From Candidatus Anderseniibacteriota bacterium (lineage in GTDB: Bacteria; Patescibacteriota; Andersenbacteria; UBA10190): a stretch of 49,836 nucleotides of DNA. The notes below the pieces were generated by a model. That model saw only the letters and a program-made list of their open reading frames with translations, was not told the origin of the DNA and ran no database searches. The stretch is taken from positions 1-49,836 of the forward strand of contig DATDYZ010000063.1 of assembly GCA_035288905.1 (NCBI GenBank), read 5' to 3'. Positions 1 through 49,836 of the stretch are shown in pieces. How positions within the stretch are numbered: the first letter of the stretch is position 1; every line of letters starts with the position of its first letter. Position numbers and translations under genes: made by a program.

Positions 1-7
1 TTTTTAT

Positions 8-1474
8 TTATGAATTATTATTTTTATGATACGCGATTACAAGTGGAATAAAGGGGAGCATCCATACAATGTATTGATTATAGAGTACTTGGGTAAATGA
101 GAGCATGATGACAAATACCATCAGAGTGCCACCAGCGAGATTTATCGTTTTTTGATATGCGGCAAGATAGACGATTCCGATGAGGTACACCATGAGGAAT
201 ATTTTACTTATGTCTGTTACGTCCAGTGATTGAGAAAACGAGGATGCGAAGCCGTGCACTTGCTGAGCGGGGCGCTCTATGGGATTTAATAACCCCTGCA
301 ATGTTGCGGGCGCATCATCGATAAGAAAGGGAGCCAGTGTGAGGAGGGGTATGAAAGCCACGAGCCCCGTGATGAGCGCGAGCTGCGAAATTTTTTTTGG
401 CATTTTTCTCCAAGCGAACAATAAAAATAATGGTATAATAAGAATTGCCATTTGTTTGATAGCAAGAGATACGCCGAGTATGACTGCTGCAGTTTTTGGT
501 TTTTTATCTACCATAATTACGGCAAGCAAGAGGAATAGCACACCGAGAAAATCCGTATGCGCTATGCGAAGTACATCAAGCGACCACCTATTAAAGAGCA
601 AAAATCCGGTAGCTGCAACTGCTAATGCAACATATCCTTTTCTTGAGAGATGCACGAGTAGCACAATGCCAACGGCAAGCCAGCTGGCAATTGCAACAGG
701 GCGCCATGCAGTTGTCCAAGAATCAAGATCATGTACGCCAAGAAGAACGAAAGCACTTGCAACTACATACATGCCTGGGGTGTGGGCTGGGTACCCAATG
801 CACGAGCCCTTTTCTAAAACGCACGCATAAGGATTTATGCCCTTAGTAATCTGCTGTCCGCGGTGCAGGTACATGGAAATATCGTTTCCGATAAGGTTTT
901 CTGCATACACTCTATCGATAAGCGAAGTGATCCAATTCTTTTGCTGTGCTAATTGGAAAGCTGCGAGTGCGGTTTCACCCTCTTTGATCTGGGCTGTTAG
1001 CGGGAGTTGCAATCGTACCGTGCTATTTCTTGTTTGTTCTAAGTCAAAATTATATCGTTCCCCCGATCTTGTTGATAATCTTTGTATATGAAACACCAAG
1101 GCTGGTTTTCCTTCTCGTATGGTATATGACGGGTTGTTTGCAGTATGTACTGTTTTTTCGTCCGCCGCGGAGCTGACGTCCAGTTGTAATGTGGCGTAAT
1201 CGGAAGGTGCTATCCAATTATTTTCGTGTCCGTCGATAATCCACAAGATGACATAATCGATGTGGCCAGCTGGGGTTTTAATATTGCGGGCAAGTGGTTG
1301 GTTTGCACCTACCACAAATCCTTTATTTTCCGGATTAACTTCAACTGTCCGTAGAGATTTCATCGTGGGGAGCAGTAAAAGAACAAGTAATCCACCTAAG
1401 AGGATGCTCATTAATAAAACATTTTTCCAGTGAGAAAAAAACTTTAATACGAACGTGTGCATAGATATATTCAT
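8..1474 (-). CDS. Integral membrane protein: signal-anchor, ~230-aa extracytoplasmic domain, then a multi-pass GT-C-like (DUF2029/ArnT-like) region; function tentative
   Basis: ORF 8..1501 starts at GTG. The ATG at 1474, preceded by AAGG, is the likelier start. The C-terminal two thirds is a run of hydrophobic helices. Confidence 0.8.
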   Translation of the reverse strand: MNISMHTFVLKFFSHWKNVLLMSILLGGLLVLLLLPTMKSLRTVEVNPENKGFVVGANQPLARNIKTPAGHIDYVILWIIDGHENNWIAPSDYATLQLDVSSAADEKTVHTANNPSYTIREGKPALVFHIQRLSTRSGERYNFDLEQTRNSTVRLQLPLTAQIKEGETALAAFQLAQQKNWITSLIDRVYAENLIGNDISMYLHRGQQITKGINPYACVLEKGSCIGYPAHTPGMYVVASAFVLLGVHDLDSWTTAWRPVAIASWLAVGIVLLVHLSRKGYVALAVAATGFLLFNRWSLDVLRIAHTDFLGVLFLLLAVIMVDKKPKTAAVILGVSLAIKQMAILIIPLFLLFAWRKMPKKISQLALITGLVAFIPLLTLAPFLIDDAPATLQGLLNPIERPAQQVHGFASSFSQSLDVTDISKIFLMVYLIGIVYLAAYQKTINLAGGTLMVFVIMLSFTQVLYNQYIVWMLPFIPLVIAYHKNNNS

Positions 1475-1513
1475 AGTACCTTGGCTTTGTGGAATACGCA
1501 CCAGCGATGCAAT

Positions 1514-1546
1514 AAGAAAAAAGCTACGGTAGGTGCGCGTAGCTTG
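1514..1546 (-). terminator. Rho-independent terminator for the gene ending at 1571
   Basis: Minus strand reads AAGCTACG-CGCACCTA-CGTAGCTT followed by TTTTTCTT. Confidence 0.6.
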
Positions 1547-1570
1547 GGGTTTGAATGTCTATTTTGCATG

Positions 1571-2078
1571 TCAGTCTTCTATGAGAACTGCTTTTGAAAT
1601 ATCGTGAAGATCATTAATAATCAAGACCTCATCGTTTTCAAGTGTAGATACCATTTCTACCGGCGATAGTGCACGCTGTACTTTGCCCGGCATTATCCAG
1701 AACCCTGCTCGATCCATCCCAGAGTCGCTGCATCCTGGCCTCAGACAGCCTACGAGTTGGATATGCGGTTCCTTTTTATATTCGATGGCGGTATTCTGGA
1801 GTCTCAAATTGGGGCTTTGGTGAGTGGAGTGTAATAGCATTGCCTGGGAGAATATAGTTTCCACACCAAGCACATCGAATAACTTGCTTCGCAAAACATT
1901 CTGGGCAGTACTCTTTATCCTCTGGTAAGGTAAAGAGTCCTGGTGAACCATGAATATTTAGAGTAGTCTTTTTTTTGGCTGTATGTCCGCATTTGCAAAG
2001 CATATCCCACCCAAAAAGTTGATAGAAATTATTTTGCATTCGTTGCCCTATAGTCCGAACGAACTCATGAATTCCCAT
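1571..2078 (-). pseudogene. Cys-rich small protein split over two frames (ORFs 1776..2078 and 1571..1951); frameshifted gene or sequencing error
   Basis: The N-terminal ORF has CxC...CPEC...CAWC motifs and ends ...PEYRHRI*. The overlapping frame continues with protein-like sequence (...KKEPHIQLVGCLRPGCSDSGMDRAGFWIMPGK...LIED) and ends at a terminator. The junction lies near an A-run at ~1776-1800. Confidence 0.45.
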
Positions 2079-2181
2079 GACGTGCTCCTGAGGAAGATTT
2101 TTAGAGGAAAGAACTTTCAGAATATGGACATCTATATAGTATTCTTAAGTACGAACAAATACAAGAAAATCCGGGTTCATT

Positions 2182-2736
2182 TTAATGCAGTATTCCTTTT
2201 TCTTTATGGAATGTTAAAGCCCCTACTACCGCTGGCGCAGTTGATTTATCTTTGGTTCGGGATAGCCAATATTTGCTTTCAGAAGCCGTTGGTAAGCGAC
2301 CATACACGGACGCGAATAACGAATTCATATCTTTTACGACATCAACTTTTGCGGGCAGGGGAAGTGATACGGCGCTTACTGCTGGCCCCGAAGAATTCTT
2401 ATTTTTATGCCACGCCATAGCTGCTCGAATTTTATAGATACTATTTTTGTCTGAGCGGAATCGCTTTTTCCAATAGGTACTTTCGGTATCTGTTGGTTTG
2501 CGCCCAAATGTATCCGTAAATATTTTTTCTGTAGCCAGTGGTACAAAGATGGTTGCTGGATCAATTTGTTCAAGCGTTGTAGTCCCATTGCACGGATACC
2601 CCAAATCGCCACACGTGTAGCTCTCGTTATCTGATGCGCACGTATGAAGCGTATGGCAACCAGAACGATGCGCGAGGGCCACTTGCGGAGCGAATATAAA
2701 GAGTGTTGCGGTAAGTAGCAGAAAACCTTTGTTCAT
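2182..2736 (-). CDS. Secreted protein: signal peptide, Cys/His-rich motif (HRSGCHTLHTCASD..CGDLGYPC), two tandem DUF4214-like repeats
   Basis: N-terminus MNKGFLLLTATLFIFAPQVALA. Internal repeat FGRKPTDTESTYWKKR... / YGRLPTASESKYWLSR... Confidence 0.8.
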   Translation of the reverse strand: MNKGFLLLTATLFIFAPQVALAHRSGCHTLHTCASDNESYTCGDLGYPCNGTTTLEQIDPATIFVPLATEKIFTDTFGRKPTDTESTYWKKRFRSDKNSIYKIRAAMAWHKNKNSSGPAVSAVSLPLPAKVDVVKDMNSLFASVYGRLPTASESKYWLSRTKDKSTAPAVVGALTFHKEKGILH

Positions 2737-2847
2737 GGGTATAGAAATAATTTATCACTTTACACAACAAAAATACATAGCGAACAATACGTGACTTAGT
2801 ACAGTTTTTTCTTATTTGGATTAATGCTGCAGTTGGGATTTTAGGTC

Positions 2848-2877
2848 TTGACAAATACATAATGCTCATTCTATAAT
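2848..2877 (+). promoter_or_regulatory. Sigma70-type promoter TTGACA-N18-TATAAT for the 2990-6370 operon
   Basis: Consensus hexamers at 2848-2853 and 2872-2877, about 110 nt upstream of an AGGAGG-led GTG start. Confidence 0.6.
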
Positions 2878-2989
2878 ACTATCCACTTCACGGATTGTTC
2901 TGCGTGCATGGAGTGGACGTTTTCAATTGAATATGTGTAAAAAATACGCAGATTTCGTTCTCGAACCTCGTTGAAAGGAGGGTATTCTA

Positions 2990-3268
2990 GTGGTATTGGC
3001 ATTTCTGCCTCCCCATGTGTGGCCGTTAGCTATTGCTGGTGGCGTAGGGCTGTTCTTGTGGCTATGGCATTTATTTGCCAAAAGCTCCGAGGCCCGAAAG
3101 ATTGTTAGTGAAATGACCGGCGAGCAGAGTCCAGACAATGTTCTGGACGAAGTTCGCCAGCAGGCACGCGATGCGTTGCCTGCTGCAGAAGTTGAAGCAG
3201 CAAACGCCGTCGCTAATCTGCAGCAGCTTCGCAACGTTGCCGGTGTTGATGACGCGAGTGCTGAGTAA
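2990..3268 (+). CDS. Small membrane protein (one or two N-terminal TM helices, helical acidic tail)
   Basis: GTG start 7 nt after AGGAGG. First gene of the G+C-richer operon. Confidence 0.65.
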   Translation: MVLAFLPPHVWPLAIAGGVGLFLWLWHLFAKSSEARKIVSEMTGEQSPDNVLDEVRQQARDALPAAEVEAANAVANLQQLRNVAGVDDASAE

Positions 3269-3339
3269 ACGGAGCTTTTGGTAGTGTGCCTTGAGCTCAT
3301 TGGTGTTTCTTTTTCTCAAGTCCTGAAAGGACACGTACA

Positions 3340-4758
3340 ATGTCGGGTCGAGATTCAAGTGGACGATTTGCCTCTAATGCTGGTATTCCCAGCGAACAGG
3401 ACAAGAGCGAAGGCTCTTTCTTATTGTTGAAGCTCAGAAGAAGGTACCCTGCCGTTGCGGCAGCGTTCTTGGCGATCTTCTTCCTCTTCAGTTTTACCAG
3501 TTTGATTGAGTGGAATTCTGATGAAGACTGGCAGGTGTGCCAGTACATCGACGGCAGTTATCGAATCGTCGATCAAGCCGGATTCTATTTCCAGTGGTAT
3601 GGGGAGGTTTGGACGTATCCCAAGTTCCTCGATATCTACTATTCAGATACCGAGCAAAATGGGGCAAAAAAGTCTCCCGAAGAAGACACTTCTATTCGTG
3701 TGACGTTCTCTGACGCAGGAACCGGGTTTACGAGCCACTACATTCGGCTCCAAATCTTACCTACGACGGAGCAGAAGCGGATGGAATTCCATCGACACTT
3801 TGCTGAAACGGGGATCGAAGGCGTCAATCATATGGTTGAGCAGCATCTCACAACGTGCGTGAAAAACTCTGGGCCACTCATGAGTGCCTCAGAATATCAT
3901 GCGCAGCGGCGTGCCGAGTACTATCAACTTGTTCGTGAGCAGCTTGAGCAAGGGCTCTATCGTATGGAAGTGGTGGAGCAGGACGTCGAGATGGAGGTGC
4001 CGGACAGAAGTATGCATCAGTTTTCACAGAGTGACACCGAGACTGTGTACCAGACTCGAGTCGCGCTTGATGCTGAAAAGCAGCCTATCCAAGTCTTTCC
4101 TTCTCCTATCGTGGAGTATGGATTTGAGGTGAAACAATACTCAATTACCAATACGACCTACGATGAGCAAACACAGACCCAGCTTGATGCGCGTCGGGAA
4201 AGCTACCAGCTTGCCGAACAAGCAAAGGCGGGGGTTGTGAAAGAGAAGCAAAAAGTCTTCTCTGTTGTTGAGGCCGGCAAGGCAGCCGTTGCGCTTGTGG
4301 AGTCGAACGAAAACCAGAAGCTCAAACATGCAACAGTGACCGCAACGCAGGGCGTCGAAGTTGAACAGCAAGTTCAAGAGGAAGAGGTGGCTGTCGCAGG
4401 GCAGTTACTTACTACTGCAGAGCAGAAGCTTCTGGAAACAGAACAGCTTCTGGCACTTTCTGCGATCAAGTTGGAAAGTGCGGAATTCGAAGCCAGGGAA
4501 ATGATCTCCCAAGCTGAAGCAACTCGTGCCAAGCTCGAAAAAGGAGGTGCAGTTGCAGAAATCGATGAGTTGCGTGCAGAAATGCGGAAAAAACGTATGA
4601 CTGCTCTTGCAAATCTGGCCAAACTCCCGTCTCCCAAGACGGTCATTATTAGCGGCTCTCAGAATGGCAACGCCGGGCAGGGAGTTGCGACGACAGACGC
4701 GTTGATGCAGCTCTTTTTGCTGCAACAGGTGGAAAAGCAAAAACCATCGGCAAACTAA
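3340..4758 (+). CDS. Membrane-anchored SPFH/band-7-like protein with a long C-terminal coiled coil (tentative family)
   Basis: N-terminal TM helix. The segment WQVCQYIDGSYRIVDQAGFYF... resembles the SPFH N-terminal strand pattern. The C-terminus is E/A/Q/K-rich heptad-like. Paralog of 4826..6370. Confidence 0.8.
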   Translation: MSGRDSSGRFASNAGIPSEQDKSEGSFLLLKLRRRYPAVAAAFLAIFFLFSFTSLIEWNSDEDWQVCQYIDGSYRIVDQAGFYFQWYGEVWTYPKFLDIYYSDTEQNGAKKSPEEDTSIRVTFSDAGTGFTSHYIRLQILPTTEQKRMEFHRHFAETGIEGVNHMVEQHLTTCVKNSGPLMSASEYHAQRRAEYYQLVREQLEQGLYRMEVVEQDVEMEVPDRSMHQFSQSDTETVYQTRVALDAEKQPIQVFPSPIVEYGFEVKQYSITNTTYDEQTQTQLDARRESYQLAEQAKAGVVKEKQKVFSVVEAGKAAVALVESNENQKLKHATVTATQGVEVEQQVQEEEVAVAGQLLTTAEQKLLETEQLLALSAIKLESAEFEAREMISQAEATRAKLEKGGAVAEIDELRAEMRKKRMTALANLAKLPSPKTVIISGSQNGNAGQGVATTDALMQLFLLQQVEKQKPSAN

Positions 4759-4825
4759 TTGACTTTGGTTTCTGGTTAAAGCTTAGGTAAACAACATCAA
4801 GTTCCAAACAAGAAGGATTTCTCTC

Positions 4826-6370
4826 ATGAGTATCAAGTGGTTACGACGTTCGCTCGGAATTGCCGCGTTGGCGATTTTCGGAATATTCGTATTTGCGGAA
4901 GCGTTGATAGGTCGAAACGACCTGAACGAATGGCAGGTTGTGCAATATCCAGGAGGTACCGTCGAGGTTCGAAACGAACCAGGATTGTACTACCGAGGGT
5001 TTGCCAAAGTAACGACCTACCCGGAGATGATCGAGGTGTATTGCACTAAACGACCAACTTCCGATTCGCCGAACGATAATAGTGCGCGTGCGCCATTTAA
5101 CGATGGCGGGTACGCTGATCTGGACTGGTATGCCAGAGTGATTCTGCCCAAGTTGGAAGGGGGTGAAACGTCAGAAGCGAAAGAAAAAATTCTGGCTGTG
5201 CAACTCAACTTTCACCGACAATTTCGTAATATCGAGAATGCAAGAAATGCGATTCGTGCACACGGTCGCGACTGCATCTCTCGTACCGGTGCGACGATGT
5301 CGTCTACGGAAAATCAGGCGACACACAAAGGAGAATTCTATGAGCGTGTCCTTGGTCAAGTAAAGGATGGGCTGTACAAGATGCAGAAGGTTACGATTCG
5401 CAGAAGAGATTCGGTGACCGAGCTGCTGAAACAGGCAGAGAAAGATTCTGCAGTAGCACTTGAAACTCCGGTAGAGGGGCAATCTGCAGAGCCAAAAACG
5501 TCTGCCGGGAGCGTTTCTGTTCACCAGCCAACGAAAGTAGTGGGTGAACAGAGCGTTGAAGCGACAGATACCGTACTTGCTGCCGAAATCGCGAGAGACG
5601 CAAGCGGCAAGCCAATCATTATGAACGAATCCCCTTTGACCCAGTATGGGATGAGGGTGCATCAGTTCAGTATCTCCGCAACGGAGTATGATCAGGGGAC
5701 AGAAGAGAAGTTCGCGGTTAAGAAGGGCTTCATTCTTGAGGCAGAAAAAAACAAGGCAGAAGCTGTTCGCAATGCTCAACAGCGGTTGTTGACTATTGCG
5801 GAAGGCGATCGAAAGATTGCTGAAACGGAATGGAAAGCGAACGAAACGAAGGCAGAACGAGTTATTGCGGCTCGTTTGAAGCAAGAAGTTGCGACGATCG
5901 GCAAAGAGTTGGCCGAAGTGAAGGGCCAGACGAAGGTGAAAGTTGCCGAAGTTAACGCAAAAGTTGGCGAACAGGAAAAACTGATCGCGGAAAAAATGGC
6001 CCTGATTGCCGAAAATGAGAAGAAGGCAGCAGAGCTGCTGGCACAGGCCAGGGAGCAGATGATTGAGATTGGTGGAGCGGCTTCTGACTACGAAAAGAAG
6101 TTGCTGGAAATCCAGTTGACGGAAATCGAAGCGATTGCGCTTGCCTTCGAGGGTATGGAGGTGCCGGACACCGTCATCATGTCTGCTGAGTCCGTACCGG
6201 TTGGTTCCTCTCCGCTCGCACAGGCGCTTCCTAGCTTGCGACTCCTCGATGCCTTTGGTATCACGCAGAAGCAAGAAGGGATCGTACCTTCGAAATGGAG
6301 AACCGAAGAAAGTAAGCCGGTGTCTCTAACTCAGACTCCGGCAACCACTACTGCAGCAGCTGCTCAGTAG
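4826..6370 (+). CDS. Membrane-anchored SPFH/band-7-like coiled-coil protein, paralog of 3340..4758
   Basis: Same architecture as 3340..4758. WQVVQYPGGTVEVRNEPGLYY aligns with the upstream paralog. GAAGGA RBS. Confidence 0.85.
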   Translation: MSIKWLRRSLGIAALAIFGIFVFAEALIGRNDLNEWQVVQYPGGTVEVRNEPGLYYRGFAKVTTYPEMIEVYCTKRPTSDSPNDNSARAPFNDGGYADLDWYARVILPKLEGGETSEAKEKILAVQLNFHRQFRNIENARNAIRAHGRDCISRTGATMSSTENQATHKGEFYERVLGQVKDGLYKMQKVTIRRRDSVTELLKQAEKDSAVALETPVEGQSAEPKTSAGSVSVHQPTKVVGEQSVEATDTVLAAEIARDASGKPIIMNESPLTQYGMRVHQFSISATEYDQGTEEKFAVKKGFILEAEKNKAEAVRNAQQRLLTIAEGDRKIAETEWKANETKAERVIAARLKQEVATIGKELAEVKGQTKVKVAEVNAKVGEQEKLIAEKMALIAENEKKAAELLAQAREQMIEIGGAASDYEKKLLEIQLTEIEAIALAFEGMEVPDTVIMSAESVPVGSSPLAQALPSLRLLDAFGITQKQEGIVPSKWRTEESKPVSLTQTPATTTAAAAQ

Positions 6371-6399
6371 GAAAGTTCCTTAAATCCACACATGTGGTG

Positions 6400-6431
6400 C
6401 CCCGATCTATTTACTAGACCGGGGTTTTTTA
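6400..6431 (+). terminator. Rho-independent terminator of the 2990-6370 operon
   Basis: CCCCGATC...GACCGGGG stem followed by TTTTTT. Confidence 0.7.
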
Positions 6432-6484
6432 TTGGACGGGAGTTCAGCAGTTATTTTCATCGCCATATGTGATATGGTTATATC

Positions 6485-7693
6485 ATGAAGAAACTCTTGT
6501 TGATTTTTACGTGTATTGCTATTTTTTATGCGCTACTCAACAAACCCGCCAAGTTCACAGGGACTATTAAAGGAATTGCAAATACCAACAATGAAGCAGT
6601 AAAGATTGGTAAACAGTTTTCTAACGGAAGCTGTGAAGGTAGCGGCAAGAAGCTCATGACTACTGCCCCAATGAAACCCCAGGATATACGGATGATCCTG
6701 CCGTATGGCACCATGGTTGGAGGTCACGTGATGCCGACATCACATCAGTACTTGGAACCGTGGGATAGAACCCTCGGTAGGGATAAGTATGAAGTGAGGG
6801 CTGCAATGGACGCGACACTCTACTCGATCAGCCGACGAGCGCAAAATGTAGAGTCGGGCAAGGCAACGGCAGAAGAGTTCCAGCTTTGGTTCGCAGTCAG
6901 TTGTACTCATTTCTACTATTACGATTTGATGACGAGCCTATCTCCGGATCTCCGCAAGATATTTGATCAAAAAAAGCAGCAGAACGACTCCGCATATGTA
7001 AACATTCAAGTGAAGGCAGGGCAAGTGTTAGGGAAAATTGGCGGACAGACGTTAGATTACGGCGTTTGGGATACCCAGCTGCCCTCTCCCGCTGGCATTC
7101 TGGTGCCCAAACACTATGGGTGGGACGGATTTCGTCCATATCTGGCAGATCCTCTCAATTACTATACCGACGATCTTAAGAAAATTATGCTATCTAAATA
7201 TGTGCGAACTACTAAACCAATCTCTGGTAAAGTTGATTACGATATTGATGGCACATTGGTCGGCGGTTGGTTTTTAAAAGGCACGGGTGAAGTAACCGGA
7301 GGTCAATCTCGGAAGTATTGGGCCGGACACTTGGCCTTCGCGCCGGAGTATCTCGACCCGAGTGTATATTTAATTTCAGTCGGTGACTTCGCTGGGCAGG
7401 AAAAGCAATTTTCTATCTCTAGGAGTGCACCGAATCCTATAAATGTTAGTGTGAAGACCGGATTGGTAAAGTACGATTTGTTGCCTTGGACACACGTACA
7501 GGCAGATGGAACACCTTGGCATTGGATGCGTTATTCTAAGGGCGTGAGAATTGTTAATGAAGGGAATCAAAAGTTAGGCTGTGTCCTTGTTCAAATGCTC
7601 GAGTCTCGTAAACTCAAATTCGAGGGTTTTCAAGGAAAGACTTGTGCCAGTATTAAGCAATTTACTAGTTCGGCAAAGACGTATGAACGGTAG
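6485..7693 (+). CDS. Secreted/anchored protein of an M23/LytM-like family (V-x-AGQ-x-[IL]G motif); member 1 of 4 in the window
   Basis: Signal-anchor MKKLLLIFTCIAIFYALL. The motif IQVKAGQVLGKIGGQTLDYGVWD is shared with 7741..8475, 14716..15507 and 31410..32165. Confidence 0.8.
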   Translation: MKKLLLIFTCIAIFYALLNKPAKFTGTIKGIANTNNEAVKIGKQFSNGSCEGSGKKLMTTAPMKPQDIRMILPYGTMVGGHVMPTSHQYLEPWDRTLGRDKYEVRAAMDATLYSISRRAQNVESGKATAEEFQLWFAVSCTHFYYYDLMTSLSPDLRKIFDQKKQQNDSAYVNIQVKAGQVLGKIGGQTLDYGVWDTQLPSPAGILVPKHYGWDGFRPYLADPLNYYTDDLKKIMLSKYVRTTKPISGKVDYDIDGTLVGGWFLKGTGEVTGGQSRKYWAGHLAFAPEYLDPSVYLISVGDFAGQEKQFSISRSAPNPINVSVKTGLVKYDLLPWTHVQADGTPWHWMRYSKGVRIVNEGNQKLGCVLVQMLESRKLKFEGFQGKTCASIKQFTSSAKTYER

Positions 7694-7740
7694 TCAGCGA
7701 AATAAAAGTACCCGATACCTTTATGACTATTTATATGCGT

Positions 7741-8475
7741 TTAATACTGCCCTGTAACCGAGCATGCGGTACCTTTAATAACTTTTCTATCTTTACCCAG
7801 TAGGCCAAGCCAGGTTGTTTGAATATTTTTTGGAAGATGGGTAAATGGGCACGTAGCTGTATTATTAACAAACAATGCAAAATCCCAGTTATGCTCGCCA
7901 GGCGTGCCAGTTGTTGTTCCTATTCTTTGTCCCGCTTTTACCGCAACAGCTTTTATAGGCGATGTTTGCGCTTTGGTTAAAGGTTTACCTGGAGCAGTGC
8001 TGACTGGTTTGCTAACAGGTACGGCAGCTAGCAATGCCGGTATGGGCTTAGTTACATGGTTAATACGGTATTTGCTTACAGCGTTTATCTGAAACTCAAA
8101 ATCGTAATCTGGTGCAGAAAGTTTTGGACCTAAGTCTGCGCGGTTCTTGTATGCCGCATACACTAACGTGCCATCTGCTGGCGCGATAACAGGAACAAAC
8201 GCAGCGCTTTTATTATGAATATATAAAAATCGCGCATCAGCATTTATTAAGGATCCCGGTGCAATAAACTTGATCTCGTTTGCATTTGATGGGCCCACTG
8301 TAAGGAGTGATCGAGAGGTAACCCCAGCCACTGTTGATATCGGTGAAATACTTGCAACGGACTGACGAGGAATGAGATGAAGTTGAATCAATGCAATGAG
8401 AGTAATACCAAAGGATGCAACTGCCCATATGCCCAGTGCTTTTCGTACATCCGCGGGCAATGTGTGAAAAGGCAT
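7741..8475 (-). CDS. Secreted/anchored M23/LytM-like family protein, member 2
   Basis: N-terminal TM helix. APADGTLVYA...VAVKAGQRIGTTTGTPGEHNWDFALF. Confidence 0.8.
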   Translation of the reverse strand: MPFHTLPADVRKALGIWAVASFGITLIALIQLHLIPRQSVASISPISTVAGVTSRSLLTVGPSNANEIKFIAPGSLINADARFLYIHNKSAAFVPVIAPADGTLVYAAYKNRADLGPKLSAPDYDFEFQINAVSKYRINHVTKPIPALLAAVPVSKPVSTAPGKPLTKAQTSPIKAVAVKAGQRIGTTTGTPGEHNWDFALFVNNTATCPFTHLPKNIQTTWLGLLGKDRKVIKGTACSVTGQY

Positions 8476-8478
8476 TTT

Positions 8479-8727
8479 TTATCTTCTAACAAATTTTAGT
8501 ACGGCAAGTAGAACACATGCGCCGAGCAGTGATACTAAAAATCCATAGATGCTAAATCCTGTGGAAGTGTCGCCACCGAGCAATCCCATAATCCAACTAC
8601 CAACAAAGGCACCAATAACTCCAACAATGATGTTGAGAATAATGCCTTGCTGACCATCTGTTCCCATAACAAGGGATGCGACCCATCCAACTAATCCTCC
8701 GAATATAAGTGTGGTAATAATTCCCAT
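8479..8727 (-). CDS. GlsB/YeaQ/YmgE family (transglycosylase-associated) small membrane protein
   Basis: GGLVGWVASLVMG....IILNIIVGVIGAFVGSWI is typical of the family. Confidence 0.85.
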   Translation of the reverse strand: MGIITTLIFGGLVGWVASLVMGTDGQQGIILNIIVGVIGAFVGSWIMGLLGGDTSTGFSIYGFLVSLLGACVLLAVLKFVRR

Positions 8728-8755
8728 AGATGTTTTTTGTTAAAAAATAGTAAAT

Positions 8756-9160
8756 TTATACTTCTTCTTCGTTCATTTTTTCTGCAGCCTCTGGGGTTGA
8801 TACTGTTTTTCCCATAAACAGTAACTTTATAATCCCCATCGCAACTATCCAATATACCAGCATGGCAAGAAGCGTTGTCCATTCAAAAATACTTCCTTCG
8901 ATACGAGTGATTCTAAATACACTTAAAAATGGAGCCGTAAATACGTAGGTGACTCCATAAATGAAGCTGGTAAACCCAGCTAGGGGATTTGCGCCCGTGA
9001 GTTTTAATATAAATCGAAATGCTAAAAGTATCTCAAGAAGACCCAGAAGATACCATACTATTTGTGTGCCTCTGTACAGAGGCTTTGTGCTACCAGAACT
9101 ATACGATGAATCCATAGATATTTTATTGTGAAAAGCTAAAATATAGCTATACCTACTCAT
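8756..9160 (-). CDS. YggT family membrane protein
   Basis: LLEILLAFRFILKLTGANP..FTSFIYGVTYVFTAPF pattern. An alternative start at 9115 (MDSS...) is possible. Confidence 0.75.
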   Translation of the reverse strand: MSRYSYILAFHNKISMDSSYSSGSTKPLYRGTQIVWYLLGLLEILLAFRFILKLTGANPLAGFTSFIYGVTYVFTAPFLSVFRITRIEGSIFEWTTLLAMLVYWIVAMGIIKLLFMGKTVSTPEAAEKMNEEEV

Positions 9161-9187
9161 AACTATACGCGGTTTATTGCAATAGCG

Positions 9188-9955
9188 CTATGGAATATTA
9201 TTTGTAAGCATTCGGACAATTTTACTATGGAGTTCTGGTGGGGCGGCTATAATGCCAGGCAGGTCATATGCGATAATTCCATCCCATATAAACTTCGTAT
9301 TTGCAAAATTAGTCACTTTCCATCCGGCTTCTGAAAAAAGCAGTGCAGGTACAACAAAATCCCATACAGCACCTGCATTGCACGCATATGCACGGTAGTT
9401 TCCTTGCAGTGTATTCATTGTTGCGCCAATAGCGCTATGATTTGTTTTGCTCAGTCCTAAAGGTTGCAGTCTTGAGTGGAGTTCCGTATTAGCGCCGAAC
9501 GGTTTTTCTGAAGATGCAACTTTATTACTAAGAAGTATTTTTTGATCATTAAGATACGTACCTCCTCCAAGTGTTGCCGTTGCAAGTTGTTTTGCAACCG
9601 GATCAAACCCAACCACCAATTCAGGAATAGTTCCTTTGCAACGAGCAATAAAAACACCAAAACTATTTTTGTTATTCGCGAAGTTTTTTGTGCCATCTAA
9701 GGGGTCAATGATCCACGTGTATTTAGCACCAAGTTTTGCGTGCTCACCAGACTCTTCCGCGACTATTGCATCTTGAGGAAAGTGCTTTTGAATTTCACCT
9801 ATAATAAATGCTTCGGAAGCATGGTCAGCTTCTGTAGAATAGTCAGCTTCGTCGCTTTTGATGTTTCGCGTTAGTTCTTTACCGTAGTGATTTAAAAGAA
9901 TCTGACCTGCATCTTTTGCAATACTTATAGCAAAATCCAGTGTGTTTTTACTCAT
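9188..9955 (-). CDS. suhB: Inositol monophosphatase family protein
   Basis: WIIDPLDGTKNF motif and EE..G metal-site context. TACAGT lies 6 nt upstream of the ATG, with no SD. Confidence 0.9.
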   Translation of the reverse strand: MSKNTLDFAISIAKDAGQILLNHYGKELTRNIKSDEADYSTEADHASEAFIIGEIQKHFPQDAIVAEESGEHAKLGAKYTWIIDPLDGTKNFANNKNSFGVFIARCKGTIPELVVGFDPVAKQLATATLGGGTYLNDQKILLSNKVASSEKPFGANTELHSRLQPLGLSKTNHSAIGATMNTLQGNYRAYACNAGAVWDFVVPALLFSEAGWKVTNFANTKFIWDGIIAYDLPGIIAAPPELHSKIVRMLTNNIP

Positions 9956-9980
9956 TGCTATACTGTAGCATCGCTAGAAA

Positions 9981-10000
9981 CAAACACCAGAAACGTTTTG
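9981..10000 (-). repeat. Copy of the 5'-proximal motif CAAAACGTTTCTGGTGTTTG, upstream of suhB
   Basis: Near-identical to 30188..30206 (+). Related to 22521..22536 (-). Confidence 0.7.
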
Positions 10001-10013
10001 AATAACTTTTGGC

Positions 10014-10047
10014 AAAGAAAAACACCCTTGCGTTTTAGCAAGGGTGC
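10014..10047 (-). terminator. Rho-independent terminator after 10082..10579
   Basis: Minus strand reads CACCCTTGC-TAAAAC-GCAAGGGTG followed by TTTTTCTTT. Confidence 0.7.
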
Positions 10048-10081
10048 GCGAGAGATTGAGCTAAACAAAGAGCTTCACACA

Positions 10082-10579
10082 TTACGCCATCGGTGCGCCG
10101 GCGGCGATCGAATCCAGTTCATCACAAATCTTCTGCATGATCTGGTCTGGAGATAACCCTTGCCTCAAGGCCAAAGAGGCAACTTCATTACAGTTTGCTG
10201 CAGAGATCTTGGGCGCTTTCTCCTTATCATTTCGTGAATAAGCAACCCACATTCCCATCGGTTCAATTGATTTGCGAAGGCCTTGCCCATCGATGAAGTA
10301 AACAACGCCGTAACCGCCGCCTGGGTTTTCTTCACATATACGAACGGATTTGCGGCTAGCGGCAAGAAGCGCTTGAGCTGTTTTGCCCTCCTCGCTTGCC
10401 AAAAAAACACTGAGCGTACTGGATGTTTGGATGAAATCGTGGTTGTGTTTTTGGCGCTTGGCTGCATTAGCAGAGTGCTCTTGTTGCTGTTGCTGGCGAG
10501 CCAAGAGATCCTTGGTTGCTTTTTTGCTCTCATGAGCATCATACGATTCAGCTGCTTTTTGCCATAGGTCTTTCTTCAT
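10082..10579 (-). CDS. Hypothetical protein (Gln-rich N-terminus, globular C-terminus)
   Basis: The ORF is open to 10630, but the ATG at 10579 has a GAAGGA RBS 8 nt upstream. Lies in a G+C-richer patch. Confidence 0.65.
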   Translation of the reverse strand: MKKDLWQKAAESYDAHESKKATKDLLARQQQQQEHSANAAKRQKHNHDFIQTSSTLSVFLASEEGKTAQALLAASRKSVRICEENPGGGYGVVYFIDGQGLRKSIEPMGMWVAYSRNDKEKAPKISAANCNEVASLALRQGLSPDQIMQKICDELDSIAAGAPMA

Positions 10580-10678
10580 CGCTTGTTCCTTCTTTTGTAG
10601 AGTGCTTTCTGGACTGGGTAGATAGGACATTCCGAACTAAAATATGTATCATATACTGGTAGACTTGTCAAGAAAAAA

Positions 10679-10706
10679 CTTGACACGGCATAGTAGTCTG
10701 TTATAT
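10679..10706 (+). promoter_or_regulatory. Promoter TTGACA-N16-TATATT for the zinc-ribbon gene; a mirror TTGACA on the minus strand (10665-10670) faces 10082..10579
   Basis: Hexamers at 10679-10684 and 10701-10706. The divergent -35 boxes are 8 nt apart. Confidence 0.5.
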
Positions 10707-10756
10707 TGGCATCTCCTGTTCTTTTCATCCTCAATATCTCTAGAAAGAGTGCCGAT

Positions 10757-11827
10757 ATGGGTACGATTCGAGAAGGTCGATGGCGTTGCCCCAGTTGTGA
10801 TAACGAAAATCGTGGTTCAGACACAACGTGCAATAGTTGTGGCCAGCCTCGTGGCAAAAAGGTGGTTTTTTATTTGCCTGAGAACGAACCTGCAGTTACT
10901 GATTCAGTAAAACTGGCGGAAGCGCGCGCTGGAAAAAATTGGTCCTGTAGCTACTGCCAATCAGACAACGTCGCTTCTTCTCCTACTTGCTCGCAATGCG
11001 GCAACGGACGGTCAGGAGGAGATACGGATCGTCTGAAAACTGACATTCTTCTGTCTGCCCCATCAATACCTCAAGTGCGTGAGACAATACTCATCTCTCC
11101 TCGCTTGATTGGCATTTGCGCAGGTATTCTCTTGTTTTCAGGTATGTTGTTATGGTGGCTACTAACGCCACAGTCGATCAACGTACAGTTGGCTTTCGTA
11201 AGCTGGGAACGCAGTATTGCCACTGAGGATTATAAAACAGTGCGTGAGGAAGATTGGAGTGTTCCAGTGGGCGGGCGAACGGTTTCTCAAGTGAGCGCCC
11301 TTCATCACTATGACCAGGTGTTAGTTGGCTATGAAACCAGAACAAGAGAGGTTTCGGAGCAGGTACAAGTTGGTACCGAAGAAGTTGTGACTGGTCAAAG
11401 GGATATGGGCAATGGATATTTCGAAGAAATGACTTCGAGTAGCCCAGTCTACGAGACGCAGTATCGGACCGAAACGTATGAAGAGCCAGTGTATATAGAA
11501 GAGCCAGTCTACAAGACTAAATATACTTACGACATCGATCGCTGGGTTACAGGAATATCTCTTACCAGCTCGGGTCAGAATGATAAACCGCAGTGGTCTG
11601 ACTTTAAGCCCACCTCTATCCGACGCGAAGTGAAAAGAGAGGGGAAATATCATGCTACTTTTCAGCCCTTAGAGGAAAATACTAAGCCCATTCTGTATAC
11701 AATCACCGATGAGAAGAAGTGGCGGCAGTATCAGAAAGGAGGTGTATACGTATTATTTCGAAATCGCCTGGGGATCATTTCCCGAGTCGAGCCGCTACAA
11801 AAGGAAACAAGGCCAGCAGCCCGATAA
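10757..11827 (+). CDS. Double RanBP2-type zinc-ribbon protein with a central TM helix and an extracytoplasmic C-terminal domain
   Basis: WRCPSCDNENRGSDTTCNSCG and WSCSYCQSDNVASSPTCSQCG, then the hydrophobic segment LIGICAGILLFSGMLLWWLL. The ORF-track start at 10706 is a TTG inside the promoter. Confidence 0.8.
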   Translation: MGTIREGRWRCPSCDNENRGSDTTCNSCGQPRGKKVVFYLPENEPAVTDSVKLAEARAGKNWSCSYCQSDNVASSPTCSQCGNGRSGGDTDRLKTDILLSAPSIPQVRETILISPRLIGICAGILLFSGMLLWWLLTPQSINVQLAFVSWERSIATEDYKTVREEDWSVPVGGRTVSQVSALHHYDQVLVGYETRTREVSEQVQVGTEEVVTGQRDMGNGYFEEMTSSSPVYETQYRTETYEEPVYIEEPVYKTKYTYDIDRWVTGISLTSSGQNDKPQWSDFKPTSIRREVKREGKYHATFQPLEENTKPILYTITDEKKWRQYQKGGVYVLFRNRLGIISRVEPLQKETRPAAR

Positions 11828-11841
11828 TTGTTCAAAACACG

Positions 11842-11881
11842 AGCCCTGAGTTGTCATGACGACAAGCAGGGCTTTTTTTTG
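11842..11881 (+). terminator. Rho-independent terminator
   Basis: AGCCCTG...CAGGGCT followed by T8. Confidence 0.75.
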
Positions 11882-11974
11882 GCAAGAAAGAGGTTGTATG
11901 AGGTTGTATGAGAGTACCTGGTACCTTCAATTCCTCTGGAAACTTGTTCCATCCAAGTAATATTCATTCGATCT

Positions 11975-12010
11975 CGCCACGTACGGTTTACAAGTACGTG
12001 GCGTTTTTTT
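11975..12010 (+). terminator. Second strong intrinsic terminator about 95 nt after the first; may end a small RNA
   Basis: CGCCACGTAC-GGTTTACAA-GTACGTGGCG followed by T7. Confidence 0.6.
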
Positions 12011-12370
12011 AATTTTGCAGTGGCAGCAATGAAATTTGTGGAGTTCTGAAGTAGTAGGGGAAAAGAGGATTACGTAATATAAAAATCCCACGGCGAGCAG
12101 CGGCGGGATTGGGATTTCGTACATGTATTCTGCGAGTAGACCTGCTTCACCTTTTTCTTGCTTGCGGTACTTATGTTGCTTTTTCTTCGCCATCGGATGA
12201 TTCGCATTATAGCGCCTCATATAGTTTGGGTGTGAAAGAACGGTAGCGAAATCATACAGCAGAGGGTGATATAAAGATAGGGGATGTTTAATATTCGGAT
12301 TAGAATTTTTGTAAAAATAAACCGTCTTCTGCTTGCGCATAATGACGGTGCAATTGTTTTCAAAATCAAC

Positions 12371-12946
12371 TTATTCAGTATTTGCTTCGGAGCTATCTTT
12401 TGGGTCTTTTCCCACCATACGATATAATCGGTAAGAACCATTGTGCCAATGAGTGCCAGTCCCTTTTTTCTCGCTCTGCATAATTCTAAAGACTTGATTA
12501 CTTGCCTTCAGGGAGTGGTTAATTCTGCTCACAACCGTGCTACCGTACAAAGTCGTTTTTTTGCCATACATCCCTTTTCTACTGCCATACCCATTTTCTT
12601 TGGCGATATCTCGTATGTTCTCCTCGTTCACGGGTTCATTCTTGCCTTGCAAAAGGTGAGATACAACAGCTTGTTGCCACCTATCAGGTAAGGGAACAGT
12701 TTGAACTTTTTCTATCTCTGCGGATGTAAGTTGGCGGTCATAAAAGGTATATCCGCTAAGAGCAAAAGTACCTATTCCTTTGTCGATGGTCAGAGTTTTG
12801 CGCACCTTCCCTTTGCTAGGGAAAATTGATGCTTTTATTGAAATAGTTTCTCCTGGTTGTAGTTCCCCAGTAAGTGTGAGTTTATCAACAAGTGCAGATC
12901 GGAGAGCAGTTACAAGCTCAAGGATAATTTCTGACATAATCATCAC
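12371..12946 (-). CDS. Hypothetical protein; C-terminal half resembles 28687..29211
   Basis: Clean 191-aa ORF. The pattern LT..E.E...P....V...LL...I...GY...R.N..L....YR is shared with the 174-aa protein. Confidence 0.7.
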   Translation of the reverse strand: MMIMSEIILELVTALRSALVDKLTLTGELQPGETISIKASIFPSKGKVRKTLTIDKGIGTFALSGYTFYDRQLTSAEIEKVQTVPLPDRWQQAVVSHLLQGKNEPVNEENIRDIAKENGYGSRKGMYGKKTTLYGSTVVSRINHSLKASNQVFRIMQSEKKGTGTHWHNGSYRLYRMVGKDPKDSSEANTE

Positions 12947-13140
12947 CCCATAGTACCTGTGGCTGAAATTGGTTTATCAAAGAACGTGTAAGCATGTTTT
13001 AAAACTATTAGGATGTCAAGGGTTTGTTCGCTACGTTCACCGATGCATACACCCGACCCAACAACATGGGCGGCGCATTCCGCCCTACAACTTCGATAGT
13101 GCCTTTCGTACATCAGCTGGTAATGTATGGAGGGGCATAT

Positions 13141-13905
13141 TTATGATTTAAGGTTGTAGCCTATTTTTAACATATGCCAAACCACACCCAATGAAACGAG
13201 GGTAAGGGCGAAAACAATACTGAATGCAAGGGTTATTGATACATCTGAAATTCCGTAAAACCCATAGCGCATTCCGTTCATCATGTAAAAAACAGGGTTA
13301 AACACGGAGAGCATGCGCGCAATTGGCGGAAGCATTTCGGCTGAGTAGAAGATGCCCCCAAGAAAACTGAGCGGCATAATAATAAATGTGGGAATAATAG
13401 ACATTTGCTCAAAGTTTTTTGCCCATAGGCCTGCGATTAATCCAAAGCTCGAGAATGTTAGTGAAACGAGGGTTGTGAATATGAGAAGAAACAGCGGGTG
13501 ATCGATACGGACAGGAATAAACAATGCTCCTGTTAAGAAAATAAGCGCTCCTACAACACCGCTACGAACAAGCGATGCAAGCAAAAACCCGGCAGCAATT
13601 TCAGCATACGACATAGGGGATATGAGGAGGTCGTTTATTGTTTTGCCCACAATACGCTGAAACATAATTGCAAACCCTACCCCCTGGAACGCGGTGGTGA
13701 GAATATTCATCATCACAAGCCCGGGCATAATAAATGCAGGGTATGGAATGCCTTGAATGTCTCCTATGCGGCCACCAACGGCTTGCCCGAAAATAACAAA
13801 GTACATGAGTGCGCTTACAATTGGGGCACCAAGCGTTTGCATAGGGCCTGCTAATGAGCGCTTTATCTCTTTTATTGCTAATGTTTTTACTCCTATATAG
13901 TTCAT
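13141..13905 (-). CDS. ABC-2 type transporter permease
   Basis: Six predicted TM helices. 4-nt overlap with the upstream ATPase gene. Confidence 0.9.
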   Translation of the reverse strand: MNYIGVKTLAIKEIKRSLAGPMQTLGAPIVSALMYFVIFGQAVGGRIGDIQGIPYPAFIMPGLVMMNILTTAFQGVGFAIMFQRIVGKTINDLLISPMSYAEIAAGFLLASLVRSGVVGALIFLTGALFIPVRIDHPLFLLIFTTLVSLTFSSFGLIAGLWAKNFEQMSIIPTFIIMPLSFLGGIFYSAEMLPPIARMLSVFNPVFYMMNGMRYGFYGISDVSITLAFSIVFALTLVSLGVVWHMLKIGYNLKS

Positions 13906-14648
13906 ATATTTTTTTGCCTATCCTTTTCTAAAATTTCTGCATATATTGCATTCACATTTTTCCCCTTGTTGTTTTCGATGAGATTTTTCTTCGTATCTAG
14001 TAGTACTAATCGTCCGTTATTAATAATACCAATACGATCAGCCATTGCCTCCGCTTCTTCTAGGTAGTGAGTAGTTAATATAATTGTTTTCCCATGATCG
14101 CGAAGATGGCTTACCATGGTCCAAAGGTTTTCTCTCAGTTCCATATCAACCCCCGCAGTTGGTTCATCAAGAAATAAAATATCTGGGTCGTGTACCATGG
14201 CTTTCGCAATCATCGCTCGCCTCTTCATTCCTCCTGAAAGTGTAAATACTGACTGAGTTCGTTTATCCCACAGGGAAAGTTCTTTCAAGATTTTCTCTGC
14301 GCGTGCCTTGCCATCTTTTAGTCCATAGTAGCCTGCTTGCAACTGCACACTGTCAAAGACCGTGAGCCCAAATTCTAAGCTAATCTCTTGTTGTACAACG
14401 CCTATCTTTGAACGAGTAAATCGATAATCCTTATCAATATCTTTTCCGAGAACGCGCACCTCTCCGCTCGTACGCCTTGCAAGACCAGCAATGATGTTAA
14501 TTAACGTTGTTTTACCGGCACCATTTGGCCCAAGTAATGCCAAAATTTCTCCCTTATAGATAGCAAGGGAAATGCCTTTTAACGCTGCAAAGCCACCCTT
14601 ATATGTTTTGAATAACCTGGTAATTTCGACAGCGTTTTCTTGTTCCAT
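13902..14648 (-). CDS. ABC transporter ATP-binding protein
   Basis: Walker A GPNGAGKTT, signature LSGGMKRR, Walker B ILFLDEPT. Confidence 0.95.
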   Translation of the reverse strand: MEQENAVEITRLFKTYKGGFAALKGISLAIYKGEILALLGPNGAGKTTLINIIAGLARRTSGEVRVLGKDIDKDYRFTRSKIGVVQQEISLEFGLTVFDSVQLQAGYYGLKDGKARAEKILKELSLWDKRTQSVFTLSGGMKRRAMIAKAMVHDPDILFLDEPTAGVDMELRENLWTMVSHLRDHGKTIILTTHYLEEAEAMADRIGIINNGRLVLLDTKKNLIENNKGKNVNAIYAEILEKDRQKNI

Positions 14649-14715
14649 GAGGAGTCAGTGTACAGGATTATCTCCTTAAAGTCATCGATGCAGGGTACTG
14701 TTATTCAACTTCTTT

Positions 14716-15507
14716 TTATTTCAGGAATATGTATTCGTTGCTGCCGGACTCCGACGGGAAGTAAATCGTCTCTGGGTCGTATTCCGGCCCAGCTGGCGCT
14801 TGAGGCAGTATCGCACAGTCGTGAATGTCGCGGTACTCCTCGGTAATAGTCAGGCTTTCGGGCGTAATGCCATACCTGGCATACTCCGCCAGAACTGACG
14901 GCGTCATGTGGCTGAACACTTGATCACCGGCCGGTTGGTGGAGGGGGCGCGTAAATTTCATCCCGATATCAAAATTGTCGGTTGCCCGTTCGGGACCGCG
15001 CGCCAGGTTCGCATAACCAATTTTTTGCCCGGCGCTCACAGGCGACCCCTTACGTAGGGAAGGATCAAGATTAATATGGAAAAACACAAACTGCCATTGC
15101 CTGGGGTTTGCGGGATTATTACTCTCGGCCGTCAGCCAAATCTGCTGGTCGCCCGGGGCCCCGCGATCATTATCTATGAGGGAAATTTCGCCTTTGAACG
15201 GGGCAAACACGGAGACCTTGTCTGTCGTACCGCGAAATTCCGTTTTTGCTTTCACGTAGTGCTTCATCGAGCGCGGAGTTTTTTCGAACACGCCGGTGGT
15301 TACCATCGGATGGCGATAGTCATGACCGGCGCAGCTGCGGTATTGAGAAAAAGCCGCAATCTGCGACAGATCGACAGGGTTAGCCGTAATAAACTTCTTG
15401 GCAATCTCTTTATCTGCCGGCAAATAGGAAAATCCAACCGCCATTGCCGCAAAGATAAGCACTATAACTGCAACGATGGCCAAAGGTACTTTACCCCACA
15501 GGTTCAT
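14716..15507 (-). CDS. Secreted/anchored M23/LytM-like family protein, member 3
   Basis: Signal-anchor. FAPFKGEISLI...FVFFHINLDPSLRKGSPVSAGQKIGYA. G+C-richer by eye. Confidence 0.8.
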   Translation of the reverse strand: MNLWGKVPLAIVAVIVLIFAAMAVGFSYLPADKEIAKKFITANPVDLSQIAAFSQYRSCAGHDYRHPMVTTGVFEKTPRSMKHYVKAKTEFRGTTDKVSVFAPFKGEISLIDNDRGAPGDQQIWLTAESNNPANPRQWQFVFFHINLDPSLRKGSPVSAGQKIGYANLARGPERATDNFDIGMKFTRPLHQPAGDQVFSHMTPSVLAEYARYGITPESLTITEEYRDIHDCAILPQAPAGPEYDPETIYFPSESGSNEYIFLK

Positions 15508-15632
15508 AGCACTATGATATCACAAAAATCTTACATCTATAAGGTATCGTCCATTTCGATTTCCCCATTCTTTTAACTGTACCGTGCAGCAGAAATATTG
15601 TCTCGGCCACCAAAAAAGTACATAATACGAAC

Positions 15633-15980
15633 ATGTCACCTAACGCAGGTTGGCCTTCTCCTGCCGAAGAAGAGCTATTAGATACCATTTCATTTGATGA
15701 ATGGCTCATTGAATCTTCTACTTTTATGGTAAAAATACAGAACGATGCTATGCAGAACGCTGGAATATTCAGCGATGATATTGTTATTTTCCGACGAGGG
15801 CAGAAACCAAAATCCGGTGATATTGTCATTGCGGACGTAGATGGGGAGTGGATGATGCGGTATTACCAGATAGAAGATGGGCGACCCGTGCTGTATCCAG
15901 CAAACGGGCACTATGAAGCGGTGCGGCCCGAAGAGCTGATCGTCATTGGGGTTATTCGTTCTGTAATTCGCAAATACTAA
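15633..15980 (+). CDS. UmuD'-like S24 (LexA/UmuD) fold protein that lacks the N-terminal arm and both catalytic residues
   Basis: AGWPSPAEE aligns with the UmuD cleavage region CGFPSPAAD. NDAM replaces GDSM (Ser to Ala39) and WMMRYY replaces FTVKKL (Lys to Arg76). TAATG overlap with the polymerase gene. Confidence 0.85.
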   Translation: MSPNAGWPSPAEEELLDTISFDEWLIESSTFMVKIQNDAMQNAGIFSDDIVIFRRGQKPKSGDIVIADVDGEWMMRYYQIEDGRPVLYPANGHYEAVRPEELIVIGVIRSVIRKY

Positions 15981-17248
15981 TGTTACTTCACGTAGACGGG
16001 GATTCATTCTTCGCATCCATAGAACAAAGTGTGAAGCCTTATTTAAAAGGTAAGCCAGTAGTTACTGGCAAAGAACGCAATATTGTTGCCGCTGCTTCTA
16101 TTGAAGCAAAGAAGCGAGGCGTAACCCGAGGTGTTACATTGTGGGACGCAAAAAAGATGGTTCCTGATCTTGTAGTTCTTCCCACTGATTACGAAACCGT
16201 AAGTCTTTTTTCAAAACGTATGTACGATATTGTTCGTAGGTATACTCCCGTTGTAGAAGAGTATAGTGTAGACGAAGCGTTTGCAGACTTGTCCGGACTT
16301 CGGAGATACTTTCACTCTTCATATAAAGCAATTGCTGCAAAGATACAAAACGATATTCATGCAGAACTTGGAATCACTGTTACGCTCGGCATTGCTCCAA
16401 CAAAAACGCTGTGCAAAATAGCAACAGATAAAGGAAAACCGGCGGGACTAGTATTCATTCATCGGTCAAAAATAGATGAAGCTTTACTAGACGTAGATAT
16501 TGAAGATGTATGGAATATTGGGCCTGCAACGTCTGCATTGCTCAGAAAGTATGGAATACGTACGGCGTTGCAATTTAAGCAAAAGCCGGAAGAATATATA
16601 CGAAAACTTCTCACCAAGCCCGGAATACACACATGGCAAGAACTCAACGGAATTCAGGCGATAGAATTTGCAGAAGAAAAGACGAGCTACAAGTCTATCG
16701 GGAAAAGTAAAACATTTACCCCACCGTCTAACGACAAAGAATTTGTATTTGCACAGCTGATAAAGAACATTGAGAATGCATGTATGAAAGCAAGGCGGTA
16801 TCACCAAGGCGCAAAAAATATCACAATATATCTTCGTACAAAAGAGTTTCGCGGTCTTGGAATAGAGGGGGCTGTTGAGCGGGTTACTGCATACCCAAAT
16901 GAGTTGATAGATGCAGTGCGAACAATGTTTGAGCATATATGGAAGCCCGGGTACTATCGGGCGACAGGAGTGTTTTTATCCAACCTGCAACCACTCAACC
17001 CCATACAGCCAACGTTGTTTGAGAATCCTGCAAAACTTATTCGATATACAAAACTATACGGTGCTATTGATGAATTACGTGAACATTACGGTAAACATGC
17101 AGTACACTTAGGCACTTCTCTGCATGCACAAAAAATACAACATCTGTATTCTCGGGGAGATATTCCCGTCAGGCGGGAAACGTTAGTAAAGGGGGAGACG
17201 AAACGAAAACGACTCCCCATTCCAATGCTTCAAGTACGGTTACGGTAG
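15980..17248 (+). CDS. Y-family DNA polymerase (UmuC/DinB-like)
   Basis: N-terminus MLLHVDGDSFFASIEQ, ...SVDEAFADL, little-finger region. Coupled to the UmuD-like gene. Confidence 0.92.
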   Translation: MLLHVDGDSFFASIEQSVKPYLKGKPVVTGKERNIVAAASIEAKKRGVTRGVTLWDAKKMVPDLVVLPTDYETVSLFSKRMYDIVRRYTPVVEEYSVDEAFADLSGLRRYFHSSYKAIAAKIQNDIHAELGITVTLGIAPTKTLCKIATDKGKPAGLVFIHRSKIDEALLDVDIEDVWNIGPATSALLRKYGIRTALQFKQKPEEYIRKLLTKPGIHTWQELNGIQAIEFAEEKTSYKSIGKSKTFTPPSNDKEFVFAQLIKNIENACMKARRYHQGAKNITIYLRTKEFRGLGIEGAVERVTAYPNELIDAVRTMFEHIWKPGYYRATGVFLSNLQPLNPIQPTLFENPAKLIRYTKLYGAIDELREHYGKHAVHLGTSLHAQKIQHLYSRGDIPVRRETLVKGETKRKRLPIPMLQVRLR

Positions 17249-17286
17249 GTGTGTTTTGAATTCTTTGTAGGTGTTAAAATGAAGGT

Positions 17287-17889
17287 ATGAGAAAAATAGT
17301 TGTTTTTATGATGGTTACTCTCGATGGGGTGATGCAGGCACCTGGTGGTCCAGAAGAGGATACTTCGGGAGATTTTACATACGGTGGCTGGACGGCTCCG
17401 TATGCGGATGAATCTTTTGGCGAAATACTTAATAAAGAATTGAGCGTGCCATTTGATTTGCTGCTTGGGAGGAAGACGTATGAAATATGGAATGCATATT
17501 GGCCGAAGCAAGCAGGTCCCATTGCTGACCCGTTCAACAAAGCTAAAAAGTATGTGGTATCGGATGAAATTATAGATGTTCCGTGGAAGGAATCTATTCT
17601 TATCCATGACGATGTAGTAAATACCATCAAAGAATTAAAAGCAGAAGATGGCCCCGTATTTCATGTGTGGGGCAGTAGTGTGCTCATACAAACACTTTTG
17701 CAAAATGATTTGGTGGATGAGTTGCGCCTGCGAATATATCCCATTACGCTCGGCACGGGAAAGCGATTATTCGGAGAGGGAACAATCCCGGCTGCGTTTA
17801 CGCTGACGGATTCTCAGGCGTTACCAAGTGGCGTTATTCTCGCGAACTACAAAAGATCCGGAGAAGTTATAACAGGCTCGGTGGGTTGA
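17287..17889 (+). CDS. Dihydrofolate reductase family protein (RibD C-terminal domain type)
   Basis: MRKIVVFMMVTLDGVMQAPGGPEED...GRKTYE... Confidence 0.85.
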   Translation: MRKIVVFMMVTLDGVMQAPGGPEEDTSGDFTYGGWTAPYADESFGEILNKELSVPFDLLLGRKTYEIWNAYWPKQAGPIADPFNKAKKYVVSDEIIDVPWKESILIHDDVVNTIKELKAEDGPVFHVWGSSVLIQTLLQNDLVDELRLRIYPITLGTGKRLFGEGTIPAAFTLTDSQALPSGVILANYKRSGEVITGSVG

Positions 17890-17894
17890 ACGAT

Positions 17895-18347
17895 TTAGGC
17901 AAAAAAGGTTGCTATACATGCAATGAGCAGAACTGATACGAGGTTGGAAAAGATATCTGAAAAGAATTTTTTCCATGCAATAGTCGGATCGCAATTGCTC
18001 CATAGTATTCCCTGACCGATTATCGGCACCATAAAAGCAAGCCAATTAAATGCTATAAACCCAATTGCCATCCATGTTGGTACATTATTTTGGATACTAA
18101 GCGTTACAATAAATACTGTTGCAAAGGATGTAAGAAGTGAAAGTCCAATTTGCCCGGCATATATTTTCGGCATCATTGGCATCGCTTCTTTCATCTTCTT
18201 TTCCTTTTCTTCTTTCGATAGCTTATCAAACCCTAGATATTGCATGTGGATTTTCCCCATGGGAGTTGCATTTGAATACCACAATGTGCCAACAACGGCA
18301 TACAACACTGCCCCGACAATAGAAAGAATAAGAATAGTAAGCACCAT
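17895..18347 (-). CDS. DUF1761 family membrane protein
   Basis: GTLWYS...PMGK..M pattern and four hydrophobic helices. Confidence 0.7.
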   Translation of the reverse strand: MVLTILILSIVGAVLYAVVGTLWYSNATPMGKIHMQYLGFDKLSKEEKEKKMKEAMPMMPKIYAGQIGLSLLTSFATVFIVTLSIQNNVPTWMAIGFIAFNWLAFMVPIIGQGILWSNCDPTIAWKKFFSDIFSNLVSVLLIACIATFFA

Positions 18348-18386
18348 AAACTTGAAGTTAGAGTATTATGATTTCAGTATATACCT

Positions 18387-18845
18387 ATGAAAAAAAGTTC
18401 AACACTATTTCTTCAAGCAGTTATTATAGCCTTAGGAATCGTGACGCTTTTCGTCATGATACGGTTTCCCTTGACCGAGGGGAGAGCGGTGAACTTAGAT
18501 CTGTTTCATATTTACGCTGATCCGTTCATCGTGTATGGGTACGGAGCGTCTCTGCCATTTTTTGTTGCGCTGTATCAGGTTTTTATGTTGCTTGGATACA
18601 TCGGAAAAAATAACGTATTCTCGCAAGGCTCTATAAAAGCTTTACGGAATATAAAATATTGCGCAATTATACAAAGCATCTTCATTATACTGGCAGCGCT
18701 CTATATACGCCTGAATTACAACGAAAACACAGATGAAGATCCGGCGGGCTTTATTGCGATCGCCATGGTGACTACGTTTATTGCAATTGTAATCGCAACT
18801 ATAGCTACTATTTTTGAAAAACGCTTACGAAAGTACAAAAAATAA
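18387..18845 (+). CDS. DUF2975 family membrane protein
   Basis: Four TM helices and the F.....IKALRNIKYCAI motif. Confidence 0.7.
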   Translation: MKKSSTLFLQAVIIALGIVTLFVMIRFPLTEGRAVNLDLFHIYADPFIVYGYGASLPFFVALYQVFMLLGYIGKNNVFSQGSIKALRNIKYCAIIQSIFIILAALYIRLNYNENTDEDPAGFIAIAMVTTFIAIVIATIATIFEKRLRKYKK

Positions 18846-18886
18846 GGCTTACGAAAGGTGAGGATCTGTTTTGCGTAGAAAGTTTT

Positions 18887-19144
18887 TTATTGTTTTAATT
18901 TATCGATTTCTATTGCGTGAGTAGGGATAAGAAAAAACGAGTTTTTGTTTTGTTTAAACGTCACATCAAACGCATCAAAAAAACCTACTCTCCCTAAAAG
19001 AGCTATGGGTTTTGGCCAATCGATAAATACCGTATCACCCACCCATTCATAATTACCGAACCACTTCAACGTAATGAACTCCTGGCTCCTGAACGGGGCT
19101 AAATATAGGATGATCAACCCCCTTGCGCTTAGAAGCCTCCGCAA
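18887..19144 (-). pseudogene. Probable C-terminal remnant of a clan AA (retropepsin-like) aspartic protease
   Basis: ...ALLGRVGFFDAFDVTF... resembles the C-terminal LLG..fL..f.v.fD motif. No D[TS]G half is present. Overlaps the DUF5678 gene by ~90 nt with no internal Met. Confidence 0.3.
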
Positions 19145-19247
19145 CCTTTACTAAGTCTTTACCATGCGCAATAATCTCACGAGTCTCTGGGTCGATTGCA
19201 AGATATTCACCAATATATTTTCTGTAATCAATTTGATTTTTGATCAT
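19053..19247 (-). CDS. DUF5678 family small protein
   Basis: YIGEYLAIDPETREIIAHGKDLVKVAEASKRKGVDHPIF matches the family pattern. Confidence 0.65.
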   Translation of the reverse strand: MIKNQIDYRKYIGEYLAIDPETREIIAHGKDLVKVAEASKRKGVDHPIFSPVQEPGVHYVEVVR

Positions 19248-19323
19248 ATTTTGTCTTTGGTTATCTACCCATACCGTACAGTAATTTGAACAATTGTTGT
19301 ATGGTGTTTATGCACAATTCTTT

Positions 19324-19465
19324 ATTCAGGGGGCGAGGGAGTTGCCGCGAACGGAACGCGTATAGTCACCCTCATCCCCTATGGACTCGCAACCTTTGTA
19401 TGCTAACTGGCAGAGGACTATTTCTGCCAGGAGCAACTCTAACCTTAGTTGCCATCCCCTGAATG
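19324..19465 (+). ncRNA. Candidate structured RNA (unclassified); strand tentative
   Basis: Closing helix TTCAGGGG (19325-32) / CCCCTGAA (19457-64). It encloses hairpins CGCG-AACGGAA-CGCG, CTGGCAGA-GGACTATT-TCTGCCAG and GCAACT-CTAACCTT-AGTTGC, plus GCGAG/CTCGC. Only a short, low-quality ORF is present. GGTGTTTATGCACAAT lies just upstream. Confidence 0.35.
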
Positions 19466-19500
19466 TGGTAGTCGTCAAATAAGAAAGTTCGCCCTTCAGC

Positions 19501-19528
19501 TTGACGGTTAAGCTCCAATAGGTATATT
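19501..19528 (+). promoter_or_regulatory. Promoter TTGACG-N16-TATATT
   Basis: Hexamers at 19501-06 and 19523-28, about 55 nt upstream of the AGGGAG-led ATG at 19584. Confidence 0.5.
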
Positions 19529-19583
19529 CAGTAAGCTGTACCGTTACAACTAAATACACATATTGCATCTAAGGGAGCTTTTT

Positions 19584-20081
19584 ATGACTTGGCAAGAATT
19601 AGCGGACCTATTGAACACTTCATCTGGATACCAATGGCTGAGAATTGGCTTTTGCCCAGAGGTAGGATTGCCATGGATGGTGTACGAACGAGGGGAAGTA
19701 ATGGGTGTTACCCTGCACGAAAACCTGTTTTGTCTCAAACTTGCTTGGCAGGCGCAATTCGTTCCGTTTGTCGGTAAGTGGATTTGGACCTATCCGCCCA
19801 ATGAAAATGGCCAACCTGCACAAATTTTTGATGGTAATATTACCGACATATCGCCATTCGAAGACCCAGCTGGTTTCATCCAGATCGGCAAAACTGTCTG
19901 GCACGGCGAACTCACCCAACACGAGATGAATCCCTGCGGGGTAGAAGGTGGTAAGCTCATTACTCATACCGAAATGGAATACAACAGGATCGAAGGAGGT
20001 TTATGGATTCTTCCGCCTAAGTACAAAGGCTTTGAGTTTCCCATGGACCAGATTTGCAGTTCGGAAGACATTCCTCGGTAG
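19584..20081 (+). CDS. Hypothetical protein (165 aa)
   Basis: ATG 8 nt after AAGGGAG. The ORF-track start at 19563 is a TTG. A terminator follows. Confidence 0.7.
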   Translation: MTWQELADLLNTSSGYQWLRIGFCPEVGLPWMVYERGEVMGVTLHENLFCLKLAWQAQFVPFVGKWIWTYPPNENGQPAQIFDGNITDISPFEDPAGFIQIGKTVWHGELTQHEMNPCGVEGGKLITHTEMEYNRIEGGLWILPPKYKGFEFPMDQICSSEDIPR

Positions 20082-20104
20082 CCTCCGACATTCAGCAAAA
20101 TCAC

Positions 20105-20134
20105 AAACCCAGTCGCATGGCTGGGTTTTTATTT
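20105..20134 (+). terminator. Rho-independent terminator (hairpin usable on both strands)
   Basis: AACCCAG-TCGCATGG-CTGGGTT followed by TTTTATTT. Confidence 0.7.
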
Positions 20135-20150
20135 ACTTAAAATTTAGCAA

Positions 20151-20181
20151 ACGCCAGAAACCGTGGGAGAAGTAAGAACCT
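20151..20181 (-). repeat. Fused copy of the 3' motif and the 5' motif: AGGTTCTTACTTCTCCCACGGTTTCTGGCGT (minus strand)
   Basis: Read directly from the sequence. Lies after the terminator of 20275..20673. Confidence 0.7.
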
Positions 20182-20199
20182 GTTTTATATATTTTGAGT

Positions 20200-20239
20200 A
20201 AAAGAAAACCGCCTCTGTTTCCGAAGAAACATTAGCGGG
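20200..20239 (-). terminator. Terminator of 20275..20673
   Basis: Minus strand reads CCGC-UAAU-GUUUC-UUCG-GAAAC-AGAG-GCGG followed by TTTTCTTTT. Confidence 0.5.
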
Positions 20240-20274
20240 TTGCGAACGATAATACATTAACTAGTTTCCAAAAA

Positions 20275-20673
20275 TCATTTCATAACTACGACTTTGATCA
20301 TCCATGAGTAGGTGCTCGAAGTGTTTTTCTGTTGAAGCTCTTCGATAATACGCGTTTGCATCGCAGGAGTCAGCACAGCTGCTTCTTCCAGTGATTTGTT
20401 GTCTGGGTTCAGCATCTGCGCGGCAAGGGTTGCTGGGTTAGTCATCTCGTTGCCACATATGTGCAAGATCGTTTTAAGGAGATTGGAAATTCCGGTTATC
20501 GCCTCTGCTTTGCTTGGCAGAACCGGTTCGCTGGACAACAACATTTTGAAGTTGTGACCAGGACCACGAGTAATGAGAATGGCCCATTTTCCTGTGCGTT
20601 CGCCAACCGTAAACTCCAAGTCATTAGGGTTCGTGAAAATCTCAAGTGCAGTCCCGCGTGTGATACCAGGCAT
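20275..20673 (-). CDS. Hypothetical protein (132 aa)
   Basis: Clean ORF in a G+C-richer patch, with a terminator downstream. Confidence 0.65.
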   Translation of the reverse strand: MPGITRGTALEIFTNPNDLEFTVGERTGKWAILITRGPGHNFKMLLSSEPVLPSKAEAITGISNLLKTILHICGNEMTNPATLAAQMLNPDNKSLEEAAVLTPAMQTRIIEELQQKNTSSTYSWMIKVVVMK

Positions 20674-20858
20674 GACTACCTTCTTTCTTTAGAGTGCAAG
20701 CTGAAACAGTGAAACAACCGAACTGAGCTATTATCTATACTCCATTGTCTAGGATTTGTACATTACAACAGTAACTTGAAATATTAGGATAGTTGTGATA
20801 GTCTCGATTGTTCTGGATATGACTGTACCTGTTCCAATGTATTGAAAGGAAAATCGAA

Positions 20859-21662
20859 ATGGTGATGCCCATTGATCTTGTACTGGTTAGGCACGGGGAA
20901 AGCGAAGGGAATGTTGCGAAAATACGATCCAAGGCAGGAGACAATAGTGCATTCGCAACAGAATTTTCGAGGCGCCTCGGATCACAATGGCGTTTGACTC
21001 AGCGTGGTGCTGAGCAAGCATCCAAGGCAGGAGATTGGATTCGTGAAAACATCTCACTAGTTTTTGATAAGTACTATGTTTCTGAATATACGCGAGCCAA
21101 AGAAACTGCTGGGTTGCTCAATTTACTGGAAGCAGAATGGTTTCCTAGCTTTTATTTGCGGGAGCGTGAATGGGGTGAAATGGACGTTACTTCTGAAAGA
21201 GAAAAGCAAGATCGGTTTGCAGACTCGCTGAGGCGTCGCGAAAGTGATGGATTTTTCTGGATTCCACCGAATGGCGAATCTCTTGCGCAGCTATGTTTGC
21301 GAATTGATCGAGTTCTCGATACGTTGCAACGGGAATGCAGCGATAAGAGAGTTATTGCGGTGTGCCATGGAGAAGTAATGTGGGCATTTCGCGTACAGCT
21401 CGAACGAATGTCGCAACAACGATTTCGAGAATTGGATATCTCCAAGCGTCCGTACGACAAGATTCATAACTGTCAGATCCTGCACTACACAAGGAGGAAT
21501 CCTGAAAATTGCAAAATCACTCCTTACTATATGTGGATGCGCTCGGTATGTCCCAGTGACACGAGTTTATCCTCAAATATTTGGATGCCCATTGAACGTC
21601 CACGATTTTCCAACGAAGATTTGCTCGAAGAAGTGGAGCTGACCCCAAGAATTATTTCTTAA
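20859..21662 (+). CDS. Histidine phosphatase (phosphoglycerate mutase-like) family protein
   Basis: LVLVRHGESEGN (RHG motif), later CHGEV. AAAGGA RBS. Confidence 0.88.
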   Translation: MVMPIDLVLVRHGESEGNVAKIRSKAGDNSAFATEFSRRLGSQWRLTQRGAEQASKAGDWIRENISLVFDKYYVSEYTRAKETAGLLNLLEAEWFPSFYLREREWGEMDVTSEREKQDRFADSLRRRESDGFFWIPPNGESLAQLCLRIDRVLDTLQRECSDKRVIAVCHGEVMWAFRVQLERMSQQRFRELDISKRPYDKIHNCQILHYTRRNPENCKITPYYMWMRSVCPSDTSLSSNIWMPIERPRFSNEDLLEEVELTPRIIS

Positions 21663-21691
21663 AGAAAGGGTCTACTCGAAGCATCTTACCA

Positions 21692-21716
21692 AACCTCCCC
21701 CAAAGGAGGTTTTTTC
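21692..21716 (+). terminator. Rho-independent terminator
   Basis: CCTCC-CCCAAA-GGAGG followed by TTTTTT. Confidence 0.65.
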
Positions 21717-21735
21717 ATTTAAAAAATACCAGCTT

Positions 21736-21744
21736 AGTTCTTAG
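21736..21744 (+). repeat. Degenerate copy of the 3' motif (AGTTCTTAG)
   Basis: About 19 nt after the terminator T-run, the same spacing as copy 29275. Confidence 0.35.
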
Positions 21745-21820
21745 ATGAATGTTAAAGCCGGGCTTTAACAATGTTTCAACTGTGTGGATCGGTTAACGGA
21801 AATTTGCTTTCTAAAGTAGT

Positions 21821-21837
21821 GGAGGAAGTAAGAACCC
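21821..21837 (-). repeat. 3' motif copy GGGTTCTTACTTCCTCC (minus strand), 8 nt after the stop of 21846..22490
   Basis: Read directly from the sequence. Confidence 0.75.
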
Positions 21838-21845
21838 GCGTCATT

Positions 21846-22490
21846 TTAAACCGTCGGCAATTCCTCGCTAAGCCTGCGAACTACAGCTTCGTAAAGCTCC
21901 GCAGCTTTAGAGGCAATATCGTGATCCGTTACATATGTTTCTGTTTGAGTTATGAGGCGTTTTTCTGTATCGCTATCAATACCAAGTGCTCGCCAAAAGA
22001 TAGCGTATGATTCAAGCGAAAGGTTATCTGTAGACTTGTACATGTCCACAAAAAGATTATTGTATTTTTTTATGAGGGTTTCATCTTCGCCATTTGGAGT
22101 AAATGCTTGATCGAGGTAGGGTAAGACTGAACGAACATCGAAAGACTTTGCATCAGCCATATCTTGAATAATTTTTATAGCAGTGCGACGCACCCATACG
22201 TCACTTCCTTGTCCTTCCACACCTTCACATACTTTGGGTAATGCTTCTTTTGTAGCTTTGTATTGGATGTCATCGGTAAGTAAATGAACCAACCATCCTT
22301 TATAGAAATCGCTCTTTTTAAACATCGGGTCTTTTCTATAGTCTTCTGGGTGGGTAAGAAATCTATCGATTTTTGTTATATATCTACTGTCAGGGTAAAT
22401 AGATCCACAGACGTATGCGCCACGATCAGTAATCGAAAGTTTATCCTGCACTGCGAGTGCAATTCGTACATGTGACGCTTCAAGAGCCAT
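21846..22490 (-). CDS. Zinc-dependent phospholipase C-like family protein (tentative)
   Basis: H..IA....L.......GSIYPDSRY....R..TH pattern and WLVHLLTDD. TAAAGT lies 6 nt upstream of the ATG. Confidence 0.7.
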   Translation of the reverse strand: MALEASHVRIALAVQDKLSITDRGAYVCGSIYPDSRYITKIDRFLTHPEDYRKDPMFKKSDFYKGWLVHLLTDDIQYKATKEALPKVCEGVEGQGSDVWVRRTAIKIIQDMADAKSFDVRSVLPYLDQAFTPNGEDETLIKKYNNLFVDMYKSTDNLSLESYAIFWRALGIDSDTEKRLITQTETYVTDHDIASKAAELYEAVVRRLSEELPTV

Positions 22491-22520
22491 GTAAAAACTT
22501 TAGCACGAGCATAAAGAAAT

Positions 22521-22536
22521 GCCAGAAACATTTTGT
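22521..22536 (-). repeat. 5'-proximal motif copy ACAAAATGTTTCTGGC
   Basis: About 30-45 nt upstream of the ATG at 22490. Confidence 0.55.
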
Positions 22537-22549
22537 ATTACGAATACCG

Positions 22550-23179
22550 TTATTCTTCGCGCCAAATAACGGTTGCTGTTTCGACGCTTCTAGAACCTTT
22601 CTTCTCACTCGTTAGCCAACGTCTATATGAGCTAAGCGTGTGGTCTTCAAACGTACATCGTTCGTCACGAAATATACTTTTTTCCGACACGCCCCATACA
22701 TCAAAGTACGTTTGAACTGCCTTTGAGAGTGAAAGATGTATTGTGTCTTTTTCTTTCACGGCTTCTGGAAATAACTTTTTAAACGTGGTGATTTCTTCTC
22801 CCTCATGGTTAAATGTGAAATGCTTTGAACAAATAGAGGGTCCTATAAACACACGTGTTATTTCATGCGGAGCAACAATGCGAGAAGCTTTCTCTAGTAA
22901 TCCATTTATGAGACTTTTACGACTTACATGCAACACCAGCCCTTTTTTGGGGGATAGTATAACAAGTGGCATACAATCAGCAGTACCTACTCCAACTTTT
23001 ACATGTGCTTGCGAAACTTCTATTCCATCAGCAACCGTCTCTCCAGATATACAAATTGTTGCGGAAGTTATTTCTCCTCCATGCAGGAGGCGCGGAAAAA
23101 TAACATTCTCGTTTAAAAAATCATCTTTTTTGCCAATAGCTATTCGCCAATTACCAAGTTTTCTGACCTGTATGCTCAT
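22550..23179 (-). CDS. Polyphenol oxidase/laccase-domain family protein (YfiH/PgeF, DUF152), divergent
   Basis: GTADCMPLVIL and C-terminal CTFEDHTLSSYRR match the family. The usual HAGWRG reads HVSRKS. Confidence 0.8.
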   Translation of the reverse strand: MSIQVRKLGNWRIAIGKKDDFLNENVIFPRLLHGGEITSATICISGETVADGIEVSQAHVKVGVGTADCMPLVILSPKKGLVLHVSRKSLINGLLEKASRIVAPHEITRVFIGPSICSKHFTFNHEGEEITTFKKLFPEAVKEKDTIHLSLSKAVQTYFDVWGVSEKSIFRDERCTFEDHTLSSYRRWLTSEKKGSRSVETATVIWREE

Positions 23180-23225
23180 TTCTACAACAGTACATCCCTC
23201 GCACCCTAGAGTTCAATGAAATTTT

Positions 23226-23263
23226 TCAAGAAAAGAAGCCGCATGGTAATACCATACGGCTTC
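23226..23263 (-). terminator. Terminator of 23297..23674
   Basis: Minus strand reads GAAGCCGTATGG-TATT-ACCATGCGGCTTC followed by TTTTCTT. Confidence 0.7.
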
Positions 23264-23296
23264 GAGATAGCTACGGATAGCAAACGGTTTCTTGCG

Positions 23297-23674
23297 CTAT
23301 AAAAGCGTAAAGTTCAGACTTCCACTATATCGAATCCGGAGCTTTCGCTCGTCGTCTCGGAACCATGGCACCATAAGTACGATCTCGTTACAATTGTTGC
23401 TGGCCAGTGCATTCCGGATAGATGTCAGGAAGTTTGCCTGCGTGGGCGTTGGAAAATTCGCAAAACGAGATAGCATTTCCACGTCGTCGAAGAAAACGTC
23501 TCCTCTGCCATCAGCTGCCGGAATTCGGTATGGAGGCTTGATGGTCGATTTGCCACGAAAGGTTTCTGTGGCATTTGCCAATGTTTCTATACACGACAAC
23601 AGTTGTCGCGACCAGAATTGGTTCCAGAAATCATCCAAATCAATTTCCAATACGGGGCTAGTGGATGAACTCAT
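23297..23674 (-). CDS. Hypothetical protein (125 aa)
   Basis: The internal ATG at 23674 has an AAGGAG RBS 8 nt upstream. The upstream part of the 272-aa ORF is low quality and overlaps the divergent gene. Confidence 0.65.
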   Translation of the reverse strand: MSSSTSPVLEIDLDDFWNQFWSRQLLSCIETLANATETFRGKSTIKPPYRIPAADGRGDVFFDDVEMLSRFANFPTPTQANFLTSIRNALASNNCNEIVLMVPWFRDDERKLRIRYSGSLNFTLL

Positions 23675-23885
23675 GTTCAAAACTCCTTGTGTTGTGATTG
23701 AACTAAACGTACCATATGGGATAATAGTATATAAGTATGGTATCGTCAAGGGCGGTGTGTAATGTGCACACACATACGGCAGTTTTAGCAGTGGAAGCAA
23801 GGGCCTATTGCAAATTCCAATAGTAGCTGTTATTTTGTGATATTGGTTTGTTTCTCTTGCACACTTTAGACCTAGGAGATTAGGA

Positions 23886-24383
23886 ATGGCCGGAAAAGAT
23901 GTAATGCAATTGGAGTATGCGGCAGAATATGCCCTGAAAGTTGCGGGTCCTAGCATTCTGGAAGCGATAAGGTTCCCTTTTGAAAAAAGTCGCGTTGCAG
24001 CACATGTTGTAATTCTTGACCCAAGAATACCTTTTGAAAAGAGAGGGAGTTTGCCGATATTGGCTGAGCAAACATTTGGAGAGCAAGACTCTTTGAAATG
24101 GACATCAAACTTCAAAGCAATTGCTCACTCAAAAGCAATTATTTGTTGGCGTACGGGGCTCAGTACTCGTGCAGTTGGGGAAAAGGCTCCGTTTCTTTAT
24201 GAGCATGGCGACACGAAATATTCTGGTGGCGTTGTATGCGACGGCTTGATTGTTGCAGTAAGCGGGATGAATTGGGAATTGGATGAAGCATGTGCTCATA
24301 TGGTCATTGCATTCTTCTGGGCCCATGTTCGTCATGGTCGAGACCTGATTATGCAAAATCGAGATCAGGGTTTTTTCGAATGA
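23886..24383 (+). CDS. GlcG/HbpS-like (DUF336) protein
   Basis: YSGGVVCDGLIVAVSGMNWELDEACAHM resembles GG.pi..dG.viGaiGvSG....D. AGGAGA RBS. Confidence 0.7.
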   Translation: MAGKDVMQLEYAAEYALKVAGPSILEAIRFPFEKSRVAAHVVILDPRIPFEKRGSLPILAEQTFGEQDSLKWTSNFKAIAHSKAIICWRTGLSTRAVGEKAPFLYEHGDTKYSGGVVCDGLIVAVSGMNWELDEACAHMVIAFFWAHVRHGRDLIMQNRDQGFFE

Positions 24384-24410
24384 TGACATTGGCCATTTCA
24401 TCGAACCTTT

Positions 24411-24452
24411 AACCGCAAGCTTCGCAAGAAGTCCCTGCGGTTTTTATTTTTT
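24411..24452 (+). terminator. Rho-independent terminator
   Basis: ACCGCA...TGCGGT with an inner CTTC-GCAA-GAAG hairpin, followed by TTTTTATTTTTTT. Confidence 0.65.
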
Positions 24453-24514
24453 TAAGAAGCTTTAAAAACATTTTGTCATAGACGCCGAATTGCTTTATCG
24501 GGTAAGGTAAATAA

Positions 24515-25534
24515 ATGGGAGAACGAGAGCCTAGACCAGAACAAGCTGAAAACAAATCTTCTGATTACCAACAGTACCTGGAGTCAAGGCACGCTGGCTT
24601 TGAAATTCCAACAGAGAAATTGGAAGCTGTTGTCGAAGAAGCAACGTCGAGTAGGCCAGTTTCTGTAGAAAGAATCACTTCGGGTGAGGTAAATGAAGTA
24701 TACGATGTTACTCTGCCTGCTGATCAGCACGTTATTGTGCGAATTTCTCGCAACAAAGATTCTGAATTTGGACGTGAGGTTTGGGCTATTGAACAGGCAA
24801 AAGATGTAGGTGTGCCCGTGCCTGAAATGCTGTTGGTAACAAAAGTTACGGTAGAGAACTCGGATCCTTTGCGGGTTTGTGTACAAAATAAACTCGCAGG
24901 AGAGCCTCTTGAGCGAGGCAGGATTGATTACGGCAAGATTGAACCTGCACTATTACGCTCCTATATGCGACAAGCAGGTGAAATACTGTCGAAAATACAT
25001 TCTATTCCCGTAACTGGTTTTGGATCCCTGAACGAGCAAGGGCGAGGCTCGGTATCGATGTTTCAGTCTCTTATGTCGCGCAATATTGAGCAACGAGATA
25101 GTTTTGAAGAAATTGGAAGAAGGCGAGGTATGGATATGAACGTTATTGACCGTGTGTTTACTCTCTTGCAAGAAAATGTAGCATCAGCTCAAGAATTTCA
25201 GCCAGTGCTTACTCATGGTGATTTTGGTCCGAAGCATATGATGGTTGAAGGTAATAAAATGACGGGAATTATTGATTGGGGCGGAGTTTCAGGACATTCC
25301 CCGGTACATGACTTTGCTGGATTTATACTTTGGTATCCCGAGCTACCCTTTGATGCGCTTCAAGAGGGGTATGCCGACAAAGAGCTTTTTGATAATGATT
25401 TTGAGAAAAAGCTTCAATGGATTGCGCTCGATAATGCATTGGGCGCGCTTGAATGGTATGACAAGAATAACTTTGAGGCGGGGATACAATACTTGATAGA
25501 TAAAATGCGAGAGATTTTACATTTTTCGCGTTAG
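24515..25534 (+). CDS. Aminoglycoside/choline-kinase type phosphotransferase (APH family)
   Basis: LTHGDFGPKHMMVEG...GIIDWG catalytic/Mg loop. N-lobe VNEVYDV...VIVRI. Confidence 0.88.
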   Translation: MGEREPRPEQAENKSSDYQQYLESRHAGFEIPTEKLEAVVEEATSSRPVSVERITSGEVNEVYDVTLPADQHVIVRISRNKDSEFGREVWAIEQAKDVGVPVPEMLLVTKVTVENSDPLRVCVQNKLAGEPLERGRIDYGKIEPALLRSYMRQAGEILSKIHSIPVTGFGSLNEQGRGSVSMFQSLMSRNIEQRDSFEEIGRRRGMDMNVIDRVFTLLQENVASAQEFQPVLTHGDFGPKHMMVEGNKMTGIIDWGGVSGHSPVHDFAGFILWYPELPFDALQEGYADKELFDNDFEKKLQWIALDNALGALEWYDKNNFEAGIQYLIDKMREILHFSR

Positions 25535-25551
25535 GTGAAAAAGTTTCTTAT

Positions 25552-25568
25552 AGAGGAAGTAAGAACCT
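25552..25568 (-). repeat. 3' motif copy AGGTTCTTACTTCCTCT (minus strand), 5 nt after the stop of 25574..26137; pairs with an inverted partial copy at 25540-25554
   Basis: Occupies most of the 39-nt gap between the convergent stops at 25534 and 25574. Confidence 0.75.
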
Positions 25569-25573
25569 ATTTC

Positions 25574-26137
25574 CTATAACCTGCTTACCCATCGGTGCTC
25601 CGGCTGCGCTTTTTTAATTGCGTTTTTCAGCCATTGTTTTGATTCCGATAAAAGATGGCCGATAACATTTTCAAAATCTTGATCATCTTTCGGTCGTGTT
25701 TCTTTTGTTTTGTAGAGCAGTGATATTTCCGGGGGCCAGTAGGGAATCGTATCTCTATATTGTATGAGCTGTTCTTTTGGATATGAAATGGAATCGTCTC
25801 GTCTGTACAGCCAATGCGTTTCATTCGAATTGTTCAAAAGAATTTCTATTGTCGCATCATCTTTTACCGCTTTTATTTCATGCACGGGAGGTTGTAAAAA
25901 CTCATCTTCGTTCCATTCACTCATCTCACTATTAATTATTTTCAATAGTCGCCAATCATGAAGATACTTTCTAAGCGCTTGTTGGTCTTCACGGAAAATA
26001 CCAATGTCTATATCAGTGTGCTCCCGAGTAATTTGCGCAAGGAATAAATCAATTGCCCAACCGCCACAAATAAACCAGGGTTTTTTGAAGTCTTGCATTA
26101 CGTCGGTTATATGTTTCAGTTGCGAGGGTATTTTCAT
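25574..26137 (-). CDS. Nucleotidyltransferase, ANT(2'')-like (aminoglycoside adenylyltransferase family fold)
   Basis: WFICGGWAIDLF....HTDIDIGIF motif. Confidence 0.8.
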   Translation of the reverse strand: MKIPSQLKHITDVMQDFKKPWFICGGWAIDLFLAQITREHTDIDIGIFREDQQALRKYLHDWRLLKIINSEMSEWNEDEFLQPPVHEIKAVKDDATIEILLNNSNETHWLYRRDDSISYPKEQLIQYRDTIPYWPPEISLLYKTKETRPKDDQDFENVIGHLLSESKQWLKNAIKKAQPEHRWVSRL

Positions 26138-26233
26138 GTTGTTTTTATACTAGCATGGATAGAAACCAAAAATGTTTTGCTGTTTGCAGTAGATAAAGCC
26201 TGCTTGTTGTTAGCCAGGTGAGAATCCGTTTCA

Positions 26234-26899
26234 TTAATGCAGTGTGCTGCCTACGAGAATGCCGTTTGCAAAGTAAAATCCGGTTTCTCCCGATGGTAAA
26301 ATGTCGTAAGTATATCCATCGTCATACGAAATACGATCGGCAGAAATTACCCGGGAGCCATCATACTCATCTCCTACGGCAAGGTTACCGACTGTGCGCC
26401 CATCTATTGTCGGATGCCCGGGAGAGACTATGAGAATACGTCCGTCTTCTACCATGAACTTTACCATTTTATGATCTGATGGCACCGCTACCTTGCTGAC
26501 CTGAGAGATTTTTTCTACAACGCGCGTGCCGGAGGAAGTGACGGTCCAGATGGGCGCGCCTTTTTGCAAATCTTCTACTGCTACGGCACCTTGTGGCGTA
26601 TCAATTAACGTGTGTTTCGCAAGGCAAATGGGGCAGTTTTGAACATACCCTTTGGGCTGGCAGAAATACTTTGGAGGAGTGTCATCGGGGTATTGCAAGA
26701 CTGGTGGGCCGCACGTTTGCATACATGCAAAATTTGAAGGACAGTCGGTATCTTTCGTACATACAGATGCTTCCGGCGATGGCGGGATATTTTCTATTTC
26801 TTCTGTAAACATCCGATCTTCTGCTTTTACAAGTATCCATACTATACCTATAGCAACAATGATTACTGCAATACTCATGAGCGGTAGAATACTTTTCAT
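26234..26899 (-). CDS. Membrane-anchored Cys-rich protein with a C-terminal Hint (bacterial intein-like) domain
   Basis: TM anchor, then C-rich linker ...NCPIC|LAKHTLIDTPQGAVAVEDLQKG...VSPGHPT...YDIL...FYFANGILVGSTLH. TATAAT lies 8 nt upstream of the ATG. Confidence 0.8.
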   Translation of the reverse strand: MKSILPLMSIAVIIVAIGIVWILVKAEDRMFTEEIENIPPSPEASVCTKDTDCPSNFACMQTCGPPVLQYPDDTPPKYFCQPKGYVQNCPICLAKHTLIDTPQGAVAVEDLQKGAPIWTVTSSGTRVVEKISQVSKVAVPSDHKMVKFMVEDGRILIVSPGHPTIDGRTVGNLAVGDEYDGSRVISADRISYDDGYTYDILPSGETGFYFANGILVGSTLH

Positions 26900-27009
26900 T
26901 GCTCTCTATTATACACGAGCTCAGTAACCGTCGTTCTCTTATTGCAAAACAAGCCGTTTTCCGTACTATAGAGATAGCCATGAACCTTTAAGTGGTACAT
27001 GAGCAATAA

Positions 27010-27049
27010 TCCCTGGTAGCTCTCCGCCAGCTGGCGGAGGTAGAGCAGT
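27010..27049 (+). repeat. Truncated tRNA-Asn 5' copy 1 with a 16-nt palindrome in the D-loop
   Basis: TCCCTGGTAGCTC[TCCGCCAGCTGGCGGA]GGTAGAGCAGT, versus TCCCTGGTAGCTCAGTGGTAGAGCAGT in the tRNA. Confidence 0.85.
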
Positions 27050-27063
27050 TTCTTTTAAAATCG

Positions 27064-27324
27064 ATGCGTATGCAACATTACGTTTATGCGATCTATAACC
27101 CAGATCATTTGAAGGTTTACATAGGAGAAACTAATGATCCAGAAGAAAGGTTAAAGGCTCACAATGAACACCGATTTACAACAAGTTATACCGCTCGTTT
27201 TAGCGGTTTGTGGAAACTTATTTATATCGAAAAATGTTCAGACCGTCGAGAAGCTCGCAAAAGAGAAAAGCAACTCAAAAGTTATCAAGGTCGACAATTT
27301 ATTAAAAAACACATTCCCTGGTAG
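27064..27324 (+). CDS. GIY-YIG nuclease family protein (YhbQ/UPF0213-like, 86 aa)
   Basis: YVYAIYN...KVYIGETNDPEERLKAHN...REKQLK. The last five codons lie in tRNA-like copy 2. Confidence 0.85.
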   Translation: MRMQHYVYAIYNPDHLKVYIGETNDPEERLKAHNEHRFTTSYTARFSGLWKLIYIEKCSDRREARKREKQLKSYQGRQFIKKHIPW

Positions 27325-27369
27325 CTCTCCGTACTCCGCCAGTTGGCGGATGACGGAGGTAGAGCAAGT
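27315..27369 (+). repeat. Truncated tRNA-Asn 5' copy 2 with a 30-nt nested palindrome in the D-loop
   Basis: TCCCTGGTAGCTC[TCCGTACTCCGCCAGTTGGCGGATGACGGA]GGTAGAGCAAGT. Confidence 0.85.
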
Positions 27370-27393
27370 AATATTAGAAAGTAGACAACATAT

Positions 27394-27468
27394 TCCCTGG
27401 TAGCTCAGTGGTAGAGCAGTGCCCTGTTAAGGCAATGGTCGTAGGTTCGAATCCTACCCGGGGAGCCA
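27394..27468 (+). tRNA. tRNA-Asn (anticodon GTT), CCA encoded
   Basis: Hand-folded: acceptor TCCCTGG/CCGGGGA, D arm GCTC/GAGC, anticodon loop CTGTTAA, T arm GTAGG-TTCGAAT-CCTAC, discriminator G, CCA. Confidence 0.92.
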
Positions 27469-27486
27469 TGAAGCAGAGATTTGATA

Positions 27487-27514
27487 AAGACTCGCCAAAA
27501 GCGAGTCTTTCTTG
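27487..27514 (+). terminator. Terminator after the tRNA
   Basis: AGACTCGC-CAAAA-GCGAGTCT followed by TTCTT. Confidence 0.6.
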
Positions 27515-27564
27515 TGGCATGCTTGCCACATCAAATCACGCTTCATGGCGAACCCTGTAGTCAC

Positions 27565-27593
27565 GCGAAGCGTCTACTACTGTGGTCTGGTGT
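27565..27593 (+). repeat. Direct repeat A: GCGAAGCGTCTACTACTGTGGTCTGGTGT
   Basis: Matches 32252..32279 with 1 mismatch and 1 indel. Its 3' 20 nt (27574-27593) is identical to 29369-29388, and the match extends 2 nt further, to 27595/29390. Confidence 0.85.
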
Positions 27594-27623
27594 TTCTTTG
27601 AGGATATATCATATACTCAAACT

Positions 27624-28271
27624 ATGATAAAAGACTCCGCGAAAACGATACTCTGTTACGGTGACTCGAATACCTGGGGAAGTGTGCCAAGAAGCAGTGA
27701 ACGATATCCCTACAGTATTCGATGGACTAGCATACTGCAATATATGCTCGGCGATGAGTATGAGGTGATTGTTAATGGAGTATGCGGAAGAACCCTTGTT
27801 GCCAGTAATCCTGAGAAGCCTTGGCTCTGTGGGATTACACACCTACAAGCCATTCTTGAAAGCGCAAAACCAGTATCTCTTATCATAATTATGCTTGGTA
27901 CGAATGATGTAAAAAGTACGTATAGCCTAAGCGCTGAAGATATTCAAAAGCACTTAGAACAAACAGTGCTTCTAATTCAGGAAAATCAAATAAATCTTGA
28001 AGCGATCCCTAAGGTTCTCGTCGTCTGCCCCGCACCCGTTATCACTCCTGCAATAAACGATTTAGACGAACAAATGGTGCGAGGATTAGATATATTCCCC
28101 CAACTTCCAAAGGCATATAAAGAAACTGCGGATAGGTATGGCTGTGAATTTTTGAATGCTGGTGACTCTATTCAATCAAGCAGCATAGATGGATATCACC
28201 TTAATGCCGAAGCACATGAAAAACTTGCAGAAATAATCAGTACTGCTATTAAAAAACTTCCTCTTACCTGA
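27624..28271 (+). CDS. SGNH/GDSL hydrolase family protein
   Basis: ILCYGDSNTWG (block I), MLGTNDV (block III), DGYH (block V). TATACT lies 6 nt upstream of the ATG. The ORF-track GTG at 27582 lies inside repeat A. Confidence 0.9.
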   Translation: MIKDSAKTILCYGDSNTWGSVPRSSERYPYSIRWTSILQYMLGDEYEVIVNGVCGRTLVASNPEKPWLCGITHLQAILESAKPVSLIIIMLGTNDVKSTYSLSAEDIQKHLEQTVLLIQENQINLEAIPKVLVVCPAPVITPAINDLDEQMVRGLDIFPQLPKAYKETADRYGCEFLNAGDSIQSSSIDGYHLNAEAHEKLAEIISTAIKKLPLT

Positions 28272-28272
28272 T

Positions 28273-28554
28273 ATGCAGAACAAAAAGCTTGAAACTGTGG
28301 TACTGCGCAACCGCGTTTATGAACATTATCGCGGCAATCGATATCTCGTTGTTGATATTGCAAAAGATGCTGACAAAGATGGGGATGAGTTTCTCGTCAT
28401 GTATAGAGCACTCTATGATCACGGACAGCTGTATGCGACAACGCTTGAACGGTTTACAGGAGTAAATAACGAGGGCCAACCGCGATTTCGTTTACTTACA
28501 ATCGAAGAAGAAAACAGAAACCCAACACACACGTATCCAACAATTACAATGTAA
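28273..28554 (+). CDS. DUF1653 domain protein
   Basis: VYEHYRGNRYLVVDIAKD....LVMYRALYDHGQLYATTLERF. Confidence 0.8.
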   Translation: MQNKKLETVVLRNRVYEHYRGNRYLVVDIAKDADKDGDEFLVMYRALYDHGQLYATTLERFTGVNNEGQPRFRLLTIEEENRNPTHTYPTITM

Positions 28555-28595
28555 CAACTTTAGAGCTTGATAGATATAACAGGTGAAGCAAGTTA

Positions 28596-28623
28596 TTGAC
28601 AAAAAACATATAATGCGTATATT
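28596..28623 (+). promoter_or_regulatory. Promoter TTGACA-N16-TATATT
   Basis: Hexamers at 28596-601 and 28618-623. Followed by CTACTGGTCTG (a weak copy of the repeat core) and an AGGGGA RBS. Confidence 0.5.
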
Positions 28624-28686
28624 TACTAGTCCGCTACTGGTCTGATCATTACTTTAAAAACACCGTATCTCTTTTAGGGGACTCTC

Positions 28687-29211
28687 ATGATTCATGCAGA
28701 AGTTGCAGAAGTTTTGGAAGCAAAACGACTTGAACTTGTGCGAGATCTAGCAGAATGGGCACAAGAAGCAGGAATATCTCCCGCTGATTTCAAGCTTGTA
28801 GTGAACGTTTCACTGGAACTTGTACCCCATACAAGCGTTGAAGCAAAACTTAGCTTGACGACGAGTATCAAGGAAGAATTCTTTAGTCGAGGCCGTATCA
28901 TTATATTGCAGAGAAAACTCACGGAGGGAGAACTTGAATGCATAAGAAACATACCCTGGAGTATTCATCACAGAGTAATAGCCGACTTTCTTCTGGAACA
29001 AGGAAACGAAGAAACTTCCAGCAAAACAATTAATCAAAAGTTGGCCGACGCGGGGTACGATGCCGTTGAAGCAGATATCTATTATATCTACACTCGTCTT
29101 AATGCCAAGCTTGTCCGCCATGCACATCATCTTCGGTTTACCTACTCGATGGACGGAAAGGCAAGAGGGGGTCCGTATAGATTCTTTGCAGCATTAGAGA
29201 GCGATAAATAG
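28687..29211 (+). CDS. Hypothetical protein (174 aa); C-terminal half resembles 12371..12946
   Basis: Clean ORF with an RBS. See the paralog note at 12371..12946. Confidence 0.7.
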   Translation: MIHAEVAEVLEAKRLELVRDLAEWAQEAGISPADFKLVVNVSLELVPHTSVEAKLSLTTSIKEEFFSRGRIIILQRKLTEGELECIRNIPWSIHHRVIADFLLEQGNEETSSKTINQKLADAGYDAVEADIYYIYTRLNAKLVRHAHHLRFTYSMDGKARGGPYRFFAALESDK

Positions 29212-29274
29212 TTCACAATCCGCCAGCTCATATTTATGGGTAGGCGGTTTTCTTTTACCTAAAATATTGGAAAC

Positions 29275-29289
29275 AGGTTCTTAGCTGCC
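29275..29289 (+). repeat. 3' motif copy AGGTTCTTAGCTGCC
   Basis: 19 nt after the T-run that follows 28687..29211. Confidence 0.65.
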
Positions 29290-29368
29290 TACCGGCAGGC
29301 AGGCTTCATCCACTACGGGGCGAACTCCTGAAGTATTACCCTGAACCGTGCTTGCTCTGGTTCGGGGG

Positions 29369-29390
29369 CTACTACTGTGGTCTGGTGTTT
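29369..29390 (+). repeat. Direct repeat B: CTACTACTGTGGTCTGGTGTTT
   Basis: Identical core to repeat A. Preceded by the hairpin CCCTGAACC...GGTTCGGGG. Confidence 0.8.
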
Positions 29391-29458
29391 GTGTGTAGAT
29401 AGGCTACATTAAAAGGTGGTTTAAACAGATTGCTATTTTAAAAAACAAGGGAAAAGTT

Positions 29459-30100
29459 ATGAAAACAGCCATACTGACTGGCTTCGAGAAGTTTGGAAGC
29501 TACGCAGTCAATCCCACAAAAACACTTACTCAAGACTTGAATGGAAGGATATTGGCCGAGCATAGAATCCATTCGATGGTCTTTTCCGCGGCACCAAGTC
29601 AACTCAAGGATTGCGGAAAGGAGATTGTTGAACAATTATTATCGGTACATGCTTCCGTTATTATTTCTTTTGGAATGGCATCTGAAGCGAAAGGCGTGCG
29701 GGTTGAAATGCGATGCGTGAATTGGGTAGAAAACGACAGGTACTGTATGCCTTTTGAAAATCGTACGCCAATTTTCAGCGATATACCTATTCATGACGTG
29801 AGGTGTGTTCCTCTTGAACAATGGGATCTGAAAGCGGCGTCTTTTCGCCTGTCGGCTATGGGCATGAGTTTTGAAACTTCGCAAGATGCAGGAAGGTTTT
29901 GCTGCAACGCGCTGATGTTCAGAGTATTACGGGCACTTGAGGAAAAGTCTCAAACGATTCCGTTTCTGTTTGTCCATATCCCGTGCACGGAAGAAGCTAT
30001 TGCAACAATTTCTGACTTTGATCGTGCTCAGAAAACATTAATTCAGCAAAGCGATCTTCCCGCGGTAGTTGAAAGTCTCCTGAAGTCGTATCATCAATAA
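29459..30100 (+). CDS. pcp: Pyroglutamyl-peptidase I (peptidase C15)
   Basis: MKTAILTGFEKFGSYAVNPT, DAGRFCCNALMF (catalytic Cys), FVHIP (His). Confidence 0.9.
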   Translation: MKTAILTGFEKFGSYAVNPTKTLTQDLNGRILAEHRIHSMVFSAAPSQLKDCGKEIVEQLLSVHASVIISFGMASEAKGVRVEMRCVNWVENDRYCMPFENRTPIFSDIPIHDVRCVPLEQWDLKAASFRLSAMGMSFETSQDAGRFCCNALMFRVLRALEEKSQTIPFLFVHIPCTEEAIATISDFDRAQKTLIQQSDLPAVVESLLKSYHQ

Positions 30101-30187
30101 AAAAGATAGCAGTTGCGTTCACATCCCGCATAGTAGGGTGTTTTTATTTTGCATAGCCATGTGCTCACCTTACCTACTGCGGGAGAT

Positions 30188-30206
30188 AAAACGTTTCTGG
30201 TGTTTG
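30188..30206 (+). repeat. 5'-proximal motif AAAACGTTTCTGGTGTTTG
   Basis: 21 nt upstream of the NUDIX ATG. Near-identical to the suhB upstream copy. Confidence 0.7.
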
Positions 30207-30226
30207 TTTTATGCTATGATTTTTAT

Positions 30227-30628
30227 ATGAAATTCATCGACAAGGTAGCATGGATACAAATTGAAAATGGAAAAATTCTCTTGGCTCGCTCTAGGGGAAA
30301 AGATGTTTGGTATATACCAGGGGGAAAAAGGGAAGCCAGAGAATCTGACAAAGAAACACTCATGCGAGAAGTCAAAGAAGAACTTACCGTTGATCTCATT
30401 CCTGAAACTATTGCGTACTTGCACACATTCAAGGCGCAGGCTCATGGAAAACCCGAAGGCGTATTTGTCCAAATGACTTGCTATACCGCCGACTATATTG
30501 GAGAGCTTGTTCCAGCCGCAGAAATTGAAGAAATGGGATGGTTTGCTTCAGATGTAGATCCTGCGTTGCTTTCGCCGGTAGATAAAATTATCTTTGCATA
30601 CTTAAAGGAACGCGAACTGATTAACTAG
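30227..30628 (+). CDS. NUDIX hydrolase
   Basis: Nudix box GGKREARESDKETLMREVKEELTV. TATGAT lies 6 nt upstream of the ATG at 30227. Confidence 0.9.
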   Translation: MKFIDKVAWIQIENGKILLARSRGKDVWYIPGGKREARESDKETLMREVKEELTVDLIPETIAYLHTFKAQAHGKPEGVFVQMTCYTADYIGELVPAAEIEEMGWFASDVDPALLSPVDKIIFAYLKERELIN

Positions 30629-30634
30629 CTAAAT

Positions 30635-30653
30635 AGGTTCTTATTTCATCCAC
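30635..30653 (+). repeat. 3' motif copy AGGTTCTTATTTCATCCAC, 6 nt after the NUDIX stop
   Basis: Read directly from the sequence. Confidence 0.7.
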
Positions 30654-30681
30654 CGCCGGGAGCAACACGAGGATTTTAAAT

Positions 30682-30716
30682 GGGAAAAAATAAAAAAACC
30701 AGCTTTTGGCTGGTTG
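30682..30716 (-). terminator. Terminator of the GNAT gene
   Basis: Minus strand reads AACCAGC-CAAAA-GCTGGTT followed by TTTTTTATTTTTT. Confidence 0.7.
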
Positions 30717-30746
30717 GGTTGTTGAGGTTTGATGTATGGCTTTGTC

Positions 30747-31265
30747 TTAATCCAGTGCACCTTCTCCAAGCTCGTAGCGCATTGTTGAGCGGGAGAATTC
30801 GGTGAGTGCGTCAGTGATGCGATACGTTACCCATCCTCCGACGACTGGCACATCCAGACTGTCGTAGAATTGTCGAGCTTTTTCGTTCTCGACAGGAGCT
30901 TCCCATTGGATGCGAGAGCATCGAAGTTTTTTGCCAGCGCAACAGACAGTGTGTAGTAGGCTTCTACCGACGCCTGTGTTTCTGAATCCTTCGCGGACGA
31001 AAATGTCTTCGAGGTGAAGACCTGGCTCGCCACGAAAAGTGGAGAGTGTTTTGTAGTACACGATGTACCCGACTGGCGCATTGCTCTCGGTCATTTCAGC
31101 GATTAGGCAGTGAGCGATCGGTTTTTCGAACAGATGTTCGATGAGCTGTTCTGGTTTGACCAGGAAGGTCATCTCGAGACCGAGGAAGTGAGCGAGTTCC
31201 CCGATCATAGTCTGAATGACAGGGATGTCGGTTGTCGTTGCTTTGCGAATGCGGAACGTGGGCAT
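30747..31265 (-). CDS. GNAT family N-acetyltransferase
   Basis: ...LEDIFVREGFRNTGVGRSLL... (motif A Q/RxxGxG/A). G+C-richer by eye. Confidence 0.88.
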   Translation of the reverse strand: MPTFRIRKATTTDIPVIQTMIGELAHFLGLEMTFLVKPEQLIEHLFEKPIAHCLIAEMTESNAPVGYIVYYKTLSTFRGEPGLHLEDIFVREGFRNTGVGRSLLHTVCCAGKKLRCSRIQWEAPVENEKARQFYDSLDVPVVGGWVTYRITDALTEFSRSTMRYELGEGALD

Positions 31266-31409
31266 GGAAGTCTTTCTTTTATTGAGAGAGAACAGGTAGT
31301 ACGGAACCCATATTTGTACATGATTACATTGCTTTTGTCCATTCGGAGCCCCGTAAAATCGCTAGTACACACGAGCGACTATTGAATACAAAGGTGATAC
31401 AATAAACGC

Positions 31410-32165
31410 ATGTCATGGCGCAGTCGCATTCTTTCTGGCTTCCTTCTTTTACTGATCATTGGCGGCATTGTATTTTGGAAATTCCAAGCGTCGAACCGGG
31501 AATTGGGTTTAGCGTCGGGTAAAGCAATAAATTCTGACGAACCGCCACTGCTCCTCAAGGGAATTGGCGTTACGTTAGCGGAGTATGATCCAGTCACGAA
31601 CAAGGCCGGCGATTTTGTTTTTACGAAACAGAAGCTCCAGTTTGATCGCATTTGGATGGACTATGGATTTAGAATTCCAGCTAGTAGTGCTGGTGCGGCT
31701 AAACACAACCCACAACCAACCTTTATTTTACCGCTCGGCACGCAGGTTCGCTCGTTGGTTGACGGCATCGTCGTCGATATTCCAAAACTCTACAGCGGTG
31801 ATTACTCGGTGATGGTTGCTCCAGACATGAAAAGCTCTTGGCGGTATGAAACCGAGCATGTCATTAACCCAATTGTAAAGATTGGTGATCGAGTGGTGGC
31901 TGGTCAAGTTGTCGCGCAGGTCAGTGATTATGATTCGCGCAACACGCCCGGTTTCGGATTGGTTGAAATTGGCATTCTTAAAGGCGGTAATCCTCCTCAA
32001 CATCTCTGCCCGTTCCAATACCTCGATCCATCCATGAAAAACGATATCCAAAGAGAAATGCGAGCATTTTATCAAGCATGGGAAAAGTACCGCGGTCAGT
32101 CTGACCTTTATAACGAAGCAGTTGAGCCGGTAGGATGCTTAACAACAGAATTAATTGACGGTTAA
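31410..32165 (+). CDS. Secreted/anchored M23/LytM-like family protein, member 4
   Basis: Signal-anchor. VRSLVDGIVVDI...YETEHVINPIVKIGDRVVAGQVVAQV...CPFQYLDPSMK. TACAAT lies 6 nt upstream of the ATG. Confidence 0.8.
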   Translation: MSWRSRILSGFLLLLIIGGIVFWKFQASNRELGLASGKAINSDEPPLLLKGIGVTLAEYDPVTNKAGDFVFTKQKLQFDRIWMDYGFRIPASSAGAAKHNPQPTFILPLGTQVRSLVDGIVVDIPKLYSGDYSVMVAPDMKSSWRYETEHVINPIVKIGDRVVAGQVVAQVSDYDSRNTPGFGLVEIGILKGGNPPQHLCPFQYLDPSMKNDIQREMRAFYQAWEKYRGQSDLYNEAVEPVGCLTTELIDG

Positions 32166-32251
32166 GGCACTTGATTCTCGTTCGTGTGGGTACAGATATA
32201 ATTTTTAAAACCAATTCTTTCCGGATTCCCGTCTCACCCATGAAGCGTGTT

Positions 32252-32279
32252 GCGAAGCGTCTACTACTGTTGCTGGTGT
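32252..32279 (+). repeat. Direct repeat C: GCGAAGCGTCTACTACTGTTGCTGGTGT
   Basis: See repeat A. Preceded by CCATGAAGCG, which also spans the tRNA 3' end (27466-27474). Confidence 0.85.
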
Positions 32280-32359
32280 AAACTATTCCCTTGAATAACT
32301 ATCTGTAATACTGAATACTTTTATATATATGAAATGAGGGATGGGTATATACTTAGATT

Positions 32360-33460
32360 ATGAGATTAAGGATAGGTGGAATCGCCACGATCATTATTAT
32401 TATTATTATCAGTATTATAGGTCTCTTCGTTTATAGCGCTACGCGCCCTGGGGCGGTGGCGCAGCGTGCACTTGGCAACTCATCGTGCGAACCAACTTCT
32501 GTGAATGTCGACTTTGGACCCCAGTATACCGGCACTTTAATCGATACGCACATACACTTGCCCGATGATCAGATGGAATGGCTTGTTCCATTCAGGCAGC
32601 CACGTACTATCAGTGATTATGTGTGTACGTTCACACAAGAAGGAACATCGCGCGTGTTCGCATTCTTTCCTATTTATCCAGGGCTCAAGAATCAGCAGTT
32701 TGCAATTGTGCAAGCCGTTACAGAAAAATACCCAAACCTTTTTGTGCCTTTTATTATGCCGCCCGACAATGATGACAGCCCAGATGGTTTTCCTACTGTT
32801 TCTGCCGATGTATTAGCTAGCCTGCTCGATAAAGCGCCCAGGCTATTTGCTGGATATGGGGAAATTGGATTGTACGAACGGGGCGATCACGGCGGGTCAA
32901 AGGGCGCACCAGCCTTGTTACCAGACTCACCGCGCATGCAGGCAATTTACCCTGTGGTGCGAGAGCATAATCTTTTGGTGTACGTGCATCTTGGCGAGGG
33001 TCAACAAGCGTCGTTTGAACGAGCAGTAGCCGCTCACCCGGATATATCTTTCATTTTCCATGGTGATCAGCTTGTTCAGTATGAAAATGGCGTACAAAAT
33101 CTCACGGCGCTCGACGAAATTCTATCTCGACATCCCAATGTGTACTACGGCGTAGACGAGTTGTATGGAGACAAGTGGTTATTGCAACCAGAGGTGAGTA
33201 AAGAAGAGTTTCTAGCTCATTTCGAAAACTACGAAGAATTGTTGGACAAGGATGTAGCCACGTGGAAAGCGTTTATTGAACGTAATTCCAATCAAGTACT
33301 ATGGGGTACAGATAGAGGTTGGTTTGGTGGCTGGGCGCTAGATCCAGAAGTGGGTGTGTACCTTACGCGCTATGCTCGTGCTTTCATTACGCGTCTTCCT
33401 CCCGCCGTGCAGGAAAAATTTGCCTATAAAAATGCGGAAAGGTTGTTATCTAAACGATGA
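32360..33460 (+). CDS. Amidohydrolase-superfamily (TIM-barrel metal-dependent hydrolase) protein with an N-terminal anchor
   Basis: LIDTHIHLP metal motif, later HLGEG, FHGD, WGTD. TATACT lies 6 nt upstream of the ATG. Confidence 0.8.
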   Translation: MRLRIGGIATIIIIIIISIIGLFVYSATRPGAVAQRALGNSSCEPTSVNVDFGPQYTGTLIDTHIHLPDDQMEWLVPFRQPRTISDYVCTFTQEGTSRVFAFFPIYPGLKNQQFAIVQAVTEKYPNLFVPFIMPPDNDDSPDGFPTVSADVLASLLDKAPRLFAGYGEIGLYERGDHGGSKGAPALLPDSPRMQAIYPVVREHNLLVYVHLGEGQQASFERAVAAHPDISFIFHGDQLVQYENGVQNLTALDEILSRHPNVYYGVDELYGDKWLLQPEVSKEEFLAHFENYEELLDKDVATWKAFIERNSNQVLWGTDRGWFGGWALDPEVGVYLTRYARAFITRLPPAVQEKFAYKNAERLLSKR

Positions 33461-33471
33461 AGGTTTCCCCT

Positions 33472-34416
33472 TCATGTTTTTGATGTGTTCAGTGGCCAGC
33501 CTTCGCTAATAATATGTGTCATAAATCCGCCAGCTATGAGGGTGACGTAAATAACAAACATGGCAGGGTACGACAGTGAAATATTCGGCACAAAATCAAG
33601 AAATGTAATGGTGGTCCAAGAAACTAACGAAGTTGCTCCAGCGAGTCCGAGTACTGCATGCAAAGGTTTGGGAATTTTTCGCTTGGTAGATAAATACACA
33701 ACCACACGGCGTGTGAGTGGACCGGAGAATATAATACCATTTATTAATAGAATACCGACAACCGTTTGCATAAAGAAAAATCGTGTATCCAACCGCAACG
33801 CTTCTTCAAAAATGAGATAGGTGCCCATAATATCGATTGCCAAGCCTGACAAGATAAACACGGTAAACCGATTGAATGATAAGTGTAGTTTTGCTAATAA
33901 ATGGCGATTGTGTCGGCTTACAAAAAAGAGGTAATCGATCACAATAACCGTTCCCAGCGTGAGAATGGAATGCCAACCGTGCCATACGTAAGAAACTTGG
34001 CGCATGTCGATATGGTCGGATATTGCATACGTGCTGATCAATAAACTCGTGATGACAAAGTAGAGAAAGTGGTACAGGCGCGGTGCGCGAGTTAACCCCT
34101 GTCTACTTGTAGCAAGAAGTGTGAGCAATACAATGACTAAAGGAAGTTGCAATACATAGGAACGAGCAATATCCGCCGTTGTCGGGTCAAGTGAAATACC
34201 CACATGAGCCTCTGCCGAAGAAAAGCCAACATACCCGATCAGCCATGCAACAAGGTAGACGACTGCTGCCGTTGCCATGGCGGGTTCTAGTAATCGCGAT
34301 AATTTGCCGTGTTGGCGATTGAATAACAGCCAGCCATGTAACCCTGCAGCTCCAGCTGCCGCTCCGGAAACTTGGCGAACAAACGATACTAACTCAAAAA
34401 AACTAATGTCGAACAT
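33472..34416 (-). CDS. Multi-pass membrane protein (about 8 TM helices)
   Basis: ORF 33472..34476. The Met at 34416 is preferred because a small upstream ORF overlaps the first 20 codons. Confidence 0.75.
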   Translation of the reverse strand: MFDISFFELVSFVRQVSGAAAGAAGLHGWLLFNRQHGKLSRLLEPAMATAAVVYLVAWLIGYVGFSSAEAHVGISLDPTTADIARSYVLQLPLVIVLLTLLATSRQGLTRAPRLYHFLYFVITSLLISTYAISDHIDMRQVSYVWHGWHSILTLGTVIVIDYLFFVSRHNRHLLAKLHLSFNRFTVFILSGLAIDIMGTYLIFEEALRLDTRFFFMQTVVGILLINGIIFSGPLTRRVVVYLSTKRKIPKPLHAVLGLAGATSLVSWTTITFLDFVPNISLSYPAMFVIYVTLIAGGFMTHIISEGWPLNTSKT

Positions 34417-34582
34417 AGTGAGAAAAGAATTTCCATACAATGCACGCAACTCCAATAAAGTAGAGCCCTTGCGCAATAAACCATAAGCGTGAATTATCAG
34501 CCAGCAAGAACGGGAGTGATAGTAACCAGCATATGGCAGAGAGTAAAATAATCGTTTCTCCTAGAGTGAATAACTTTTTCAT
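34403..34582 (-). CDS. Small two-TM membrane protein (59 aa; below the ORF-track cutoff)
   Basis: Hand-translated as MKKLFTLGETIILLSAICWLLSLPFLLADNSRLWFIAQGLYFIGVACIVWKFFSHYVRH*. Starts 5 nt after the upstream stop and overlaps the next start by 14 nt. Confidence 0.5.
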   Translation of the reverse strand: MKKLFTLGETIILLSAICWLLSLPFLLADNSRLWFIAQGLYFIGVACIVWKFFSHYVRH

Positions 34583-34587
34583 CAGTT

Positions 34588-35766
34588 CTAAAAAGCTGAT
34601 GTCACCGTGCCTGTTTTCTGATCAACTTCATACCAATTGAACGTAGCAGTATGGTCGGGTAAGATTTCAAATACATGGACACTCCACGGTTCTGTGTTTG
34701 TGGTTGGAGCTTCTGCTTGTACTACGCGTGCCGACCCATTTGCCAGATACTCTTGAACTTCTGGGCGAGCCAGTACCGCATCAGTAACGCGTGCGCTATC
34801 GGACAATGGTGTAAGAGGCGCATACCAATCAGTGGGAGAGACTTGATTAGTCGTTTTACCTGCTTGAACAATCACTTGTAGCGGTGTGTGGTCCAAACAG
34901 GGTTCTTGAGCTTGTGACTCACAAAGGGAAAGTGCGGAGTAATAAGCGCGAGTCTCGCGTAGCAATGGAGTCTGAGCGAATACATAGTATTCGCCTGGGA
35001 GAATATCTAGGTTATAACCATTGCCGTACGTAAATTGAGATCCATATGTAAAGTCTCCGCCGGGTCGCCCTTGATAAGGCCGCGTGCAACGCGTGGCCAG
35101 TGTCTCTGCGTGCTCCGCGCATACTACCAAACCTTCAGGTAATGCTTCGCTCGGATAACTGACGGATCCGACCAGTGTACCTACTGTAAGACTAGTTGTT
35201 GGCACGGTGTTGGGCAACACAACAGCACTCACCCACATGCCTCCCATTACGAAGAGTAGAAGTACTATCCAGATAGTTACCGTACGACGATGACCCGTAG
35301 GCAAAGGCAAACCATCAAGACGTGTTAAGGCGATAACGTTTAATACTAACAGAAGCAGGACCAAAATAATGGGAGCTAATGGTGGGTTAACAACGTTGGT
35401 ACCTTGCAGACTCGCCAGCCAAACAAAAGCCGCCACACTTATAATAATGTGCACAATACTACCTACCCAAACCCGTAATGGCTTCTTGGTCATGGTGAGC
35501 AAAAGAGCTAGAAAAAGCCCCAGTCCGATTATGGAGGTTGCCAGGTCACCGTCGGCGATAAGACCAAATCCAGTTGATCCGTCCAAGGTAAATGGAAAGA
35601 GAAAGAGGGCAACAACCACAAGTTCCCCAGTGAAAAATATTCGTCGCAAACGGTTTTGTAAGATTGTTGTTTTTGCTTTGGCAGTAACTGCCAACACAAT
35701 GGGGACAATAATAAGATAGGCTGTCCACCATAGCACGGTGCCCCGGATACTGTCGCTCCACATCAT
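34588..35766 (-). CDS. Membrane protein: N-terminal ~6 TM helices plus a C-terminal extracytoplasmic domain
   Basis: Long clean ORF. TATAC palindrome promoter region shared with the divergent gene. Confidence 0.8.
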   Translation of the reverse strand: MMWSDSIRGTVLWWTAYLIIVPIVLAVTAKAKTTILQNRLRRIFFTGELVVVALFLFPFTLDGSTGFGLIADGDLATSIIGLGLFLALLLTMTKKPLRVWVGSIVHIIISVAAFVWLASLQGTNVVNPPLAPIILVLLLLVLNVIALTRLDGLPLPTGHRRTVTIWIVLLLFVMGGMWVSAVVLPNTVPTTSLTVGTLVGSVSYPSEALPEGLVVCAEHAETLATRCTRPYQGRPGGDFTYGSQFTYGNGYNLDILPGEYYVFAQTPLLRETRAYYSALSLCESQAQEPCLDHTPLQVIVQAGKTTNQVSPTDWYAPLTPLSDSARVTDAVLARPEVQEYLANGSARVVQAEAPTTNTEPWSVHVFEILPDHTATFNWYEVDQKTGTVTSAF

Positions 35767-35787
35767 ATATAGCAGTATACTACAATA

Positions 35788-36387
35788 ATGAATAATACTG
35801 GAACGTTTTTACAATGGTCATCTGTCACGTTAATTGCTATAAATTGTATTCCGCTCTACGGTGTGCTGGTGCTCGGCTGGGATATTTATTCATTACTTTT
35901 GCTCTATTGGTTTGAGAGTGCGGTGGTGGGTTTGTACACAATTCTAAAGCTCCGATGGGTACCATCTGGTCGTCTTTGGCTTACCACTCCTTTCTTTATA
36001 GTGCATTTCGGGATGTTTATGATTGTGCATCTGATTCTTATAAATGCTTTTGTGTCGCCCACAGCCAGCACTTTACCCTTACGCTCGCTCCTGCTAACGC
36101 TGGCAAGCCTCGTGGTGAGTCATGGGGTTTCGTTTGTTATTAATTTTCTCGGACAAAAAGAATATATGTTCAAAACCGCCCCTGAACAGATGTTCGAACC
36201 ATATCCGCGATTGGTAGTGATGCATATGGCAATTGTATTTGGCGCTTGGCTGGGAATATTGATCGGGTCACCAACAGGTGTGCTCGTGGTGCTGATAGTA
36301 ACTAAGATTGGTCTTGATATCCGAGCTCATCTACGGGAGCATGATCGATTTCATTTAAATAACAATAGTGCTAGACTTACCCTATGA
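35788..36387 (+). CDS. DUF6498-like integral membrane protein
   Basis: LIAINCIPLYGVLVLGWDIYSLLLLYWFESAVVG pattern. TATACT lies 6 nt upstream of the ATG. Confidence 0.75.
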   Translation: MNNTGTFLQWSSVTLIAINCIPLYGVLVLGWDIYSLLLLYWFESAVVGLYTILKLRWVPSGRLWLTTPFFIVHFGMFMIVHLILINAFVSPTASTLPLRSLLLTLASLVVSHGVSFVINFLGQKEYMFKTAPEQMFEPYPRLVVMHMAIVFGAWLGILIGSPTGVLVVLIVTKIGLDIRAHLREHDRFHLNNNSARLTL

Positions 36388-37010
36388 ATGCGGGACGAAT
36401 CTTTGGGGCACTATTTTTGGCTTCGGGTGCAGCTTTACTTGTTCATGTAGTCGGAAAAATATCTTTGGGTGCAGCACTTGGTGCCGGAGTGGCGATGGTG
36501 TCCGCAGTTGGTTGTTGGGTATGGTATCGAGCTGACGCTAAAGAACGTATCCGCTTGCGGCAACTGCTCAAAGTAGGATTGGTAACCGGGGTATGTGCGA
36601 CGATAGTGTATGACGTGTCTCGTTTTGCGTTGATCATAATTACTGGAACAGCATTTTGGCCATTTGATATTTTTGAAATTTTTGGTCGGGGTATTGTCGG
36701 ACCTGATCATTATGGTTGGTGGGTTAGTCTGATCGGTTTTGGTTATCATGTGTTAAACGGGATAGCTTTTGGCACCGCCTACACTATTTGGTTTGGACGA
36801 CGAGGACCTTTGGCTGGCGTAGGATTTGCACTTATGTTAGAATTATTCATGGTGAGCATTTATCCTACATGGTTGAATATTGCGATGATAGGAGAATTTC
36901 TAAGCGTTTCAATTTTTGGTCACATCGCCTATGGGTTAACCTTGGGATATATGGGACAACGGTTAAGTAACAGTTGGCTGACCACAGCAGCCTTAGAAAA
37001 AAACATATGA
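36384..37010 (+). CDS. Integral membrane protein
   Basis: ATGA start/stop overlap with the upstream gene. About 6 TM helices. Confidence 0.8.
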   Translation: MNAGRIFGALFLASGAALLVHVVGKISLGAALGAGVAMVSAVGCWVWYRADAKERIRLRQLLKVGLVTGVCATIVYDVSRFALIIITGTAFWPFDIFEIFGRGIVGPDHYGWWVSLIGFGYHVLNGIAFGTAYTIWFGRRGPLAGVGFALMLELFMVSIYPTWLNIAMIGEFLSVSIFGHIAYGLTLGYMGQRLSNSWLTTAALEKNI

Positions 37011-38167
37011 AAACTATTGAGCGCTTAACCGATTTTTTCTGGCTCACGTTGCCTTGGCGTATACGCCGATTGTCGTCGAGCGCTGTCTTTGCTTTGGTGG
37101 ATGGGGCCTATACAATGAGTTGGCCGAAATTGGCGGCACTCGGATCAGTTGCATCTGTACTTGGCGGCTTTTGCGTTGGTTGGTTGCATCCCGGTTTTGA
37201 GATAGTTTTTTCTGAATCCTTGATTTTGATGATTATAGTTGCGGTGCTAGGGACGCTTGGGGCACACTTTGGTTTGTTGTTTGTGTTTGGTTATGCCACA
37301 GGCGATCTGCTTCTTGGTGGCATTGATCGTTATTCTCTTTATGGCGTGAGTTCAGCGAGTTGGGTGGTGCGCATATTTGTCCCTCAACTCATTGAATATA
37401 CATTACTTGCATTCCTGATGGTGAGTATTCCGTTGCTCGTTAAGTATCTTCTGGTCTCATGGCCGTGGGGTGCGCGGCTGTCTCGCGGATCAATGTTGGC
37501 GCTGGCTATGGTTGGGCATGTTCTATTAACTGTTGGATTGGTGTATCTTTGGGCGCAGGTTGTGCCTGTTATGGCTCGACCGCTCTTTACTTGGCGTGGC
37601 GTATTACCGACAACAGATATGGCGATTGTATTACAAAAAAATGTCCAGCCGTTGTTATGGGCGGTTGCCATTGCTTCACTGGTGCGCATGGTTGCTCAAT
37701 CCGTTATTGCTACCCGAACCAGTAATGAAGCACGGGTAAATAGTTGGCAAAAAAAATTACTGTCTGTATTGCCGATAACATCGTTCGTCCAAGAAAAATT
37801 ACCCGCTTGGGCTGTATCCGTACTAAAAATCATAGGTACTCTTTTTCTGTTGTCTGGGGTGTTTCAATCGTGGACAGAAGTTGTCGGTATCGGTGTGATC
37901 ATTGCACTAATATATGCCGCGCAAGACGGCTTGATTCCCGTACCGTTGGGCAAATGGCGCGAAATCGTCTATAAGGTGCCACTACTGGCGCGATTACTAG
38001 GCGGGGGAATTGTTATATATGTCGTCACTAGTTTGGTATTGGCTGTTCAGTCGTCGCCCAACCAAGGATTTCGGCCAACCGTGATCTCTATTGGTGTATC
38101 TTTTTTGATTATGTATCTGCTGTCTCCCGGTGTACCGTTTCGTAAACGAAAAGGTGGTACGGTATGA
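37007..38167 (+). CDS. Integral membrane protein (about 10 TM helices)
   Basis: ATGA overlap at 37007-37010. The ORF-track start at 36974 is a TTG. Confidence 0.8.
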   Translation: MKTIERLTDFFWLTLPWRIRRLSSSAVFALVDGAYTMSWPKLAALGSVASVLGGFCVGWLHPGFEIVFSESLILMIIVAVLGTLGAHFGLLFVFGYATGDLLLGGIDRYSLYGVSSASWVVRIFVPQLIEYTLLAFLMVSIPLLVKYLLVSWPWGARLSRGSMLALAMVGHVLLTVGLVYLWAQVVPVMARPLFTWRGVLPTTDMAIVLQKNVQPLLWAVAIASLVRMVAQSVIATRTSNEARVNSWQKKLLSVLPITSFVQEKLPAWAVSVLKIIGTLFLLSGVFQSWTEVVGIGVIIALIYAAQDGLIPVPLGKWREIVYKVPLLARLLGGGIVIYVVTSLVLAVQSSPNQGFRPTVISIGVSFLIMYLLSPGVPFRKRKGGTV

Positions 38168-38889
38168 AGCACATATTTCAACGCTGGACGGTGTTGTTTA
38201 CACTACTTGGTGCGCTGGTAGTGCCGACGGTGGTGATGGCCGACAATTGTGGCAGTTATTCTGATTGTTATGACACTGGTCGCGCCGCCGCCGAAGCAGC
38301 AGCAGCTCTAGCCATTTTGGGAATCATTCTTTCTACTGCGCTTGATTTAAGCCCGGTCGGCCCTCTTAAGGCAGCCTACCAGGCTGCCACCGGAGAGGAC
38401 TTGATTACTCATGAAAAGGTAAATAGACGGGAGCAATTGCTTGGCATCATTCCGGTCGGTAAGATTATCGGTCTTGGTGCAAAAGGAGCCATGCACTTTG
38501 CGCGTGATACGGCGCGCGTGGCGCGCGCGACGGAAAAATTAGGGCGAGGCTTGGGTCGTGCGGGACAAGCCGCTGCTAAACTTTCACAGCAGAGCAATGC
38601 TTGGCGCTCCGCCGCGAAAATTGGACGAACCGCCGGCCAGGCATGGGATGTTAAAGGGAAAATTGACAACATGAAGGCGGTGGGCGAGGCAGGACAAAAA
38701 ATCCGCGACGTAATTAAAGATACCGGCGAGAAACTAGCTTCTTTAGGTGATGATGCGAGCCATGCACATTCGAATAGAGATCGCAATAGCGATTCTGATG
38801 TTAGTGATGATGTAGAATCGAATATCATATCGCCCCCGCCTAAAAAACGTCCACCCAGCGGTGGTGGCGCAGGTACAGCATCTCGCTAA
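38164..38889 (+). CDS. Secreted/anchored protein with a pre-toxin TG (PT-TG) domain and a helical, low-complexity C-terminus
   Basis: Signal peptide plus TM helix, then AAYQAATGEDLITHEKVNRREQLLGIIPVGKIIG (PT-TG pattern). ATGA overlap at 38164-38167. Confidence 0.75.
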   Translation: MKHIFQRWTVLFTLLGALVVPTVVMADNCGSYSDCYDTGRAAAEAAAALAILGIILSTALDLSPVGPLKAAYQAATGEDLITHEKVNRREQLLGIIPVGKIIGLGAKGAMHFARDTARVARATEKLGRGLGRAGQAAAKLSQQSNAWRSAAKIGRTAGQAWDVKGKIDNMKAVGEAGQKIRDVIKDTGEKLASLGDDASHAHSNRDRNSDSDVSDDVESNIISPPPKKRPPSGGGAGTASR

Positions 38890-38964
38890 TGCTATAATTT
38901 GTAATTCGCGTCAATACCTTCTCATATTGACGTGCGAAAGATAGGAGCGTAGACTTCGTAGATT

Positions 38965-38989
38965 CACTCGCGTTTTGCGGGTGTTTTTT
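38965..38989 (+). terminator. Rho-independent terminator between the PT-TG operon and the ATPase operon
   Basis: CACTCGC-GTTTT-GCGGGTG followed by TTTTTT. Confidence 0.6.
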
Positions 38990-39011
38990 GTATAAACATA
39001 TTTTTGTATCT

Positions 39012-39344
39012 ATGATTATGATGAAGAAAACTCTGCTGCATGAAGTGAAGGACATTGAGCATGAAGCGCTTGCTCTTGTTGCGCAAGCGAAAGAAGATGT
39101 TGCGCAGGAACTAGCGGAAATACACACAAATGTTGAAGACGCGAAAAAAACCACGGAGCTCAAGGCGGCGCAGACAGCAATAGCTATTATCGCAGAACGT
39201 AAACGAACCGCAGGAGAAGAGGCTCGTGAAATTACAGAGCAAAGCCGTTCTATTGCACTGCAAATTCATCAGGCAGCAGAAAAAAATAGATCAAGGGCAC
39301 TTGAGAAGGCAAATATCCTTTTTCGAAAAGAGTATGATTGCTGA
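39012..39344 (+). CDS. V/A-type ATPase subunit G/H-like (peripheral stalk) protein
   Basis: Short all-helical E/A/K-rich protein in the first operon position, as in Thermus atpG. Start uncertain (39012, 39018 or 39021). Confidence 0.65.
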   Translation: MIMMKKTLLHEVKDIEHEALALVAQAKEDVAQELAEIHTNVEDAKKTTELKAAQTAIAIIAERKRTAGEEAREITEQSRSIALQIHQAAEKNRSRALEKANILFRKEYDC

Positions 39345-41331
39345 AATGAAAAAGATTACAATCGCGATTCCTCGCTCCAAGCGAGAGCAGGTGTTGCAGT
39401 TTTTGCAAGAGGAAACAGTAATTCACTTAACTGACAGCAATGATCAAGCTATGCCTGAGGAAGTGGAGAAAAGTGACACCTCGTATCATTTGGCGCAATT
39501 ACAGTTTGTCTTGAACTTTATCGAACGTATAAAAAAAGAGTTGAATATACGAAATAAGCGTGGGTTGAAAAATATATTTGCAAGTAAGCCCATGGCAGAG
39601 CTACCAGAGCTGGAGGATGTGGCGCAAAACATACAAATTCCATCGCTTATTGATACAGTACAGCAGTTAAATGACGGCTTAACTGCACTTGATGCGCGTA
39701 TGGAAGAAGTGCGTGATGATATTCATGCGCTCGAGCCATGGACGTCTTTGAATCTGCAAGTACAACACCCCATAGTCAAAGAACAATGTATTCATCTACT
39801 CCTTGAAATTACGGTGCAGAATGAAGCGTTGATAGAAGAGCAGCTCCTTTCTGTGCCAACTGCTGTTTGGCAGGTAATTCACCGAGTTGAGACAAAACGA
39901 AATACCACGGTGTATGGAGAGCTTATCGCGCATGCGGATGACGCTACGGCGGTGGAGGCATTTCAAGAAGAGTTCGATGCGATTGTTGTTACTCTTCCCG
40001 TTGTTGCGGAAGAATCTATAGTGGGAAAACATGAGGCATTGGTACGTGAGCAGGAAAGGATTGTACGAGACCGGTCATTTATCATTGAAAAAGCGAGAAA
40101 AATTATTGCAGCAGAGCAAGATATTCAATTTGCGTATGATGCACTTCTTCATCGCGAAGAGAGAGAACGTGTTTCGGAAACAATGAGAAATTCTTCATAT
40201 AGTACGCTGATTGTTGGCTGGATCCCTGCGCTTTGGGTGGGCCTGTTTGAAAAGCGGTTGAGTAGCGCATTCCCTGATGTTGTGCTTGAAACGAGTGATC
40301 CTACCGAACAGGATAAGGTTCCTGTTTTATTTCAAAATAGTTCTCTTGTGAAGCCATTTGAGGCTGTGACTGATTTGTACGGAAAGCCCGCGTACCATGA
40401 AATCGACCCCTCTGGGCCGCTTGCAATTTTTTTCTTGATTTCGTTCGGACTTGCCCTAACGGATGCAGGGTATGGAATTGCAATGATGGTTGTAACCTTT
40501 GTTGCAGAGCGATTTTTGCGATTAAAAAAAGATATGCGAAAAATGATGCGCCTCCTTTTTTTTGGAGGCGCAATGACAGTGGTATTAGGAGCTGTAACGG
40601 GTGGATGGTTTAGTATTAATTTGGATGCGTTGCAGGATGGAATAGTAAAAAGTTTTCTGCTTGGCGTAAAGCTTCTTGACCCGTTAAAACAGCCGATATT
40701 GTTTCTTGGTATTATTTTTGCCTTCGGCATTGTTCAATTGTTATACGCATGGATAGTGCGGGGCATGCATCATTGGAAAAAGGGAGAAAAAGGTGTTGCT
40801 ATTATAGACGATTTTTCTTGGGCTATACTTATTGGAGTGATTATTCTGTATATAGGTTCATCTAGGGGATATTACTTGTTTGAATTAGCACCTATGTTTT
40901 TGTGGATCATGTATGCAGCGATTGCATTTATGGTTGCAACGCAGGGCAGAACAAGTAAAAATATTTTTTTGAAGATAGGTGGAGGAGTCTTAAGTCTTAA
41001 CGGACTTATAGCGTTTGTAAGTGATATGCTAAGCTATTCACGCCTTCTGGCACTGGGCCTAGCAACTGGTATTATTGGCCTGGTGGTCAATCTTATTGCA
41101 TCTATGGTGCATGAGAGTATTCCAGTTGTGGGAGTAGTGCTGGCAGGCGCAGTGCTATTGGTTGGGCACGTGTTCAACCTTGGTATTAATGCGCTTGGAG
41201 CGTTTATTCACTCTGGCCGTCTCCAGTTCGTGGAATTTTTCCCGAAATTTTTGGAGGGCGGCGGAGTGGCGTTTCGGCCATTGGGGAGAGTTGGCAAGTA
41301 TGTCGACAATCCGAAAGATTTTATTTATTAA
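39334..41331 (+). CDS. ntpI: V/A-type ATPase subunit I (a-subunit)
   Basis: MIAEMKKITIAI... N-terminus, soluble coiled domain plus C-terminal multi-TM region with the conserved SYSRL.ALGLA motif. Confidence 0.9.
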   Translation: MIAEMKKITIAIPRSKREQVLQFLQEETVIHLTDSNDQAMPEEVEKSDTSYHLAQLQFVLNFIERIKKELNIRNKRGLKNIFASKPMAELPELEDVAQNIQIPSLIDTVQQLNDGLTALDARMEEVRDDIHALEPWTSLNLQVQHPIVKEQCIHLLLEITVQNEALIEEQLLSVPTAVWQVIHRVETKRNTTVYGELIAHADDATAVEAFQEEFDAIVVTLPVVAEESIVGKHEALVREQERIVRDRSFIIEKARKIIAAEQDIQFAYDALLHREERERVSETMRNSSYSTLIVGWIPALWVGLFEKRLSSAFPDVVLETSDPTEQDKVPVLFQNSSLVKPFEAVTDLYGKPAYHEIDPSGPLAIFFLISFGLALTDAGYGIAMMVVTFVAERFLRLKKDMRKMMRLLFFGGAMTVVLGAVTGGWFSINLDALQDGIVKSFLLGVKLLDPLKQPILFLGIIFAFGIVQLLYAWIVRGMHHWKKGEKGVAIIDDFSWAILIGVIILYIGSSRGYYLFELAPMFLWIMYAAIAFMVATQGRTSKNIFLKIGGGVLSLNGLIAFVSDMLSYSRLLALGLATGIIGLVVNLIASMVHESIPVVGVVLAGAVLLVGHVFNLGINALGAFIHSGRLQFVEFFPKFLEGGGVAFRPLGRVGKYVDNPKDFIY

Positions 41332-41343
41332 TGTAATCACACT

Positions 41344-41826
41344 ATGATTGAATATGGTCTTACGATCGCAATCGTTGGCGCAGGAATAGGCGCAATTTTA
41401 GCTGGCATTGGGTCTATCTTAGGTGTTCGCACGGTAGGGCAGGCGAGCGCAGGTATTGTTTCAGAAGATCCTGATACGTTCGGTAAAGTTCTTATTTTAA
41501 CAGCGCTTCCAGGGTCGCAGGGTATTTATGGATTTCTTGCGGCTGTTATAATCGCGAATAAAATCGGAATACTTTCCGGAACGCCTATCGATTTATCTGT
41601 AGCTCAAGGATTTCAGATTATGTTTGCAGCGCTTCCTGTGGGAATACTGGGAATGTTTTCTGCAATGTTTCAAGGCAAACTTGCAGCTGCAGGTGTGAAC
41701 ATTGTTGCAAAAAAACCAGATGCATCTGGTAAGGGAGTTATTCTTGCAGCAATTGTGGAAACGTACGCAGTACTTGGTTTGTTGATCACTATTTTGCTGG
41801 TGAACGGATTAGTCTTAGTAAAATAA
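41344..41826 (+). CDS. ntpK: V/A-type ATPase proteolipid subunit K (c)
   Basis: Four-helix Gly/Ala-rich proteolipid, 160 aa. Confidence 0.9.
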   Translation: MIEYGLTIAIVGAGIGAILAGIGSILGVRTVGQASAGIVSEDPDTFGKVLILTALPGSQGIYGFLAAVIIANKIGILSGTPIDLSVAQGFQIMFAALPVGILGMFSAMFQGKLAAAGVNIVAKKPDASGKGVILAAIVETYAVLGLLITILLVNGLVLVK

Positions 41827-41829
41827 ATC

Positions 41830-42318
41830 ATGTCGCTTTCTGCATTTAAAGAAAAAATCATACACGAGGCAAAAGCAGAAGCAGAAAAGGTTGCGCATGC
41901 GCATACTCTTATTGTTCAGCAGGAACGTTCACGTGTAAGCAAAGAGCTCCGTGCACTTGAAGAGACCGTTGTAGGTGCTGCAGAAAAAGAGGCGTACCGC
42001 CAGGGACGTAGTATTCATCAGCGAGCAGCTCTTGAGGGGCGGTCGCTGGTGCTTATTGCAAAGCAAGAAGAGTTAGAATCTACAAAAGAAGCGTTCCTCG
42101 CTTCGCTTATGGATTTGCCTGATGCGGAAAAAAAGAAATTGCATACTGCCCTTCTTCGACTTGTGCCAAAGGGTAAAGGAACGGTAATACCTGCAGATGA
42201 CGCGAATGGTTTTATTTTTCGTGGAGAAAACGTTGAAATGAATCTCACGTTTTCGTATCTGGTGAGCCAGGTTTTCTGGAAATATCGCGCAGAACTTGCG
42301 AGAGAACTATTCATGTAA
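41830..42318 (+). CDS. ntpE: V/A-type ATPase subunit E
   Basis: Helical N-terminus (EAKAEAEK...) plus globular C-terminus. Operon position. Confidence 0.8.
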   Translation: MSLSAFKEKIIHEAKAEAEKVAHAHTLIVQQERSRVSKELRALEETVVGAAEKEAYRQGRSIHQRAALEGRSLVLIAKQEELESTKEAFLASLMDLPDAEKKKLHTALLRLVPKGKGTVIPADDANGFIFRGENVEMNLTFSYLVSQVFWKYRAELARELFM

Positions 42319-42321
42319 TCT

Positions 42322-43152
42322 ATGTCGCACGTTGAAGCACCATTTCTTATCGCTGTTATCAGAGAAAAGGAGAAAAGCCTTTTAGGAGATAACGAAATAA
42401 CACGCATCATGCATGCGAAGTCTCTTGCTGATGCGCGAGAGGTGCTTATGTCTACACCGTATGCCATGTTTTTGTCGGAAGGCTCTTCTATACAAAGCGG
42501 GCTCACAAGTGCTCTTGAGCACGAGTTTATTTGGCTTGAGCGCCATCTTGATAACTCAAACATACTTGCGTTTATTGCTGCGCGATATGACGTGCTGCAT
42601 GTAGCTCAAGCTGTAATTGCACTCGCAGAGGGAGAAGTACATGCGCCATCTACATCACGTATTGGTACGGTTTCTCATTCTATGCTGCAGGAACTTGTGT
42701 TTACGAATAGCAATGCGATGACTAAGGAAATGAAATTCTGGGTTTCTTGTATTGCGTCTCAGAAAGACGCGATTGTAAACGGAACGTGGTCTATGCCATT
42801 TCTTTTTGCTTCTATGCAACAAGTTTTAGAAGAACGACTGAGGAGTCTTGCATCAACACCGTTTATGAAAACTCTTGCAGAACAGCTGAAGAGTCGGCAT
42901 GAGAGTGATAGGAAGTTGCAGGAGGATAGATCACGTACTGATGCTGCGCGGTATGAATGGGAATGGGATGTACAAGCGATTAAACTTGCGCGTTCTTTCC
43001 GTTTTGAACCGGTGGGATATGACCCAATTATCGCGTACTGGATTACGAAAGAGATGGAACGCAAAACAATCAGCCTCATGTTTGCAGCACTTGCGGGCGG
43101 ATTTTCAACAGAAGAAACACGTTCGTTTATTCGGCCATTTGCTCATGTATGA
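42322..43152 (+). CDS. ntpC: V/A-type ATPase subunit C (d)
   Basis: Called from operon position and size class. At 276 aa it looks short for the family. Confidence 0.7.
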   Translation: MSHVEAPFLIAVIREKEKSLLGDNEITRIMHAKSLADAREVLMSTPYAMFLSEGSSIQSGLTSALEHEFIWLERHLDNSNILAFIAARYDVLHVAQAVIALAEGEVHAPSTSRIGTVSHSMLQELVFTNSNAMTKEMKFWVSCIASQKDAIVNGTWSMPFLFASMQQVLEERLRSLASTPFMKTLAEQLKSRHESDRKLQEDRSRTDAARYEWEWDVQAIKLARSFRFEPVGYDPIIAYWITKEMERKTISLMFAALAGGFSTEETRSFIRPFAHV

Positions 43153-43478
43153 AACAAGAATCTTTTCCCATTGCATATATTGGGCCAAGTGGTGCCGGGC
43201 TTGGATTTTCACTCTCGGGTATATTTGTAGAAGAGACTGATGACCCAAACCGAGCGCTCGCGTTGGTGAAGGAATGGAAAGCGGACGGTACACGCAAGAT
43301 TATATTTATGGATGAAGGGCTTGCAGGTCCGAATCTCGGTGCCATCCGATCTCTCAATGAAGATGCCTTACCAGCAATTATGCTTCTTCCAAACCCTTCC
43401 AACCCGACGCATACCGCAGCAAAGAATCTTGAGCAACTCATGATTCGTGCCGTTGGTTCAGATATATTCGCATCTTAA
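43149..43478 (+). CDS. ntpF: V/A-type ATPase subunit F
   Basis: [18 protein letters not shown]... pattern. 4-nt overlap with ntpC. Confidence 0.85.
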
Positions 43479-43494
43479 TTTTATCCCCTACTCT

Positions 43495-45261
43495 ATGAAA
43501 ACAAAGAATATTACAGGAGCAATAGAAAAAGTTTCAGGCCCGCTGGTTGTTGCTAAAAACATGAACGGAGCGAACATTCAGGACGTTGTTCGTGTGGGCA
43601 ATGCCGGACTTATTGGTGAGATTATTGAATTGCATGGCGATAAGGCTTCTTTGCAGGTATACGAAGAAACCTCCGGATTAAAACCAGGAGATGTAGTTGT
43701 TTCAACGGGAGAACCGCTTTCATTAATGCTTGGGCCAGGGATGCTTGGTGCTATTTATGACGGTATTCAGCGACCACTGGACGTTATTAAAGAATCTCAT
43801 GGCGCATTTATTGCACGTGGAGCAGAAGCTCCTGCGCTCCAGGAAGAAAAAACATGGGAATTTACTCCTACTATTGAAGCAGGCGCCGCAATTGCGGGTG
43901 GCGATATTGTTGGTACGGTTCAAGAAGGTGCGATTCTTCATTCTATTATGGTTCCTCCTCATGTTTCAGGTACGCTCACATCTATTCACGGTGGAACGTT
44001 TACCGTTTTGGATACAATTGGAGAAATTACAACAGGGCAAAGTGTACATGCGCTGCGCTTAGCTCAAAGCTGGCCCATTAGAATGCCTCGGCCGGTGCGC
44101 AGAAAACTTGTTCCAACAGTTCCTCTGGTTACCGGGCAGCGTGTTATTGACACATTTTTTCCTATTGCGAAGGGTGGAACAGCCGCAATTCCTGGCCCTT
44201 TTGGTTCTGGAAAATCAGTAGCTCAGCAGCAGCTCGCGAAATGGTCAGATGCGGATGTAATTGTGTATATCGGGTGCGGAGAACGTGGGAATGAAATGAC
44301 TGACGTGCTTCTGGAATTTCCAGAATTAACAGATCCTAAAACAGGGGAGAGTTTAATGAAGCGAACAATTCTTATTGCGAATACTTCAAATATGCCAGTT
44401 GCTGCTCGAGAGGCTTCTGTGTATACCGGAATGACAATTGCGGAATATTTTCGAGATATGGGATATTCGGTTGCCCTGATGGCGGATTCTACATCACGTT
44501 GGGCGGAAGCACTTCGTGAAATGTCTGGAAGATTAGAAGAAATGCCTGGTGATGAAGGATACCCTGCGTACTTGGGGTCGCGTACTGCTCAGTTTTATGA
44601 ACGTGCAGGCATTGCAGAAGTACTAGGAAATCCCGCGCGGCAAGGGTCGCTTACTGCAATTGGTGCGGTATCTCCACCAGGAGGGGATTTATCAGAACCT
44701 GTTACGCAAAATACGCTCTCCGTGGTGAAAGTCTTTTGGGGGTTGGAAGAGCGCTTGGCGTACAGGCGCCATTACCCCGCAATAAATTGGCTTACCAGCT
44801 ATTCGCTCTATCTTGATCAGCTTGCATCGTACTTTACGAAAGAGGCTGGGAACGATTGGGATACTCTACGGAAAGAAGCGATGGGGATTCTTCAACAGGA
44901 AGCAGCGCTCGAGGAAATTGTTCGCTTGGTCGGTCTTGAAGCGCTTTCAAAAAATGAGCAGTTGTTACTCCACATCGCGCGTATGATTCGAGAAGATTAC
45001 TTACAACAGAACGCATATGACGTTGTTGATACATATACGTCGCTCTATAAGCAGTATCGTATGCTTTCTTTGATCCTTGATTTGTACAAGAAAGCGATTG
45101 ATCGCCTCAAGGTACAGGATTTTGCCATGCAGTCATTTCTTTCTCTGGAAATACTTCCAATTATCGCCAGGGCAAAATTCACTCCAGAAAAGGAAGTTGA
45201 TACGGTATTTGATGCACTTCGTATATCAATTACTTCCGCAGTTGATTCACTTACCAATTAA
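43495..45261 (+). CDS. ntpA: V/A-type ATPase catalytic subunit A
   Basis: Walker [10 protein letters not shown], non-homologous insert region, GERGNEM. ATG at 43495 ([19 protein letters not shown]). Confidence 0.95.
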
Positions 45262-45276
45262 TATCTCCTTATACCT

Positions 45277-46668
45277 ATGCTTACAGAATACAAAACAACT
45301 GCAGATGTAACTGGCCCACTCCTCATTGTTGAACACGTTGCTGGAGTTGGATACGACGAGCTTGTAGAAGTGGAGATGGCAAGTGGAGAAAAACGCAGAG
45401 GCAAAGTTCTTGAAGTACACAACGACCGCGCGGTTATCCAGATGTTTGAGGGAACATCGGGGCTCAATATTCCAGAGACTAAGATACGCTTTCAGGGAGA
45501 TGTATTAAAACTTCCTGTATCGAGCGATCTGTTGGGGCGTACGTTTACCGGTTCCGGTGCTCCGCGAGATGGGCAGATGGAAATTATTCCGGATGAACTG
45601 CGCGATATTAACGGATCACCGATAAATCCGGCGGCGCGTGCATATCCAAATGATTTTATTCAAACGGGTATTTCAACCATCGATGGAATGAATACGCTTG
45701 TTCTTGGGCAAAAGCTCCCGATCTTTTCCGGATCTGGACTTCCTCATGCGAAGCTTGCGGCCCAAATTGCCAGGCAGGCAAGTGTACCTTCGTCTGGTGG
45801 TGGGCAATCTCGCAAAGGTGAGATTGATTTTGCGATCGTGTTTGCTGCTATGGGAATTACGTTTGAGGAAGCGGAGTTTTTTATCAATGACTTCACCGCT
45901 CGTGGTGCTATCGAGCGTTCTGTGCTCTTTATTAACCTTGCAGATGATCCTGCGGTTGAGCGTATTGCAACTCCTCGTATGGCGCTTACTGCTGCAGAGT
46001 ACTTGGCATATACAAAACACATGCATGTATTAGTCATCATGACAGACATGACCAAATATGCCGAAGCACTTCGAGAAGTAAGCTCTGCGAGAAAAGAAGT
46101 TCCTGGGCGTCGCGGGTATCCTGGGTATTTGTACTCTGACCTTGCAACACTGTACGAACGAGCAGGGAGAATTCAAGGCGAGCAAGGTTCTATTACGCAA
46201 CTCCCTATTCTTTCGATGCCAGAAGACGACAAGACGCATCCGATTCCAGATTTAACTGGATATATTACAGAAGGGCAGATTGTGCTTGCACGAGACTTGC
46301 ATCAGCGGGGTATTTATCCGCCCGTGCAGGTGCTTGGATCGTTGTCTCGTTTGATGCCAAAAGGAATTGGGGAAGGGAAAACACGGGAAGATCATAGCGG
46401 TGTGGCCAATCAGCTGTTTGCTTCATATGCGCGCGGACAAGAAGTGCGTGAACTTGCTACTATTTTGGGAGAAGGGTCACTGACTGATACCGATAAAAAG
46501 TATCTAGAATTTGTTGAGCGATTTGAACGGGAATTTGTACAGCAGGGGCCGGATGAAAACAGAACGATTGAAGAAACGCTTACGATTGGCTGGAAAATTC
46601 TTTCTGTTTTACCAAGGAGCGAGCTCAAGCGTGTAAAGAGCGAACAAATAGAGAAGTATGCGAGTTAA
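45277..46668 (+). CDS. ntpB: V/A-type ATPase subunit B
   Basis: GPLLIVE..., ...[19 protein letters not shown]... Confidence 0.95.
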
Positions 46669-47278
46669 TCCCACAAGAATGGAGCTATTGCGTACGAAAA
46701 AGCGTACGCAGCTTGCAAAGAAGGGACACAAGCTATTGAAAGATAAGCGTGATGGGCTGATGCGTGAGTTTTTAAAGATTGTGCGTGAAGCGAAAAGCTT
46801 GCGCAAGCAAATAGATGAACTGCTGTTTGCGTCACTTCGGCATTTCGTACTAGCACAAGCTTCGATGCTCCCGGAAGCAGTTGATATACTGCGAAAGCTT
46901 AAGCCATATTCTATATCACTGGCTGTTTCTGAAAAATCGATGATGGGAGTTAAGGTCCCCGAGTTTACCGTATCATTGGAATCGAAAGACGAGCAGATAG
47001 GCGTATGGGAAACGTCTCGAGAGCTTGATATTGCACTTGTTTCATTTCAAAAGCTTCTTCCACTCTTGCTCCAGCTTGCTACAATCGAAAAAACGGCAGA
47101 ATTACTAGCGAAAGAAATTGAAATTACGCGAAGACGAGTAAACGCTCTCGAATACGTACTTCTGCCTCAATTACAGCAAGTTATAAAATACATTCGTATG
47201 AAATTAGACGAACAAGAACGCGCCGCAATTATGACCGTGATGGCCGTGAAGCGGAATATTTCAGAAGTGCATGAGTAA
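46658..47278 (+). CDS. ntpD: V/A-type ATPase subunit D
   Basis: [32 protein letters not shown]. Confidence 0.92.
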
Positions 47279-47654
47279 GCAATATATACAGTGGCCCGGC
47301 GACGATATAAAACACTTTCATATGCACGGGTGCGTGGATGATGCCCATGTTAAAGAGGCTTGGATAATCGGAGTTTAAGCGAATATTTAGGACGTAATAC
47401 CCAAAAGCTTCAAGGAGACCTATGCATACCAGATAAAAAACAGTAATAAACAAGATTGGGTGTTTTATTTTTGTGTGTATATGAACGATATATAAGATAG
47501 TTAACCCGAGCGTCCATAGTACTAATGGAAAAATGTTTATGGTATTAAATAAAAATAGATTATTGCCGATATATTCGTATCGATTAAAAAATGTCCAGAT
47601 GGTTGTGATGACAAGCGCGAGTAAAAAGGCATACAAAGTATTGTTTTTCCTCAT
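47229..47654 (-). CDS. Small multi-pass membrane protein
   Basis: Four hydrophobic helices. Its 3' end overlaps the ntpD 3' end convergently. Confidence 0.65.
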   Translation of the reverse strand: MRKNNTLYAFLLALVITTIWTFFNRYEYIGNNLFLFNTINIFPLVLWTLGLTILYIVHIHTKIKHPILFITVFYLVCIGLLEAFGYYVLNIRLNSDYPSLFNMGIIHAPVHMKVFYIVAGPLYILLTHALLKYSASRPSRS

Positions 47655-47672
47655 ATCTCAACAATACCTGTA

Positions 47673-49601
47673 TTAGAGCGGAGTGAGAAGCGTTGTGGGA
47701 CTTGGCTTAGGCAAGCAGCGTTGCGTAAATTCTGTACCAGGGAGGAAATATTCAATGCCACGGCTGTAACATGATGGCCGTATTGCAATCCCCGCAGGTG
47801 GAGCAAATTCTTCGTTTGGCAGTTCTGCTAGGTAGTGCTCCATGAGCAACTTCCAAAGCGGCGCAGCTCCTATAGACGCAGGGGTGCGGTACATAGACGT
47901 ATTGTCGTTATTGCCTATCCATACGCCAACTGCCAAATTGGGCGTGTATCCTATCGTCCACCCATCGCGGTAATCTTGCGTCGTTCCTGTTTTTACTGCC
48001 GCGCTCCGGGATATAGTTAAGAGTTTTCCGAAGATTTCTGCTCGCGCGTTAGCATCTGAAAGTATAGAGGAGATAATAAACGCCACTCTTTCGTCTAGTA
48101 CATGTATTGCAGGCTTCTTTTTAAATACAATGTCTTGATCATATTTATTTTTTATATGCATAATCGTATTTGGCTTGTGTAGTATTCCATGGTTTGCAAA
48201 GACGCCATATGCAGATGTTAAGTCCAAAAGCGTAATATTTTCTGCGCCTAGCGCAGTAGATGGGTTGTATATGGCGTTGTCTCTTATAGTTGAGATACCG
48301 AGCTTTTTTGCGAGCGCTACTACGTTTGGAATTCCTGTTTTTATGATCGTTTCAACTGCGGGTACGTTGAGAGAATTTGCAAGTGCGCGGCGTACCGTAA
48401 CGGGGCCACGCCACTTGTTGTCGTAATCTTTTGGCTGATAATTTCCAATAAACGTTGTAGGTCTGTCTTGGAGTATGGTTGCCGCCGTAACCACTTTTTC
48501 TTCAAGTGCCGTAGCATATACGATAGGTTTAAACGCGGAACCTGTTTGTCTGGGAGAAGTTGCCATATTTGCTTTTCCGTACTGTTCTTGAAACCAATCA
48601 ACGCTGCCTACCAGTGCTCGCAGGTTCCCGTTTTGCGGATCAAGTATAACGGCAGCTCCATTACCTACGTTGCCAGAACGGAGCGAGACTACGTGGGTTT
48701 TTAGCGTTTCTTCTGCATATTGTTGCCAATTTACATCCAGCGTTGTTGTGACTTTCATTCCCATTCGAATTACGTTTTCTTCTCCGTACATACGATCTAC
48801 CTCTTCTTTTACCATGAGTGCAAAGTGGGGAGCCGTCTTGTTTATATCGTCAGGTTGTTTTTGAAACACCACGTGCTCTTTGAGCGCTGCGTTGTGTTGC
48901 GCGGTGGTTATGTATCCTTGTTCTTCCATGAGGCCAAGTACGATATGCTGGCGCTCTTTGGGTTCATATGCAGCAGGGGCAGGCATGAGGCCGGCGAGTA
49001 TTGCAGACTGTGCGAGTGTTAATGCTTTTGCTTCAACGGTGAAGTACGCCGCTGCAGCAGCCTCAACGCCGAACACTCCTTCGCCAAAGTATGCGGAGTT
49101 AATATACATTTCCAGAATTTCTTTTTTTGAAAAATTACGTTCTAGTTTTATGGCAATGATGATTTCCTGAAATTTTCTTGTGATGGTTTTTTCTGGAGTT
49201 AGTAATGAGTTTTTTACCAATTGTTGGGTTATTGTTGACCCACCGTAGCGTATTTCTTTTTGTTTAATATCCAGGTATAGCGAGCGCACCATTCCACGAA
49301 TTGAAAATCCGTGATGGGAGAAGAAATCTTTATCTTCTGCTGCGATAATTGCTTGTTGCGTGTGGAGGGGTACGCTTGCAAGCGGGATAAATATTCTCGG
49401 TCTGGCACGGTTAAACGCAAAAAAGAGAGTGCCCGTACGGTCGTATATCATAAGGCCGGTGTCTCTTCTGTTCATGATCGTATTTTTGTCGCCTATGTCG
49501 TATGAACGATATATTCGAATTGATTGTGCCAATGTGGCAAGTATGGCAACAAACGCAAATAGCGCGACCCAGTATACGAGGGTTTTAAAAATCTGACGCA
49601 T
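47673..49601 (-). CDS. Class A penicillin-binding protein (PBP1A: GT51 transglycosylase plus transpeptidase)
   Basis: EDKDFFSHHGF, GGSTITQQLVKN, SAFKP (SxxK), SLN (SxN), KTGTT. The Met at 49601 precedes the TM anchor. Confidence 0.93.
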   Translation of the reverse strand: MRQIFKTLVYWVALFAFVAILATLAQSIRIYRSYDIGDKNTIMNRRDTGLMIYDRTGTLFFAFNRARPRIFIPLASVPLHTQQAIIAAEDKDFFSHHGFSIRGMVRSLYLDIKQKEIRYGGSTITQQLVKNSLLTPEKTITRKFQEIIIAIKLERNFSKKEILEMYINSAYFGEGVFGVEAAAAAYFTVEAKALTLAQSAILAGLMPAPAAYEPKERQHIVLGLMEEQGYITTAQHNAALKEHVVFQKQPDDINKTAPHFALMVKEEVDRMYGEENVIRMGMKVTTTLDVNWQQYAEETLKTHVVSLRSGNVGNGAAVILDPQNGNLRALVGSVDWFQEQYGKANMATSPRQTGSAFKPIVYATALEEKVVTAATILQDRPTTFIGNYQPKDYDNKWRGPVTVRRALANSLNVPAVETIIKTGIPNVVALAKKLGISTIRDNAIYNPSTALGAENITLLDLTSAYGVFANHGILHKPNTIMHIKNKYDQDIVFKKKPAIHVLDERVAFIISSILSDANARAEIFGKLLTISRSAAVKTGTTQDYRDGWTIGYTPNLAVGVWIGNNDNTSMYRTPASIGAAPLWKLLMEHYLAELPNEEFAPPAGIAIRPSCYSRGIEYFLPGTEFTQRCLPKPSPTTLLTPL

Positions 49602-49651
49602 AGAGTACTGTACACTATCTATTTTTTTGTTCGTATGCGCAAGGCGATTTT

Positions 49652-49836
49652 TTATACGAGAAAGAGCAGTAGCACTCCAAGCGCTAGTCGATACCATCCA
49701 AATGCACTCAAGGTGTGTCGCTCTAAATACTTCAGAAGCCACTGTACTACAAGTAGCGCTGTTATACATGCGATAAGAAACCCTACCGCCAGCACGATAC
49801 CTTCTTGTTGGTTTGTAATGGCGGGGTGTGATGCAG
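49652..49836 (-). CDS. uppP: Undecaprenyl-diphosphate phosphatase, 3' end only (runs off the window)
   Basis: Hand-translated as ...EGIVLAVGFLIACITALLVVQWLLKYLERHTLSAFGWYRLALGVLLLFLV*, a typical UppP/BacA C-terminus. Confidence 0.7.
   Translation of the reverse strand, partial: ASHPAITNQQEGIVLAVGFLIACITALLVVQWLLKYLERHTLSAFGWYRLALGVLLLFLV

Follow-up and report, generated by a model that had tools for sequence, protein, structure and literature searches.

A ~59-nt element at the junctions of accessory-gene arrays in Candidatus Andersenbacteria, a candidate cassette-joining site

Element copies between accessory genes of the window

The window, i.e. the entire 49,836-nucleotide stretch of contig DATDYZ010000063.1 that was analysed, belongs to a Candidatus Andersenbacteria genome, is ~90% coding and contains, besides ~35 kb of core genes, an island of accessory genes in which a (-) and a (+) cassette series diverge from a mid-island tRNA-Asn(GTT) gene (27394..27468, (+)). 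The initial annotation described five copies of a short motif 3′ of unrelated genes, and all five are present at the positions and on the strands given there and are intergenic. Four copies of AGGTTCTTAYTTCMTCC occupy these positions compared with 0.13 expected by chance and, with ≤3 mismatches allowed, the 17-mer has four matches in the window, a number reached in 0 of 100 shuffles. GGTTCTTA occurs six times in the window against 1.4 expected; its copy at 12432, the only one inside a gene, is probably a chance match. The copy at 29275 exists and is the full motif interrupted rather than a short variant, consisting of AGGTTCTTA, a 20-nt hairpin insertion (29284-29303) and CTTCATCCACTACGGGGCGAAC.

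The motif is conserved as proposed, but the conserved stretch is longer than first described: it continues through ...CCAC-TAC-GGGGAGCAA, and full copies reach GTTTCTGR..TTTCTGGTGTTTG. Specifically, the short motif is box A (AYAGGTTCTTACTTCCTCCAC), the first third of a ~59-nt element that continues with box B (TGCGGGGAGCAAAA) and box C (TGTTTCTGAGGTTTCTGGTGTTTG). The far end of the repeated unit, TCTGGTGTTTG, which had been missed, lies just 5′ of the promoter of the next gene. At least seven further degenerate or partial copies are present in the window, and none lies in the ~35 kb of core genes. The element contains three direct TTCT-type repeats, its invariant positions are those of primary sequence, and it lacks the dyad symmetry expected of a serine- or tyrosine-recombinase core site.

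On the (-) strand, E1 (20147..20181) has box A (20163-20181, AGGTTCTTACTTCTCCCAC) fused to box C (20147-20162, GGTTTCTGGCGTTTGC) with box B deleted; it lies 3′ of the terminator of a 132-aa gene (20275-20673) and has no co-oriented gene downstream. Its box A is preceded by the 3′ half of the terminator, the T-run and an A-rich spacer (20182..20214, (-), AGGCGGTTTTCTTTTACTCAAAATATATAAAAC), which are homologous to 29242-29274 (inverted repeat I1, 42 nt, 88%), bearing out the likeness of terminator and TTTTACYYAAAATAT spacer noted earlier for these two places. E2 (21797..21837, (-); nhmmer, 12.4 bits) begins with box A (21819-21837) 8 nt past the stop codon of a 214-aa gene and continues with diverged boxes B and C. 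Head-to-head with E2 lies TAGTTCTTAG (21735..21744, (+)); the previously listed match AGTTCTTAG at 21736(+) exists and reads as a truncated box A in opposite orientation, behind the terminator of the convergent His-phosphatase gene. E3 (22516..22534, (-)) is box C alone (AAAATGTTTCTGGCATTTC); an extended -10 (TGCTAAAGT) lies downstream of it, 6 nt before the ATG with which the 214-aa gene starts, and the orthologues in the related genomes L182 and L194 share this conserved promoter region. E4 (25535..25568, (-)) has box A (25550-25568) 5 nt past the stop codon of the ANT-like gene, followed by degenerate B/C remnants that run as far as the stop of the convergent APH gene; together with an oppositely oriented box A remnant 6 nt past the APH stop codon (25541..25550, (+), AAGTTTCTTA), it forms a local palindrome. 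The convergent junctions of the window contain head-to-head remnants of two elements. E5 (26157..26227, (-); 10.3 bits), between a Hint-domain gene and the ANT-like gene, comprises the first half of box A (26218-26227), a 20-nt insertion (26198-26217), the second half of box A with box B (26174-26197) and box C (26157-26173).

On the (+) strand, the degenerate E6 (27541..27596, CTTCATGGCGAAC...CTACTACTGTGGTCTGGTGTTTC) lies 5′ of a putatively leaderless GDSL lipase gene. The internally deleted E7 (28579..28601) has ACAGGT joined to GAAGCAA, then a TTGACA-type promoter; the DUF1653 orthologue in L182 has a full box A-B behind it. E8 (29275..29391) is the interrupted copy, with the first half of box A at 29275-29283 and, after the insertion, which is homologous to that of E5, the second half with box B (29304-29325), an extra hairpin segment and box C (29369-29391). 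E9 (30161..30206, GTGCTCACCTTACCTACTGCGGGAGATAAAACGTTTCTGGTGTTTG; 14.3 bits) has degenerate boxes A-B and a good box C, followed by the -10 TATGAT and the presumed leaderless start of the NUDIX gene at 30227. E10 (30635..30666, boxes A-B, AGGTTCTTATTTCATCCACCGCCGGGAGCAAC; 20.7 bits, E=5e-5) lies 6 nt past the NUDIX stop codon, and the next gene is convergent. E11 (32252..32283, (+), GCGAAGCGTCTACTACTGTTGCTGGTGTAAAC), a degenerate copy of the E6 subtype, is 5′ of an amidohydrolase gene. Outside the main island, E12 (9981..10010, (-), AAAAGTTATTC joined to AAAACGTTTCTGGTGTTTG) precedes a probably leaderless inositol-monophosphatase gene of a family that is also found in the array of L183.

Arrays and gene linkage in related genomes

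In the related genomes L182 and L194, the element recurs in one orientation, 10 times within 7 kb and at least 13 times within 10 kb, respectively, with approximately one copy per intergenic gap between small, unrelated genes. A profile built from seven L182 copies alone recovered, at E<0.01, the copies in the window as well as in L061, L092, L117, L033 and L034. The copies are strictly co-oriented, at ~1 per junction, in the arrays of L182, L194 and L117, and one Saccharimonadales genome and two further metagenomic lineages have shorter versions of the element. Arrays with the same types of genes contain only degenerate copies in L183, and no copies were detected in those of L184 and L196. 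The region downstream of lexA-dinB is different in every relative examined.

Three genes of the window (the 214-aa gene, the ANT-like gene and DUF1653) have orthologues in L182 with 61-86% amino-acid identity. In both genomes, box A lies 1-28 nt past their stop codons, and the 214-aa orthologue in L194 likewise keeps box A past its stop codon; the downstream neighbours of the three genes differ in every case. These observations, together with the placement of the motif at junctions of unrelated single accessory genes and the regular one-per-junction arrays in relatives, favor the cassette boundary among the roles initially considered for the motif. By contrast, the rule that the motif always has the polarity of the upstream gene describes the five window copies but is not general: copies without a co-oriented upstream gene are present in L182 (6873 and 11395), L061, L033 and L194 (9486 and 12448). 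Where the element borders a gene in opposite orientation (six junctions), the consensus match continues to the last position of box C (TCTGGYGTTTG) and goes no further, and the inverted gene at L182 9397-9909 has TCTGGTGTTTG as an 11-nt direct repeat on both flanks.

Cassette promoters, tRNA-Asn and a recombinase gene

TANNNT lies 5-8 nt 5′ of the start codon in 22 of 25 cassette genes, against a background of 6%, and Shine-Dalgarno sequences are missing from all 25. Because each gene has its own -10 box ~6 nt 5′ of the ATG and a Shine-Dalgarno sequence is absent, these sequences suggest leaderless transcripts. In the four upstream sequences that were read, the gap between box C and the -10 varies from 8 to 16 nt, which argues against box C as a fixed -35 or activator site. 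As judged from the sequences, each cassette brings its own promoter.

The 3′ half of tRNA-Asn resembles boxes A-B. The two align in the forward orientation only (p = 0.000-0.02; reverse orientation not significant), with a modest similarity that needs five gap positions, and a tRNA covariance model failed to report any copy, even with the cutoff at E<=10. The sequence of strain L186 matches the window at 99.8% identity as far as the tRNA-Asn 3′ end and differs beyond it; at the divergence point, a gene for a large serine recombinase, represented by its C-terminal 174 residues, reads into tRNA-Asn. In L094, a full 493-aa recombinase homologue ends in the identical 30-nt tRNA-Asn 3′ block. The description of the locus as lacking a recombinase therefore applies to the window but not to this near-identical strain, in which such a gene abuts the mid-island tRNA-Asn; no recombinase gene was found in the window or adjoining the L182 and L194 arrays. 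On the recombinase side of the L186 junction, nothing is significantly similar to box C. Of note, the only strain difference found is at tRNA-Asn itself and not at a motif copy, and no excised circles or empty sites were observed, nor any presence/absence polymorphism of cassettes that has its breakpoints within the element.

Interpretation and known systems

In Candidatus Andersenbacteria, and in some other bacteria of the CPR, the element, with the motif as its box A, separates unrelated accessory genes one by one in an integron-like layout. Our best reading is that this inter-cassette junction element is most likely an att-like cassette-joining site, a reading to which we give about an even chance. 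In this model, a cassette would open with a short, variable leader, after which come an extended -10 promoter of its own (~6 nt 5′ of the ATG, giving a leaderless mRNA), the gene itself, in some cases a terminator with an A-rich spacer, and the A-B-C element. Cassettes would be joined, exchanged and inverted at the element, which would take the role of an integron attC at the 3′ end of each cassette. Boxes A-B may descend from the 3′ half of tRNA-Asn, which in sister strains would be the integration site of an element with a large serine recombinase; both recombination at the element and the enzyme responsible are what we infer from these patterns, and homologous recombination between repeated promoter-proximal modules could give the same ones.

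It is also conceivable, although clearly less probable, that many accessory genes acquired A-B-C as an upstream operator (or UP-type region) copied together with promoters, to form a co-regulated set, e.g. as sites for one transcription factor that recognizes the three TTCT-type repeats; on this view, tight intergenic spacing, combined with the need of every leaderless gene for a promoter, would produce the cassette order incidentally. The element usually lies 80-170 nt 5′ of a co-oriented, apparently leaderless gene with box C nearest the -10, A-B-only variants have a TTGACA -35 directly after box B (L182 6873 and 11395; L194 7016, 7828 and 12059), and the motif is found ~45-60 nt before start codons in L092, L029, L034 and L051. 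Invariant positions in primary sequence are also what a protein-binding site would have, and homologous promoters before unrelated genes are a described phenomenon (PMC3575422). However, the spacing of box C to the -10 is not fixed, orthologous genes keep the element 3′ of them even when the next gene differs, and complete elements have no co-oriented gene downstream in the window (20163, 21819, 25550 and 30635), L182 (5721, 9339 and 10531), L194 (8822 and 10654) and L117 (6141). Moreover, the similarity extends over spacer positions and the insertions shared by E5 and E8, which argues for common descent rather than selection for binding. A selfish, non-autonomous MITE- or REP-like repeat spreading into gene-end and intergenic positions, with the genes between copies incidental, would account for the many clustered copies, their degenerate and truncated members, the subfamilies with a common 20-nt insertion, and the related sequences in four lineages with flanking genes of no detectable similarity; REP elements also favor gene 3′ ends. 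We regard this as improbable because terminal inverted repeats, consistent target duplications and palindromic hairpins are absent, none of the loci showed a RAYT or IS200-type transposase, the L182, L194 and L117 arrays have strictly co-oriented copies at ~1 per junction, the core genes of the window have none, and a copy is at the same place by orthologous genes in three genomes.

Two further explanations are less probable still. An RNA element in the 3′-UTR of the upstream gene (a terminator, stabilizer or anti-Shine-Dalgarno sponge) is suggested by box A starting 0-10 nt past the stop codon in the window (21819, 25550 and 30635), L182 (5721, 8620 and 10531), L194 (6145, 7016, 9919 and 10654) and 4 of 4 cases in L117, and by the potential pairing of CTTCCTCC with GGGGAG, single copies folding at -6 to -12 kcal/mol. 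Yet we found no conserved hairpin and no stable or covarying fold across copies: most copies gain nothing in folding energy over shuffled sequences, pairing of the candidate helix reaches 68.8% of cells (67.3% in shuffles), and shifting the helix by +2 improves on this. Real terminators, where present, lie upstream of the motif, and some copies have no co-oriented upstream gene, making such an element very unlikely; the sponge, i.e. the Shine-Dalgarno-sequestering RNA of the initial annotation, was not supported because the cassette genes have no Shine-Dalgarno sequence. Its proposal of divergent small transcripts starting here also lacks support, given that no Rfam family matched and no structure or conserved downstream transcript was found. 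Least probable of all, and by our estimate highly so, is a classical integron cassette array (CALIN) with the element as attC for an IntI tyrosine recombinase encoded elsewhere. It would fit the single conserved repeat per small, unrelated gene, the co-oriented arrays and a gene content (NUDIX, GNAT, glyoxalase, toxin and cupin) that resembles that of chromosomal integrons, as known from Vibrio superintegrons, but there is no R″/R′ inverted core pair (RYYYAAC/GTTRRRY) and no conserved imperfect hairpin, cassettes have their own promoters, no intI-like gene adjoins any array, and a literature search turned up no such arrays from Patescibacteria.

With the att-like junction as the preferred reading, the arrays share features with several known systems. 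REP/BIME and other intergenic repeats are likewise short and lie just past stop codons or between convergent genes, but the element has no palindrome or associated RAYT transposase, is strictly oriented within arrays and is confined to accessory-gene arrays. Putative mobile promoters are homologous upstream sequences before non-homologous genes within and between genomes (PMC3575422), as here. In our case, however, the -10 box and start region vary by cassette, the common part lies upstream at variable distance, and the element persists without a following gene and is inherited with the upstream gene.

Prochlorococcus reportedly has hypervariable islands with direct repeats of tRNA 3′ ends, as Coleman and colleagues are said to have described in 2006. 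These islands also lie by a tRNA gene and have several partial copies resembling its 3′ end, read as scars of repeated site-specific integration; here, by contrast, the repeat is diverged, 5 nt longer, conserved across distant lineages, extended by the non-tRNA box C and present once per gene, also in arrays without a tRNA within reach. SCC and pseudo-SCC tandem arrays of staphylococci, at the 3′ end of rlmH (orfX), have integration-site repeats at their boundaries and owe their mobility to Ccr large serine recombinases. The likeness lies in serial accretion next to a conserved gene (at its 3′ end), units bounded by short target-derived direct repeats, many units without their own recombinase, and a large serine recombinase in some strains; the SCC units measure several kb or more while ours comprise one gene of 0.4-1.3 kb each, tRNA-Asn is the candidate target here, and recombinase action on the repeats is putative. 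Finally, integron attC sites are ~60-120 nt long. Our arrays differ from sedentary chromosomal integrons in a repeat conserved in sequence and not as an imperfect hairpin, without RYYYAAC/GTTRRRY cores, in the lack of an adjacent IntI integrase, in cassettes that are also inverted, and in a promoter and putative leaderless start for each cassette instead of a common Pc promoter, but they share with the Vibrio cholerae type one ~60-nt conserved repeat at the 3′ end of each small gene and long co-oriented arrays of NUDIX, acetyltransferase, glyoxalase and toxin genes.

A junction element of about 59 nt and its distribution

The motif described in the initial annotation is one third of a longer element of ~59 nt, full copies of which consist of AYAGGTTCTTACTTCCTCCAC (box A, the motif itself), TGCGGGGAGCAAAA (box B) and then TGTTTCTGAGGTTTCTGGTGTTTG (box C). 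At ≤3 mismatches, the motif AGGTTCTTACTTCCTCC occurs in four window copies (20165, 21821 and 25552 on the reverse strand and 30635 on the forward strand), where 0.13 would be expected by chance, and none of 100 dinucleotide-preserving shuffles of the window reached four copies. Its core, GGTTCTTA, is found six times in the window versus 1.4 expected; five of these matches are the sites first annotated, and the sixth, at 12432 inside a gene, is probably due to chance. The copy at 29275 is likewise present, but not as the short variant it had been taken for: it consists of AGGTTCTTA, a 20-nt hairpin insertion and CTTCATCCACTACGGGGCGAAC. All five annotated copies are intergenic even though ~90% of the window is coding, and the similarity reported ahead of two of them, comprising the 3' half of a terminator, the T-run and the A-rich spacer, holds over 42 nt (88%). 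Reading the intergenic regions of the window against the consensus added seven copies that are degenerate, deleted or interrupted, and the convergent junctions of the window contain two short, inverted remnants of box A. In two window copies, E5 (26157-26227) and E8 (29275-29391), box A is interrupted at the same point by homologous 20-nt insertions, which is evidence of common descent. Box C corresponds to a second repeat of the window, TCTGGTGTTTGT, with three exact copies and 13 matches at ≤2 mismatches against 4.9 expected.

Homologues of the genes for the ANT-like and 214-aa proteins led to two related Andersenbacteria loci with arrays, L182, in which 10 copies, all co-oriented, lie within 7 kb, and L194, from an 850-kb contig, with at least 13 copies in 10 kb. 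A search profile built solely from seven L182 copies matched the window at 30635 (E=5e-5) and 30164 at E<0.01 and more weakly at 21836, 26199, 9998, 25568, 20181 and 22535. Elsewhere, the same profile identified copies at E<0.01 in L061, L092, the Saccharimonadales locus L117 and the WNFI01 contigs L033 and L034, with weaker matches in L051 and L029. The four copies in L117 are co-oriented within 1.8 kb, and each lies 0-10 nt from a stop codon. Across 24 copies, T4, C6, T7, T11, T12 and A18 are invariant, and conservation is of the primary sequence. Scans of the whole collection, with the 18-mer in metagenome contigs and a box B pattern in genome contigs, gave matches that were mostly chance or coding; the genuine relatives among them were L061, the WNFI01 contigs and L117. 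Among loci of relatives, no copies were detected in L184 and L196; of the two fetched via DinB, L090 contained no copy, and the sole match in L089 was a box B-C upstream of an SRAP gene (18.1 bits).

Three further observations concern related regions. L183 (1-17398) and L184 (148-6292) contain 29 and 11 co-directional small accessory genes, respectively, with very short intergenic gaps and a content that includes four NUDIX proteins, GNAT, glyoxalase, a PemK toxin, cupin, methyltransferases and inositol monophosphatase; in L183, box A is kept only as degenerate remnants. These look like older or compacted arrays of the same kind. In L182, the 401 nt before the first cassette (4671-5071) hold three to four copies of GTGTCTCATTTG in both orientations as well as a canonical T-loop-like sequence, GGGTTCGAAACC, joined to box B-C; upstream lie a MarR/ArsR-type HTH gene and a divergent gene for a 173-aa protein of unknown function, and this region may be the head of the array. 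Finally, L007, L009, L010, L035, L056, L060, L062 and L079 share a conserved, apparently structured non-coding region of ~300 nt (for instance L010 4250-4620) that includes the 18-mer GGTTCTTACTTCATCCAC without mismatch, in most members with CA after it, amid variable hairpins. This region matches no Rfam family, and L056 has an A/V-type ATPase operon.

Make-up of the cassettes and their genomic setting

Of 25 genes that lie downstream of an element, 22 carry a TANNNT hexamer preceding the start codon by 5-8 nt, in most cases by exactly 6, against a background of 6%, and many of these hexamers are preceded by TGC, giving an extended -10. None of the 25 has a Shine-Dalgarno sequence. It is therefore probable that each of these genes has a promoter of its own and gives a leaderless mRNA. 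This promoter region varies between cassettes, yet it is kept among orthologous cassettes across genomes, as seen for the 214-aa gene (CGTGCTAAAGTTTTTACATG in the window, CATGCTAGAGTTTTTATATG in L182 and CGTGCTAAAGTTTTTATATG in L194), and the distance from the end of box C to the -10 box is variable (8-16 nt in four upstream sequences read by eye). On the other side of the gene, box A follows the stop codon of the 214-aa gene by 8 nt in both the window and L194 and by 1 nt in L182; for the ANT-like gene, the distance is 2 nt in L182 and 5 nt in the window. Behind the DUF1653 gene, L182 has a full box A-B and the window a copy with an internal deletion. The gene next after each orthologue differs between genomes, being convergent in three of three cases after the 214-aa gene. 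Where an opposite-strand gene comes next, the consensus match ends at the end of box C (six junctions), and an inverted gene in L182 (9397-9909) has an 11-nt direct repeat of the box C end on both sides. A unit therefore looks as follows: a short leader and a -10 box of its own precede the gene, behind which comes A-B-C, optionally after a terminator with spacer; the end of box C is the junction with the next unit.

By its DinB homologues, the window is assigned to the CPR/Patescibacteria lineage Candidatus Andersenbacteria. The motif region belongs to a stretch of ~16 kb (17.2-33.5 kb) of small accessory genes encoding RibD_C, DUF1761, DUF2975, histidine phosphatase, Cu-oxidase_4, APH, ANT-like nucleotidyltransferase, Hint-domain, GIY-YIG, GDSL lipase, DUF1653, pyroglutamyl peptidase, NUDIX, GNAT, M23 and amidohydrolase proteins. 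It is bordered by lexA-dinB on one side and, on the other, by core genes including a V-type ATPase operon and PBP1A, and tRNA-Asn lies in its middle (27394-27468). Because the sequence downstream of lexA-dinB is different in each relative fetched, the region is hypervariable. We also noted a CGAACATGTCGTAT-type palindrome resembling the Gram-positive SOS box in the window (15590-15640), in L092 (4203-4262) and in L089 (about 9600-9640). In the relatives, it lies where the lexA-like (Peptidase_S24)-dinB operon begins, and it probably serves these CPR bacteria as LexA operator. A gene for a PT-TG pre-toxin domain protein (38164-38889), which follows genes for DUF6498/DUF6789 membrane proteins, may represent a polymorphic toxin locus adjoining the V-ATPase operon. 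After copy E10, a 41-codon ORF on the forward strand (30674-30799; MGKNKKTSFWLVGLL...) with GAGGA as Shine-Dalgarno sequence 6 nt before the ATG shares sequence with the convergent GNAT gene, overlapping its 3' end and terminator; a small hydrophobic peptide may be its product, or it may be there by chance.

tRNA-Asn and a large serine recombinase

Boxes A and B resemble the 3' half of tRNA-Asn in the pattern AGGTTC....TCCT..AC.CGGGGAGC(C)A. In local alignments to this half, the forward orientation gave p=0.000-0.02 and the reverse was not significant; five gap positions were required, and between AGGTTC and CGGGGAGC the element exceeds the tRNA by 5 nt. Two of the L117 copies end in GGGAGCCA. 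Relative to tRNA-Asn, two forward-strand copies of the window lie downstream in direct orientation and three reverse-strand copies are inverted. The tRNA model reported none of the motif copies, and the reverse complement of the element was not significantly similar to a tRNA 5' half. The repeat at the junctions has the look of a diverged tRNA-Asn 3' end, and the island starts at that tRNA.

Strain comparison bears on the same site. A near-identical strain, L186, matches the window at 99.8% identity over 11845-27473, up to a few bases beyond the 3' end of tRNA-Asn, and diverges there. Its 507 differing nucleotides code for the 174 C-terminal residues of a large serine recombinase (L186 3-527), the last codons of which (LLPG, stop) are the reverse complement of the tRNA-Asn acceptor stem. 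A full-length homologue of 493 aa (L094 8733-10232), with Resolvase, Recombinase and Zn_ribbon_recom domains and 50% identity to L186 over the common part, is located downstream of dinB in the hypervariable region, and its gene ends in the identical 30-nt tRNA-Asn 3' block, isolated from any tRNA gene, which its last three codons and stop codon overlap in antisense. Thus, a serine-recombinase element uses the tRNA-Asn 3' end in this lineage. The L094 element further encodes an HTH_17 protein, a DNA methyltransferase and a ResIII helicase.

In attP half-sites of large serine recombinases, the outer motif, which is bound by the zinc ribbon, is about 5 bp more distant from the centre than it is in attB half-sites. 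The difference of 5 nt between element and tRNA fits this geometry but may be a coincidence. Several results argue against a direct role of this particular recombinase. No dyad symmetry was found around a central crossover dinucleotide, the halves of the 59-nt consensus not being inverted repeats (its TTCT-type repeats, three in number, are direct); box C does not resemble the recombinase-side arm (p=0.33), and its origin as a relic of the recombinase gene 3' end was not significant at the DNA level; no recombinase gene was found in the window or beside the L182 and L194 arrays; and none of the motif copies showed an excision or insertion polymorphism.

Fragments of tRNA-Asn also occur at 27009-27393, where a small GIY-YIG gene (27064-27324) lies between two direct copies of the tRNA-Asn 5' part (TCCCTGGTAGCTC...GTAGAGCA). 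A CCGCCAGYTGGCGG hairpin splits the D-loop of both copies; the tRNA-like repeat supplies the final codons of the gene (IPW, stop), and the real tRNA is next, at 27394. In L117, the copy at 5756 is interrupted by a similar hairpin, CCGCCAGCCGGCGG, and the first gene after the first motif copy likewise encodes a GIY-YIG protein.

Function of the element and comparison with known systems

Several candidate identities did not agree with the sequence. An opposite-strand mini-ORF (MxE[VI]RT...), an idea that came from a viral contig in which the 18-mer is coding (MNVDEVRT), has neither a Shine-Dalgarno sequence nor a promoter, its reading frames are not conserved, and the insertion at 29275 causes a frameshift. 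As read from the sequence, neither strand has the conserved second box of an ECF or sigma-54 promoter. A DNA uptake sequence is contradicted by the confinement of copies to the island, with none in ~35 kb of core genes, and a polar replication-related motif by the lack of a GC skew switch. A dif/pdif (Xer) site would have an 11-6-11 dyad, which was not found; ACTTCCT is only weakly similar to one arm of the Bacillus dif site.

Because the element sits at gene junctions, forms arrays in several CPR lineages and is inherited with the upstream gene, and because the cassettes carry their own leaderless promoters, no fold is conserved, and strain variation and a recombinase gene coincide at tRNA-Asn, we take it to be the joining site of a cassette system, a reading to which we give even chances. 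The main rival, a propagated regulatory module, we consider possible though rather unlikely: the element usually lies upstream of promoters, but its spacing to the promoter varies, complete copies occur with no gene behind them, and it is inherited with the upstream gene. A mobile or reused promoter disagrees with the cassette-specific -10 box and the variable distance from box C. A selfish repeat fits worse than either the joining site or the regulatory module and is improbable, since terminal inverted repeats are absent; for MITE/REP-type repeats in particular, there is also no palindrome and no transposase near the arrays, and the single 11-nt flanking repeat brackets an inverted gene rather than the element.

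An RNA element of the 3'-UTR also fits less well than the joining site or the regulatory module and is very improbable, as no fold is conserved and true terminators lie upstream. Specifically, single copies folded no better than shuffled sequences, and the sole plausible helix, CCTCY/RGRGG, was paired in 68.8% of cells against 67.3% in shuffles, a slid version being better. Rfam 15 gave no match at motif copies up to E=10, only tRNA-Asn reaching the gathering score. Given the lack of Rfam match and fold, a riboswitch (preQ1-type or other) or small RNA is out, and the motif has no conserved stem from which an intrinsic terminator or stabilizing hairpin could be formed. The anti-Shine-Dalgarno role suggested in the initial annotation was abandoned because the cassette genes have no Shine-Dalgarno sequence and, thus, offer no target. 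A classical attC site, again a poorer fit than joining site or regulatory module, is the reading we find hardest to credit. The inverted cores R'' (RYYYAAC) and R' (GTTRRRY) are lacking, box A beginning GTTCTTAC/GTTCTAAC and a complementary GTWAGAAC lying downstream in only three of ~30 copies (at 9, 23 and 85 nt); sequence is conserved rather than an imperfect hairpin, with no stable fold; and a tyrosine recombinase, the enzyme class to which the product of an adjacent intI would belong, was detected neither in the window nor in the sequence ahead of the L182 array nor within 20 kb surrounding the L194 array.

Extending the joining-site reading, our working model, which is tentative and which we hold to be rather unlikely in its full form, is integron-like gene capture of a new kind in some CPR bacteria by leaderless, self-promoted single-gene cassettes with tRNA-Asn-derived A-B-C ends and a recombinase acting in trans. 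Each cassette would end in a sequence-specific A-B-C site of ~59 nt descended from the tRNA-Asn 3' end, and the recombinase would insert, excise and invert cassettes at A-B-C. This enzyme may be the tRNA-Asn-targeting large serine recombinase of the sister strains or one not yet recognised, and its action would give rise to the arrays of accessory genes in such small genomes.

In CPR/Patescibacteria, whose genomes are very small, the ways in which accessory functions are gained and reshuffled are poorly understood. The arrays hold from 10 to nearly 30 unrelated genes of house-cleaning, detoxification and resistance type (NUDIX, GNAT, glyoxalase, aminoglycoside-modifying enzymes, toxins), and a conserved sequence at each junction, common to four lineages, points to a dedicated way of building them. 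If the element is a recombination site, it would be a second, structurally different answer to the problem that integrons solve, and demonstrating recombination at it would establish a new type of gene-capture system in CPR bacteria. If it is regulatory, it would define a large co-regulated set of accessory genes and, for uncultured bacteria, a promoter architecture of the leaderless type. In both cases, the 59-nt consensus offers a practical probe with which CPR metagenome bins can be searched for variable gene arrays.

We found no description of the A-B-C element in the literature searched. In layout, the arrays work like a chromosomal integron array, from which the element differs in its cores, hairpin and adjacent IntI, and like the staphylococcal SCC accretion region. 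Compared with the tRNA-fragment repeats known from genomic islands, the element goes further because it occurs once per gene, includes box C in addition and is conserved across lineages with no detectable similarity between their flanking genes.

Follow-up and report, generated by a model that had tools for sequence, protein, structure and literature searches.

The window, that is, the whole stretch of DNA analysed (49,836 nucleotides), contains an intact tRNA-Asn(GUU) gene at 27394-27468 (+ strand), which was called by ARAGORN, matched Rfam RF00005 with 69.3 bits and folds into a cloverleaf independently of copy 2 described below. Upstream of it, on the same strand, lie a GIY-YIG nuclease ORF and two partial copies of its 5' part, each truncated and carrying a hairpin, so that the arrangement described for 27010-27468 in an earlier note, made from the sequence alone, is indeed present. 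Copy 1 (27010-27049, +) reads TCCCTGGTAGCTC[TCCGCCAGCTGGCGGA]GGTAGAGCAGT and is composed of tRNA nt 1-13 (27010-27022), a 16-nt hairpin (27023-27038) standing where D-loop nt 14-16 would be, and nt 18-28 (27039-27049); its RNA fold has an energy of -18.8 kcal/mol. Copy 2 (27315-27369, +; -24.3 kcal/mol) reads TCCCTGGTAGCTC[TCCGTACTCCGCCAGTTGGCGGATGACGGA]GGTAGAGCAAGT and consists of nt 1-13 (27315-27327), a hairpin at 27328-27357 with a smaller one nested inside it (27335-27350), and nt 18-28 with an additional A (27358-27369). The nested 30-nt palindrome that had been described here is imperfect: AGTT forms the inner loop, and only 5/7 positions are paired between the outer arms TCCGTAC/TGACGGA.

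The ORF (27070-27324, +) encodes 84 aa. An 86-aa product had been proposed, but ATG 27070 (MQHYVY...) is a likelier start than ATG 27064, in agreement with the database gene call and the family alignment. Its stop codon TAG (27322-27324) is nt 8-10 of copy 2, which bears out the earlier statement that this copy supplies the end of the ORF. Between copy 2 and the tRNA lies a 24-nt spacer (27370-27393, +) that is similar to the ORF 3' end and is probably a remnant of a second ORF unit. The lead-ins to copy 2 and to the real tRNA, which had been taken as the same, are similar (88% identity over 25 nt ending at tRNA nt 13) but not identical, with CACATT before copy 2 and CATATT before the tRNA.

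A promoter-like element, TTGCAA-N16-TACTAT (26942-26969, +), precedes copy 1 with a leader of ~40 nt and appears to be the native tRNA-Asn promoter. It has 8/12 consensus matches, under the threshold of a strict consensus scan, and is kept both in L007, a relative with 76% identity, and in the cassette-free L256, where it leads straight into an intact tRNA-Asn. Downstream of the tRNA, a terminator-like inverted repeat, AAAGACTCGC-CAAAA-GCGAGTCTTT followed by CTT (27486-27513, +), can be read from the sequence; it was missed by a simple terminator scan because its T-run is short. A strain-variable junction just past the tRNA 3' end (27469-27470) lies outside the cassette and marks its right-hand neighbourhood: the window, L001-L005 and L006 agree through 27469/70, where one base differs in L001-L005, and then continue into three different downstream sequences.

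Allowing up to two mismatches, the 16-nt hairpin occurs in the 49.8 kb only at two sites, in copies 1 and 2 (0 expected), and the 13-mer TCCCTGGTAGCTC occurs exactly three times, with 0.49 matches (up to two mismatches) expected. Over the stretches shared with the window, six independent assemblies from different samples (L001-L006) match it and include the whole structure, L006 without any difference and L001-L005 each with one base off. Therefore, an assembly artefact, which the earlier note had named as a possible refutation, is rejected.

The encoded GIY-YIG protein

The ORF product matched Pfam PF01541 over residues 4-74 (E=1.1e-16), with weak T5orf172 as the only other Pfam match, and no match was obtained with NCBIfam models. 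Residues Y6, Y17, G19, R27, H31 and E54 are invariant in 35 homologs, and the AlphaFold2 model (pLDDT 96) has the strand-helix order expected of GIY-YIG. The features of the superfamily, namely its motifs, the conserved Arg, His/Tyr and Glu and an alpha/beta fold of ~80 aa, are all present. A profile search of PDB sequences retrieved 1ywl (7.6e-6), 1zg2 (5.2e-5), I-TevI (6.3e-4) and SLX1 (0.011), and Foldseek placed 1zg2 first, then Slx1 (TM about 0.61-0.70) and I-TevI lower. These data indicate that the protein is a minimal UPF0213/Slx1-like GIY-YIG domain, to which it is nearest by sequence and fold, closer to the UPF0213/YhbQ/Slx1-like branch than to the I-TevI, UvrC or restriction-enzyme branches. 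The GIY-YIG fold fills all 84 aa, and a separate DNA-binding domain as in I-TevI and Seg proteins is absent. Since only the catalytic domain is encoded, classic I-TevI-like site-specific homing is doubtful.

Slx1 cuts flaps, junctions and stem-loops, that is, DNA structures rather than specific sequences, but differs from the window protein in pairing with Slx4 and having a RING domain. The literature searched connects neither tRNA genes nor a cognate hairpin with the UPF0213/YhbQ/Slx1 subfamily. The combination of a bare Slx1-like domain with a near-invariant hairpin suggests a possible substrate for the UPF0213/YhbQ proteins, of which little is understood. The ORF has a dN/dS of 0.08-0.21 among relatives, with dS saturated, and its protein family comprises about 1,500 clusters at 50% identity (E<=1e-10); a phage collection searched with the window protein gave no match.

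Distribution of the cassette at tRNA genes

Homologous ORFs (50-65% identity) were found at 80 genome loci in many Patescibacteria lineages. All of them abut the 5' end of tRNA-Asn and have a hairpin-bearing copy adjoining the ORF (80/80), which ties the nuclease to the partial tRNA copies and speaks against mere pseudo-tRNA debris. tRNA-Asn(GTT) was called directly at the ORF end in 67 of the 80 loci; the other 13 likewise have a tRNA-Asn 5' end at the ORF and comprise four contig ends and nine tRNAs that an insertion splits behind ...CTGT of the anticodon loop; in six of these nine the insertion is a confirmed group I intron. Many of the surveyed contigs stop at or just past tRNA-Asn. Nearly all relatives have a counterpart of copy 1 ahead of the ORF, and the first 12 nt of the locus's own tRNA are repeated there in 62/67 loci (46 exactly, nine with one mismatch and seven with two). 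The copy also tracks the lineage-specific acceptor-stem sequence, with 98.5% identity over nt 1-13 in 56 loci. The stop codon falls in tRNA nt 8-10 in 48/75 loci and in nt 19-21 in 11 more, and a -10-like hexamer occurs 5-40 nt upstream of the pseudo-copy in 33/55 loci versus 8/55 and 7/55 in control windows.

The basic unit is therefore not the three tandem copies originally described; it consists of a promoter, a hairpin-marked partial tRNA copy, the ORF and an intact tRNA, and this unit is widespread and under selection, unlike the local repair footprint that had also been considered. The other proposal of the earlier note, repeated invasion, is apt for the third copy, as relatives form a graded series from tandem to decayed units: whole tandem units or ORFs in L052 and L026, a truncated second ORF in L038, where about its last 17 codons occupy the place of the spacer, and the short spacer in the window. 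Second copies between ORF and tRNA are also found in L032, L067, L085, L092, L038, L040 and L083. Judged from this series and from the sequence of the spacer, copy 2 and the 24-nt spacer are probably the rest of a second tandem unit that has lost its ORF by deletion.

More distant relatives have the same layout at other tRNA genes, namely tRNA-Lys(TTT) in L272 and L275 and tRNA-His in L279, and a mirrored layout on the 3' side is present at tRNA-Met in L273 and at tRNA-Lys(CTT) on a 3.6-Mb contig (L281). In the two mirrored cassettes, the hairpins lie in repeats flanking the ORF on both sides, one of them past the ORF. One non-Patescibacteria genome also has the cassette layout. Hairpin insertions at other tRNA genes, which the earlier note had suggested looking for, thus exist at the tRNA-Lys and tRNA-Met cassettes.

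Empty tRNA-Asn sites, likewise proposed as a check, were found in relatives. L256 shares its promoter and leader with the window and its iPGM neighbour with L007, and has an intact tRNA-Asn without the cassette. It was obtained, together with the empty sites L157, L179 and L207, from a metagenome scan with the tRNA-Asn 3' half, a search pattern common to many phyla, in which the cassette was present at 2/120 loci. Where tRNA-Asn is syntenic with rpoD, 19 loci are occupied and 12 are empty, and both states are intermixed on the rpoD tree, which is the presence/absence polymorphism at one conserved site expected of a homing endonuclease gene. rpoD and GIY-YIG identities are only weakly correlated (Spearman 0.16; Mantel r=0.25, p=0.025, 15 loci). 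For example, L079 and L061 share 95% identity in rpoD versus 59% in the GIY-YIG ORF, have hairpins at different positions and carry non-homologous DNA between rpoD and the cassette. A higher evolutionary rate of the ORF than of rpoD could also account for this discordance, which weakens the argument. In addition, the pseudo 5' copy and the 3' remnant in L089 and L074 come from a different tRNA-Asn than the functional tRNA between them, and the copies in L046 and L089 are chimeric, the D-stem having GCGC as its 5' strand on one side of the hairpin and GAGC as its 3' strand on the other.

A possible selfish cassette and its conserved hairpin

We consider it probable, at roughly 60%, that the locus belongs to a large family of selfish endonuclease cassettes that reside in tRNA genes and move horizontally. 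Copy 1 is the displaced original 5' end of the invaded tRNA gene, which still stands behind the native promoter and leader. The ORF has nearly no flanking sequence of its own, as it starts ~20 nt past the pseudo-copy and takes its stop from the conserved U8-A9-G10 of the next tRNA sequence. The tRNA promoter would drive ORF and tRNA as one transcript, and since the cassette brings a fresh 5' part, the essential tRNA would stay functional. Spread between genomes may proceed by recombination within the tRNA homology, probably stimulated by breaks that the GIY-YIG nuclease makes. The hairpin would be the cis element of the cassette, most likely the structure recognised by the nuclease; the earlier idea that the hairpins are signals of the nuclease cassette agrees with their exceptionally strong conservation and with their recurrence in cassettes at other tRNA genes. 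By splitting the direct repeat into homology blocks of ~27 nt or less, the hairpin should also hinder deletion of the cassette and stop the pseudo-copy from folding as a tRNA half, but neither effect requires a conserved sequence, which leaves the hairpin conservation unexplained by them. Against selfish behaviour, the occupied allele retains an intact tRNA-Asn. A nuclease whose target was simply the tRNA gene would attack the genome that encodes it, and nothing is evident that would confer immunity. Moreover, the identity of pseudo-copy and resident tRNA in most loci also fits long residence and gene conversion.

The cassette, whose layout recurs in dozens of lineages of uncultured bacteria, looks like an undescribed kind of selfish DNA. 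The literature searched contained no account of such an architecture, in line with the earlier note's statement that no such element was known; that statement has to be qualified by a close conceptual precedent, the mobile endonuclease ORFs (mORFs) of fungal mitochondria (Allomyces atp6; Glomus atp6, atp9, cox2 and nad3), which bring along a substitute for the native gene end that they displace (PMC3630166). In both systems, an endonuclease ORF (LAGLIDADG or GIY-YIG in mORFs) sits inside an essential conserved gene, the displaced gene end is copied along so that the gene is functional while the native end is left as a partial duplicate, and the distribution among relatives is patchy, with signs of horizontal transfer that are tentative in the case of the cassette. 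In contrast to the protein genes that host mORFs, the host here is a bacterial tRNA gene, the duplicate in the window is the promoter-bearing 5' end, and the restored tRNA cannot diverge to escape cleavage as synonymous sites can. The window nuclease is also a bare 84-aa Slx1/UPF0213-type domain, and every displaced copy bears a conserved hairpin that has no mORF counterpart.

T4-like phages carry free-standing GIY-YIG homing genes (Seg and Mob), among them SegB in the T4 tRNA gene cluster. Like the cassette ORF, these genes lie between or beside conserved genes, tRNA genes included, and their spread by break repair with co-conversion of flanks would be a further likeness. Their products, in contrast, have C-terminal DNA-binding domains and exceed 200 aa, and the genes come without a partial target duplication and without a hairpin element.

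The hairpin has the consensus TCCGCC-N4-GGCGGA, with every stem base 97-100% conserved while synonymous sites of the ORF are saturated. A second hairpin type has the stem CCTGCC/GGCAGG. It is not specific to the D-loop, as it had seemed from the window. In relatives, it stands at nt 9-11, 14-16, 23-25 or 26-28 of the copies, replaces the whole D-arm, or lies in the T-loops of 3' remnants, in its own loop or in a group I intron loop. Several simple origins or roles were considered for it. A role as intrinsic terminator or as source of the Shine-Dalgarno sequence is not general, as the T-run after copy 1 is not kept in relatives and the distance from GGAGG to ATG is ~10-15 nt in a few relatives versus 24-30 nt in the window. 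The loop does not derive from the replaced tRNA nucleotides, given that AGCT loops also occur where the D-loop has AAT. An origin from a collapsed acceptor stem of tRNA-Asn, to which TCCGCCA+GC+TGGCGGA is similar, is doubtful because the same hairpin is found at tRNA-Lys and tRNA-Met cassettes, and it would not amount to a function.

These placements also bear on whether the hairpin itself is mobile, the 16-nt palindrome being copied into loops or junctions of tRNA-like DNA by a structure-specific GIY-YIG nuclease. The ORF with its hairpin would then be the autonomous form and the lone hairpin the non-autonomous one, and the partial tRNA duplications would be by-products of break and repair at inverted-repeat-rich tRNA genes. 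The Slx1-like fold and the action of Slx1 on branched and stem-loop DNA agree with this, as do the many different positions in otherwise homologous pseudo-copies. Several independent lineages (L031, L034, L065, L073, L074, L090, L278 and copy 2 of the window) have one hairpin nested in the loop of another, L017 and L066 have two hairpins within one copy, and L050 has a hairpin in its group I intron, in one of the peripheral loops. Hairpins also riddle pseudo-tRNAs that have no adjacent ORF (a pseudo-tRNA-Lys in L271 and a full-length pseudo-tRNA-Asn in L090). Away from cassettes the hairpin is rare: unrelated tRNA-Asn loci totalling 769 kb contained a single exact copy. However, there is no known mechanism for copying a 16-nt palindrome into new sites, the replaced length is not constant (0, 3, 8, 10 or 13 nt), and rearrangement between cassettes could yield independent positions without new insertion. 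A scan of viral contigs gave 55 exact matches, most of which either arise by chance in GC-rich coding sequence or cap other long hairpins, and these contigs carry no close homologue of the GIY-YIG ORF, the one weak match (E=2e-4) lying ~3 kb from the hairpin. Taken together, we regard mobility of the hairpin itself as rather unlikely.

Hairpin-dependent mobile DNA is known from REP elements with RAYT and from IS200/IS605, which rely on HUH (Y1) transposases. These systems and the cassette both combine a short conserved palindromic hairpin with one small nuclease gene, and in both the copies multiply, nest and exist without the gene. The enzymes differ, being HUH (Y1) there and GIY-YIG here; no HUH Y1 transposase was found for the window ORF, whose Pfam matches are GIY-YIG and weak T5orf172. 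REPs are also genome-wide, whereas the hairpin here, only 16 nt long, is restricted to the tRNA-derived parts of the cassette. Conceivably, the cassette represents a new class of mobile DNA, in which a minimal structure-specific GIY-YIG nuclease recognises, cuts and propagates its cognate 16-nt hairpin across bacterial phyla, with tRNA genes as safe, transcribed landing sites that become part-duplicated, but we hold this only tentatively and consider it doubtful. If it were true, no non-autonomous mobile element smaller than the lone hairpin would be known.

On another reading, the locus is a host module that is inherited vertically and acts through its RNA. The hairpin-marked tRNA-like leader and the overlap of stop codon and tRNA would couple expression of the nuclease to tRNA-Asn processing, RNase P would remove the stop, the hairpin would be an autoregulatory binding site or a 5' stabiliser, and the nuclease would have a host role such as repair. 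Homing endonucleases such as I-TevI autoregulate at operator-like copies of their target. The strong purifying selection on the ORF is consistent with such a module, and so is the constant geometry, with the hairpin ~20-45 nt ahead of the ATG in 5'-side cassettes and the stop in tRNA nt 8-10. Compensatory and G-U changes preserve the stem pairing (four changes of U-A to C-G, two of C-G to U-A, and seven wobble cells), and there is one cassette per sequence window. On the other hand, the distribution at a syntenic site is patchy and correlates weakly with the host marker, a foreign tRNA stands between mismatched remnants in L089 and L074, and tandem arrays with decayed units are typical of selfish DNA. 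The hairpins on both sides of the ORF in the mirrored L273 and L281 cassettes also mean that a fixed 5'-UTR role cannot be general. A host module is therefore improbable in our judgement.

If the selfish cassette is real, essential bacterial tRNA genes host a widespread and previously unrecognised element of ~300 bp, which borrows the tRNA promoter, takes its stop from universally conserved tRNA nucleotides and protects the host gene by partial duplication. The pairing of nuclease and hairpin may reveal a new way of moving DNA. Annotation of Patescibacteria is affected as well, through pseudo-tRNA calls and ORFs that read into tRNAs.

Other invaders of tRNA-Asn

tRNA-Asn appears to be a small hot spot, at which the cassette would be a third kind of invader beside group I introns and a serine-recombinase element at the 3' end. 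This large serine recombinase element is present at the tRNA-Asn 3' end in many loci, and in L001-L005 a large serine recombinase gene adjoins the junction past the tRNA 3' end. Like integrative elements that use tyrosine or serine recombinases, the cassette has a tRNA landing site and a flanking partial duplicate, and the gene is restored by carried sequence; unlike them, it has no recombinase, measures ~300 bp and is duplicated at the 5' end in the window, whereas the true serine-recombinase element of sister strains uses the 3' end of the same tRNA. No recombinase domain was detected in the flanking ORFs tested in the window, and an integrase-driven island is further contradicted by the duplicated 5' end and by the position of the serine recombinase on the other side of the tRNA.

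Group I introns were confirmed in tRNA-Asn of L039, L058, L060, L064, L091 and L095, and in some loci the homology of the pseudo-copy stops at the same ...CTGT as the intron site. In the window, an Rfam E-value scan of 26000-28500 gave the tRNA as the sole match with no ribozyme core; the tRNA is uninterrupted, and the P3-P9 core that a group I intron would have around the ORF is absent. The view that the locus is a leftover att-site duplication of an integrase element, or what a group I intron and its homing endonuclease left behind on decay, could draw on the serine recombinase element and on introns after ...CTGT in at least six relatives, but it is highly improbable, given that the window cassette has no integrase in or beside it, lacks a ribozyme core, duplicates the 5' end opposite to the recombinase junction, and shows a conserved architecture with an intact, selected ORF, unlike decay.

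The pair L024 and L155 (downstream flank 92.6% identical over 120 nt, tRNA only 77%) had been taken up as a case of tRNA replacement by the cassette and was set aside, as the shared flank belongs to the serine-recombinase element. Some of the group I introns in tRNA-Asn carry an ORF, which looks HNH-like by eye.

Structure of the tRNA-Asn locus

An intact tRNA-Asn(GTT) lies at 27394-27468 (+), preceded on the same strand by two partial copies of its 5' part. Copy 1 (27010-27049, +) reads TCCCTGGTAGCTC, the hairpin TCCGCCAGCTGGCGGA and then GGTAGAGCAGT, and copy 2 (27315-27369, +) reads TCCCTGGTAGCTC, a nested hairpin TCCGTACTCCGCCAGTTGGCGGATGACGGA and then GGTAGAGCAAGT. Both the sequence and the tRNA call place these elements where the earlier note had put them, but the 30-nt nested palindrome of copy 2 is imperfect. 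The window contains the first 13 nt of the tRNA exactly three times, and a scan found the palindrome at copies 1 and 2 only, with none expected. The ORF between the copies encodes a GIY-YIG domain; described as 86 aa, it probably starts at ATG 27070 and would then encode 84 aa. Its end is indeed supplied by copy 2, nt 8-10 of which form the TAG stop, but the lead-ins to copy 2 and to the real tRNA, reported as identical, are one base apart (CACATT versus CATATT). Since the whole structure is present in six independent assemblies from different samples (L006 identical, the rest one base off), an assembly artefact is ruled out.

Downstream, positions 27540-27560 hold an inverted copy of the tRNA 3' end and the first following bases, 76% complementary (GCTTCATGGCGAACCCTGTAG versus CTACCCGGGGAGCCATGAAGC), possibly left over from a site of recombination. 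A gene divergent from the cassette (26234-26899, -) encodes a 221-aa product: its N-terminal part has a hydrophobic stretch, and it also contains a cysteine-rich region and a Hint domain (PF13403, E=9.8e-07). A phosphoglycerate mutase gene replaces this gene in the relatives L007 and L256, despite the same tRNA promoter.

A conserved cassette at tRNA-Asn

The closest relative, L007 (76% protein identity to the window ORF), has the order promoter, TCCCTGGTGCTC, hairpin CCCGCCAGCTGGCGGGG, GCAGAGCG, ORF and real tRNA-Asn, with the ORF stop inside the real tRNA and no second copy. The TTGCAA-N16-TACTAT and leader of the window are conserved in L007 and also in the cassette-free L256, where they lead directly into an intact tRNA-Asn. 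The truncated, hairpin-marked pseudo-copy retains the native tRNA promoter. Across the family, 33 of 55 loci have a -10-like hexamer immediately before the pseudo-copy, versus 7-8 of 55 in controls.

A stringent peptide pattern applied to 185,579 species genomes yielded only 134 confirmed loci. We examined 80 of them, whose homologs are 50-65% identical and span many Patescibacteria lineages, Microgenomates, Parcubacteria, Saccharibacteria and WWE3 among them, and found them scattered across classes. tRNA-Asn(GTT) was called at the ORF end in 67 of the 80 loci, and the other 13 likewise have a tRNA-Asn 5' end there, interrupted after ...CTGT in the anticodon loop (9 loci) or cut by the contig end (4 loci). 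In 62 of the 67 loci the first 12 nt of the genome's own tRNA-Asn are repeated directly before the ORF, 46 of them exactly. Acceptor stems are lineage-specific (TCCCCTG, TCCGGGG, TCCGCGA, TCGGGAG and others) and the pseudo-copy varies with the resident tRNA, to which it is 98.5% identical over nt 1-13 (56 loci). Some tens of nucleotides separate the end of the pseudo-copy from the ORF start; the ORF stop falls within tRNA nt 8-10 in 48 of 75 loci and within nt 19-21 in a further 11. With the promoter upstream of the pseudo-copy and the ORF stop within the tRNA, the unit is made up of promoter, hairpin-bearing displaced 5' part of the tRNA, ORF and intact tRNA; ORF and tRNA are presumably co-transcribed. 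A hairpin-bearing copy adjoins the ORF in all 80 loci, so this association is conserved in relatives and is not debris. The interpretation in the earlier note is thus supported in part: its link between nuclease and hairpin copies stands, but as an instance of a conserved architecture rather than a one-locus event.

tRNA homology after the hairpin spans 9-13 nt in most loci and reaches ...CTGT of the anticodon loop in L041, L056, L084, L092 and L094. This is the point where group I introns split tRNA-Asn in relatives, which is suggestive of a shared insertion site. Complete tandem units (copy-ORF-copy-ORF-tRNA) are present in L052 and L026; in L038 the second ORF is cut down to about its last 17 codons, and in L032, L067, L085, L092 and the window a second hairpin copy is followed by a short spacer resembling an ORF 3' end. 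Given this graded series, copy 2 and its 24-nt spacer (27370-27393) are best read as a decayed second unit.

Many cassette-bearing metagenome-assembled genomes are labelled 'uncultured Gammaproteobacteria', 'Pseudomonadales' or 'Bdellovibrionales' (L018, L019, L025, L030 and others), and these names, on genomes with a Patescibacteria-type cassette, are probably taxonomic mislabels in the records. L090 (2330-2500) has an almost full-length second tRNA-Asn downstream of the functional one, with intact anticodon and T-arm, a nested hairpin in the D-loop and a further 3' fragment after it.

Probable horizontal movement and proposed roles of hairpin and nuclease

Empty tRNA-Asn sites, which the earlier note proposed seeking in relatives, were found in L256 and at 12 loci with rpoD upstream. 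These 12 and 19 occupied loci with the same neighbour are intermixed on the rpoD tree, and among the 15 loci compared, rpoD and GIY-YIG protein identities show hardly any correlation (Spearman 0.16; Mantel r=0.25, p=0.025). L079 and L061 have 95% identical rpoD versus 59% identical nucleases, and their hairpin positions differ. The pseudo 5' copy of L089 and of L074 shares its acceptor stem (TCCGGCG/CGCCGGA) with a 3' remnant downstream, and the functional tRNA between them has a different one, a mismatch that points to a foreign ORF-plus-tRNA within a resident gene. As a D-stem, the left and right flanks of the hairpin in L046 and L089 are mismatched, as if the left were resident and the right brought by the cassette.

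In TCCGCC-N4-GGCGGA each of the 12 stem bases is conserved at 97-100% and the AGCT loop at about 90%, while synonymous sites of the ORF are saturated (dN/dS 0.08-0.21), so protein and hairpin are both under selection. Most of the variation in the stem preserves pairing, by compensation (U-A to C-G four times, C-G to U-A twice) or wobble (G-U seven times), which speaks for a genuine hairpin, in RNA or in single-stranded DNA, and the hairpin sequence itself is fixed beyond structure alone. The window protein is a complete GIY-YIG domain and nothing more (model pLDDT 96), nearest by sequence and fold to UPF0213 proteins (1ywl, 1zg2) and the Slx1 nuclease domain, with I-TevI more distant. Such a bare domain, with no DNA-binding domain in the window protein, speaks for an enzyme that recognises structure rather than a homing enzyme with a long target site, and the adjacent conserved hairpin would be the obvious candidate substrate or binding site.

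We favour, at a probability of roughly 0.6, a selfish, horizontally moving endonuclease cassette that would be expressed from the tRNA promoter, would preserve tRNA function by partial duplication and would use the hairpin as its cis element. On this reading a genome with an intact tRNA-Asn would have to escape its own nuclease. The hairpins are found at a wide range of positions, can be nested one in the loop of another, and also occur in the T-loops of 3' remnants and in a group I intron-like loop; this spread keeps alive a more radical, rather unlikely idea, that the hairpin itself is a very small mobile element which the nuclease drives. A regulatory module passed on vertically would be consistent with the selection data but does not fit the patchy distribution and is improbable. 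Leftovers of an integrase or intron failed the defining tests and are very improbable.

Among precedents, the mobile endonuclease ORFs of fungal mitochondria, which bring a replacement gene end with them (PMC3630166), come closest to the cassette. The nearest report to its architecture describes GIY-YIG ORFs within insertions, other than introns, in the rRNA genes of candidate phyla radiation bacteria (PMC11270868). The statement that no such element is described agrees with the literature searched, largely outside subscription journals, in which no account of this architecture turned up, but needs qualifying in view of the fungal precedent. The cassette falls with endonuclease ORFs carrying a replacement gene end, a known kind; there is also a real chance that it is categorically new.

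Other tRNA genes and neighbouring elements

Hairpin insertions at other tRNA genes, a further proposal of the earlier note, were found at Lys(TTT), Lys(CTT), Met and His. At tRNA-Lys(TTT) (L272, L275) the cassette lies on the 5' side, with copy nt 1-23, hairpin (TCCGCC/GGCGGA) and nt 32-48, and the ORF of L275 again stops at tRNA nt 8-10. A second protein clade (229 homologs) occupies the 5' side of tRNA-Asn in L271, L278 and L280, mainly with CCTGCC(TGCC)/(GGCA)GGCAGG, and of tRNA-His in L279, with hairpin CCTGCCTGCC/GGCAGGCAGG. Mirrored cassettes, on the tRNA 3' side, have a hairpin-bearing partial copy on either side of the ORF: two 3' partial copies bracket it at tRNA-Met (L273, TCCGCC/GGCGGA), and tRNA-Lys(CTT) (L281) has the hairpin TCCGCC-AAA-GGCGGA. 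An ORF between two marked copies beside an intact tRNA is therefore a recurring form. The L281 contig is 3.6 Mb, far above Patescibacteria genomes; the architecture extends beyond tRNA-Asn and beyond Patescibacteria. The family profile matched about 1,500 clusters (50% identity) at E<=1e-10.

In L271 (oriented copy, minus strand, about 300-480), a pseudo-tRNA-Lys full of hairpin copies adjoins a real tRNA-Lys(TTT) with no ORF beside it, and the second-clade tRNA-Asn cassette lies on the same contig, indicating that one genome can hold several sites, some decayed.

The window, L001-L005 and L006 agree up to the tRNA-Asn 3' end (27469-27470; one base differs in L001-L005) and continue into three different downstream sequences. 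The neighbour in L001-L005 is the C-terminus of a large serine recombinase (L001 1885-2409), whose full-length homolog in L270 (707-2188) has Resolvase, Recombinase and Zn_ribbon_recom domains, and homologs directly follow tRNA-Asn in at least nine other loci. Given these recombinases and the strain-variable flank, the tRNA-Asn 3' end resembles the kind of site at which a serine-recombinase element attaches.

In six of the nine interrupted loci (L039, L058, L060, L064, L091 and L095, all cassette carriers), Rfam confirmed a group I intron after ...CTGT of tRNA-Asn; L017, L050 and L087 are likewise split, as read by eye. Some of these introns hold an ORF, HNH-like by eye, and the 99% identical cassettes of L091 and L093 are accompanied by an intron in L091 only. 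The intron-like insertion of L050 carries the 16-nt hairpin in a peripheral loop (about 2328, by eye); in L017, whose insertion is related, another stem-loop takes that place. Remote from any tRNA or GIY-YIG gene, the hairpin also caps a repeated element, CATTGCGA-hairpin-GAAGCAATC, in L096 (1180) and the viral contigs L098 (8791) and L112 (8338).
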